DNA of 64,000 nt. Origin: Myxococcota bacterium. Its GTDB lineage: Bacteria; Myxococcota_A; UBA9042; PHBI01; JAWLBL01. Position 1 is the first letter of the stretch, and every line of letters starts with the position of its first letter. Position numbers and translations under genes: made by a program. The stretch is from the NCBI GenBank assembly GCA_041687695.1, contig JAWLBL010000004.1:32001-96000 (forward strand). The letters are read 5' to 3'. This document shows, piece after piece, positions 1-64,000 of the stretch. The notes under the pieces are model-generated. The model searched no databases, had not been told where the DNA came from, and saw nothing but the letters and a program-made list of their open reading frames with translations.

Positions 1-1298
1 GGGCCGACGACGTCGACGGTCTCGTTCGCGGCGAACTGGCCGGGCTGCGACAGGGGGTTGCGCGGGGTCAGCTCGGAGCCGGGGCCGAAGAGCAGGTCCA
101 TGGCCTCGCGGTCGAGGTGGACGTGGCGCGCGCTGACGGCGATGGGGATGGGGCCGGGCTGGAGGGCGCGGGTCTGGTCGCGGACGACCTTGGCGGTCTC
201 CTCGGCGATGAGGAGCTCCTCGCTGGTCGCGACGACGAGGGCCGCGACCGGCGAGTTGGGCGCGCTGACGGCGGCGACGCGCCGGTCGGGACCGACGCGG
301 GCGTCCTGGTTTCTGTCCTCGTCGAGGGTGAGGCCGAGGAACTCGAGGCGCTGCAGGATGCGGCGGCGCATGGCGACGGCGTTCTCGCCGATGCCGCCGG
401 TCAGGACGACGGCGTCGACGCCGCCCATGGTGGCCGCGTAGGCCCCGATGTACTTGCGGACGCGGTGGGCGAAGACGGCGATGGCGAGGCGCGCGCCGTC
501 GTCGCCCGCGGCGGCGGCCTCTTCGAGGTCGCGCAGATCGTGCGAGCGCCCGGAGAGGCCGAGGAGCCCCGCCCTGCGGTTGAGGTGCTCGTCGAGGGCC
601 GCCACGTCGAGCGCGCCCGCGCGGAGGAGGGCCAGCAGCGCGCCCGGGTCGAGATCGCCCGAGCGCGTCCCCATCACCAGGCCCTCGAGGGGCGTCATGC
701 CCATGCTGGTCTCGACCGAGTGGCCGTGCTCGACCGCGCATACGCTGGCCCCGTTGCCGAGGTGGCAGGTGACGAGCCGGAGCCGGTTGAGCGGCTGGCC
801 GAGGTGCCGCGCCGCCTCGGCCGCGACGAAGGCGTGCGAGGTCCCGTGGAACCCGTACCGCCGGACGCCGTGCTCCCGCGCGAGGGCCTGGTCGATGGCG
901 TAGGTCCGGGCCCGCCTGGGCAGCGTGTGGTGGAACGCCGTGTCGAAGACCGCGACATGCGGCACGCTGGGCAGCGCGGCGCGCGCGGCCTGGAGGCCCG
1001 CGAGGTTCGCCGGGTTGTGCAGGGGCGCGAGCGGCACGCAGGCTTCGATGGCCGCCACCACCTCGTCGGTCACCAGCGCCGGCTGGGTGAGCGCCTCGCC
1101 CCCGTGCACCACCCGGTGCCCCACCGCCCCGATCTCCACGTCGCCGAGCGCCGACAGCACCTCGGCCAGCGCCTGCTCGTAGGTCCGCTCGCCGCCGAGC
1201 CGCTCGACCACCCCCCGCCGCGACCCGCGCCGCGTCGCGACGTCCACCACCTCGTACTTCAAGCTCGACGAGCCGCAGTTGACGACCAGGACCTTCAT
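1..1298 (-). CDS. ackA: Acetate/propionate kinase fused to a C-terminal PduL-type phosphotransacylase domain (3' end runs off the window)
   Basis: Translated by hand, as it is not in the ORF track. ATG at 1298 with GGAGG RBS. AckA motifs: MKVLVVNCGSSSLKY, VGHRVVHGG, PLAPLHNPANL, VFDTAFH, RRYGFHGTSH, CHLGNGAS, TSMGMTPLEG, TSEELLIA. The frame continues with no stop into IPIAVSARHVHL..LFGPG..LSQPGQFAANETVDVVGP, the PduL N-terminal signature. Confidence 0.92.
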   Translation of the reverse strand, partial: MKVLVVNCGSSSLKYEVVDVATRRGSRRGVVERLGGERTYEQALAEVLSALGDVEIGAVGHRVVHGGEALTQPALVTDEVVAAIEACVPLAPLHNPANLAGLQAARAALPSVPHVAVFDTAFHHTLPRRARTYAIDQALAREHGVRRYGFHGTSHAFVAAEAARHLGQPLNRLRLVTCHLGNGASVCAVEHGHSVETSMGMTPLEGLVMGTRSGDLDPGALLALLRAGALDVAALDEHLNRRAGLLGLSGRSHDLRDLEEAAAAGDDGARLAIAVFAHRVRKYIGAYAATMGGVDAVVLTGGIGENAVAMRRRILQRLEFLGLTLDEDRNQDARVGPDRRVAAVSAPNSPVAALVVATSEELLIAEETAKVVRDQTRALQPGPIPIAVSARHVHLDREAMDLLFGPGSELTPRNPLSQPGQFAANETVDVVG

Positions 1299-1552
1299 GC
1301 CGGGAGACCTCCGTGGGGGCGCCTTGGTTGGGGCGCGCGGAGCATACCCCAGCCGGCCTCGTCCGTGACACCCACGCGACGTCCGCCGCTCGTGTGAAGC
1401 CATCTCGAGGCCGGCCGCATCCAGTCCGGGGGGCCAGCGCGGCCGCGGAACGGCCGACGCGTGCGCCTGCCCGGCGGTGAGCCCAGACGGGGCCGGCACC
1501 CGCCGGCCTGGCGCCGTGGCCGTCCGGCGCGTCGCGGTGTAGGGTGGGCGGC

Positions 1553-2914
1553 ATGCGACCTCGGGTGCTCATCGCCGACGACGACCGCGGCGTCCGCTTC
1601 ACCGTGCGGGAGATCCTGGAAGACGCGGGGCTCGAGGCCGCCGAGGCGGCCGACGGCGCCGAGGCGCTCGCGCGGCTCGAGCGGGGGGGCGTCGATCTCG
1701 TCCTGGCGGACCAGCGGATGCCGGGGCTGGACGGCCTGGCCCTGCTCGAGGCCCTGCGCGGGCTCGCGGACGCGCCGCCGCTCGTGCTGCTCACCGCGCA
1801 CGGCTCCGAGCGCCTGGCCGTCGAGGCGATGAAGCGCGGGGCGGCCGACTACCTGCCCAAGCCGTTCGACCCCGAGGAGCTGGCGCTCGTCGTCGAGCGC
1901 CACCTCGAGCGGGCGCGGCTCGACCTCGAGAACCGGCGCCTGCGGGCCGAGCTGGCCCTGTCGCGTCACATGATCTTCCGCTCGGGCGCCATGCAGCGCG
2001 TGGCGCTCCTCATCGAGCGCGTCGCGCGGCGGGACACCACGGTGCTCATCTCGGGAGAGACCGGGACCGGCAAGGAGCTCGTCGCGCGCGCCCTCGTCGC
2101 GGCCTCGTCGCGCGCCGACCGGCCGTACGTCCGCTTCAACTGCGGCGCGCTGCCGGCCGAGCTCGCCGAGGCCGAGCTGTTCGGTCACGCCAAGGGGGCC
2201 TTCACGGGCGCGCACCAGCCGCGGACGGGCGTCATCCGGCAGGCCGCCGGCGGCACGCTCCTCTTGGACGAGGTCGGCGAGCTCGCCCTCGGTGTCCAGG
2301 TCAAGCTGCTGCGCTTTCTGCAAGAGGGCGAGGTGCGGCCCGTCGGCAGCGACCGTCCGGTGGTCGTAGACGTCCGGGTGCTCGCGGCGACCCATCGGGA
2401 TCTGGAGGCCGAGGTGGCCGCGGGGCGCTTCCGCGAGGACCTCTACTATCGACTGAACGTCGTGCCCATCCGGGTGCCGCCCCTCCGCGAGCGCCCCGAG
2501 GACATCGCCCCGCTCGCCGAGCACTTCGCGCGCCGCTTCGCCGACCGCTTCGGGATGGAGCGCCTCACGGTGGCGCCGGCGCTGCTCGCGCGCCTGTCGG
2601 CCGCGTCCTGGCCGGGCAACGTGCGCGAGCTCGAGAACGCGCTCGAGCGCCTGGTTGCCCTGACCTCGGGGCCGGTGCTCGACGACGACGGCCTCGCGCC
2701 CGCCCTCGCCGACGCCTCACCCGCTGGCCACACCGAGGGCCTGCCGCTGAAGGAGCGCGTGGAGGCCTTCGAGCGCGGGCTGGTCGCCAGCGCCTTCGAG
2801 GCGGCTGGCCGCAATCAGAGCGAGGCCGCGCGCCGGCTGGGCGTCAACCGGCCGACCCTCATCGGCAAGCTCAAGAAGTACGGCCTCGTGCAGGACGGCG
2901 AGGCGGAGGGCTGA
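1553..2914 (+). CDS. Sigma-54-dependent response regulator (REC-AAA+-Fis HTH, NtrC/AtoC family)
   Basis: REC (VLIADDD..LADQRMP..KP), Walker A GETGTGKE, intact GAFTGA, LLLDEVGE, FREDLYYRLNV, WPGNVREL, C-terminal HTH NQSEAARRLGVNR. Confidence 0.95.
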   Translation: MRPRVLIADDDRGVRFTVREILEDAGLEAAEAADGAEALARLERGGVDLVLADQRMPGLDGLALLEALRGLADAPPLVLLTAHGSERLAVEAMKRGAADYLPKPFDPEELALVVERHLERARLDLENRRLRAELALSRHMIFRSGAMQRVALLIERVARRDTTVLISGETGTGKELVARALVAASSRADRPYVRFNCGALPAELAEAELFGHAKGAFTGAHQPRTGVIRQAAGGTLLLDEVGELALGVQVKLLRFLQEGEVRPVGSDRPVVVDVRVLAATHRDLEAEVAAGRFREDLYYRLNVVPIRVPPLRERPEDIAPLAEHFARRFADRFGMERLTVAPALLARLSAASWPGNVRELENALERLVALTSGPVLDDDGLAPALADASPAGHTEGLPLKERVEAFERGLVASAFEAAGRNQSEAARRLGVNRPTLIGKLKKYGLVQDGEAEG

Positions 2915-2930
2915 GCGGCGGCAGGAGGCT

Positions 2931-3992
2931 TCAGCCCAGCATGGCCTTCAGGACGCCGTCGACCGGCCCCGGGTCGAAGCCGAAGGGCCCCTGGTCGCCG
3001 CAGAAGGCGACGCGCCCGTCCCGGATGACGTAGAGGCGGATGGGCCAGGCGTTGTAGTCGCGGCGCGCGGGGTCGCCCATCGCGTCGAGGACGAGCGGCA
3101 GGCGCAGGGCCTTCTTGTCGACGAGCCACGACGCCATCCGGCGGCGGTCCTCGAGCGTCCGGGCGTGCAGGAAGCAGAAGTCGGCGGGATCGCCCGTGTA
3201 CTCGGGATCCTGCTCGTACTGGCCCTCGATGGCCCAGCCGTCCTCGGGGTGAGCCTCGGTGATGTAGACGGCGAGGAAGCGCACGCCGCGCCCCGACCAC
3301 CGGTCGAGGAGCCGGTGCAGCTCGTCCAGACGACGGCGGAAGTGGGGGCAGCTGTAGGAGCCGAGGACGAGCACGGTCGGCGCCCCCGCGTCCCCGTCGG
3401 CGAACAGCGCCCCGAGGCTGGTCGCTTCGCCGTCGAGGGTGATCACCTCGCTGTCGGGCGCGGGCCGACCGACTGGCACGCCCTGGCCGCCGAGCGTGGT
3501 CCACCGGCGAAACTCGCGGTCGGGGGCGCTCTGCCGGGCGTCGCCGCCCAGCCGGGCCGATCTCACGATGGCGGCTAGCTCTCCGAGGAGGAAGGTGCGC
3601 GGCAGACGCGCCGACATCCGCCCCATCCCGGCGATGGCGAGGGTCAGCGCGCAGGCGGCGACGACCAGGAGGGGGAGGGCGACCCCGACGCGGCCGCTGC
3701 CGGCGACGAGCAGCGCGCCCCCGCTGGTGAGCAGCGTGACGCCGGACACGCGAGCGGTCTGCTGGATCTCCCTCGGGATCGCGGCGCCCGAGTAGCCGAC
3801 GCGCAACGGGCCGGCCAGGCCGATGGCGCCGAGCAGCGCGCCCGAGGCGAGCAGCAGCGGGCTGAGCTCGGGCTCGTTGGCAGGGAGGTCGCCGAGCAGG
3901 TGCACGGCCACCGCGGCGAGGGCGAGGCCGCCGAGGCCGAGTGCGGCGGCGGCGGCGCGGAAGAAGCGGTACGCGGGGAGGCTGGTCAGCAT
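2931..3992 (-). CDS. Membrane protein with a C-terminal iodothyronine-deiodinase-like (thioredoxin/peroxiredoxin fold) domain
   Basis: About 4 hydrophobic N-terminal segments, then PAPDSEVITLDG, LVLGSYSCPHF, FLAVYITEAHPEDGW, YNAWPIRLYVI, GDQGPFGF, all matching deiodinase-family motifs. Start 3992 is preferred over 4022 because a sigma-54 promoter overlaps 4006-4021. Confidence 0.8.
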   Translation of the reverse strand: MLTSLPAYRFFRAAAAALGLGGLALAAVAVHLLGDLPANEPELSPLLLASGALLGAIGLAGPLRVGYSGAAIPREIQQTARVSGVTLLTSGGALLVAGSGRVGVALPLLVVAACALTLAIAGMGRMSARLPRTFLLGELAAIVRSARLGGDARQSAPDREFRRWTTLGGQGVPVGRPAPDSEVITLDGEATSLGALFADGDAGAPTVLVLGSYSCPHFRRRLDELHRLLDRWSGRGVRFLAVYITEAHPEDGWAIEGQYEQDPEYTGDPADFCFLHARTLEDRRRMASWLVDKKALRLPLVLDAMGDPARRDYNAWPIRLYVIRDGRVAFCGDQGPFGFDPGPVDGVLKAMLG

Positions 3993-4005
3993 GACGGCAG
4001 CGCAG

Positions 4006-4021
4006 AGCACAAACCGTGCCA
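4006..4021 (-). promoter_or_regulatory. Sigma-54 (-24/-12) promoter of the deiodinase-like gene
   Basis: Minus strand TGGCACGGTTTGTGCT, i.e. TGGCACG with exact GG-N10-GC spacing. Confidence 0.75.
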
Positions 4022-4060
4022 TGGCCGGTGTATGGTGGGGCCACCAGCCAGGAGGCGACC

Positions 4061-5407
4061 ATGATGACGACAGGGGAGTCGGTCCGCGACGCGGACACGG
4101 TGACGCCGCCGCCCGAGTGGGTGTTTCGGGCCATCTCGGTCCTGCCGAGGGTCGGGCTCGGCGTGAGCGGCGCGCTCCTCGCCATGGTCTGGGCGGGCGG
4201 CGGCGAGCCCTGGCAGCTCGGGATCCTCGCCGGCGCGGTCGTCGGTACCGGCGCGGCTTCGCTGCGCGTGCTGCTGGGCGGCGTGCCCCGCCGGCCGCGC
4301 TTCGCGCTCGCCATGGCCGTCATCCTCCTCGTGCAGCTCGCGGTCGTGACCGCCGCCGGCGGGCTCGAGGGCCCGGCCATCCTCATCCTGCTGCCGACCA
4401 CCCTCTTCGCCGCCCTCATCCTCCCCCGTCGCCGCTGGGTGGCCGTGACGGCCCTCGCGGTGACCGGCGTCATCGCGCTCGCCGCGCTCGCCCTCGCCGG
4501 CGTGAGCTTCGTCCCCGCCGCCTTCGACATCCAGTCCGCCAGCGGTCGGCCGCTCTTCTGGCTCGTCTTCGCCTGGCTCACGCTGATGGTCGTCGTCGGC
4601 GGCGGCCTCGTCGGGCAGCTCGCCCAGCGCTCGGTCGCCCGGGCCTGGCGCTCGGCGGCCCTCGCCCAGGCGGCCGTCGCCGAGGGGATGCGCGAGCGCA
4701 ACGAGCACCTCGTCGGGCTCACCGGCTCCATCGGCCACGAGCTGAAGAACCCCCTCGCGGCCATCCACGGGCTCTCCAAGCTCATGGCCGCTCAGGCCGC
4801 GCCCGGCTCCCGCGAGGCCAAGCGCCTCGGCGTCGTCGTCGAGGAGTCCGAGCGCATGGGGCGCATCCTCGCCGAGCTCCTCAACATGTCACGTCCCCTC
4901 GGCGGGCTCGCCCTCGCACCGGTCGCCCTCGCGCCCCTCCTCGAGGACACGGTCGTCATCCACGAGGGCCTCGCCAGGACGCGCGCCGTGCGGCTGGCCC
5001 TCGGCGCGGACGACCCGGCGCTCCGGGTGGCCTGCGACGCGCGCAAGGTCAAGCAGATCCTCATGAACCTCGTCCAGAACGCGCTCGAGGCCTCGCCCCC
5101 CGGCGGCACGGTCACGCTGCGTCTCCTCGAGGACGCGGATGCGGCCGTCATCCGCGTCGACGACGAAGGGCCGGGCCTGCCGCTCGACCTCGGCGCCGCC
5201 GTCTTCACGCCCGGCGTCACCACCAAGGGCGCCGGCACGGGGCTCGGCCTCACCATCGCGCGCGCGCTCGCCGAGCAGCACGGCGGCACGCTGACCCTGA
5301 CCACGCGTGAGGGAGGCGGCTGCCGAGCCGAGCTGCGCCTGCCTGCGCGTCCCGTCGGCACGGAAAGTGCTGAGGCCTGCCAGGTCGAGGTCCCTCTCGC
5401 CGTCTGA
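4061..5407 (+). CDS. Membrane sensor histidine kinase (multi-TM, HisKA, HATPase_c)
   Basis: GGAGG RBS before ATG 4061. About 5-6 TM segments. H-box GHELKNPL, N-box NLVQNALEA, DDEGPG, GTGLGL. Confidence 0.93.
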   Translation: MMTTGESVRDADTVTPPPEWVFRAISVLPRVGLGVSGALLAMVWAGGGEPWQLGILAGAVVGTGAASLRVLLGGVPRRPRFALAMAVILLVQLAVVTAAGGLEGPAILILLPTTLFAALILPRRRWVAVTALAVTGVIALAALALAGVSFVPAAFDIQSASGRPLFWLVFAWLTLMVVVGGGLVGQLAQRSVARAWRSAALAQAAVAEGMRERNEHLVGLTGSIGHELKNPLAAIHGLSKLMAAQAAPGSREAKRLGVVVEESERMGRILAELLNMSRPLGGLALAPVALAPLLEDTVVIHEGLARTRAVRLALGADDPALRVACDARKVKQILMNLVQNALEASPPGGTVTLRLLEDADAAVIRVDDEGPGLPLDLGAAVFTPGVTTKGAGTGLGLTIARALAEQHGGTLTLTTREGGGCRAELRLPARPVGTESAEACQVEVPLAV

Positions 5408-5420
5408 ACCGGAAGTGGCG

Positions 5421-5807
5421 ATGCCCGCACCCCAACCCACGACACCCGCCAGGATCCTGGTCGTCGACGACGATCCGGCCGTTCGGTTCACGCTCTGCGA
5501 GGCCCTGGAAGACGCGGGGTTCGTCACCGAGGCCGCGAGCGACGGTCGCGAGGCGCTCGCGCGGTGTCTCCAGGGGGCCCCGCTCGATCTGGTCGTGACC
5601 GACCTCGTGATGCCCGGCGGCGGTGGGCTGGCGCTCATCGCCGCGCTCCGCGAGGCCGCGCCGGCGCTGCCGGTGGTCGCCATCACTGCCATGGTGGACG
5701 GTCGCCACACCGCGCAGGCCCTCGCCGCCGGCGCCCGGGAGTGTCTGGCCAAGCCCTTCGAGCCCGCCCATGTCGTCCGCGCAGCTCGGGCGGCCATCGG
5801 CGGCTGA
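5421..5807 (+). CDS. Single-domain response regulator (REC)
   Basis: ILVVDDD, VTDLVMP, ITA, KPF. Confidence 0.9.
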   Translation: MPAPQPTTPARILVVDDDPAVRFTLCEALEDAGFVTEAASDGREALARCLQGAPLDLVVTDLVMPGGGGLALIAALREAAPALPVVAITAMVDGRHTAQALAAGARECLAKPFEPAHVVRAARAAIGG

Positions 5808-5825
5808 GGAGCCCGCGCGCTCGGG

Positions 5826-5864
5826 TGTCAGCCATCCGACAGGCCGCCTGTCGGGAAGCTGACA
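5826..5864. promoter_or_regulatory. Paired palindromic operator, a likely bEBP upstream activating sequence
   Basis: TGTCAGCCATCCGACA (5826-5841) and TGTCGGGAAGCTGACA (5849-5864) are both TGTC-N8-GACA and together form a 39-bp inverted repeat, about 55-90 bp upstream of a sigma-54 -24 element. Confidence 0.6.
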
Positions 5865-5916
5865 GCCGCGCCGCGGCGCGCGAGCCCTGACGGCACCCGC
5901 GCTCGCCCGGCGTCGA

Positions 5917-5932
5917 TGGCACGCCAGCTGCA
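5917..5932 (+). promoter_or_regulatory. Sigma-54 (-24/-12) promoter of the giant lipoprotein operon
   Basis: TGGCACGCCAGCTGCA with GG-N10-GC spacing, 35 bp before ATG 5968. Confidence 0.8.
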
Positions 5933-5967
5933 AAGTGCCGGCGGCAGACCGATCTGGGAGGGCTGCG

Positions 5968-8900
5968 ATGGGACGCACGTTGCGTGGGGTGGTGGTGTGC
6001 GGTGCGCTGGCCTTGGGGGCGGTGGGGCTCGCGGGGTGCGGCGAGGCCGCGGGGGGCCCGTCGCCCGAGCTGCCCGACATCGAGGAGATCGCGTCCTGGG
6101 ACAAGATCCAGCCCAACGGCTGCGGGGGCGTGACGCCGCTGTGGACCGAGGGCGGCGACGTCGCGCGGCCCGGAGAGCCCTGCGGCGCCTGCGACGGCGT
6201 CCTCGTGTGCGCCGGAGAGGACGCCGTCGCCTGCGCCGGCGCCCGGCCTGCCAACGCTTGCGGCGGGTGCGACGCGCTCGCCGGCGCGCCCGGCGGGTCG
6301 TGCGGCCACTGCGGCGGCACGTGGGAGTGCGCGGACGGGGCGCTGGTCTGCAGCGATCCGCGTCCGACCAACCCCTGCGGCGGCTGCGAGGACCTCGGCG
6401 GCGACCGGCCGGGCGTCATGTGCCTGTCGGGCGAGGTGCCCGGGGTCCAGCGCTGCGTCGGCCTCGACGCGATCGCGTGCGTGCCCTTCGGCACCAACGG
6501 CTGCGGCGGCGCCGAGGCGCTCGACGCGGCGCCCGGGACCTTCTGCGGGGCGTGCAAGCTGGGCGTCTGGATCTGCGACGGCGCCGACGCCCTCGTCTGC
6601 CACGCCGCCGACAAGGGGCTCAACCCGTGCGGCGGCTGCGGCGCGCTCGAGGGAGACCCTGGCGCCGGCTGCGGGCCGTGCGGCGGCACCTGGCAGTGCG
6701 CCGCGGCCGGCGGCGCGGTCACCTGCGACGCGCCTCCGCTCAACGCGTGCGGTGGCTGCGCGTCGCTCGCCGGCGCCCCCGGCGCCCCGTGCCCGGGCGG
6801 CGTGTGGGCGTGCTCGGGCGCCGAGGCCGTCCAGTGCGTGCCGCCGGGCGGCAACGCGTGCGGAGGCGAGTCGGTGCTCGCCAGCACGCCGGGCGCCGCC
6901 TGCGGGCCTTGCTCGGACGGCGTCCGCATCTGCGCCACCACGGAGAGCACCGCCTGCGTCGGCGCAAGCAGCCTCAACGCCTGCGGTGGCTGCGGGTTCC
7001 TGCCGGGCGTCGCCGGCGAGGCCTGCGCCCCGAGCGGCGTCTGGGCCTGCAAGGGCGGCGAGCTCGAGTGCGCCTTCGACGCGACCGCCAACCCGTGCGG
7101 CGGCTCGCAGGCGCTCGCACAGGCCCCGGGCATGCCGTGCGGCCTGTGCGACGGGGGCGTCTGGACCTGCAACGGCTTCGAGTCGGTGGTCTGCGCCGGC
7201 GGGCAGCCGCAGGACTACCATGCGTGGCCCGACGCCGACGGCGACGGGTTCGGCGACGCGGGCGCCGCGCCCGAGGTCCAGTGCGAGCTCGCCGACGGCT
7301 TCGTCCGCAACGGCGACGACTGCGACGACGCGCCGGGCCCCGGCGCGGCCGTCCACCCCGACGCCGACGAGGTGTGCGACGGCGTCGACAACGACTGCGA
7401 CGGACACACCGATCCGGCCTGGTCGCAGGGCGTCCTCGTCTCCTACCGCGACAAGGACGGCGACGGCTTCGGCCTCGAGACGAGCCCGGTCTGGGCCTGC
7501 GCCGCGCCCGCCGGCTTCGTCGCCACCCCGGGCGACTGCGACGACGGCGACCCGGCGTTCTACCCGGGCGCCCCCGGCGAGGCCTGCGACGACCCCAACG
7601 ACTACGACTGCGACGGCGCGACGCTCTGGGTCGACGCCGACGGCGACGGCTCCCCGAGCTGCGGCGGGACGGTCGACTGCGACGACGCCGACCCCGCGGT
7701 CCACCCGGGCGCCGTCGAGCTCTGCAACGGCGTCGACGACGACTGCGACGGCCTGACCGACGAGGCCTCGGCCGCCGACGTCCAGGCCTTCTACCGCGAC
7801 CTCGACGGCGACGGCCACGGCGACCCGGACCACCTGACCTGGGCCTGCGCCGCCCCGCCCGGGTTCGTCGACGTCGCCGGTGACTGCGACGACGACCCCG
7901 CGACCGGCGCCGCCGCGCACCCGGGCGCGCTCGAGGTCTGCGACGGCGTCGACAACGACTGCAACGGCCAGACCGATCTCGACACCCCCATCGCCCTCAA
8001 GCCCGTCTGGTACCGCGACGCCGACGGCGACGGCTTCGGCGCCCAGCACGACTACGCCGTCACCTGCGACCGCCCCGACGGCTTCGTCGCCCGCGGCGGC
8101 TTCACCGACGACACCACCGACCGCTTCGACTGCGCGCCGCTCGACCCGGCCGTTCACCCCAACTCCCCCTCCGCCCCGCCGGGCACCCCGCTGGTCGTCG
8201 AGCTCTGCGACTTCATCGACAACGACTGCGACGGCCACACCGACATGGGCCCGTGGCTGGGCGACGCCTGGGCGCCCTGGCCCGCCGCGGCGGCCCCTCC
8301 CGCGCTCTGGATGCCCGACCGCGACGCCGACGGCTACGGCGACCCCGCTCAGCCCATCGTCGGCTGCCACCCGGCCGCCCCCGGCGCCGCCCCCTTCCAC
8401 CCCGCCCTCGGCTTCCCCTTCGTCCCGTACGGCGCCGCGCCCGCCGACCACGACTGCAACGACCTCAACCCCAAGGTCCACCCCGGCGCCAAGGAGCTCC
8501 CCGGCGACGGCATCGACCAGGACTGCGACGGCCGCGAGGCCTGCTACGTCGACGCGGACGGCGACGGCGCGGTCGGCGACTTCTCGCTCACCGTCCTCAT
8601 CGATGGCCTCGACTGCGCCCCCGCTGGCCTCATGACGGGCGTCGCCGCCGCGGGCGCCCCCTGGGACTGCGACGACGGCGACCCCACCGTGCACCCGGGC
8701 GCCTTCGAGGTCTGGGGCGACGAGAAGGAGTCCGACTGCGACGGGGTCGAGGTCTGCTTCGCCGACGCCGACCAGGACGGCTTCCGCAGCGCCGACACCT
8801 CGCGCTTCGTCCTCTCGGCCAACGCCAGCTGCGGCGACCGCCACCTCGGCGAGGCCGCCGCCGCGCAGGCCCCCATCGACTGCAACGACGCCGACCCCAG

Positions 8901-11304
8901 CGTCCACCCGGCTGCCACCGACCCCCTCCACGGCGACGCCGACCGCGACTGCGACGGCGCCCCCGGCAGCGCCTGGCGCACCGTCTCCGTCGCCCCCGAC
9001 GGCAGCGCCCTGGACGCCGTGGCCGCCGCCGCCGCCTGCCCCGCCGTGGTCCCCGGCTTCATCGCCTCCTGCCAGGCCGGCTGCTATCCGACCGACGCCG
9101 CCTGCCACGCCGCCTGCGACGCGCGCGGCGCCCAGGGCCACCCCTGCGACGTGCGCCTCGCCGCCGCCGACTACCCGGTCGACGCCCCGCTCGTCGTCCC
9201 CCCGGGCGCCAGCGTCCGCGGCGCCGGCCGCTTTGCCACGTTCATCAGCGCCACGCCCCTCGCGACCACCGCCGTCGCCGTCCCCGCCATCCCCGCGCCC
9301 ATGTGGCTCTCCGATCTCACCATCCGCGGCCCCACCCTCGGGACCGCCGCGCGCTTCGTCGAGCGCGCTCCCGACAGCGTCGCCCTGGAGGTCGGCGGCG
9401 GCCCCGGCGGCGCCGACGGCTCGCATGCGTTGACCCTGCAGGACGTGGCCATCGTCGGCGGCCGCGGCGCCAGCGCCCCCCCGGCCGCGCGCCCGCTCAC
9501 CGACGGCCAATGCTCGTGCCTCGGCCTCACGTTCGGGCAGGCGGGCGGCCGGGCGAACTACGACCTCCTCGAGCCGCCCTACGCCCCAGCACGCGGCCAC
9601 GACGGCTGGGGCACCGGGCGGGGCGGCGGCCTCGGCGGCGGCGACAGCTACGGCGTGTGGGTGCGCGGCGGGCGGCTCAGCCTCGGCGCGAACACGACCA
9701 TCGCCGTCGGGCAGGGTGGGGCCGGTGCGCCCGGCGCCGTGGCCGTCTGCGCCGACGGGGCGACCACCTGCCTCGAGCCGGCGTGCTGCCCCTCGAACCC
9801 GTCGGGCAGCGGGCTCCCCTGGACCGGCGCCGGTGGCGCGGGCGGCAGCGCGGTGGGCGTCGCCCTGGCGCGCGGGCTCTCGCCCCCCGTCGGCTATCGC
9901 CCGAGCGTCGTCGACCTCGGCGCGGCCGCCGGGGGCGCCCCGGGCCAGGGCGCGTGCCTGGGCGCGACCTGCTCGCCGGCCGGCGAGCCGGGGCTCGTCT
10001 TCGACGCCTTCCGGTCGACGGTGCTCGCTCGAAACCACTGCGGTGTGCGGTTCGGCGATCCCGACGGGTGGCTCGACGGAGAGCACTCCATCTGCACGCG
10101 CTCGCTCGGCGCCGACCCCCACGGACCGGGTGACCTCGCGTTCACCGACGCGCGGGCGGTCTGTCACAGCGTCGGCGCCCAGCTCGGCTCGACGATCTGG
10201 CCCGAGACGCCCTCCTACGCGCGCTACGGCCTGCACCAGCCCTTCTGGATCGACTGGTACCTCGACTCGCTCTTCGGGGTCCCCGAGACCCTCGGCGCGC
10301 CCATCGTCACCCACTGGTCGACGTCGGTCAGCCCCAACCCGCGCCCGGCCGAGGACGAGGACTGCGTCGCGATGCAGCACCGGCCGTGGACCGAGCCGCC
10401 ATCCCAGATCTGGTTCGACCATCGCTGCAGCGCTTCCCGCTCCTTCGTCTGCGAGCGCCCCCACACGCCGTGCTCGTCGTGCGCGTCGGACGAGACCTGC
10501 GCGACGCTCGTCACGGGCGAGCTCGTCGCGCCCGCCCCCTGCGTCGGACAGACCTGCGGGTGTGTCGGGCCGGTCCCCGCCTTGATGGACCCGGCGAGCC
10601 TCCGCTACGGCCACCTCGGGTTCGGGGACGGCCGTGTCTACGGCTACTTCCCGACGGGCCGCAGCTGGGAGCTGGCCCGCGCGACCTGCGACGCCTGGGG
10701 GGGGCACCTGGTCTCGCTCCCCACCGCCGAGGTGGTGCAGGCCTTCGGCGACATGCTGGCCGAGGCCTGGCCCTCCGGATCGACGCTCGAGATGTGGACG
10801 GGGCTCAACGACCGCGGGTCCGAGGGCTATCGGGTGTGGGACGGGGTCGGGCCGCATCAGGCGTCCTCGGGCGAGCCGTGGATCGACGGCGAGCCGGACA
10901 ACTTCGTCGAGCCCATCTGCGGGCGCATGATGGAGCCCCCCGAGCCCGGACCCTACGCGCACATCGGGCGCAGCGTGGCTGACCTCGCGTGCCAGAAGGG
11001 CGTCGCGAAGACGGTGTGCCGCGAACCCTACGTCTGGTGTCCGCCCTCGCGCCGCGGCGCCGCGTGTGAGCTCTGTGCCGAGGGCTTCGCGGCGGACGCG
11101 ACCGGGGCGTGCCGAGCGGTCTGCGGGCCTGGCGCGTGCGCCTACGGCACGTGCAGCGACTGCCTCGCGCGGGGCGACTGCGCGACGGCGCCGGACATCG
11201 CGTGCGCGTGTCCGGCCGGGCGGACCGGGGCGCAGTGCGAGCGGTGCGAGCCGGGACTCGAGGACGACGACCACGACGGCGTCTGCGCCGCGGCCGGACC
11301 GTAG
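5968..11304 (+). CDS. Giant Cys-rich lipoprotein: NxCGG repeats, MopE-related metal-binding-motif repeats, Gly-rich region, two C-type-lectin-like domains, EGF-like tail (~1778 aa)
   Basis: [10 protein letters not shown]; lipobox LAG-C. Nine N(A/P/G)CGGx repeats; repeated [26 protein letters not shown]. CTLD motifs DARAVC..FWID..WFDHRC..FVCE and [31 protein letters not shown]-like [15 protein letters not shown]. Confidence 0.85.
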
Positions 11305-11317
11305 GGAGGGGGGAGCG

Positions 11318-14300
11318 ATGACGACGAAGGACGGAGCGCGCCTGGGTCGGGCCCTGGCGCTGGTCATCACGGCGGCGGCCTGGCCGGGGCTCGGGTGCGG
11401 CGACGACACGCCCGAGGACAGCCCCGCGGCGGTCGACAGCGACGGCGACGGCGTGAGCGACGCCGACGAGCTGGGCCTCGGGACGGACCCCTACAAGATG
11501 GACACGGACGGCGATGGCCGGGGCGACGGTGAAGAGCGCGCCACCGGGACCGACCCGCTGGACCCGGACACCGACGGCGACGGGCTCTACGACGGCTACG
11601 AGGTCGCCATCGGGACCGACCCGCTGAAGGCCGACACGGACGGCGACGGGCACCCCGACGGCCTCGAGGTCGCGCAGGGGACCGACCCGAAGGACCCGAG
11701 CGACCCGCCGCCTGCGGTCGCCGAGGAGCCGGTGGACGCGCTCGACAGCGACGAGGACGGGCTGCCCGACGCGCTGGAGCTGCTCATCGGGACCGACCCG
11801 TACGCCTGGGACAGCGACGGCGACGGGCTGGGCGACGGCGACGAGGTGCTGATCCACGGGTCGGACCCGCTGAGCGAGGACGGCGACGGCGACGGCCTGA
11901 CCGACCCGGAGGAGGTGCTGCCGCGGACGGTGGGCGACGAGGAGCTGCCACCTCTCGGGACCGATCCGATGAACGCGGACACCGACGGCGACGGGCTGTC
12001 GGACTTCGACGAGCTGACGCGCTTCGGGTCCGACCCGCTGAGCCCGGACAGCGACGGCGACGGGCTCGGCGACGCGCTCGAGGCCGCGCGCGGGACCAAC
12101 CCCCTCGCGGCCGACACCGACGGGGGCGGACTGACCGACTGGCAGGAGATCTACGAGACCTTCACCGACCCGCTCAGCGCCGACACCGACGGCGACGGGC
12201 TGGCCGACCACTTCGAGGCCAAGGTCCTCGGGACGGACCCGCGCCTCGCGGACACCGACGGCGACGGCCTGACCGACGCCGCAGAGCTGAGCTTGGGGAC
12301 CGACCCCATGAACGTCGACACCGACGGCGACGGGCTGTCCGACGGCCACGAGGTGGCCATCGGGACGTCGCCGCTCCAGGCCGGCACCGACGGCGACGGG
12401 CTCTCGGACGGCGACGAGGTCGCCCTCGGCACCGACCCGCGAGACCCGGACACGGACGGCGACGGGCTGCTCGACGGCGACGAGGTCCACGGCGCGTTCC
12501 CGTCGGACCCGCTGAACCCGGACACCGACGGCGACGGCCTGGGCGACGCGATCGAGGTCAGGGTCCACGGGACGAGCCCGTCGCTGGCGGACACGGACCT
12601 CGACGGCCTGGACGATGCGGTGGAGCTGGCGCTCGGGACCGACCCGCTGGTGCACGACTCGGACGCGGACCCGGACGGCGACGGGCTGACGACTGCCGAC
12701 GAGCTGGGGCTCGGGACGAACCCGCTGGTCGCCGACACCGACCGGGACGGGCTCTCGGACGGCGACGAGGTCGCCCTCGGGACGGGCCCGCTGAACCCGG
12801 ACACGGACGGGGACGGGCTGATGGACGGGCTCGAGGTGCGCGTGGGGTCGGACCCGCTCGGCCCGGACACCGACGGGGACGGGCTGCTGGACGGCGAGGA
12901 GCCGCGCGGGCTCGAGGACGTCGACGGCGACGGGCTCATCGGCCTCCTCGACCTCGACGCCGACGGCGACGGCGTCCCGGACGCCGAGGAGGCCGACCCC
13001 TTCGGGGACCTCGACGGCGACGGGCTGGCGAACGTGGTCGACGCGGACGCCGACGGGGACGGGATCCCCGACGGGGCGGAGCTGGCGCTGGGGCTCGACC
13101 CGCGGGACCCGGCGGATGGCGCGGCGGATCCCGACGGGGACGGGCTGACCAACCAGCAGGAGTACGTGCGCGGGACCGACCCGTGGAGCGCGGACTCCGA
13201 CGACGACGGCCTCTCGGACGGGATCGAGGTGGCGCTGGGGTTGAACCCGCTCGACCCCAAGGACGCCGCGAAGGACATGGACAACGACGGGCTGAGCAAC
13301 CTCTCCGAGGTGACGGTGCTGGGGACCGACCCGCGGAGGTGGGACACCGACGACGACGGCCTGTCCGACGGCGAGGAGTACGCGATCGTCGGGCTCGACG
13401 GCGCGCTGGCGGACCAGGACGGCGACGGCGTCCCGAACATCCTGGACCCGGACTCGGACGGGGACGGGCTGCTCGACGGCCAGGAGATCCGCCCGGGCGA
13501 GGACACCGACGGGGACGGGCTGATCAACCTGCTGGACTCGGACAGCGATGACGACGGCATCGGCGACGGCGAGGAGGTGGCGATGGGCACCGACCCCGTG
13601 CGCCTCGACGTGGCGGGCAAGGAGCTGTGTCAGGGCACGGCGGGCTGCCTGCCGGCGAGCGGGGATCTCGACGGCGACGGCCTGGACAACCTGGCCGAGC
13701 TGACGGGGTCGGCCTGCGGCGAGCAGAGGCACGTCACGAGCCCGTTCCTCGCGGACACCGATGGCGACGGCGTGCCGGACGGGGTCGAGTGCGCCCTCGG
13801 CATGAACCCGACGCGCAAGGACAGCGATCAGGACGGGATCCCGGACGGCGAGGAGCTGATCTTCGACGGGGAGACGTGGGTGGCGGTGACCGATCCGATC
13901 CACCCCGACACCGACCGCGACGGCGTCCCGGACGGGGTGGATCCGGACCCGACCTCGCGCGACGTCGACGGGGACGGCGTGTCCGATGGCGAGGAGCTGG
14001 TCGACGGCTGGAACGCGGTCATCCTGGAGGCGGCGGAGCTGGGCTGGGGCGCCGAGGGCGGCGAAGTGACCATCGCGCTGCCGTGGGGGAAGACGGCCGC
14101 GGACTTCGACTGGGTGACGGTCTCGGTCGAGGTGACGGCGGGCGCCGGGGCGGCGGCCATCGATCGCACGATCAATGGCGAGGGGCTCCCACAGGCGAGG
14201 CTCCGCGGGCAGGCCGGGCTGACCGGCGCCCGGTGGGTGACCAGCCCTCCGCGCCGCCCCAAGGGGGACTCGGTGACGTTCTCGGTGTCGCTCGTCGAGG

Positions 14301-17300
14301 CGAGCGCGACCGCCACGTTCGGGCGCGTCGTGCTCTCGGGATTCCCCGACGCGTGCGATCCCGAGGGCGTCACCTGCGGGCCGCCGCTGACGGGGCTCGG
14401 GACGTTCGCCACCGAGGCCGACAGCGACGGAGACGGGCTGTCCGACGGCGAGGAGCGGGCGCATGGCGCGGTGTGGCTCGAGGCCGAGCACATGCTGGCC
14501 GTGGCGCCCAGCCCCATGGGCGGCGAGGCGGGGGCCATCGGCGGCGTCTACATGGAGGTCTCGCCGGGCCGCTCGCTGTCGACCGGCAAGCACCCGTGGG
14601 GATCGCCGGCCTTCGCGATGCAGGAGCAGGTCTGGTCGGTCTTCGTGCGGAAGAAGTACGGGCCCTGCGGCGACTGGATCGTCGTCGACACCGACCCGGT
14701 GGCGTGCGAATCGCACGAGAAGTGCCCTCAGGGCGACTGCGTGGACGGGGCCTGCGAGGGCAACTCGGGCTACCAGCTCGGGCTGTCGACCGACTGGGAG
14801 TGGACCTACGGCGGCACCTACGTAGTCCCGGCGGGGAGCCGGTTCGACGTCGCCTTCAAGCCGCTGGGTTGCGGCGCCGGGGGCGGGGTGCGGGTCGACA
14901 AGCTCGTGTTCGTCCCCATCCGGTTCGCGCCGTCGTCCTACGCCTACACCTATGACGGCATCCCGAACGTCTCGGACTACCTGCACGCGGCGGGCTCCGA
15001 GGAGGACGTCCTCTACATGGTCGAGGCCCTGCCCTGGGGGCTCTCCGATCCCATGGAGGCCGACACCGACGGCGACGGCTACCGTGAGGCCGACGGCAAG
15101 GCGCCCGGCTCGACGGGGTGGCTGACCGACGGGTTCGAGCGCAAGAAGGTCCGCACCAACCCGTTCGACGTGGACTCGGACGGAGACGCCCGCCTGAAGA
15201 AGGGCAGCACCCAGGTCTACCACGACGGCAAGTGGCGCACGCCCTGGTACACGGACGTCGAGATAGACCAGGCGCTGGCCGACGCGAAGGACGCGAGCCC
15301 GCGCCCCATCGACTTCGACCGGGACGGGCTCATCGACGACCTCGAGATCGTCGCGCAGCTCATCCACCACTGCCAGGACCCGCTGAGCGATTGCAGCATG
15401 GTGGATCTGGGTGAGCCCGACGAGACCGTGCTGATGGGGCTCACCGGCTGCGTCATCGTCGCGCAGTCGCCGGAGGACGCCCTGTGCTGGTTCGCCGACG
15501 ACGACCGCGACGACGACGGCCTCGTGGACGGGCAGGAGGACAAGAACAGGAACGGCGTGGTCGACGAGGGCGAGACCGATCCCGGCAGCGCCGACACCGA
15601 CGGCGACTGCATCCCCGACGGGGTCGAGTTTGGCCTCGTCTGTCCCGAAGGGCGGCACACGCTCGTCCGCAAGGCGCCGGCGGCGGACAGCGGCGGGATC
15701 GTGACCCTGCCCGGCTGCGAGGGACAGTGGTTCGGGCTCGCGGACGCCGGGTTCGTCCCGGACGTCGACCCGTCGACGACGACGGACCCGACCCTCGTCG
15801 ACAGCGACGGCGACGGGCTCGCGGACGGCGGACCGGTCGGCGAGGACACGAGCTGTGACGGCCTGTGGGACGGCGTCGAGACCGACGCTACGCGCGCCGA
15901 CACCGATGGCGACCTCCTGTGGGACGGCGACGAGTCGGCGAGGGGGACGGACCCCCTCGACCCCGACACGGACGAGGACGGGCTGCTCGACGGCGTCGAG
16001 GTCCACCACTACCGGTGCGACCCGACCCTCGTCGACACCGACGGCGACGGCCTCTCGGACTACGAGGAGGTCTATGGCGTCACCGGGCCGATCACCCGGC
16101 CGGACCTCTTCGACACCGACGACGACGGGATGGGAGACGGCGACGAGGTGTTCGGGACGGGGCCGCTGGCGCTGTGCGAGTGGCGCGAAGTGTGCGGCGT
16201 GAGCGGCGCGTGCCAGAGCGCGGCCGTGTGCTCGTTCCAGCCGACCAACCCGACCCACCCGGACAGCGACGGCGACGGGATCGAGGACGGCCAGGAGGTC
16301 CTGGTGCTCGCAGGCGAGCCGCCGCTCGTCCCGCTCCAGCGGACCAACCCCATGCGCCGCGACACCGACGGCGACGGACTCAGCGACGACGAGGAGCGGC
16401 ACGGCACGGGCCCGCTGGCGAAGTGGGGCCCGACCGACCCCACCGACCCCGACACGGACGGCGACGGCTTCCCCGACGAGCTCGAGGTGGCGAGCGGATC
16501 GAACCCGCGTGATGCGGCTTCGGTGCCCACCGAGCTGGTCATCACCCAGGGCGGCGTGCGCGTGAGCCCGCCGGTCCCCGACGCCAGCGCGGGAGCGTCG
16601 CCGTCGCCGTGGACGCGCGTCTCGTGCGTCGCCACGCCGTCCCACCCTGACTGCGCCTCGCAGCCGCTGGGGGTCGACGTCATCACGACCACCGTCACCG
16701 AGGGGCAGCGCGTCCTGCTCGGCTGCCAGGGGCAGCCCGACACCGCGGAGCTTCGCCCGAGCGGCGACGCCGCCATGGTCCGCATCGTCCGGCAGGGGGC
16801 CGCGCTGACCATCACCGCCCACGGCGCCCTGTGGCTCCACGGCCCCGACCCCGAGTCCAGCGAGGACGATCTCTGGCTGTGGACCGGGGCGTCGACCATC
16901 GACGCGGACCGCAGCGCGCGCCCTGGCCCAGACGTCGTGGTCGCGCCGGCCATCGCGCTGTCCTCGGGGGACGTCACCCTGTCGTTCAGCCCGCCGGCGT
17001 GCTGGAACGACGGCGACTGCCCGGGGACGCCGTGCGTCAAGGCGCAGCCTGGGGTCGAGGGCGCTTGCGAAGGCACCGCTGCGCCCGACGCGCTGCGCCT
17101 GTGCGACGGCGCGGTCCTCGACCGCTCGGCGACCGTCACGGTCAGCGGGGCGGACGGCGCAGCGGACGTCGCCCTCCGCCCGGCGGACCTCGTCTGGTCC
17201 CATCGCAACGCCGACCTCGCCCTCGGCGACGCCATGGTCGTCCAGGACTTCGCGCCCGAGGAGCTGGTCCCCCCGGGCAAGCCCGACGTCTGCTGGAAGC

Positions 17301-19570
17301 CGCCGAGCCCGCAGCGCGTGCGCTACTTCTGGGAGGGCGACCGCTCGCTCGCCGTGCCCGAGTCCGGCGCGCCGAGCCTGCAGGGGCCCGGCGCCATGTC
17401 GGCCTCGCCCAGCATCGACTGCCCGGACGGCGCGTGTCCCGACTTCGATCCCAACGCCAACCTGCCACGCGCCACCCTGACCTCCCTCGGCGCCAACATG
17501 AGCTGGAGCGCGGGGTCTCCCACCGCCAGCTTCGATCTCCCGAACCCGTACAACATGGCCCTCGGTTTCCTCGGCGAACATGGCCGCATCCGCTTCAAGA
17601 ACGGCGAGTGCCAGTGGAACATCCCGGCCCACCGCTACACCTGCATCGTCGACTACGACAAGCGCAAGGCCGGCAAGCTGCAGTACTCCATCCACGCGCG
17701 GATGGACTACGACATCCGCGGCGTCCTGGACTTCGAGACCGTCCCCCAGCACGTCTTCGACGCCGAGTCGTTCCCCGGACTGCCCAGCCCGGACGGCAAG
17801 CCCCTCACGTTCGCGGATCTGCCGAACCCCACAGGCTTCGACTGCGGCGCCCATCTCGCCGGCCACCCCTCCATCAACCCGGTGGACCACACCTTGTGCG
17901 ACAACGGCGAGATCAAGATGGTCGGCCAGCTCGTCATCCCCATCCCCAAGGCCCCGATGGTCGACGCCATCGTCGACGGCGTCCTCGTCGTCGACCACTC
18001 GCCGACCGGCCACGGCGGCGTCTTCATGGGGCTCTTCGGCACGCTCTCGTTCGACTACGAGGACCCGCGCCTGAACGACAACGGCTTCGTCGACGACGTC
18101 CCGGTCCGCTGGCAGGTCGGCGAGTCGACGATGACCATGCTCTTCGATGCGCAGAACGAGCCCATCGCGCTCGTCGGCGCCACCACCGAGGGCGTCCGCA
18201 TCGCCGACCAGGTCGACCTCGGCAAGATCCCCAACTCGGTCGTGTCTCTCATCCAGAAGGACCAGAGCCAGGTCAACTTCTGCTACCACCTCCCGTCCGG
18301 GCGCCTCCAGACCGCCGCGCGCATGCAGCTCGCCGGCTTCGACGCCGATCTCGCCCTGCAGCTCGACCCGCCCGGGACCGACGACACCTCCGGCGAGCTC
18401 GACTGGAGCAAGGGAGGCCTCCAGGCCGTCGGCCGCCTGAAGCTGCCCAAGCCCTTCGAGGTCGACTGGTTCGACGCCGACGCCGAGCGCCTGCGCGTCG
18501 CCGGCCTCATCGGCTTCGACGGCGAGTTCCTCTTCAAGGCGACCTTCGACGGGGCCATCCCCGTGCCGGGCTTCGCGCCGTTCTCGCTCGGCGGCCCGAA
18601 GATGGCCCTCACCCTGTCGAACTCCGGCGCCCGCGTCGACGGCGACGTCACCCTGCCCGGCGGCCTCGGCACCCTCGCAGCCAAGGGCACCATCGAGGCC
18701 AACGGCCAGTTCGCCCTCGACGTCGCGGGCGCCCTCGCCGCCGGCCCCTTCGAGCTGCTCAACGTCACCGGGACCTTCACGAGCCACGACGGCATGGCCC
18801 TCACCGCGCAGATGAACGTCCCCATCCTGCCCGAGCCCATCGTCATGAAGGGCAAGGTGCGCTCGGCGACCGACTGGGAGCTCACGGGCAAGGCGGCGCT
18901 CACCCTCCCCATCGGCGGCGGCACCAAGCTCGCGGGCCTCACCGCGACCCTCAGCCCCTCCGGCCTCGTGCTCTCGGGCGCCCTCGCGATCCCCGGCTTC
19001 GCTGCCATCGCCGTCGAGGGTGGCGTCGTCGCCTCCCCCGACGGCTCGGGCGAGCTGACCCTCTCGGGCGCCCTCAACCTCTCCATCGGCAAGCTGACCC
19101 TCGCCGGCGGCGCCATCGGCTTCGGCCTGAAGTGCCCCGCGGGGGCCTCGCCCCAGGACTGCGCTCCGTCCATCACCGCCTCGGGCACCATCGGCATCGG
19201 CAACTTCAAGATGGCCGGCGTCGCCTTGCACATCCAGACCAACGGCGACGTCGACGCCTCGGGCACGGTGAAGTTCGCCGGGCAGACCTTCGGCAACGCC
19301 AAGATCTGGCGCAAGGGCGGCAGCCTCGGCGTCTCGGCCTCGAAGGGCGTGAGCGGCTGCGTGACCGAGGTCTGCGTCAAGGGCCAGATCGACGTCGGCT
19401 ACAGCGGCGGCTCGGTGGTCGCCACGTTCTCGGGCAGCGGCTACAGCGTCGAGGTGAGCTCGTCGGGCAAGATCGAGATCGACGTCGAGGTCAAATACAA
19501 GAAGTGGACCAGCCCCATCGACTGGATCTGGAAGTGGAAGACCATCACCGTCACCGTGCCGCTCGGCTGA
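11318..19570 (+). CDS. Giant acidic lipoprotein with about 50 DxDGDGLxDGxE (thrombospondin-3-like Ca-binding) repeats, CBM-like inserts and a long beta-rich C-terminal region (~2750 aa)
   Basis: ATG 13 bp after the previous stop, with [14 protein letters not shown]. Signal peptide ending GLG-C. About 50 repeats counted by eye. xLEAE..VDKL modules; Gly/hydrophobic beta-strand C-terminus. Confidence 0.85.
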
Positions 19571-19599
19571 CCGCCGTACACCCGCACGCCGCCGTCGTC

Positions 19600-20010
19600 G
19601 TCGCGGGTCGGCTCGAGCAGGCGGTCTCCCTCCACGCGAGCGGCGAAGCGGTCGTCGTGGAGGTGCACGGCGTCGATGACTGCGCCGTCACGGCCGAGCG
19701 GACCATCCTCTGTTGGGACGCAACGGACCCCGCGCAGGCCGGGCCGAGCGCCGACGCGGACGCGACCGTCGACGCGCTCTCGCCCGTCGCCATCAGCGGC
19801 CCGGTGGCCGCCGCGATGGACGCGGGCGCCAACCACACCTACGCCGTCGGCAGCGAGGGCCAGGTCTGGTGCCGGGGCGCGATGGCGGCCCTCGGCGCCG
19901 AGGCCGCGACGACGCCCTACATCCCGATCCCGCTCACCGGCCTCGAGGCGACGTGCGCCCCTTCCCGGGCGGCGGCGAGGGCGTCTGCGGGTTCGAGCAG
20001 CCCCCCCTGA
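19600..20010 (+). pseudogene. Degenerate RCC1-repeat-like fragment
   Basis: The frame ending at TGA 20010 reads CAVTAERTILCWD..DAGANHTYAVGSEGQVWCRG, i.e. decayed RCC1-type AGxxHTCA..GxVxCWG repeats. Only about 2 blades, no clear start or RBS. The start coordinate is approximate. Confidence 0.5.
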
Positions 20011-20015
20011 CCGCT

Positions 20016-20048
20016 GCGCGCGCGCGCTCGCCGATCGCGCGCGCGCGC
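20016..20048. terminator. GC hairpin between convergent genes, a possible terminator
   Basis: (GC)6-TCGCCGATC-(GC)6, with no U-tract. Confidence 0.3.
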
Positions 20049-20054
20049 CGCCCG

Positions 20055-21680
20055 TCACCGCCAGGGACCGCACCAGCGTGGCGGCTCGATGGGCTCGTCC
20101 CCCGGGCGCCACGCCGCATGGAGCACGCCCTCGCCGCCGTCGTCCGGGGTCAGGACGGCCAGCGCGACGGCCCGCCCGGGGAGGACCGCCGCGATGGGCC
20201 CGCGCCAGGTCTCCTCATGCCCGTCGAGGGTCAGCGCGGCCACGAGGTCGCCGCCCTCGACCGTCAGCCGCGCCGAGGACAGGTCCGCTGCCGCCGCGCA
20301 GCCCGCCTCGGCCCGCCAGGCGGCGCGATCGGTCGCCTGCCCGTCCTCGCCGAGCCCCAGCGCCAGCCAGCGGCTCTCCGGGCCGCCCGCGCCCATCCTG
20401 ACGCCGTGTAGCTCGTACGCGGCGCCGAGCCTGCGGTCCGCCTCGGCGACGTCGGGCCGCCGGAGGGCGATGGCGACCCCGACCCGCTGCCAGCCGGCGA
20501 CGCCCGTCGGCCGCTCGCGCATCCAGATCATGGCGTCGCGGCTCGCGTCGACCCAGCCCCACCAACGCTCGGTCGCCGTGACGAGCTGCAGGTCCGCGTA
20601 CGGGTGCGCGATGAGCGGCAGGCACCCCGGGCCCGGCCCGGCGCCCTCGCCGATGAACGCCGCGCACGCGCCCGCCGCGTCGTCGCGCACCTCGAGCTCG
20701 CCCCGGCCGACCGTGATCGACCCGCCCGGCGCGTCGGCGTCTCCGACCGTCACCACCGACCACACGCCCGGACGGGGCGACCCGGGAGCCGCCGCCCGCC
20801 GGATCTGCACCAGCTGCCGGCCTTCCAAGCCCGCGGTGCCGAGCACCAGGCTCTCGTCGGAGACGAGCGGCGCGATGGTGGTGGTCCCGGTCATCGCGAC
20901 GTCGAGGTGGAGCCGGTCCGCCGCCAGCGCGATGCCGTGCTCCTTCGGGACGCCCACGACCGTCCCGTCGGGCGCCCAGAGGGTCACCCAGACCGGCCCC
21001 TCGGCGTCGGCGGCCCAGGTCAGCGCGGTCCACGTGGGGGCGCCGTCGACCTCGCGCACCCGCCACCAGAGCCCCGCCCAGCCCCCGGTGAGGCCCTCCC
21101 AGCTCGGGCGCGAGACCGCCTCGCAGCCGAGCAAGGGGTCGACACACACGCCGCGCTCGGCGGGCGAGGCCTCGCAGACGTCGACGATCTCGGACGGGCA
21201 CGCGGCGCCGCTCCCGTCACAGAAGGCCGCAGCCCAGGTGCCCTCGTCGAGGCAGCTCGGCGCCGTGCAGAACGTCCCCGCCGGGGCGATCGTCTCGCGG
21301 CACACCCCGCCGTCGCAGACGCCCACGCGGCAGGCGTCGAGCGCGTCGAGGTGCGCGCAGCCGCAGCGCTCGCCGTCGAAGCAGGCGCCTTCGGACGGCG
21401 CGTTGACGCAGCTCGCCGACGCGAGGTCGCAGCGGTCCTCGGTGCAGGGGAGGCCGTCGTCGCAGGCGGGATCGGCGAGCGAGGTGCAGGCGATCTCCGG
21501 GACGCAGACGCCGGGGGACGAGGCCGTCGGGGCCACGCCGCCGCTCCAGCAGCGCCAGCCGGCGCAGTCGTCCTCGGTGATGCAATGGTAGGCCGCGGCG
21601 GCGTCGAGCGGCGGCGGCGAGAGGCAGCCGGCCGCGGCGCCCAGCGGTAGCGCGAGCAGGAGCAGGCGGATCGGCGTCAT
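20055..21680 (-). CDS. Cys-rich lipoprotein with CDDGxPCTEDRC repeat and beta-rich C-terminus (541 aa)
   Basis: MTPIRLLLLALPLGAAAG-C lipobox; ATG overlaps the upstream stop (ATGA at 21677-21680); CDDGLPCTEDRC. Confidence 0.75.
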   Translation of the reverse strand: MTPIRLLLLALPLGAAAGCLSPPPLDAAAAYHCITEDDCAGWRCWSGGVAPTASSPGVCVPEIACTSLADPACDDGLPCTEDRCDLASASCVNAPSEGACFDGERCGCAHLDALDACRVGVCDGGVCRETIAPAGTFCTAPSCLDEGTWAAAFCDGSGAACPSEIVDVCEASPAERGVCVDPLLGCEAVSRPSWEGLTGGWAGLWWRVREVDGAPTWTALTWAADAEGPVWVTLWAPDGTVVGVPKEHGIALAADRLHLDVAMTGTTTIAPLVSDESLVLGTAGLEGRQLVQIRRAAAPGSPRPGVWSVVTVGDADAPGGSITVGRGELEVRDDAAGACAAFIGEGAGPGPGCLPLIAHPYADLQLVTATERWWGWVDASRDAMIWMRERPTGVAGWQRVGVAIALRRPDVAEADRRLGAAYELHGVRMGAGGPESRWLALGLGEDGQATDRAAWRAEAGCAAAADLSSARLTVEGGDLVAALTLDGHEETWRGPIAAVLPGRAVALAVLTPDDGGEGVLHAAWRPGDEPIEPPRWCGPWR

Positions 21681-23440
21681 GGCAGGCACCAGCTGTCGGG
21701 GTCCTCGCCGATGGGCGCGAGGTGGGGCTCGGCGCCGGGCGGGCGCCAGACGAGGAGCGCGGGGCCGCGGAGGGCGGCGTCGAGGGCCCCGGTGTGGAGG
21801 TTCAGGCCATTGACCCGCGTGCCGACCCAGAGCGGCGAGGCGCCGTCGAGGGCGGCGAGGCCGGGGAGGGCGGAGCCGGCATAGGTGAGGCGGGTGAAGT
21901 CGGTGCCCGCGAAGGGCGGGGAGGCCGCGGCGTCGACCAGCGGCACGTCGAGCGTGCCCGGCAGGCCCGTGTCGAAGGCGGGGCGCACGCGGAAGCGCTC
22001 GCGGGTCGGGCCGTCTGGGAGGCAGGCGTAGGTGTCGGGGAGCCGGTCGAGCGCGCCGCTGGCGACGTCTCCGTGGGCGTCGAAGGTGAGCTGCCCGCGG
22101 AAGTGGCTCCTCGGGCCGTGGGCGCCCGCGATCGCCGCTGCGGAGTGGATGGCGTCGTGGAGGGCGAGCGTCGCGTAGCGTCCGACGAGGGCGCCCTCCG
22201 GGGCGGCGACGCGCACGAGGAGCACGAGCCCGTGGACGTCCGAGCGCTCGCCTCCGTCGGGCTCGCTCGCCACGGTCGCGACGGCGAGGTCCCCGCCGGC
22301 GCCGAGCGTGCCCTCGAGGTGCAGCGAGGCGAACCCCGGCGAGCCCGAGAAGCGGAAGCGGAGGGGCCCCGCGAAGGCGCCCGTCTCCGAGGTGGCGAGG
22401 CAGTGGGGGCCGGCGGTGAGGAGGTAGGCGTCGTCGGTCCAGCTCGCGACGCGATCGTCGAGGCCGCTGCACGCGCCCTCGGGCGACGGTGACAGATCGA
22501 TCTCGCCGACCCAGGTGCCGACTTCGCCCACGTGGCCGAAGAGGACGCCGGGGTGCCAGGCGGGGAGCGTCCAGGTCAGGAGGACGGCCCAGCGGCCTGC
22601 GAGGGCGTCCGGCGCCAGCGGCTCGGCCGGCGCTCGGAGGAGCACCTGGAGGCCGGAGTGGCGCACCGGGACGCCGACGAGGACCCGCGCGTCGGGCGTC
22701 ATGGTCGCGAGCCAGTCGCTGCCGAGGAAGTCGAGCTCGAAGGCGCCGGGGTCGCCCTCGTACAGCGGCGGGTCGAGCTGGGTCTTCGACGCGCCCGTCT
22801 CGTCGACGCGGGTGGTGAGCGCCATCTTGCCGTCCTGGAAGATGACCTCGCGCCGCTCGAACCGCCACGCGTCCTCGTCGACGCCGGCCATGCGCCGCAG
22901 CTCGGCCCCGCGCCAGATCTCGGGCGCCTCGCCGCCGGGGAGCTGACACGCCGCGGTCAGCGCGGGCAGGGCCAGGCAGCGCGCACCGTCCGCCGAGCAG
23001 TGGCGCGCCTCACACGCGGTGATCTCGCCGCCGCACGGCTCCGGCGCCGCCGCCACGCAGACGCCACCCTCGGCGCACGCCCCGGCCGGCGTGTGGACGC
23101 CGTCGACGCAGCGGGGCTCGCCGCACGGCGTCCCGGCCGCGACCGGCTCGGCGCGGCAGCCGACCTCCGGGTCGCAGAGGCCGACGAGGCAGCCCGCCGG
23201 ATCGTCGAGCGCCGCGCAGTCGACGCACGCGCCCTCGACCGGGCACCCGCGGCCGATCGGCGTGTTCACACAGACCTGGCGCTCGTCGCACCGGTCCTCC
23301 GTGCACGCGAGGCCGTCGTCGCAGGTCTCGTCCTGCTTGCACTCGAGCGCCGCCACGGCGGGCGCCGGGCCGGCGGGGTCGCCGCACGCCGCGAGCACAC
23401 ACAGCGTCGCCACGCAGCCTCCCAGGCTGTCGCGTCTCAT
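21677..23440 (-). CDS. Cys-rich lipoprotein with CDDGxACTEDRC repeat, similar architecture to the downstream gene (587 aa)
   Basis: GGAGGAGGG RBS; MRRDSLGGCVATLCVLAA-C lipobox; CDDGLACTEDRC; AGTPCGEPRC resembles AGTFCTAPSC in the neighbour. Confidence 0.78.
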   Translation of the reverse strand: MRRDSLGGCVATLCVLAACGDPAGPAPAVAALECKQDETCDDGLACTEDRCDERQVCVNTPIGRGCPVEGACVDCAALDDPAGCLVGLCDPEVGCRAEPVAAGTPCGEPRCVDGVHTPAGACAEGGVCVAAAPEPCGGEITACEARHCSADGARCLALPALTAACQLPGGEAPEIWRGAELRRMAGVDEDAWRFERREVIFQDGKMALTTRVDETGASKTQLDPPLYEGDPGAFELDFLGSDWLATMTPDARVLVGVPVRHSGLQVLLRAPAEPLAPDALAGRWAVLLTWTLPAWHPGVLFGHVGEVGTWVGEIDLSPSPEGACSGLDDRVASWTDDAYLLTAGPHCLATSETGAFAGPLRFRFSGSPGFASLHLEGTLGAGGDLAVATVASEPDGGERSDVHGLVLLVRVAAPEGALVGRYATLALHDAIHSAAAIAGAHGPRSHFRGQLTFDAHGDVASGALDRLPDTYACLPDGPTRERFRVRPAFDTGLPGTLDVPLVDAAASPPFAGTDFTRLTYAGSALPGLAALDGASPLWVGTRVNGLNLHTGALDAALRGPALLVWRPPGAEPHLAPIGEDPDSWCLP

Positions 23441-23490
23441 CGCCCTCCTCCGGGTGAACGTCTTCGGGGACCCTACCGCACCCGCGTCGC

Positions 23491-23506
23491 AGCAGGAATC
23501 GTGCCA
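23491..23506 (-). promoter_or_regulatory. Sigma-54 (-24/-12) promoter of the lipoprotein pair
   Basis: Minus strand TGGCACGATTCCTGCT with GG-N10-GC spacing, 50 bp upstream of ATG 23440. Confidence 0.8.
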
Positions 23507-23550
23507 CGGCCCGGATTGGCCTCCGTCGGCGACTCCGGTAGGTTCGCCCC

Positions 23551-25095
23551 ATGGCCACCACCGACTCGCCACAGGAGGACGCCGCCGCGCCGCTCGTCGG
23601 CCGGACGCTCGGGGAGTTCGCGATCACGGGCGCGCTCGGCCGCGGCGGCATGGGCTGCGTCTACCGCGCGACCCAGGCCTCCACCCGCCGCGAGGTCGCC
23701 CTCAAGGTCATCCACCCGCACCTCGTCGGCCCGGCGCTCGTCGCCCGCTTCGCCCGCGAGGCCGCGGCCCTCGGGCGCCTCGCGCACCCGAACATCGTGA
23801 CCATCCACACCCACGGCGAGCACGACGGCGTCCTCTTCCTCGCCATGGAGCGCGTCGACGGCCCGACCCTCGGCGCTCTCCTTGCCTGCGAGGGCCCCCT
23901 CGCCTCGGACCGCGCCCGCGGGCTCTTCGCCCAACTCGCCGAGGCGCTCGCCCACGCCCACGCCGCCGGCGTCGTCCACCGCGACCTCAAGCCCGGCAAC
24001 GTCCTCATCGGCGCGACCCTCGCCGGCGCGCTGCCCAAGATCGTCGACTTCGGCCTCGCCAAGCTCGCCGACGAGGGCGGCCAGCTCACCCAGTCCGGGC
24101 GCGTCATGGGCTCGGCCGCCACCATGTCCCCCGAGCAGTGGCAGGACGCGCGCGCCATCGACGGCGCGACCGACGTCTACTCCCTCGGCTGCATGATGTA
24201 CGAGGCGCTCACCGGGGTGCCGCCCTTCGCCGCGTCCTCGCCGGTCGGCTACATGCGCGCCCACCTCGGCCCCCGCCCGGTCGACCCGGCGCACCACCGC
24301 CCCGAGCTGGCCGGCGACCCGCTCGTCGGCTGGGTGCGCGCCTGCCTCGAGCGCGATCCCGCCGCGCGCCCCACCGCCGAGGCGCTCTGGCGCGGCCTCT
24401 CCGGCGAGCGCCCGTCCCCCGCCCCGGAGCCCACCCGCGGCAGCGACTGGTCCGCCCCCGACGCCGGCACGCTCCCCGGCGACGACGACCTCTGGGCGGG
24501 CGACCCTTGGAGCGGCGGGACCTCCCCGCCCGCCGACCGGCCCGACGCCCCTCGGCGCCGCTCTCCCTGGCCCTTCGCCTTCGCCCTCCTTGCGCTCGCC
24601 GGCGCGGCCGGCTTTGGCTGGGCCGCCATCCGCCCCCCGCCGCTCGGGGCCACGCCCGCCCCTCCGCCCGCGCCTCCCGAGGCGCCCCTCGCCGTCCTCT
24701 CCGAGCCGGACGTCCTCACGCCGCTGGCCGCCGAGGGCGACGCCGTCCCCACCGAGCCCGACGCCTCGCCCCCGGCCGCCGCCGTCCCCGTCCGCGTCAC
24801 CGCCTGGCCGACCCGCGCCACCGTCTCGCTCGACGGGCGCCCGCTCCCCCGCGAGGCCGATGGCTCGGTGACGCTCGACGTCCCCGCCGACGGCGAGGCC
24901 ACCGTCGCGGTCGCCGCCCCCGGCTTCGCCCCGGCCGAGCACGCCCTCGACGCCGCCGCCGCCCGCGCCCTCCCGGACGGCGCGCTCGTCGTGCGGCTCC
25001 GCCCCCTCCGTGACCGCCCGCGGCCGCCCCGCCCCGACGCCGGCGCGACCGACCGGCCGCCGCGGCTCGACCTCGAGCGCCTCGAGATCCGCTGA
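23551..25095 (+). CDS. Membrane Ser/Thr protein kinase (Hanks type) with TM and PEGA-like C-terminus
   Basis: LGRGGMGCVY, VALK, HRDLKPGN, DFG, SPEQ, DVYSLG; TM WPFAFALLALAGAAGFGW; VTAWPTRATVSLDG. Confidence 0.93.
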   Translation: MATTDSPQEDAAAPLVGRTLGEFAITGALGRGGMGCVYRATQASTRREVALKVIHPHLVGPALVARFAREAAALGRLAHPNIVTIHTHGEHDGVLFLAMERVDGPTLGALLACEGPLASDRARGLFAQLAEALAHAHAAGVVHRDLKPGNVLIGATLAGALPKIVDFGLAKLADEGGQLTQSGRVMGSAATMSPEQWQDARAIDGATDVYSLGCMMYEALTGVPPFAASSPVGYMRAHLGPRPVDPAHHRPELAGDPLVGWVRACLERDPAARPTAEALWRGLSGERPSPAPEPTRGSDWSAPDAGTLPGDDDLWAGDPWSGGTSPPADRPDAPRRRSPWPFAFALLALAGAAGFGWAAIRPPPLGATPAPPPAPPEAPLAVLSEPDVLTPLAAEGDAVPTEPDASPPAAAVPVRVTAWPTRATVSLDGRPLPREADGSVTLDVPADGEATVAVAAPGFAPAEHALDAAAARALPDGALVVRLRPLRDRPRPPRPDAGATDRPPRLDLERLEIR

Positions 25096-25151
25096 TTTCC
25101 CCTCGCCTCGGTTGCGCCTCCCCGCGGCCTGGGCAACCATCGCCGCCACCG

Positions 25152-26132
25152 ATGCGACCCCTCCTGCCCGCCCTCACGCTCGTCGTGGCCTCCGCCCCTG
25201 GCGTCTACGCGGCCGAAGCCCCGTCGCCCGACGCCGCCATCGCCGCCTTCAACCGAGCGGTCGACGCGGCCCTCGCGCACCGCGAGGCCGGCCGGCACGA
25301 GGCCGCCCTCGAGGCGCTCGAGGAGGCCCTGCGCGCCATCCGGGACAGCTCCGGCCCGGAGTTCGACCGGGGCCGGAGCCGCGTCCGGTACTACACGGCC
25401 TTGACGCTCGTCGCCCTCGCGCGGCTCGCCGAGGCGGAGGCGCTCCTCGACCTCCTCGCGAGCGGGCCCGGCCTGACGGCGGCCGAGCGCGAGGTGGTGC
25501 AAGCGCGGCTCGGCGAGGTGCGGGCCGAGCTCGCCGCGGCGCGTGAGGCGGCGCCCGGCCGGGTCGAGATCATCGCGCTCGACGAAGCGGGGCGCTCGGT
25601 CCCGGCCGCCGCGCGCATCGACGGGCGGGACGTCGGCACGACGCCGCTCGACGCCGAGGTCGCCCCGGGCGAGCACCTCATCGAGCTCTCGGGCGCGGAT
25701 CTCCGCCTGGCGCAGCAGACCTTCGTCGTGGCGCCGGGGTCGAGCGGCCGCCTCGTCGTGCGCGTGAAGGCCGTCGAGGTGGCGCCGACCTTCGATCCGC
25801 CCGCGGCGTCCTGGTGGCTCACCGGCGGGGGCGTCGTCGCGCTCGGGGCCGCGGCCGCGCTCCACCTGTCCGGGCTCGACGATGACGAGCGGGCGCGCGA
25901 CGGCTCGCGCACGACGCGCAGCGAGGCGTCCGGGCTCTTCGCCGCGGCCGAGACCAAGGTCTACGGCGCCTATGGGCTCTACGCGGTCGGCGGCGGGCTC
26001 GTCGTCGGCGGCGTCGCGTGGATGCTGACGGACGGGTGGGACGGGGCCGCCGAGGGGCGCGCGTCGGTCCTGTCCGAGGTGGACGTCGGCCTCGACCCGA
26101 GCGGGTCCCTTCACGTGAGCGGCAGGTTCTGA
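25152..26132 (+). CDS. Secreted TPR + PEGA domain protein with hydrophobic C-terminal segments
   Basis: Signal peptide, helical TPR-like region, PEGA motif IDGRDVGTTPL..VAPGEHLIEL, C-terminal Gly-rich hydrophobic helices and ..VSGRF end. Confidence 0.8.
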   Translation: MRPLLPALTLVVASAPGVYAAEAPSPDAAIAAFNRAVDAALAHREAGRHEAALEALEEALRAIRDSSGPEFDRGRSRVRYYTALTLVALARLAEAEALLDLLASGPGLTAAEREVVQARLGEVRAELAAAREAAPGRVEIIALDEAGRSVPAAARIDGRDVGTTPLDAEVAPGEHLIELSGADLRLAQQTFVVAPGSSGRLVVRVKAVEVAPTFDPPAASWWLTGGGVVALGAAAALHLSGLDDDERARDGSRTTRSEASGLFAAAETKVYGAYGLYAVGGGLVVGGVAWMLTDGWDGAAEGRASVLSEVDVGLDPSGSLHVSGRF

Positions 26133-26134
26133 CG

Positions 26135-27571
26135 GTGGGTGACGAGACGACCGGGATGAGCCTCGACGAGGGCTGGCTGGCCGACGCCGACGCCGCGGAC
26201 GCCGAGGGCTGGGGCCTCGTCATCGCGTGGTCCTTCGAAGAGCCCGGCCGCGTCGGCGAGGTCGCGTGGATCCCCGACCGCGGCGCCGTCCGGGTGCTCG
26301 GCCGCGGCGCCGAGGCCCCCGAGGGCGGCGGCCTCCGCCTCGACTGGATGCGCCAGCGGCCGGGCCGCAACGTGCCGACCGCTCCCCTCGCCGCGCGGCG
26401 CATCTCGCGGGCCCAGCTCGAGCTCGAGCCGCGCCCCTCCGGCCTCCGCGTCCGCAGCGTCGGGCGCTGCCCGATGGCCGTCAACGGCAGCCCCACCGAC
26501 GAGGCCGTGCTCCGCGACGGCGACACGGTGCACCTCAGGAACCAGCTGCTCCTCCTCGTCACCCGCCGCCCGGCGCGCCTCCCCGCGGCAGGCAGCTGGC
26601 CCTCCGGGAGCACCCCCGCCTTCGGTCACGCGGACCCGCTCGGCATGGTCGGCGAGGGCCCGGCGACCTGGCGCCTCCGCGAGCGCCTCGGCTTCCTCGC
26701 GCCCCGCCCCGCGCACGTCCTCGTCATCGGCCCGTCCGGCGTCGGCAAAGAGCTCGCCGCCCGCGCGCTCCACGCGCTCAGCCCCCGCGCCGCCCGCCCC
26801 CTCGTGTCCCGAAACGCCGCCACCTTCCCGCCCGGCCTCATCGACGCCGAGCTCTTCGGCAACCCGCGCGACTACCCGAACCCAGGCATGCGCGAGCGGC
26901 GCGGCCTCGTCGGCGAGGCCGACGGCGGGACGCTCTTCCTCGACGAGATCGGCGAGCTCCCCGAGGACCTCCAGGCGCACCTCCTCCGCGTCCTCGACCA
27001 CGGCGGCGAGTACCAACGCCTCGGCGAGTCCCACGCCCGCCGCGCCGACCTCCGCCTCATCGTGGCGACCAACCGCGGCCTCGACGGCCTCAAGCACGAC
27101 CTCGCCGCCCGCCTCGCGCTGCGCCTCGAGCTCGACGGCCTCGACGCTCGCCGAGACGACATCCCGCTCCTCGCGCGCCACATCCTCGCCGCGACCGCCG
27201 CGGCCGACCCCGCCATCGGCCGCCGCTTCTTCGAGGGCTGGGGCACCCCCGCCGCCACCGCGCGCGTCGCCCCGGACCTCATGGACCTCCTCGTGCGCCA
27301 CCGCTACAGCCACCACGTCCGCGAGCTGCACGGCCTCCTCTGGCGCGCCATGAGCACGAGCGCCGGCGGCGTGCTCAAGGCGACCCCCGAGGTCCGCGCC
27401 GAGCTCGACACCGGCGCCGCCGACGCGCGCGAGCCCGAGTCCGTCACCGCCGACGACATCCGCGCCGCGCTCGCCGCCGCCGACGGGAACCGCACCCACG
27501 CCGCCGCCGCCCTCGGCCTCAAGAACCGCGACGTCCTCTACCGGCTGATGAAGAAGCTCGACGTCGCCTGA
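26135..27571 (+). CDS. FHA-like domain + sigma-54-interaction AAA+ + HTH regulator with non-canonical L1 loop
   Basis: GTG start 2 bp after the previous stop (alternative ATG 26156). FHA-like LGRG..ISRAQL..VNG..LRDGDTV; GPSGVGKE; ELFGNPRDYPNPG (no GAFTGA); LFLDEIGE; HHVREL; HTH NRTHAAAALGLKNRDVLYRLMKK. Confidence 0.88.
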   Translation: MGDETTGMSLDEGWLADADAADAEGWGLVIAWSFEEPGRVGEVAWIPDRGAVRVLGRGAEAPEGGGLRLDWMRQRPGRNVPTAPLAARRISRAQLELEPRPSGLRVRSVGRCPMAVNGSPTDEAVLRDGDTVHLRNQLLLLVTRRPARLPAAGSWPSGSTPAFGHADPLGMVGEGPATWRLRERLGFLAPRPAHVLVIGPSGVGKELAARALHALSPRAARPLVSRNAATFPPGLIDAELFGNPRDYPNPGMRERRGLVGEADGGTLFLDEIGELPEDLQAHLLRVLDHGGEYQRLGESHARRADLRLIVATNRGLDGLKHDLAARLALRLELDGLDARRDDIPLLARHILAATAAADPAIGRRFFEGWGTPAATARVAPDLMDLLVRHRYSHHVRELHGLLWRAMSTSAGGVLKATPEVRAELDTGAADAREPESVTADDIRAALAAADGNRTHAAAALGLKNRDVLYRLMKKLDVA

Positions 27572-27573
27572 GC

Positions 27574-29472
27574 TCACCCCACCTGCGCGAGCAGGGCCGA
27601 GATGCGCGCGCGCAGCTTGGCGCTCTGGATGGGGCTCGCCAGCATCGCCTCGAGCGCCGGGACGAGCAGCGCGCCGTGCTCGGGCACGGTGGCGAAGGCG
27701 CCGAGGAGATCGCCGAAGGTCTTCTCCTCGAAGCCACCGAGGACGACGTGGGCGACGATGGCCTCGACGTCCTCGGCCGTGAGGCCGGCGGTGGTCATCG
27801 ACTGCAGGGTCTCGCGCCGGACGAGCGGGTGCGCGTCGCCGAGCAGGCTGCGGAGGGCGGCCCTGGCCTCGCCCGAGCCGAGCTTTCGGAGGGCGGCGGC
27901 GACCGCGGCGCGGACGTCGGGGTCGGGGTGGTCGATGCGGGCGAGCAGGGTGGGCAGGTGCTCGGGGAGGCCGGCGTTGCCGAGGCTGCGGAGGAGCTCG
28001 GCCGCTTCCGCGGGGGTCTCGGCGTCGTCGAGCCGAGCGAGCAGCGGCGCGAGCTCGCGCTGGGCGGCGTCCGCGTCCCCGGCGCGGTAGAGGGCGCCGG
28101 CCGTGGCGCCGAGGGTGTAGGCGGCGGCGTTCTTCACGTGCGGCGCGTCGGCGGTCTGCCAGGTCTCGCGCGCGAAGGCGACGGTCGCAGGCTCGGGGCG
28201 TGTGACGAGGGAGAGGCGCTGGACGTGCAGCAGGTAGGCAGGGTCGTCGCGGGAGATGTCGGCGCCGAGGATGGCGCGCAGGGCGGCCTGGGCCTCGGCG
28301 TGGCCGGCGCTGGCGAGGAGGTCGAGCACGAGGGCGCGGCCGCTGGAGGTGAGGTCGCCCGAGAGCGCGAGGTCGGCGAGGGCGTCCGCGAGGCTCGGGT
28401 CGAGCCGCAGGAGCCCGGTCGCGCGCCAGAGCCAGCGGGCGTGGTCGGGGGCGGTGCCGCCGGCGTAGCGGGCGAGGTCGGCGAGGAGCTGCGGGCCGGT
28501 GAGGCCGGCGGCGCGGTTCACGAGGAGCTGGTGCGCGGAGGCGCGCGGGGCGGCGGCGGCCTGGCGGCGCGGGCGGAGCGGCTGGAGGTCGCGGGCCGAG
28601 ACGCGGCGGCTGGGGACGGGCTCGACGCGGTCGAGGTGGAGGGCGAGGGTGCCGTCGTGCGCGAAGGCCTGGCGGCCGTCGGCGCCCTGGTGGCGGACGG
28701 ACTCGCTCCGGTCGAGGGCGCGGAGGAAGCCGCGGCGGTCGAGGACGACCTCGTCCTGGCCGGTGACGGTGAGGTCGGACGGGGCGGCGGACGGGGCGGC
28801 CGTGAGCGAGAGGTAGGCCTCGGTCGTGCGCGCGAGGGCGACGCGGGAGGCGTCGGCGGTCGCGAGGCGGGTCGCGACGCGGCGGCGGCCGAGGGAGGTG
28901 TCCTCTTCGGTGAGCCAGGCGTCGGCCGCGTCGCGCCCGTCGGGGACGACGACCTGGGCGTCGGCGAGCAGCGCGCTGGCGAGGTGCTGGAAGAGCGGTG
29001 TGGTCTCCTCGCGGAAGAGGACGCGGACGAGGCGGCCGTCGGCGGCGTACTCGGCGACGGCCTCGCCGGCGAGGAGGGTCCGCGCCGTGGCGAGGTCGGG
29101 GAAGAGGGGCTGGCCCAGGAGGTCGAAGCGGGGGGCGCCGGTCGGCTCGAGGCGCACGGCGACGCGGTGGACCGGGCCTTCGGCGCCGACGCCTTCGAGG
29201 CGGAGCCGGCCCTGGAGGTCGGCGCGGCCGGCGAGGGTGAGCCCGCCCGACGCGCGGGTGTCGGCGGTCAGGTGGAAGCGGTAGACGAGCCGCTCGCCCG
29301 CCGGGAAGGCCCAGCGGAACGGGGCGTCAGCGGCGGTGTGTGCGCCGGGGGCGGCCGGCGGGGCGACCGAAGCGCTCGGCTCCGGCGCCCCGCCGAGGGG
29401 GACGAGGTGGGACAGCAGGATGGCGGTGAGGGCGATGAGGCCCGCACCCGCGGAGAGCTTCACAAGGCGCAT
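27574..29472 (-). CDS. HEAT-repeat protein with N-terminal beta domain, vitellogenin/MTP N-terminal (LLT)-like
   Basis: GAGGAG RBS; N-terminal signal/anchor; about 250 aa beta-rich region; helical repeats LVLDLLASAGHAEAQAAL, LLRSLGNAG, DPDVRAAVAAAL, HPLVRRE. Confidence 0.65.
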   Translation of the reverse strand: MRLVKLSAGAGLIALTAILLSHLVPLGGAPEPSASVAPPAAPGAHTAADAPFRWAFPAGERLVYRFHLTADTRASGGLTLAGRADLQGRLRLEGVGAEGPVHRVAVRLEPTGAPRFDLLGQPLFPDLATARTLLAGEAVAEYAADGRLVRVLFREETTPLFQHLASALLADAQVVVPDGRDAADAWLTEEDTSLGRRRVATRLATADASRVALARTTEAYLSLTAAPSAAPSDLTVTGQDEVVLDRRGFLRALDRSESVRHQGADGRQAFAHDGTLALHLDRVEPVPSRRVSARDLQPLRPRRQAAAAPRASAHQLLVNRAAGLTGPQLLADLARYAGGTAPDHARWLWRATGLLRLDPSLADALADLALSGDLTSSGRALVLDLLASAGHAEAQAALRAILGADISRDDPAYLLHVQRLSLVTRPEPATVAFARETWQTADAPHVKNAAAYTLGATAGALYRAGDADAAQRELAPLLARLDDAETPAEAAELLRSLGNAGLPEHLPTLLARIDHPDPDVRAAVAAALRKLGSGEARAALRSLLGDAHPLVRRETLQSMTTAGLTAEDVEAIVAHVVLGGFEEKTFGDLLGAFATVPEHGALLVPALEAMLASPIQSAKLRARISALLAQVG

Positions 29473-29504
29473 CGTGTCGTCTCCTCGTCGTCGTCAGGGG
29501 AGGG

Positions 29505-32111
29505 TCAGCCGCAGTCCACGATGGTGCCGCAGGCGTCCTGGAGGACCTCGAGCGGCAGCCTGAAGCCGGCGTCGAAGAGAGCCCAGGAGCGCGTGAAGCC
29601 CGGCCACTGCACGAGGGTCTTCTCGACCTCGTTCCAGAGCGCCTCGGCGTACACCTTGATGTGCCCGGACAGCGTGCGGAGCTCGAGCCGCCCCGAGACG
29701 GAGGCGTCGAGCTCGTGGGTGCCCGTCGTCCCCGAGCGGCGCACGGTCACCCGGGCGTCGAGCGGGAGCGCCGCCTCGAGCAGCGTGAGGCGGCTCTTGA
29801 CGCCCACCTCGAGGACCAGGAAGTCGACGGCGGCCTCGGCGAAGCCTGCGATGCCCGCGAAGGGCTCGAACGCGCTGTCGAGCGTGAGCCTGACGGTCCC
29901 GCCCTGCGTCGTGCAGCGGCTGGCCTCGGCTTCGAGCGCGTAGCGCACCCCGACCTGGCCCGACAGGCCGCCGACGAGGCGCACCGGGACGCCGAGGATG
30001 GGGATGGTGGTGTTGAAGATCTCCTGGCGATGGGTCTCCGTCGGCTCGTCGGAGGCGCGGACGACGCTGAAGCTCGCCCCCTTGCTCCAGAGCTGCTTGT
30101 CGCCACCGGTGTAGACGTCGTCGCCGAACAGGCGGAAGCGCACCTTGGCCGAGCCGAGGCCGTCCATGTCGAGGTCGGCCGTCATCAACGGGTAGTCGTC
30201 GCCGAACGCGGTCACGTGCGCGTCGAACGAGGCCTCCGTCTCGATCTGCGTCTGGCAGATGTTGGCGGCGTAGCCCGACACGTTCCAGCGCGAGTCATAC
30301 CCGTACGACACGGCGAAGTAGTCGTTCCCTGCGCTCCGGGACTCTCCCGCGCTGCCGGCCGTCCGGAGGTCACCCGAGGCGCTGGTGCTCGCCGCGATGG
30401 CCTGCTTGATGTAGCTCTGCCACAGGCTCTTTCGCGTCGCCTCGCAGGCGATGAGCTGGTCGACCGTGACCGTGCTGACGCCGTAATCCCCGTCGGCGCA
30501 CCCGATGGGGCGCGACGTCGGCGGCCAGGCGAAGTGGACCTCTGCGAACGAGAACGACTCGCCCACCGGGAGGGTCGGCGTGATGCTCTCGACCATGGCG
30601 AGGCACTGGTCCCAGGCCTCCTCGCGCGACGCGATCATCTGCCCCATCACGGCCTCGGCGAACAGGCGCGGCGACCAGTCACACGGCCCCGGAGCCGTCC
30701 CGAGGCACCCCTCGGCGTCCGCCGTGAAGATGGCCTCCTCGACGGCGGCCACGGCGGCCTCGGCGTCGGCCTCGAGCTGCGCGCGCGCCGCCGGCTGGCA
30801 GTACCAGGCGCTGCAGGCCGACGGATAGCTGTAGCAGAAGGTGCTGGATGGGCAGAGGTCCGCCTTGTTGCGCAGCTCGACGAGGGGCTTGGCGACATCG
30901 ACGAGGCGCTCGAGCTCACGCTGCTGCTGATCGAAGTAGAGCAGGCGCTCGTCGAGCTCACCGGCCAGGAGCTCCGACATCTGCTTGTGCCAGGCCAGGT
31001 TCTTGGTCGTCCGGATGTCGAGGGCCGGCTGCAGGCGATCCCAACCATTCGGGCGATGCGTGACGCCTCCCCAGGGGGTCTCGACCAGCCGCGGCCTCTC
31101 CTCGAGCGCGTGCATCACGACGTCCGGAATCGCGAAGAACGCGTTCTTGGCCGTCCCGTACGTCGCCTGCTTCAGCTGCGGCGCCGCGGTCCCCCTCTTG
31201 GTGTAGAGCCCCGTGCCGTAGACCGTGCGGCTCGCCACCGAGTGCTTCAGGTACTTGCTGCCCCACGCGAGGTCGTAGATGGCCCGCCAGTCCTCGCCCA
31301 GGTTCCGCGCGCGGTACTCGAACTCGCTGTAATCGAAGTGCTTCTCGTAGCTGTACTCGGCGCAGTCCGCGACCCGGTAGAAGTTGCCGTACCACGGCTG
31401 GCGCGCCGCGGCGGACCCGACGATGGCCCAGAGCGACCCATCCCCGAGGGTCGACTCGGTCACGGCGCCGGCCGGCGTCTCGGTGAGGGCGTCGGCGGTC
31501 TCCCACGAGCCGTCGACCGGCGTGACCACCCCGCTGGCGTTCACCAGCGACGTCCGCAGCACCGGGCGCGTGCCGGACAGGTTCTGGAGCTGGGTCGCCC
31601 GGTCCTGCGCCATCGCCTCGAGGCCCACGTTGCACGTGTGCTGCGGGTCTCCGCTGGCCGCCGCGATGGCGGCCTCGCCGCAGGCCGAGTCGAGAAAGTC
31701 ACCGTCGGCGCACTCTCCGGCCGTGAGGCGCGCGCAGGCCCCGCACGACCCGGCGGCCCGCTGGGCGCACAGGCTGTCCCAGCGCGTGTTGCAGCAGAAC
31801 GGATCGGCCTGGCAGACACACGCCTGGACGGCCGCGTCGAGGCAGCCCGTGACGGTGGTCGCCTCCGAGCACGTGTACCCGCAGTAGCCGCCCGACCGCG
31901 CCGCGTTGGCGCAGATGCCGTCCCAGCGCGTGCTGCAGCAGTAGGCATCGGCCGCGCAGATCTCGGCCTCGGTGGTGGGGTTGGTGCAACCGGGCGCGTC
32001 GCCGGCGACGCAGCACGGACCCTCCACGGCCGCGAGTGCCGGCAGGGAGACCAGCGCCGACGCGATGAGCGCGAGCGCGGCCCAAGAGTGTCGTATCCCT
32101 CTTCCTCTCAT
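29505..32111 (-). CDS. Secreted protein with two CxxDxxCCxxRWDxxCA repeats and a beta-sheet C-terminal domain (868 aa)
   Basis: GGAGGAG RBS; signal peptide ..PALA; ICAADAYCCSTRWDGICA and VCQADPFCCNTRWDSLCA; C-terminal amphipathic strands including TTIPILGVPVRLVGGLSG. Confidence 0.8.
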   Translation of the reverse strand: MRGRGIRHSWAALALIASALVSLPALAAVEGPCCVAGDAPGCTNPTTEAEICAADAYCCSTRWDGICANAARSGGYCGYTCSEATTVTGCLDAAVQACVCQADPFCCNTRWDSLCAQRAAGSCGACARLTAGECADGDFLDSACGEAAIAAASGDPQHTCNVGLEAMAQDRATQLQNLSGTRPVLRTSLVNASGVVTPVDGSWETADALTETPAGAVTESTLGDGSLWAIVGSAAARQPWYGNFYRVADCAEYSYEKHFDYSEFEYRARNLGEDWRAIYDLAWGSKYLKHSVASRTVYGTGLYTKRGTAAPQLKQATYGTAKNAFFAIPDVVMHALEERPRLVETPWGGVTHRPNGWDRLQPALDIRTTKNLAWHKQMSELLAGELDERLLYFDQQQRELERLVDVAKPLVELRNKADLCPSSTFCYSYPSACSAWYCQPAARAQLEADAEAAVAAVEEAIFTADAEGCLGTAPGPCDWSPRLFAEAVMGQMIASREEAWDQCLAMVESITPTLPVGESFSFAEVHFAWPPTSRPIGCADGDYGVSTVTVDQLIACEATRKSLWQSYIKQAIAASTSASGDLRTAGSAGESRSAGNDYFAVSYGYDSRWNVSGYAANICQTQIETEASFDAHVTAFGDDYPLMTADLDMDGLGSAKVRFRLFGDDVYTGGDKQLWSKGASFSVVRASDEPTETHRQEIFNTTIPILGVPVRLVGGLSGQVGVRYALEAEASRCTTQGGTVRLTLDSAFEPFAGIAGFAEAAVDFLVLEVGVKSRLTLLEAALPLDARVTVRRSGTTGTHELDASVSGRLELRTLSGHIKVYAEALWNEVEKTLVQWPGFTRSWALFDAGFRLPLEVLQDACGTIVDCG

Positions 32112-32165
32112 GGCGTGTGACTCCTCCGTTGGTCGCCGGACGACGCGCCCGGTCCCTCCCGCTAG

Positions 32166-32181
32166 AGCAACCGCCGTGCCG
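32166..32181 (-). promoter_or_regulatory. Sigma-54 (-24/-12) promoter of the 32111-27574 operon
   Basis: Minus strand CGGCACGGCGGTTGCT, GGCACG..TTGCT with GG-N10-GC spacing. Confidence 0.75.
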
Positions 32182-32423
32182 ACCTCCAGGAGAGTCCCAA
32201 CCGCCTTGAATCACACGAAGGTGACCTCCCCACCCGCCCCGCCCCGCCGCGCGCGCGCAGCCCCCCCGCCGCGCGCACGCACCGCTCGTCCACGCCCGCC
32301 CGCCCCTCACCTCGCCAGCAGCCCTGAGCCCGCGCAGCGACACCCCGCGCTGGTCCAGCGCCCGCCCTGGCTCAGCCCGGGCGCTGTCTTCCCCCGCCCG
32401 TCGTCGCTGCCTACACTTGCGCC

Positions 32424-32990
32424 ATGACCTGGACCACCGAGCCGGCCTCCGAGCCGCAGCGCCCGCTGAAGCGCACCGAATACGACCAGCTGGTCGCCTC
32501 CGGGGCGTTCACGGACGAGCACGTCGAGCTGATCCACGGGAGGATCCTGCGCACGGGCCCGCAAGGCGACCGACACGCCTGGTGCATCCAGAGGCTGACC
32601 AGGCTGTTCAGGTCGCTCCCCGCCGAGGCCGACCTCCGCGTCCAGAGCCCGTTCGCGGCGTCCGACGACTCGGAGCCCGAGCCGGATCTCGCCGTCGTGG
32701 CGGCTCGAGACGACGACTACGCCCATCCATCGGCTGCCTCCTTGCTCATCGAGGTCTCCGACGACTCGCGTCGACGCGACCTCGGCCTGAAGGCCGACCT
32801 CTACGCCTCCGCCGACGTGCGGGAGTATTGGGTGGTCGACCTGAAGGCCCGCTGCGTCGTCGTCCACCGCGACGCCGATGGCTCCCGATGGACCCAGATC
32901 ACCACCGTCCGCCCCGGCGGCAGCGTGTCACCCGTCGCCTTCCCGGACCTCGTGCTCCCGCTCGACGCCTTCCTCCCCGCCGCGGCATGA
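32424..32990 (+). CDS. Uma2 family PD-(D/E)xK nuclease-fold protein
   Basis: VELIHG, SEPEPDLAVV, LLIEVSDDS..DLGLKADLYA..VREYWVVDL. Confidence 0.9.
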   Translation: MTWTTEPASEPQRPLKRTEYDQLVASGAFTDEHVELIHGRILRTGPQGDRHAWCIQRLTRLFRSLPAEADLRVQSPFAASDDSEPEPDLAVVAARDDDYAHPSAASLLIEVSDDSRRRDLGLKADLYASADVREYWVVDLKARCVVVHRDADGSRWTQITTVRPGGSVSPVAFPDLVLPLDAFLPAAA

Positions 32991-33035
32991 CCTGGAGTCG
33001 CGCCTCCCTGCGCAGGTCCATCGGGCCGGCCGGCG

Positions 33036-34361
33036 TCAGTCCGCGCCGGGGGGGCGGCGCTGCCAGCGGGTGATGAGCAGGGCCGGGACGAGGGTCGCCG
33101 CCGAGAGCCAGGCGAGGATGCGGAAGGCGCCGTCCCAGCCCAGCTCGGTGGCCAGGGCGGCCATGCCGACGCCGCCGAGGACGGCGCTGAAGAGGTAGCC
33201 GATGCCGTCGAGGAGGCCGGCGGCCGCGGCGGCGGCCTGGCGCCCGCCGAAGTCGATGGCGCCGGCGCCGGCGATGAGCGAGTAGGGCCCCATCAGGGTG
33301 AAGCCGACGACGCCGACCAGGACCAGGGCGGTGGTCGGGTCGGCGCCGAGCGGGCCGCCGAGCAGGAAGAGGGCGACGGTCAGCGCGGCCAGGAGCAGGA
33401 CCGAGATGGGGCCGCGGCGCCCCTTGGAGACGTAGTCGCTGTAGAAGCCGGCGAAGAGCGTGCCGGCGATGCCCGCGGCCGGGAAGAGCGAGCTCTTGGC
33501 GAGGGCCGCGCCGGCGTCGTCGCCCAGGCTGAGGAGGTAGCTGGTCGTCCAGGTGAGGAAGGCCAGGCGCAGGCCGGTCAGGCTGATGGAGAGGATGGCG
33601 AGCATCCAGAAGGGGCCGTTGGTCAGCAGGCGCTTGATGACGTCGCCGGTCAGGCCCGCCTCGCGCGGGGGGCCGGCCTCGGCGGCGTCGAGCGGGGGCT
33701 CTCCGACCGTCTCGGGCGCGCTCTTGAGCGTGAACCAGGCGACGCCCGCGAAGACCAGCGTGATGACCGCCGGGACGAAGAAGGCGCCGCGCCAGCCGAA
33801 GCCGGCGTCGACCACCAGGGCCGACAGGTTGCGCGCGACGATGTCGCCGGCCGAGAAGCTGAGGCTGAGCACCGCCATGACGCCACCGACCCGCCAGGTG
33901 GGGTACCACTGGGCGGTGACCTGCACCATGCCGACCCACCCGCCGGCCTGCAAAAAGCGGTTGGCCGACCAGATGACGATGAAGGCCGTCATGCCCCCGA
34001 ACAGGCCGAACAGGGCCGAGAAGAGGGCGGCCCCGAGCAGGCCGACCAGGAACAGGACGCGCCCGCCGACGATGTCGGCCAAAAAGCCGTGGGTGAACTT
34101 GCCGGCCGCGTAGAACCAGGTCGACACGGTGACGACGGAGCCCAGCGCCATGTCGCTCAGGCCCAGATCCCGGCCGATGAGCGGCATCACCGCGTCCAGG
34201 TTCGCGCGGCACAGGTAGTAGGCGACGTAGCCGACGAAGAGCGTCCAGAAGGTCGCGCGGCGCCAGCGCAAGAACCGGGGAGACCGGCGCTCGGCCTCGC
34301 GACGTGGCGGCGGCGGCGAGGGCGCCGCCGGGTTCACCTCGGAGACCGAGCGGGTCGTCAT
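33036..34361 (-). CDS. MFS transporter, organophosphate:Pi antiporter (GlpT/UhpC)-like
   Basis: About 12 TM segments; GYVAYYLCRANL, YAAGKFTHGFLAD, AGFYSD, AAGLLDGIGY, typical of the OPA family. Confidence 0.8.
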   Translation of the reverse strand: MTTRSVSEVNPAAPSPPPPRREAERRSPRFLRWRRATFWTLFVGYVAYYLCRANLDAVMPLIGRDLGLSDMALGSVVTVSTWFYAAGKFTHGFLADIVGGRVLFLVGLLGAALFSALFGLFGGMTAFIVIWSANRFLQAGGWVGMVQVTAQWYPTWRVGGVMAVLSLSFSAGDIVARNLSALVVDAGFGWRGAFFVPAVITLVFAGVAWFTLKSAPETVGEPPLDAAEAGPPREAGLTGDVIKRLLTNGPFWMLAILSISLTGLRLAFLTWTTSYLLSLGDDAGAALAKSSLFPAAGIAGTLFAGFYSDYVSKGRRGPISVLLLAALTVALFLLGGPLGADPTTALVLVGVVGFTLMGPYSLIAGAGAIDFGGRQAAAAAAGLLDGIGYLFSAVLGGVGMAALATELGWDGAFRILAWLSAATLVPALLITRWQRRPPGAD

Positions 34362-34368
34362 GCGGCGG

Positions 34369-37300
34369 CTACTCGCTGAGCGCCTGGATGGCCGAGGTCG
34401 CCCCCGGCGGGGCGGTGAGGCACTCGCCCTCGATCTTCACGGCGCACTCGTGGCCCTGTCCGTCCAGACGCGGCAGGCACGTCTGGCCCTTGGGGCACCG
34501 CGCGTTGGCGGGGATCGTGTCGTCGTCCGGGTCGCAGGCGCTGGGGCAGAAGGCCGGCAGCGGACCCGGGCGCGACCACACGCCGTCGCCGTCGACGTCG
34601 AGCAGGACGGCGTTGGTGGCGGCCATCGGGAAGATCGGGAAGAAGTCGGGGACGATGGGGGAGGGCGAGAAGAACAGGGCGAAGGCCTCGATGGCGCTGA
34701 AGGCGAGCGAGGCGACGCGCGGCAGCTGCAGCTCGCCGAAGGCGACCTCGAGGTAGACCGGGTCCATCAAGAGATCCTCGCGGGTGCCCAGCGCGATGAC
34801 GCTGACGAAGCCGTCCGCGTCGGGGGCCGGCACGGTCACCGTCTGGTCGAAGTCGACGATGACCTCGGGGCCGTGGTCGAGCTCGGCGACGTGTACCAGC
34901 TGCCCGGAGACGTAGACCTCGACGCGGTCGACGCCGAACCAGCTGGCGGTCTGGACCTTGACGTGGACGTCCATCGGCTCGCCGGCGGCGACCGAGGCGG
35001 TCTCGCCCGGGCCCTTGCCCGCGACGGTGACCTCGACGAAGGGCCCGAAGGTCGGCAGCGCCTGCCCGTCCACCAGCGCCCGCGCGACCTGCGTCGGCTC
35101 GATCTGCTGGGGCGTCGGCGCCTCGCTCTTCACGTAGGTCCGCGGCAGGCCCGGCTCGCGCTCGAAGCCGTGCGAGTCGCTGGCGGCCGTGATGGTGACG
35201 TTCAGACCGAGGTCCAGCCACTTCATCCAGTCGTCGTAGGTGCCCGGGTGGTGCACGCACGGCTTGTCGGCAATCTCCGCCGGGATGTCGCCGGTGTGCT
35301 GCGACGGGTCGCAGGCGCTCTCGTCGGCCGCCCCGCCCGCCTGGTGCTCCCAGTAGGCGGCGTGCTCCTCGGGCGTGCGGATGAGGATCTCGCGCGCCGT
35401 CAGGAACGCCAGCCGCCGCCGGTAGCGCTGCTTGCACTCGAAGAAGATCTCGCCCTCGGGGCAGGAGGCGAGCGGGTCGTCGCCGGTCAGCTCGGGGCAG
35501 GCGCTGTCGAGGGCCATGACGCTCTCGGCCGCGTCGAGGCGGTCGTTGCAGCGGTTGTAGAGGATGACCTCTCGGTTGGTGGCCTGGCGCACCAGATCGA
35601 AGCGCTTGGAGTTGAAGACCTCCATGGCGTCGAAGTCGCAGGTCGACCGGCTGAGCAGGACGTTGCCCGCCTCGAGGAAGTCCGGGGTGCGGGTGAGGTC
35701 GAACGGGTTGACGCCCAGCTGCGAGATGTAGCCGATGAAGCCGTCGCGCGGGTGCGCCATGATCTTCACGCCGTCGGCGTCGGCGCGGATGTGCTCGTCC
35801 AGCTCGTCCATGAGGGCCGGGCCGTCCTTGCAGGACCAGTCGGGCGCGCCGTTGTCCGGGATGAGGTTGCGGTCGTACGACAGGGGGAAGGCGATGAAGT
35901 GGCCGAGCTCGAGGGTCGACAGCTCGACGCCGATGGCCGTCTTGAGCCACTGCTCGGCGCGCAGATCGCGGACGGTCGGGGCGTAGTCGGTCACGACGTC
36001 GTGGTCGGTCGCGACCGCCAGCTCGAGGCCCTCGACGATGGCGTTGGTGACGCGCGTCGCGAGCTTGAGGCCCGAGTCGAAGCTGGGCTCGGCGTGCAGG
36101 TGGAAGTCGCCCGAGATCCAGCCCCCGGTGTCGACCTCGCGCCGCAGCACGGCCTCGACCGTCTGGACGCGGCCGCTGACCGCCTCGACGTCGATGCGCG
36201 CGACGCTGTACTCGGGCCCGCGGCTGACGACCAGCTGGTAGCGGCCGGGCTCGATCTCGACCTCGCCCTGGCCGTCGAGGGTCGTCTCGAGGTGGCGGAT
36301 GCCGTTGCCGAGGCGCCCCTCGCCCATGTACGGGCGGCGCAGGCCGTCGCGCGTCGCCAGCGTCCCGTCGGCCAGGACCGGCAGGAACGACAGCTTGGCG
36401 GGCAGCCGCGCCCCGCCCTGGTCGAGCACGACGAAACGCACCCGGGCCGGCGCCGGCAGCCGCGGCGCAAGGCGCGTCGTCTGGCCGACCTCGACGGTGA
36501 CGCGCTGCACGGGCGAGGTGACCGTCTGCGCGTCGTTGGTCGCGACGACGAGGTAGCTGCCCTTGGGCATGGTGGCCGAGAAGTCGCCGTCCTCGACCAT
36601 GTCCAGGCCCACGTCGGCGTCGATGACGTTGAGCAGCCCGACGTTGCCCGTCGCGCGCCGGTTGGCGTCGGCGATTTCAAAGGTGTCGGCGAAGTCGCGG
36701 GTCGGGTCGGGGTCACGGAAGACGAAGACGCGGCCGTTCTTCTCGGGGCTGCCGGCGGCGTTCGTCACGACGCCCGACAGGCGCCCGACCGGCGTGCCGC
36801 GGACCTCGAACATCACGTCGGCGATGGAGGCGATGTCGCCCTTGCCGACCACGAAGTAGCGCTCCCAGGACCACTGCCCCTGCTGGGTGCAGGGCGAGTC
36901 GTCGCCGTCCGAGGCGCTGCAGCTGGTGCCCGAGGTGACGAAGGCCGTGGCCGACGAGGTGATGATGGGGACCAGGACCTGCGGCTGGTTGGGGGCGTTG
37001 GCCCCGGCGCCCTGGCCCTGGGGCGGGCGGGGCGCCGCGGTGAAGTAGCCGTACGAGACGGCGCCGCCCGCGGCGGCCATGAAGTCGAAGGGCAGCGGGT
37101 AGGTGAAGGTGTCGCGGCCCTCGAACAGGGCGTCGAAGACGGCCTTGTCCTCGTCGAAGCCGATGCCGGGCGCGAAGATGTCGTTCTGCCCGCCGAAGAA
37201 GACGAAGTCGCCCGCGACCACGCCGGGGGCGAGGTCGGCGGCCGGATCGCCCAGCAGCTGCATGAAGATGGGCGTCGAGTCGGTGAAGTGGGGCAGCTCG

Positions 37301-37998
37301 GTGGGCGCCTCGGGGGCGCAGGCGCAGACCTGGCAGCCCTGGGTGTCCCAGGCGTAGCCGCCCGGGCAGGTGAGGTCGCAGTCCAGCGCCGGGCAGCTGC
37401 CGTCGTCGCCCGGGGCCGAGATGCGGCGCGCGACCGAGACCATGCGGACGTAGCGCTTGCCGGGCTCGAGGATGTAGTCCGTCTGCACCTCGAGGTGCAG
37501 CTTCACGTTCGGGAAGAGCAGCGAGAGCAGCGGGTCCTGCAGGATGGACAGCGCCTCGAGGAAGAACGAGCCGTCGGCGGTGACGCGCAGGACCGCGCGC
37601 TCGCCGTCGGAGCCGTCCTCGAGGATCTCGATGCGCGTCTCCTCGGGGCGCGGCACGAGCAGGTTCGCGAACGGGAACATCTCGGCGAACTGGTCGTGCC
37701 CGCGGCCGCCGCGAAAGCGCGCGTCGGGGCGGACGAGGTCGGCGTCGACCAGGGTGCCGCCGAAGACGCCCGGGCCCGGCGAGGACTGGTGGCCGAGGAT
37801 GCCGAGGCGGATCTGGTCGTTCTCGAGGATGAAGTCGCCGACGCGGGTCATGGCGACGTCGCCGCCGATGAGCTGCTCGGGGGCGGTGGCCTGGAAGGCG
37901 CGGAGCGGGGCCTTGCGGTCCTCGGTGCAGCCCTGCGAGGCGACGAGCGCGACGAGGGCGGCGGAGAGGGCCGCCCGGTGGGCGAGCGGCGTCCTCAT
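34369..37998 (-). CDS. Large lipoprotein PHP-domain metallohydrolase (CehA/McbA-like) with antistasin-like insert (1209 aa)
   Basis: Lipobox-like ASQG-C; PHP metal ligands GDFHLHA, ATDHD, GVELST..GHF, AHPR, ASDSH; ATG overlaps the porin stop. Confidence 0.82.
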   Translation of the reverse strand: MRTPLAHRAALSAALVALVASQGCTEDRKAPLRAFQATAPEQLIGGDVAMTRVGDFILENDQIRLGILGHQSSPGPGVFGGTLVDADLVRPDARFRGGRGHDQFAEMFPFANLLVPRPEETRIEILEDGSDGERAVLRVTADGSFFLEALSILQDPLLSLLFPNVKLHLEVQTDYILEPGKRYVRMVSVARRISAPGDDGSCPALDCDLTCPGGYAWDTQGCQVCACAPEAPTELPHFTDSTPIFMQLLGDPAADLAPGVVAGDFVFFGGQNDIFAPGIGFDEDKAVFDALFEGRDTFTYPLPFDFMAAAGGAVSYGYFTAAPRPPQGQGAGANAPNQPQVLVPIITSSATAFVTSGTSCSASDGDDSPCTQQGQWSWERYFVVGKGDIASIADVMFEVRGTPVGRLSGVVTNAAGSPEKNGRVFVFRDPDPTRDFADTFEIADANRRATGNVGLLNVIDADVGLDMVEDGDFSATMPKGSYLVVATNDAQTVTSPVQRVTVEVGQTTRLAPRLPAPARVRFVVLDQGGARLPAKLSFLPVLADGTLATRDGLRRPYMGEGRLGNGIRHLETTLDGQGEVEIEPGRYQLVVSRGPEYSVARIDVEAVSGRVQTVEAVLRREVDTGGWISGDFHLHAEPSFDSGLKLATRVTNAIVEGLELAVATDHDVVTDYAPTVRDLRAEQWLKTAIGVELSTLELGHFIAFPLSYDRNLIPDNGAPDWSCKDGPALMDELDEHIRADADGVKIMAHPRDGFIGYISQLGVNPFDLTRTPDFLEAGNVLLSRSTCDFDAMEVFNSKRFDLVRQATNREVILYNRCNDRLDAAESVMALDSACPELTGDDPLASCPEGEIFFECKQRYRRRLAFLTAREILIRTPEEHAAYWEHQAGGAADESACDPSQHTGDIPAEIADKPCVHHPGTYDDWMKWLDLGLNVTITAASDSHGFEREPGLPRTYVKSEAPTPQQIEPTQVARALVDGQALPTFGPFVEVTVAGKGPGETASVAAGEPMDVHVKVQTASWFGVDRVEVYVSGQLVHVAELDHGPEVIVDFDQTVTVPAPDADGFVSVIALGTREDLLMDPVYLEVAFGELQLPRVASLAFSAIEAFALFFSPSPIVPDFFPIFPMAATNAVLLDVDGDGVWSRPGPLPAFCPSACDPDDDTIPANARCPKGQTCLPRLDGQGHECAVKIEGECLTAPPGATSAIQALSE

Positions 37999-39179
37999 AG
38001 GCCGAGCTGCAGCTGCAGGAGCAGCGTGTCGTTGTCGAGCGAGGGGCCGTGCAGCTCGCTGCGGTGGATGTAGTCGAGCTGCAGCTTGGCGAAGTGGCGG
38101 TTCAGATAGACCTGCAGGCCGCCCTGGACGACGAGCTGGTCGCCCGCGTCCTCGAGGCCGGTGTGGTCGTCGATGAGCTCGGCGCGGACGGTGGCGCCCA
38201 GCAGATCGCCGAGCAGCAGGTAGCCGGTCTCGGCGACGAAGGCGCGGCGGTCGACGCCGGCGGGGAGGTCGGTGGGGGTGTTGGGCTGGCTCGACGGCGT
38301 CGCCGAGTCGAAGATGGCCTCGGCGACGAAGTGCCACCCGCGGGCCTTCATGACGAGGTCGGCTTCCCACGCCGTGGTCTCGACCGAGTAGCCGTCGCCG
38401 AAGAAGAACGAGCCGCCGACGCCGAAGACGAAGTCGCCGCGCTCGAAGTCGGGCAGGCCGGGGCCGACGTCGCCCAGCGGCTGCACGTCGACGCGCGCGA
38501 CGTAGGCGAGGCGGTCGAAGCGGTTGCCCTCGAAGCCGCTGGGGTTGGCGTAGCCCTCGTGGAAGTTGGCGCGGCGCTCGGGGCCGTTGTAGGCGCCGAG
38601 CGCGTACTTCAGCAGGCCGTGCGAGAGGGTGCCTTCGAGCGTCAGGCCGACCAGCCGGAACGGCGCCATCGCCTGCACGGCCAGCGGGCGGTCGATGAGC
38701 GCCCCGTCGGAGGCCGAGTGCAGCGCGAAGCGCGAGAAGGGCACCTTGCGGGCGCCCAGGACCAGCCCGACCGGCGTGCCGAGGCGGTAGCCGATCCAGG
38801 CGTCGAGCATCTGGACGTCGTCGGCGGCGGTCTCGGCGCTGACCTCGAAGGACAGCTTCGGCGCCAGCGCCCCGACCAGGCCGAAGCGGGCGCGACGCAT
38901 GCGGAAGCCCTCGCGCTGGGCCGGGTCACCGTTCTCGAGCAGGTTGTCGTCGCCCGTGACGATCGCCGCCTGGCTCTGCAGCAGCGCATAGGGCGCCAGG
39001 GTCACCCCGTCGCTCGACCACTCGAGCAGGGAGGGCCGCAGCAGCTCGGGCGGCCGGTCGGCCAACGGATCGACGTCGGTCGCCGTCGGCAGGTCGTCGT
39101 GCGCGAGGGCCGGGGCCCCCAGGGAGGTGGTCAGCGCCAGCAGGGCCGCGGGCAGCGTGGACAGGAAGGGGTGTCGCAT
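37995..39179 (-). CDS. Outer-membrane porin, OprO/OprP-like (394 aa)
   Basis: Signal peptide ..PALA; GFRMRRARFG, LDAWIGY, GARKVPFSR, amphipathic beta-strands, C-terminal LLLQLQLGL. Confidence 0.78.
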   Translation of the reverse strand: MRHPFLSTLPAALLALTTSLGAPALAHDDLPTATDVDPLADRPPELLRPSLLEWSSDGVTLAPYALLQSQAAIVTGDDNLLENGDPAQREGFRMRRARFGLVGALAPKLSFEVSAETAADDVQMLDAWIGYRLGTPVGLVLGARKVPFSRFALHSASDGALIDRPLAVQAMAPFRLVGLTLEGTLSHGLLKYALGAYNGPERRANFHEGYANPSGFEGNRFDRLAYVARVDVQPLGDVGPGLPDFERGDFVFGVGGSFFFGDGYSVETTAWEADLVMKARGWHFVAEAIFDSATPSSQPNTPTDLPAGVDRRAFVAETGYLLLGDLLGATVRAELIDDHTGLEDAGDQLVVQGGLQVYLNRHFAKLQLDYIHRSELHGPSLDNDTLLLQLQLGL

Positions 39180-39337
39180 CGAAGGAGGCCTCGGGTCCGG
39201 TGGAAAGCCTGCGACACCCATAGCGCGGATGCCGCCCGCTGCAAACCCGTACCCGTGCGCCGTCGTGTGACGATTTCGCAACGCGGTCGCGTCGGGTCGC
39301 CTGGCCTCGCCTCGGAGGCGCCAGCGACGCCGCGGCC

Positions 39338-41266
39338 TCAGTCGATCATCTTGTAGCCGCCGCCGGACGGGCCCTGCTTCGGCTCGCGGGCCTCGGGCGC
39401 CGGCTCGAGCGTGACGGCGCGCCGGGCGCCGCGATCGGCCGGGGTCAGCTGCAAGGTGGCCGTCTTGTGACCGCGCGCGGCGATCCTCAGCTTCGGGGGG
39501 GCCTCGTCGGCGGCCCAGCGGACCTCGACCGGCGTCAGGCCCAGGCGCGTCTTGCCGTGGTAGACGGCGGCCCGCGGCGCGGCGTCGACGGTGGCCGGCG
39601 CCAGCGCGGCCGGCTGGGCGGGCTCCGCTTCGGGCGCCTCGACCGCGGCGGGCGGGGGCTCGGGCGGCGTCGGCTGGGCCTGCGCGGCTTCGGCGATCGG
39701 GTCGGCGGCAGGCGTCGGTGCCTGGGCCGGAGCCTCGGGCGGCGCCTCGGCCGGCGCGTCGACCTCGGCCGTGGCCTGGGCCGGGGCCTCGGAGGGGGCC
39801 GGGGCCGGATCGTCGGCGGTGACCGTCGCCGTCGGGGGCTCGGCCGGCGTCGAGGGCGAGGCCGGCGCCTGATGGACGGCCTCGGGCGCCCCGGCCACGG
39901 GCGCGGCGGGCGGACGGGCCATGAACCAGCCCCCGGCGCCCAGCGCCAGCAAGGCCACGGCGGCCGCCGGGTAGCGCCAGAACGAGGGCTTGCCCGAGGA
40001 CGCCTCGTCGTCGGGCGCCTCGCTCGGGACGTCCGCGTCCGTCCCGAGCCCCCACTCGGCGCGATCGGCCGCGCGGTGGGTGTCGACGGGGTCGGGGCCG
40101 GGCGCCGCGGCGGGCTCGACCGGCGAAGCCGCGGCGGCGGTCGTGGGCGCCGCGATGGCGGGCAGGTCGAAGCGGCTCGAGCGCACCTTGGCCTCGACGA
40201 CGAGCTCGTGGGCCTGGTCGAGGGTCATGGGCAGGGTCGCGGAGTGCACCTCGCCCTCGCCGCCGGCCAGCGGGGCGTCCGCGCACGCGTTGAGCGCCCG
40301 CAGCAGGGCCTCGGCGCCCGCCGGCCGCTCTTCGGGCTTTTTGGCGAGGCACCACATCACGACGTCGGCCAGCGGCCCGGTCAGCACCTGCCCGTCGATG
40401 GAGGGTGGCTTGGGCATCTCCATCACGTGGGCGACGACGTAGTCGGTCGGCGACTTGCCCTCGAAGACCGACCGGCCGGTCAACATCTCGTAGAGGATGG
40501 CGCCCAGCGCGTAGAGATCGGTCTGCGGCGTGATGGCCGTCCCTCGCGCCTGCTCGGGCGCCATGTAGCGGGGCGAGCCGATGATGGCGCCGGTCTTGGT
40601 CAGGTTCAGCTCGGCCGCCGCCGAGCCGGAGACCTTGGCGATGCCGAAGTCGAGGACCTTGATGACGTCGCGCTTGCGGCCGATCTGGACGACGAACAGG
40701 TTCTCGGGCTTGAGATCGCGGTGGACGATGCCCTGGTCGTGGGCCTCGCCGAGCGCCTCGCAGATCTGCACGGCCAGCTGCACGATGCGCTTGGGGTCGA
40801 GCGGCGCCTCGCGCTTCATCAGCGCCGACAGCGGCTCGCCCTCGAGGTACTCCATCACGAGGAACAGGCGCCCGTCCTCGCTCTGCCCGAAGTCGATGAG
40901 GCCCACGATGTTGGGGTGGTGGAACCCCGACATGGCGCGCGCCTCCTGCTGGAAGCGGGCCACCTCGCGCAGGTTGTCGTTCAGATCGGTGTTGAGGACC
41001 TTGAGCGCGACCGGCCGTCCGACCGCCAGCTGGGTCGCCTTGTACACGGCGCCCATGCCGCCGCGGCCGATCCGCTGCTCGATGCGATAGCGCCCCTCGA
41101 AGATCGTGCCGATGAGCGGGTCGCGGGCCGCCTTCTTCTTGCGGTAGCGCTCCGCGTCCACCGTCGGGAAGCCATCGGCCGGGCACACCGAGTCGTCGGT
41201 CGTCGCGCGACACTGCGGACAGATTCTGGTGGCCGGCGCGGACGGATCGGACCCTGACTCGGACAT
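39338..41266 (-). CDS. Membrane Ser/Thr protein kinase with N-terminal Zn-ribbon-like motif and C-terminal PEGA-like domain
   Basis: CPQC..CPADG; IGRGGMGAVY, VALK, HRDLKPEN, DFG, GSPRYMAPEQ; TM; Pro/Ala linker; LGLTP. Confidence 0.93.
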   Translation of the reverse strand: MSESGSDPSAPATRICPQCRATTDDSVCPADGFPTVDAERYRKKKAARDPLIGTIFEGRYRIEQRIGRGGMGAVYKATQLAVGRPVALKVLNTDLNDNLREVARFQQEARAMSGFHHPNIVGLIDFGQSEDGRLFLVMEYLEGEPLSALMKREAPLDPKRIVQLAVQICEALGEAHDQGIVHRDLKPENLFVVQIGRKRDVIKVLDFGIAKVSGSAAAELNLTKTGAIIGSPRYMAPEQARGTAITPQTDLYALGAILYEMLTGRSVFEGKSPTDYVVAHVMEMPKPPSIDGQVLTGPLADVVMWCLAKKPEERPAGAEALLRALNACADAPLAGGEGEVHSATLPMTLDQAHELVVEAKVRSSRFDLPAIAAPTTAAAASPVEPAAAPGPDPVDTHRAADRAEWGLGTDADVPSEAPDDEASSGKPSFWRYPAAAVALLALGAGGWFMARPPAAPVAGAPEAVHQAPASPSTPAEPPTATVTADDPAPAPSEAPAQATAEVDAPAEAPPEAPAQAPTPAADPIAEAAQAQPTPPEPPPAAVEAPEAEPAQPAALAPATVDAAPRAAVYHGKTRLGLTPVEVRWAADEAPPKLRIAARGHKTATLQLTPADRGARRAVTLEPAPEAREPKQGPSGGGYKMID

Positions 41267-41346
41267 GGCCCCCCCTAGGCCCCTAAGCCTAGGCAACGTG
41301 GCCCCGTCTTGGCAAGGCGCCGCCCCGCGCGAGGCGTGCGTTCGGG

Positions 41347-41781
41347 TCACGCGCCGGGCAGCGCCGCGCCGATGGCGGCGGCCACGCGCGCCATGTGGGC
41401 CTCGTCGTCGTAGGGGTGGCGCGGCCAGAAGAAGCCCTTGAGGCCGTCCTTGGGGCGGCGCGGCACGACGTGGACGTGCAGGTGCGGCACGCTCTGGCTG
41501 ACGCGGTTGTTCATCGCGACGAAGGTGCCGCCCGCCTCGAGCGCCGCCTCGACGGCCACGGCGACGCGCCGGACCAGCAGAAAGAGCGGGCCCACGACCG
41601 CTGTGGGGAGATCGGGCAGCGTGGCGTGGTGCTCGCGCGGCACCACCAGGACGTGCCCTGGGAAGAGCGGCCGGTGATCCAGGAAGGCGAACCCGTCGGG
41701 GCCGTCGTAGACGACGTGGGCGGCGCGCGCGCCCGAGAGGAGGTCGCAGAAGACGCAGCGGGCGGGGGCCGTAGGGGGCAT
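41347..41781 (-). CDS. HIT family hydrolase
   Basis: CVFC, AFLDHRP..GHVLVVP, SQSVPHLHVHVVPR (histidine triad). Confidence 0.92.
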   Translation of the reverse strand: MPPTAPARCVFCDLLSGARAAHVVYDGPDGFAFLDHRPLFPGHVLVVPREHHATLPDLPTAVVGPLFLLVRRVAVAVEAALEAGGTFVAMNNRVSQSVPHLHVHVVPRRPKDGLKGFFWPRHPYDDEAHMARVAAAIGAALPGA

Positions 41782-41931
41782 GCGGGGGCGGGCCTCGTGT
41801 TGGACAGGGAGTCGTCCAGCTTTACCGCCTCGGGGGCGCACGCCCCAGCTTGCGCCTGCAAAGGCGGCCACCTATCCTCGACCCGAGCGCCCGGGCAGCG
41901 GCGCGGCCCCCCTCTCGAGTGAGACGAGCGC

Positions 41932-42426
41932 ATGGAAGGTTCCTCCAAAGGCTGGCAGGGCGCGCTGGGCGCGGTCCTCAAGGCGCTGGGCGCCGCGTTC
42001 GCCGAGCGCTTCGAGGAGCAGCTGCGGGCCGCGGCGGCCCGCGAGCTGACGCAGGATCCCATGGACGCGCGCAAGGCGGCGGCGACGCGCTTCCGCGAGG
42101 CCTGGGCCGAGCGTCCCTTCGCCTTCGACCGCGACACGACGGCAGCGCTCGAGCGCGAGCTGGCCGAGGCCCTGCTGAGCGGGCGGCCCGAGGCCTTCCT
42201 GACGCGGCTGCGGGCGGCCCAGGACGACGGCGGCTGGGCCCTGCTGCAGCGTCTGGCCTTCTATCAGCGGGTCGCCCCGCAGGAGGGCATGTCGCTGCAG
42301 CTCGGCGACGGCCGCGTGGACGTGCGCGCGGCGCCGCCCGTGCCGGCGCCGCGCCCGCGCCCCAAGCTCGAGCTCATCCGCGGGGGGGCCGACGAGGGCG
42401 GCGCCGAGCGGTCGCCCGAGGCCTGA
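41932..42426 (+). CDS. Hypothetical helical protein with C-terminal RPKLELIRGG motif
   Basis: Typical GC3 codon usage; no recognised domain. Confidence 0.65.
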   Translation: MEGSSKGWQGALGAVLKALGAAFAERFEEQLRAAAARELTQDPMDARKAAATRFREAWAERPFAFDRDTTAALERELAEALLSGRPEAFLTRLRAAQDDGGWALLQRLAFYQRVAPQEGMSLQLGDGRVDVRAAPPVPAPRPRPKLELIRGGADEGGAERSPEA

Positions 42427-42517
42427 CGGGGCCGCTCGCCGGGGCAATGGGACGTAAGGCACCTGGGGTTGCCAGCGGGGCGCCCGGTCGGCTTTGATGG
42501 CGGCCGGAGGTGTCAGC

Positions 42518-43306
42518 ATGATTCGGAAGGCATCAGCGGGCGCGTCGCGCAAGGCCCAGGCCGTCCTCGTGGCCGGGGCGCTCGCCGTCACGGCGGGCTG
42601 CGGGATCCCCAAAGAGCAGTACGATCGGGACGTCGGCGCGCTCGAGCAGCAGATCGCGACGCTCGAGCAGGATCGGACGACGGCCGAGCAGCGCGCGGCG
42701 CAGTGTGAAGAGGGGCGCGCGACGTGCGAGCGCGAGCTGCGCGCGATCCGGAGCCAGGGGGCGCAGCTCGACGAGGGCCTGCGGCGGGCGCTCGAGCGCA
42801 TCGGCGAGCTCGAGCAGGTCGCCGCGCGCCAGCAGGCGGTCTTCGACCGGCTGCGGCAGTCCCTCGACGCCCTCATCAAGGCCGGCAAGCTGTCGGTGGC
42901 CATCGTCCGCGGCCAGTTCACCGTCCAGATGGCCGACAAGATCCTGTTCGACTCCGGCAGCTCGAGCCTCAAGCGCGAGGCCGAAGACACGCTGCGCGAG
43001 CTGGCGAGCATCCTGGGCAGCATCCCGGACCGGCGCTATCAGATCGTCGGCCACACCGACAGCGACGGCGACCCCGACTTCAACTGGCGCCTGTCGGGGG
43101 CGCGCGCCCGGTCCGTGCATCAGTTCATGGTCAAGGAGGGGCTCGCCCCCGAGCGCGTGTCCTACTCGGGTTACGGGCAGTTCCAGCCCAACGCCCCCAA
43201 CGACACGCCCGAGAACAAGGCGCAGAACCGGCGCATCGACATCGTGCTCATCCCGAACATGGAAGAGTTCATGGCGCCCATCGACAACGGCGGGCCGGAG
43301 TCCTGA
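42518..43306 (+). CDS. OmpA/MotB-family peptidoglycan-binding lipoprotein with coiled coil
   Basis: GGAGG RBS; lipobox TAG-C; coiled coil; ILFDSGS, VGHTDS, NWRLSGARA, NRRIDI. Confidence 0.9.
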   Translation: MIRKASAGASRKAQAVLVAGALAVTAGCGIPKEQYDRDVGALEQQIATLEQDRTTAEQRAAQCEEGRATCERELRAIRSQGAQLDEGLRRALERIGELEQVAARQQAVFDRLRQSLDALIKAGKLSVAIVRGQFTVQMADKILFDSGSSSLKREAEDTLRELASILGSIPDRRYQIVGHTDSDGDPDFNWRLSGARARSVHQFMVKEGLAPERVSYSGYGQFQPNAPNDTPENKAQNRRIDIVLIPNMEEFMAPIDNGGPES

Positions 43307-43366
43307 GCCGGCGGGCGGGGGGGCGCCGCGCGTGCCCCTCGCCTGCGTCGGGCGCCTTCGGCGGGG

Positions 43367-44599
43367 TCAGCTGCGCTGACGGACGGCCCAGTACTGGACC
43401 ACGCGCCGGTACTCGGGCGCCTGGTGTCGCGAGTGGCCGGTCAGGTCCAGCTCGACCATCAGGCGGCCGGTGGCGGCGTCGGGCTTGAGGCGGCTGACCA
43501 CGCCGACCACCTGCACGTGCGCGTCCGTGATGGGGTCGCCCGGCAGCGCCGCGCGGATGACCTCGCCCATCTGGATGGCCTCGATGGACGGCACGACGAA
43601 GACGCAGTGGCTGTGGCCGATCCAGCTGCAGACCATCGCCAGGGTGGCGTCGCGCCAGGTGAAGTAGCCGCGGCCGGGCTCGCGCTCGAAGAGCGGGCGA
43701 CGCGCGCCGGTGGTGCCGTCGAGGGTGATGGGCGAGCGCACGCCCGAGCGGTGTCCCGCGGCCGCGCCCGGGGACGTGGTCGGGCGCGACGGCGGCGGCG
43801 TCCGCGGTGGCTCGGGGTCGCGGAGCGTCACGGGCCGCTGGAAGAGCGCCTCGTCGGCGTAGACCGGGCGACGTCCCGCGGTGGGCAGGGGGGTCGGCTC
43901 GGGCCGGTCGAAGGGCCGGGGTGTCGGCTCGGGCCGGGCGATGGGCGCCCCGAGCGGCCGCTCCTGGGTGGCGAAGGGCGAGGCGGCGCGCGGCTTGGGG
44001 TCCGTCTCGACCAGCATGCGCGGCTGCGTCTGCTTGGTCGGGTCGGCGGCGGGCGGCTCGCTTCGGAGATCCAACAAGGTCTCGTCCAGGGCCCGTTCGC
44101 TGGCATTGACCAGGCGGATCTGCTGGGCGGCGACGTCATAGATGAGCCGGCGCTGCGGGCCGAGCTCGTCGTCGTCGGTCCGCAGGTGGGCGCGGATGCC
44201 GAGGATCTCCTCGAGCGCCCGCGCCAGGTAGCTGCGGCGCTGCGCGGCCAGGACCACCAGCCACTTGACGTCGACGAAGCGGGTGTCCGGCGTGCAGGGC
44301 AGCTGCGACGGGCCGGCCACCTCGGCCATCAGGTGCACGGCCGGCGCCGGCTCGAGCAGCTCGAGCACGATGCGGTCCCCCAGCAGCGGAGGCCGCAGGG
44401 GCAGGGTCACCTGCAAGACGCCGCCCACGGGGTCGGCCGCGATGAGCTCGTACAGGTCGTGCGTGCCGCGCGCCCGCACCCGGACCGGCGCCTCGAGCAT
44501 GCGTAGCCCTCGCCCCGACGTGTGCGCGGGGTTCGCTACCCCCGGGCCGAAGGCCTGGGTCAGTCGCGGGTCGAGGAAGCGGCTGGGGTCCGTGGACAT
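43367..44599 (-). CDS. Hypothetical protein, possibly two degenerate PilZ-like beta domains joined by a Pro-rich linker
   Basis: GDRIVLEL..VHLMAEV and GEVIRAAL..VQVVGVVSR..MVEL patterns. The CDS call is solid; the fold call is weak. Confidence 0.55.
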   Translation of the reverse strand: MSTDPSRFLDPRLTQAFGPGVANPAHTSGRGLRMLEAPVRVRARGTHDLYELIAADPVGGVLQVTLPLRPPLLGDRIVLELLEPAPAVHLMAEVAGPSQLPCTPDTRFVDVKWLVVLAAQRRSYLARALEEILGIRAHLRTDDDELGPQRRLIYDVAAQQIRLVNASERALDETLLDLRSEPPAADPTKQTQPRMLVETDPKPRAASPFATQERPLGAPIARPEPTPRPFDRPEPTPLPTAGRRPVYADEALFQRPVTLRDPEPPRTPPPSRPTTSPGAAAGHRSGVRSPITLDGTTGARRPLFEREPGRGYFTWRDATLAMVCSWIGHSHCVFVVPSIEAIQMGEVIRAALPGDPITDAHVQVVGVVSRLKPDAATGRLMVELDLTGHSRHQAPEYRRVVQYWAVRQRS

Positions 44600-44794
44600 G
44601 GGGCTCGGGGCTGGAGAAGCCCCCCGTCATGGCGTCGGGGGCGAGGACCTCTGGCCCAGAGCCTAGGGCCGAAGCCTGACCGGAGCAATGGCGCGGCCTG
44701 GGGGGCTCTTGTAACTGACCTCCGTTCGTCCTCGGGGTTGGGATCCCGACGAGGCGTCTCTTAGACTCTGGCGAGCCCAGCGGGAGAGGCGCCC

Positions 44795-45967
44795 ATGATG
44801 TCGGTCACCTTGTTGTCCCTGTTCACCGCGTTGAGCGCGACGGCCCTGCCCGGGGTCGACCCGGCGGACGTGCCCGCGCCCGAGCTGAAGCCGGGCGGGG
44901 CGGCGGCCCCCAGCGACGCCGAGCGGGCCCGGCAGGCCCGAGGGCGCTGCGAGGCCGGAGACCTGGCCGGGTGCGTGGCCCTGGGCGTGGCGCTGCGGGA
45001 CGGGCAGGGCGCGCCGCGCGACGTCAAGCAGGCGCTGGGGCTGTTCGAGCGGGCCTGCGAGGGCGGGCAGGCGACCGGCTGCACGCACCTGGGCGCGGCG
45101 GCCTTCCAGGGCCAGGGCACGGCCAAGGACGCCGCGCGGGCGGTGGCGCTGTTCCGGCGCGGCTGCGACGGCGGCGACCCGCGCGGCTGCACGGCGCTGG
45201 GGATGGCGCACGAGCTGGGGGCGGGCGCCAAGGCCGACCCGGCGCGGGCGGGCGCGCTGTACGCGAAGGGCTGCGACGGCGGCGACGCCTGGGGCTGCGC
45301 GAACCTGGGCATGCTGCACGGGCGCGGCGAGGGCGTGGCGCGCGACGAGGTGCGGGCGCGGGCGCTGCTCGAGCGGGCGTGCAAGGCCGAGTACGCGACG
45401 GGCTGCACGCTGTTCGGCGAGGCGCTGGCGACGGGGCAGGGCGGCCCGCGCGACCCGGCCCGGGCGGCCGCGGCCTTCTTGAAGGCGTGCCAGGGCGGAC
45501 ACGCGCCCGGCTGCACGCGGCTCGCGCGGCTGCTGGTGCGCGGCGACGGCGTCCCGAAGGAGGCCGCGCAGGCGGCGGAGCTGCTGACGGCGGCGTGCGA
45601 CGCGGGCGACGCGCAGGGCTGCGACGACCTGGGGGTGATGTGCGCGGCGGGCAAGGACATCCCGCCCGACGTGCACTGCGCGCAGACCCGGTTCCGGGCG
45701 GCCTGCGAGCGCGGCGCCCCCAGCGGCTGCCGCCACCTCGGGCAGCTCCATGCGCGGGGCACCCGCGGGACGCCCGAGCCCAAGCGGGCCGCGCCGTGGT
45801 ACACCAGGGCCTGCGACGCGGGCGACGGCGAAGGCTGCGCCCTGCTGGCCGCGCTGGTCGAGGCCGGCTCCGGCGCGCCACGGGACCCGGCCAAGGCGGC
45901 CGCGCTGCGGGCCCGCGCGTGCCAGGCGGGCCACCGGGCGTCGTGCGGCGAGGCCGCGACCCCCTGA
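44795..45967 (+). CDS. Secreted Cys-paired Sel1-like repeat protein (Hcp-like)
   Basis: Signal peptide; about nine 36-aa repeats of type ACxxGxxxGCxxLG..GxG..D..RA..LF. Confidence 0.9.
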   Translation: MMSVTLLSLFTALSATALPGVDPADVPAPELKPGGAAAPSDAERARQARGRCEAGDLAGCVALGVALRDGQGAPRDVKQALGLFERACEGGQATGCTHLGAAAFQGQGTAKDAARAVALFRRGCDGGDPRGCTALGMAHELGAGAKADPARAGALYAKGCDGGDAWGCANLGMLHGRGEGVARDEVRARALLERACKAEYATGCTLFGEALATGQGGPRDPARAAAAFLKACQGGHAPGCTRLARLLVRGDGVPKEAAQAAELLTAACDAGDAQGCDDLGVMCAAGKDIPPDVHCAQTRFRAACERGAPSGCRHLGQLHARGTRGTPEPKRAAPWYTRACDAGDGEGCALLAALVEAGSGAPRDPAKAAALRARACQAGHRASCGEAATP

Positions 45968-45968
45968 G

Positions 45969-48746
45969 TCAGCGCTCGAGCAGGGCGGGGACCGGCGCGT
46001 CGCGGAGATCCGGCGCCTCCCAGCCCGGGCCGAAGAAGCCGCCGGCCAGGGCGACGCGCGGGTCGAGCACGCGGTTCCAGAACTCGGCCCGCATGCGGGC
46101 GTCGTAGACCAGGAAGTCGGGGACGTGCTCGGGCAGATAGCGCGCCGAGAGGGTGCCTTCGGCGGTCACCCCGGCGTGCAGGACGACGTACTGGTCGGGG
46201 TCGAAGGGGCTGGAGTGGATGAGCGAGACGCCCACGTCGGCGCCGGCGAAGCGGCGGCCGCCGAGGGTCAGGGCGTCGGGCTCGAAGCGGACCGGCAGGC
46301 GGTCGGCGACGCTGGCCGTGACGGCGTTCGAGGCGGGGTTGCCGACCAGGACGACGCCGCGGCCGGTCAGGTCGTCGGGGCGGACCTCGGTGTCGGCCAG
46401 CACCGGCATGCGCAGGTCCGCCCAGGGGCTGTAGGCGCGCAGGGCCTCGGCCGTCAGGCGGTTGGCCTCGGTCTGGGCCGGGTCGCGGGTGCCGTAGACG
46501 ACCACGAAGGGTCGGTACCACAGGTCGTCCAGTGGACCCGACACGCCGTGGCGCTTGCGGCCGCGCGCGTCGGGTGGGGCGTCGGCGAAGGCCCAGGCGC
46601 CGTCGGCGCGGACCAGGTGGAGCGGCGCGTCGCCGGCGCGCTCGGGCAGCGCGTGGCCGTCGACGACGAGCGCGAGGCGCTCGAGCGGGCTCGCGGCCAT
46701 GCGCGGCGCGTCCAGGGTCAGGGCGGCGACGTTGGTGGTGCGGACGGTCACGCGCGCGCCGGCGCGGCGTGCGTCCACCTCGGCGTGGCGCAGCGGGTCG
46801 GCGATGACGTCGAGGCGGACCCAGTGGCTGCGGTCGTAGCGGTACGAGCCCGTCCTCAGGCGCACCGACGCCGGGTGGGCGGGGACGCGCCGGGAGGCCA
46901 GCCAGCCGAGCAGCTTGCCGTCGGCGTAGGCGTAGTCCCAGACGTTGTGGCCGAGGTCGGGGACGTCCAGCTGCGCGTCGTAACCCAAGCGCGCATAGCG
47001 GTCGGCGACGCCCTTGGAGCGGAACGGGCCGTCGCGGCGGCCGTGCACGATGCGCAGCGGCAGGTGCAGGCCGCTCTCGACGTGGTTGGCGATGTCCTTG
47101 AGGGCCAGCAGGGGGCCCTCCCAGGGGTGCTTGCGAGCGCCGCGGACGGCCGTGGCGGTCTGGATGTTGGGGTAGCCGCACAGCGGGGCCGCCGCCGCGA
47201 AGCGATCCGGGTGGTGAAGGGCGGCCGTGAAGGCGACCGTGCCACCCAGCGAGAAGCCGGTGATGGAGACGCCGCGCGGGTCGACGCGGTAGGCGGCGCG
47301 GACCTCGTCGACGACCCGCAGGACGTCGAGCTCGCCAGGGGGACGGTGGCCGACGTCGCCGTAGCCGGAGGGGGCGACGACCAACGCGCGGGCGTGGCGG
47401 ATGGGGGTGGTCAGGACGTCGTAGTCGTCGCCGGGGCGGGTGGGGACGCCGGCCGTGATGCGCAGCGTGTCCTCGGGCGAGTAACCCAGGCCGTGGGAGG
47501 CGACGACCAGGGGGAAGTCGCGGTCGGGGCGGCGCGCGTAGGCGGGCGGGACCCACAGGACATAGGGGCGGAGCTGGCCGTCGAGCTCGGAGACGTAGGC
47601 GCGGGTGACGACGCCGGTGCGGTCGCTCCAGGGGGGGCGGCCGGCCTCGGCGGCCGTGACGAGGGCGTCGAGCTCGTCGAGGCGGCGTCGGAGGCGGTCG
47701 GCCGTGTCGGGGGCGGCGTCGGGGGCCGTCAGCAGGGCGGCGAGGCGCCGGCGCAGCAGGGCGAAGCTGGCGCGGTCGCCGGCGGTGAGGGGGGCGGCGT
47801 CGGGCAGGGCGTCGAGGCGCGCCGTCAGCGCGTGGAAGCGGGCGAGGGCGTCGGGGCGCGGGCGGAGCTGCAGGGTGGCGCAGGGGGCGCCGTCGACGCG
47901 GAGGGTGACGGTCACGGGATCGGGGGTGTCGGCGGTGAGGTCGGCGGTCAGCGGGGGCCAGGGGAAGGGGGCGTCGTGGGCGGCGAGGAGCTGGCTGGGG
48001 GTCGCGGGGCCCTCGAGGGTGAGCGCGACCCGGCGGGGGGCGGCCCAGGCGGCGGGGACCAGCCCGGAGGCGGCGAGGCGGCCGTGGACGGTGAAGCCGG
48101 CGGGGGAGGGGGCGGCGGTCAGGGTCGGCGTCAGGGTCGCGCAGGCGTCGTCGGCGACCGTTGGCGCCGCGGCGGGGAGGGACCAGGCGAGCCCCGCGGG
48201 GGGCTGGTTGTCGGGCGTGCGGACGCGCAGGGCGAAGCGCAGCGGGCCGGGCGGGAGCTGCTCGAGGCGGACGACGACCTCATGGCGGCCGGCGGCCAGG
48301 TCGACGTCGACGTGGCGGTCGTCGAGCACGAGCCACTTGGGGTCGATCGAGGTCGCGACGCGGACGCCGTCCACCCACAGGTCCATGCGGCCCGAGACGC
48401 TGCTGCGCAGGCGGTAGGTCCCCGGGGCGGCGACGTGGAGATCGGCGGCGAGCAGGTGCACGCGGGTCGGGTCGCGCTTTCGGGCGCGGCGGGCGGGCTC
48501 GAGGTCCAGGGCGGGGCCCGGCGCGGCCAGCACGCGCCACGACGCGGACGGGACGGCGGCCACGAGGGCGTCGACGGGGCCATCGGGGCCGGCGCCGGCC
48601 GGGTCGGTCAGCGGGCCGGTGGCCAGCCAGCGGTTGACGAAGCCTTCGGGCGTGGGCGACCAGCGCGCGGCGTCGTCCGCGGCAGCGGAGGGCCGCGGCG
48701 CGAGCGCCACGAGGGCGAGCAGCCATCCGAGGGCGAGCCACCGCAT
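45969..48746 (-). CDS. Secreted alpha/beta-hydrolase (esterase/prolyl-oligopeptidase-like) with N-terminal beta-sandwich (925 aa)
   Basis: Signal peptide; WLATGP..LWVDG..LAAGRHEVVV beta module; PLVVASHG, nucleophile elbow GFSLGG, IVHGRRD, GHNVW. Confidence 0.82.
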   Translation of the reverse strand: MRWLALGWLLALVALAPRPSAAADDAARWSPTPEGFVNRWLATGPLTDPAGAGPDGPVDALVAAVPSASWRVLAAPGPALDLEPARRARKRDPTRVHLLAADLHVAAPGTYRLRSSVSGRMDLWVDGVRVATSIDPKWLVLDDRHVDVDLAAGRHEVVVRLEQLPPGPLRFALRVRTPDNQPPAGLAWSLPAAAPTVADDACATLTPTLTAAPSPAGFTVHGRLAASGLVPAAWAAPRRVALTLEGPATPSQLLAAHDAPFPWPPLTADLTADTPDPVTVTLRVDGAPCATLQLRPRPDALARFHALTARLDALPDAAPLTAGDRASFALLRRRLAALLTAPDAAPDTADRLRRRLDELDALVTAAEAGRPPWSDRTGVVTRAYVSELDGQLRPYVLWVPPAYARRPDRDFPLVVASHGLGYSPEDTLRITAGVPTRPGDDYDVLTTPIRHARALVVAPSGYGDVGHRPPGELDVLRVVDEVRAAYRVDPRGVSITGFSLGGTVAFTAALHHPDRFAAAAPLCGYPNIQTATAVRGARKHPWEGPLLALKDIANHVESGLHLPLRIVHGRRDGPFRSKGVADRYARLGYDAQLDVPDLGHNVWDYAYADGKLLGWLASRRVPAHPASVRLRTGSYRYDRSHWVRLDVIADPLRHAEVDARRAGARVTVRTTNVAALTLDAPRMAASPLERLALVVDGHALPERAGDAPLHLVRADGAWAFADAPPDARGRKRHGVSGPLDDLWYRPFVVVYGTRDPAQTEANRLTAEALRAYSPWADLRMPVLADTEVRPDDLTGRGVVLVGNPASNAVTASVADRLPVRFEPDALTLGGRRFAGADVGVSLIHSSPFDPDQYVVLHAGVTAEGTLSARYLPEHVPDFLVYDARMRAEFWNRVLDPRVALAGGFFGPGWEAPDLRDAPVPALLER

Positions 48747-48805
48747 CGGGCCCAGTATCGGACGGGGCGCCCGGCGAGGCAACGAAGGCGCCGTGGCGGG
48801 GCGGC

Positions 48806-49768
48806 TCAGCCTTCGCAGGTGAAGGACTGGACGAGCCACTCCTCGGGGGCGCCGTCGCCGTCCCGGTCGGTGTCCCAGCGCAACAGGCGACCGTCGTCGT
48901 CGTAGGTGTAGACGGTGGTCTCGTCGACGACGCCGTCGGCGCCCTTGTCGAGGCTGACGGAGGCCTTCTGGCCGTCGTCGCGCCAGGCGTAGGTGATCCG
49001 CTCGTCGGGCTTGCCGTCGGCGCCGTGGTCGACCGTCTCGGTCGCGAGGCGTCCCTTCGCGTCGTAGGTGTAGGCGGTCACGAACTCCTGGGTGAAGTGC
49101 GCGATGGCCAGGGACTCCTCCTTGCGCACGAGCAGGCCGCTGGCGTCGTAGGCGTAGCTCCGCACCAGCTCGGGCGCGGACTGTCCGGCGCCGAAGACCT
49201 CTTCGGTCGTCAGACGGCCGGCCTCGTCGTACGCGAAGGCGACGCGGTGGTCGACGACGCCGTCGAGGTCGGCGTCGTACTCGATCGACCGCTGTCGGCC
49301 GGCGCCGTCCCACGTGATGCGCTTCTCGGCGTCGTCGGTGCCGTCGGCGCCGCGGTCGATGCGCTCGACGACGACGCGCCCCTGGCCGTCGCGCTCGAAG
49401 GTCGTGCGCTCGATGGCCTCGAGCGGGTCGCCCTCGGCGCGCTCGAGCGTGGCCAGGTGCCCGGCGTCGTCGTAGGTGTGGGTCAGGGTGTGGTCGCGGT
49501 AGGGCTGCGCCGGGAAGCGGACGTGCTCGACGGCGAGGCGGTCCTGGTCGTCGAAGGTGCGCGTCGTCACGCGCGCGGGCGCCTCGGCCCCGTCCTTCCA
49601 CTGCTCCACCGAGCAGGCGAGCGGGATCGGCGCGGGCGCGTCCGGGACGTCGCCCACCACGTCGCCGGACCCATCGTCCGGCGCGCTCGACCCGGAGGCG
49701 TCGCACCCGGCGGCGACGGCCGCGGCGGCGAGGGCGATCGCGAGGGCGAGGGCGGTGCAGCGCATCAT
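48806..49768 (-). CDS. Lipoprotein with YD-like repeats carrying DxxxDGxxD loops
   Basis: Lipobox AAG-C; repeats TYDDAG, AYDEAG, TYDAKG and DRGADGTDD, DADLDGVVD, DHGADGKPD, DKGADGVVD, DRDGDGAPE. Confidence 0.8.
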   Translation of the reverse strand: MMRCTALALAIALAAAAVAAGCDASGSSAPDDGSGDVVGDVPDAPAPIPLACSVEQWKDGAEAPARVTTRTFDDQDRLAVEHVRFPAQPYRDHTLTHTYDDAGHLATLERAEGDPLEAIERTTFERDGQGRVVVERIDRGADGTDDAEKRITWDGAGRQRSIEYDADLDGVVDHRVAFAYDEAGRLTTEEVFGAGQSAPELVRSYAYDASGLLVRKEESLAIAHFTQEFVTAYTYDAKGRLATETVDHGADGKPDERITYAWRDDGQKASVSLDKGADGVVDETTVYTYDDDGRLLRWDTDRDGDGAPEEWLVQSFTCEG

Positions 49769-49978
49769 GGCTCCGTGGCGGGCCGCCTGGCCGGGCGGCC
49801 GAGTCGGCGAAACCTACAGGCCGGGGCGCTCCATGCCAAGCGCCGTTCCCGCAAACGAACCGGCCCTGGCGCGGTCACAGATTCGACGGCCCGACCGATC
49901 CCCGCGGCCTCGCGGGCGTGCTATACGGGGGACATCGCTTCGAAGACCGCCCCCCGCTCGCCTGCCAGGCGCCCCCCT

Positions 49979-50060
49979 GCGCCCGGTCACGAGTCGCGTT
50001 GCGCGCCCAGTCACGAGCCGCGTTGCGCGCCCAGTCACGAGCCGCGTTGCGCGCCCCGTC
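49979..50060 (+). repeat. 24-bp tandem repeat, about 3.4 copies (GCGCCCAGTCACGAGCCGCGTTGC)
   Basis: Copies at 49979-50002 (2 mismatches), 50003-50026, 50027-50050, and a partial copy at 50051-50060; no spacers. Confidence 0.9.
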
Positions 50061-50091
50061 GGCCACGCTGGTCCGAGGATCCCACGGCACC

Positions 50092-56826
<6,735 letters not shown>

Positions 56827-56827
56827 C

Positions 56828-63505
<6,678 letters not shown>

Positions 63506-63661
63506 CGCCCTCGGCGGTGCCCCCGGTGTGGGGATCGGTTGGCCCGCGGCCGCGTCGTCCACGGCCGCGGGCCAACCGCGAGTCCGGCCACCGACGTCGC
63601 TCACCCCCCTGACCGGAGCGACGTGGCGCCCGAGCTCGACTACGCAGAGCCCGGGTGGGGC

Positions 63662-64000
63662 TCAGCCTCCCGGCGCTGGGTCGAGACCCAGCTGACGGAG
63701 CAGCCCCAACGTGTCCCAACACGCGTGCTGCTCGATGAACTTGCCCTCCTGGACGCGGAAGAGGACCGCGCCCGAGACATCCGCCGACCGCCCGGTCGGC
63801 GCGAGCCCCAGCAGGGGGCCCCGGTGGGTGACGAGGCTGCGCCAGCGCGCCGCCCCGCGGTGGCCGTCGACGATGACGTCCTCGATCGAGACCCGGAGAT
63901 CCGGGAACGCCTCGCGGTAGAGGGTCACGAGCCGCGCGACACCTTCGGGTCCGAAGGGCTGGTCGGGCACGAACGGGTCGTAGGCCACGAAGCGCTCGGC
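63662..64000 (-). CDS. SnoaL-like/ester cyclase (NTF2-like) protein; 5' end beyond the window
   Basis: GPEG..YREAFPDL..IEDVIVDG..RW..THRG..G.APTGR..G..F..WDTLGLLRQLG. Confidence 0.88.
   Translation of the reverse strand, partial: AERFVAYDPFVPDQPFGPEGVARLVTLYREAFPDLRVSIEDVIVDGHRGAARWRSLVTHRGPLLGLAPTGRSADVSGAVLFRVQEGKFIEQHACWDTLGLLRQLGLDPAPGG

Follow-up and report, generated by a model that had tools for sequence, protein, structure and literature searches.

The design of large lipid transfer proteins (LLTPs), which has been regarded as an animal one, appears to occur in bacteria too, divided between two chains encoded by adjacent genes. In the window (the whole 64-kb stretch of DNA analysed), a 632-aa protein is genuinely related to the front half of LLTPs, and the neighbouring gene encodes an exported 868-aa partner whose C-terminal domain is predicted to fold like the lipid-binding sheets of MTP. 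An earlier note on this DNA had proposed that the two genes encode two halves of an LLTP-like fold, which is supported here by separate fold matches of the front and the back half. Our preferred reading, to which we give a probability of about 0.45, is that the front half is a resident clamp which handles the sheet domain of its own partner, a lipid-loaded client.

The gene pair and its setting

The features of the pair are as follows, all on the (-) strand.
32166..32181: sigma-54-type -24/-12 site, CGGCAC-N5-TTGCT, 54 nt upstream of the ATG of the 868-aa gene
29505..32111: 868-aa exported partner protein (P0001), with signal peptide, Cys repeats, helical middle domain and predicted MTP-like C/A-sheet domain
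32031..32111: cleavable-type signal peptide of the 868-aa protein, residues 1-27, ending in ALA (by eye and heuristic)
31740..32030: two CC..WD..C cysteine-rich repeats of the 868-aa protein (31911-31940 and 31767-31796)
30387..31739: helical middle domain of the 868-aa protein, residues 125-575, with conserved CxEY, PKN, WH and CDWxP and a long helical hairpin
30093..30365: C-sheet-like part of the 868-aa protein, six shorter amphipathic strands, residues 583-673 (model)
29553..30041: A-sheet-like part of the 868-aa protein, six long amphipathic strands, residues 691-853 (model)
29520..29552: 11-residue C-terminal helix of the 868-aa protein (model)
29481..29486: ribosome-binding site GAGGAG, inside the 32-bp intergenic gap
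27574..29472: 632-aa LLT-module protein (P0002), cysteine-free
29311..29472: residues 1-54 of the 632-aa protein, a hydrophobic N-terminal helix (probable uncleaved anchor) followed by a Pro/Ala-rich linker
28603..29310: N-sheet of the 632-aa protein, a half beta-barrel with a helix at its centre, residues 55-290
27577..28545: helical solenoid, residues 310-632 of the 632-aa protein
28321..28323 and 27976..27978: codons of D384 and N499 of the 632-aa protein

Both open reading frames and the 32-bp gap are as first described. The motifs quoted in the earlier note are all present, at 29958-30011 (TTIPILGVPVRLVGGLSG), 28303-28332 (LVLDLLASAG), 28279-28293 (AQAAL) and 27970-27996 (LLRSLGNAG), but only the last lies at the coordinates given there. 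As regards the P-T-x-x-G-x-P motif of vitellogenins, P709 of the 868-aa protein is kept in 45 of 58 rows. Both genes are intronless and have bacterial genes on either side, in a 7.97-Mb assembly that is 99% complete. No sigma-70 promoter or intrinsic terminator was found, and a plasmid search gave no match. Nor was any sequencing run on record, an absence that has no bearing on expression.

Upstream of the pair and on the same strand are genes for a GlpT/PgtP/UhpC-like MFS transporter (33036-34361 (-)) and a CehA/McbA-family metallohydrolase (34369 to about 37998 (-)), with a Uma2 endonuclease gene (32424-32990 (+)) between these and the pair. Two tandem genes for Cys-rich exported or lipoprotein-like proteins occupy 20055-23572 (-); one carries a Dicty_CTDC repeat, and otherwise they fall in no family.

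Homology of the front half to LLTPs

In Foldseek searches with the 632-aa protein lipovitellin, MTP, apoB and vitellogenin take up the whole of the best 11 rows, at a sequence identity to LLTPs of 9-14%. The model has strands over residues 60-285 with a helix (159-172) at their centre, bearing out the beta-rich N-domain and helical solenoid that had been read from the sequence, and VIA structure alignment matches it to 1lsh (17-624). The half beta-barrel of LLTPs is therefore present, and the match to lipovitellin and MTP goes beyond the generic HEAT matches that would have spoken against the original proposal. A profile of the N-sheet alone also ranked 1lsh first (E 0.039), and Vitellogenin_N was found in 2/71 N-sheet fragments (best 6.8e-5). 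Against the conserved residues of MTP, G146 aligns with Gly130, D384 with Asp361 and N499 with Asn479, so that the two-layer alpha-helical clamp has the Asp and Asn which in MTP contact the C-sheet; its LGNAG aligns with the LGNAG of lipovitellin. The conserved N-sheet disulfide (MTP Cys174-Cys194) is absent, as P0002 is cysteine-free and the corresponding profile column shows no Cys.

The strongest Pfam matches are HEAT families, NCBIfam gave nothing beyond HEAT-like NblB/DVU0298 matches far under their cut-offs, and PF01347 (Vitellogenin_N) matches the 632-aa protein at 12.4 bits, below the gathering score of 24 bits. A paralogue in the source genome reaches 24.4 bits, and 9 of 17 relatives match PF01347 at E<=0.1 (best 4.5e-16).

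Front halves are uniform in length (543-688 aa among 150 aligned), and 139 of the 150 begin with a hydrophobic segment. By heuristic assignment of 141 rows this segment ends in AxA in 12, a lipobox in 6 and an aromatic residue in 86, followed by a Pro/Ala-rich linker. To judge from this pattern, the 632-aa chain looks membrane-anchored by an uncleaved N-terminal helix. The earlier note had called the 868-aa protein secreted and the 632-aa protein exported; by the same crude heuristic the 632-aa chain looks signal-anchored and not released.

It is already known that front halves of cultured myxobacteria carry the automatic UniProt name 'Vitellogenin domain-containing protein' (Myxococcus fulvus / Corallococcus macrosporus, UniRef100 F8CGW2 and A0A286SGM0). 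These belong to the same front-half family, with 37% identity to the 632-aa protein over residues 29-550, but the label is silent on the partner gene and the split design. The partner was not seen in these cultured strains because no close Myxococcus genome was among the 301 sampled (P0176 search, best identity 39%).

The partner protein and its passengers

The C-terminal ~290 aa of the 868-aa partner, noted from the first as an amphipathic beta domain, model as the C-sheet, A-sheet and end helix of MTP. All four Foldseek matches of this domain at E<=0.001 are MTP or lipovitellin, so the back half is predicted to have an MTP-like fold, and the C- and A-sheets of LLTPs are found, from predicted models alone, in the neighbouring gene. 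Both sheets have a continuous hydrophobic face built of one-sided strands, a measured pattern.

PDB sequence searches with P0001, A3 and A7 returned nothing relevant (the one with the C/A-sheet domain was blank), and a single-sequence search with residues 160-868 of P0001 found only itself. The C-domain profile found 5 proteins in a word-indexed search, and an Atlas feature search with the domain gave low scores throughout (0.75-0.76). Partner homologues were instead collected from gene neighbourhoods.

The partners vary greatly, with frames from 381 to 3493 aa and passengers that differ tenfold in size. LamG, C-type lectin, EGF, RCC1, somatomedin B, cadherin-like, CBM or Cys-repeat domains occur in 15 of 36 scanned partners. 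Unlike front halves, 37/51 partners have an AxA or lipobox by heuristic assignment. The middle domain (30387-31739 (-)) has no Pfam family and no PDB relative; 36 of its 37 genome matches lie in or beside C-domain frames, with one at a contig end, and some partners do without it altogether. At two loci the sheet domain is internal, with 700 and 1180 aa after it (L082:1802-6475 and L140:630-7217; a propeller, and EGF, lectin and FGE-like domains), and at L140 there is no front half within 4 kb.

Conservation and pairing

The adjacency of the two genes, which the original proposal depended on, is conserved. Among 54 loci picked by the front half, 46 also have the back half, in 43 as an upstream gene of the same orientation; there is some circularity in this figure, since those loci supplied the profile. 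With the back half as sole criterion (20 loci out of about 38 such rows), a front half was present at 16/20, lying downstream at 11, upstream at 4 and in opposite orientation at 1. Contig ends are at or near 2 of the 8 unpaired loci in the first set and 2 of the 4 in the second. Up to 5 pairs occur per genome; the source genome has three, the others being at G000:C23 143621-149966 (L040), where a 1517-aa partner carries several Cys repeats, and at G000:C55 about 7300-12050 (L139).

Trees built for the two halves of 66 pairs co-vary, with rho 0.64 against at most 0.21 in permutations, and nearest neighbours agree in 34/66, which shows joint inheritance and is not evidence of contact. LLTPs are single polypeptides, whereas the bacterial halves are two open reading frames, with no same-frame fusion in 93 loci. 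The front-then-back order as adjacent genes was tallied in 5 of 74 loci. Loci with the front half first are L130, L131, L132, L138 and L077; the first four have about 145 more residues after the sheet domain, and L077 is broken by stops. Other arrangements include two tandem sheet-domain genes ahead of one front half (L086:6148-12500), and front- and back-half genes on the same contig and strand about 11 kb apart (L045 and L124, G121:C23), a gap that suggests an insertion between the halves. Atlas clusters include Myxococcota and Bdellovibrionota, and also Bacteroidota and Pseudomonadota.

Predicted docking of the two chains

Complex prediction for the pair gave a median score of 0.48 (0.18, 0.48, 0.82), against 0.00 for the best of 3 controls, with a partner pLDDT of at least 46 and contact agreement of at least 35%. 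The mark used is reached by 116/157 solved and 2/215 mismatched pairs, and 18 solved pairs and both mismatches lie at the level of the pair's score, which likeness to solved MTP may drive. The models weakly suggest that the two chains dock.

In MTP both sheets are gripped from outside by the helical domain, the barrel packs against half of the A-sheet, and Asp361 and Asn479 contact the C-sheet (PMC6717300). Because the MTP sheets are covered in this way, a lone sheet domain would expose hydrophobic surface, and the conserved Asp and Asn would be useless in a lone front half; we therefore infer docking in trans.

Sigma-54 site and cysteine repeats

The sigma-54-type site was reported at its correct position, but it is not a shared feature of the system. 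It is the single match in the 64-kb window against 0.06 expected (6/100 shuffles also gave one), and is plausible, if unproven, as a promoter of this pair. Genome-wide there are 36 strict sites, and the motif lies upstream of just 2/61 partner genes (background 28/3220 windows), so sigma-54 control was rejected as a trait of the whole system. The same applies to the CC..WD..C repeats, which the earlier note had offered as a targeting module: CC-x(2-4)-WD-xx-C is common in proteins of the source genome (24 reading frames, up to 4 copies each) and rare in partners (3/76). The precomputed PF26780 label probably belongs to this repeat: label and repeat occur together in P0001 and P0163 and are both missing from P0164 and P0166.

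A sigma-54-activator-like AAA+ gene (26018-27571 (+)) has its stop 2 bp from that of the 632-aa gene, and comes after genes for a Ser/Thr kinase (23551-25095) and a TPR/PEGA protein (25152-26132). The GAFTGA loop is a motif of sigma-54 activators; the AAA+ protein has DYPNPG at the expected place, and therefore may not activate sigma-54.

Proposed mechanism and alternatives

A constant, likely anchored front half beside a variable exported partner suggests a resident handler and its client. The front half, with its barrel and helical clamp, would be a dedicated handler in the inner membrane, facing the periplasm, and would hold its cognate partner by the sheet domain; a pocket for lipid would thereby be re-formed in trans. 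It may thus shield the hydrophobic face of the partner sheets and load lipid; the loaded partner, a surface protein with adhesin-like passengers, would then be folded and attached to the envelope. The analogy is with MTP serving apoB in the ER lumen, where MTP loads apoB during translocation (PMC6717300).

The two halves might instead form a permanent heterodimer which shuttles lipid (across the periplasm or onto vesicles) or scavenges it, for example from prey, and which the passengers would help to target; this is the version of the earlier note. The same homology, pairing and docking evidence fits such a stable carrier, a GlpT/PgtP-like transporter gene lies near the pair, and the Myxococcota and Bdellovibrionota among the Atlas clusters are predators. 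The clusters also include Bacteroidota and Pseudomonadota, however, the front half looks anchored, and passengers that are adhesin-like and vary tenfold in size fit client handling better than capture of prey lipid. There is also no tie to sterol-type cyclases: sterol carriage was rejected as a specific link, as TIGR03463-like cyclases number 0 in the source genome and occur in 5/32 front-half genomes against 33/301 overall (of these 33 just one scores above the family cut-off, and most may be other cyclases). We consider a permanent carrier rather unlikely.

A lipid-free pocket, with the LLT fold acting purely as chaperone or tether for the partner sheet domain, is less probable still. It would explain the strict cognate pairing and co-duplication, its anchor-plus-linker layout is like that of lipase foldases, and the conserved residues found are structural contacts and not lipid contacts. 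Against this, the hydrophobic face is continuous on both sheets, and the MTP pocket is likewise kept by hydrophobic similarity, not identity (PMC6717300).

The partner C-domain could also be an outer-membrane barrel of autotransporter type, or a pore-forming sheet, with the front half as chaperone or immunity protein. The order of signal peptide, passenger, long helix and ~290-aa beta domain, and the alternating hydrophobicity of the strands, would suit this, and outer-membrane barrels tie with MTP-type matches on VIA Z. However, barrel alignments cover half of the domain (109-155 residues), or 170-187 residues at an rmsd of 15-20 Å, and Foldseek probability is 1.00 for MTP against <=0.16 for barrels and pores. 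An aromatic C-terminal residue is present in just 9/74 sheet-domain frames, the domain is followed by more than 100 further residues in 6/74, and the variable end of the partner is the N-terminus and not the C-terminus. We regard this reading as very improbable. Convergence of a generic HEAT solenoid and generic beta-sheets, which the HEAT families at the head of the Pfam matches and the low identity to LLTPs might suggest, is largely refuted, as sequence and structure matches span barrel and helices in order with conserved residues matching, and the neighbouring gene independently matches the remaining MTP domain.

Comparison with known systems

The closest known relative is the human MTP large subunit (PDB 6I7S, 8EOJ; PF01347 and PF19444), which has the same three parts at near-identical sizes. 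In MTP these are the barrel (21-297), helices (298-603) and sheets (604-884) (PMC6717300), as compared with residues 55-290, 310-632 and the ~290-aa domain of the bacterial partner. The modelled partner domain has the six short and six long strands of MTP, and ends, as the MTP lipid-binding domain does, in an 11-residue helix (PMC6717300); Gly130, Asp361 and Asn479 are kept in the 632-aa protein. Unlike MTP, the bacterial version is two chains, split at the helix/sheet boundary and usually with the back-half gene first; its front half is cysteine-free with a likely N-terminal anchor, and its back half is joined to passenger regions.

Lamprey lipovitellin (1LSH) and honey-bee vitellogenin (9ENR/9ENS) differ in that no large funnel cavity is modelled for the bacterial pair, which is two chains from two genes, and the vWD domain, a vitellogenin C-terminal feature, had no match in P0001 or the 36 scanned partners. 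In contrast to the beta-alpha1 region of apolipoprotein B-100 (9BD1), the pair has no beta-belt, and the long region of the partner is an N-terminal passenger, unlike the C-terminal lipid belt of apoB.

The lipase-specific foldase (Lif) is a membrane-anchored periplasmic helper whose gene lies directly behind that of its secreted client. The bacterial pair shares the arrangement, with the gene of a likely anchored, putative helper behind that of an exported client, although Lif gave no match in any search. Type Va autotransporters have a passenger and a C-terminal beta domain of ~300 aa, a closed 12-stranded outer-membrane barrel, which ends in an aromatic residue. The partners likewise have a passenger and then a beta domain of ~290 aa, but mostly lack the terminal aromatic, and their sheet domain can be internal.

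Significance and origin

LLTPs have been described as animal lipid transporters whose emergence is tied to multicellularity (PMC12214520), and MTP is named as the most ancient of them (PMC6717300). No paper on bacterial LLTPs was found in titles and abstract openings, with subscription journals mostly outside coverage, and the terms vitellogenin, MTP and 'large lipid' do not appear in the main text, as available, of a work on bacterial homologues of lipid transfer proteins (PMC6791001). A widespread bacterial two-chain version, of MTP size and with the contact residues, would place the origin of this fold beyond the eukaryotes, and fits reports that other membrane genes of eukaryotes were taken from Myxococcota (PMC13392464). 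It is possible, if on balance doubtful, that a split periplasmic system, in which an anchored LLT clamp would load lipid onto the sheets of a secreted client, was the ancestor of animal LLTPs, with MTP, vitellogenin and apoB arising by front-then-back gene fusion; in that case both the lipoprotein particle and the relationship of MTP with apoB would be older than eukaryotes. The question is open to test in cultured Myxococcus and Corallococcus strains with the front half. For the bacteria themselves, the pair points to an undescribed way of handling or anchoring large surface proteins, in which a C-terminal lipid-binding tag would be served by its cognate clamp.
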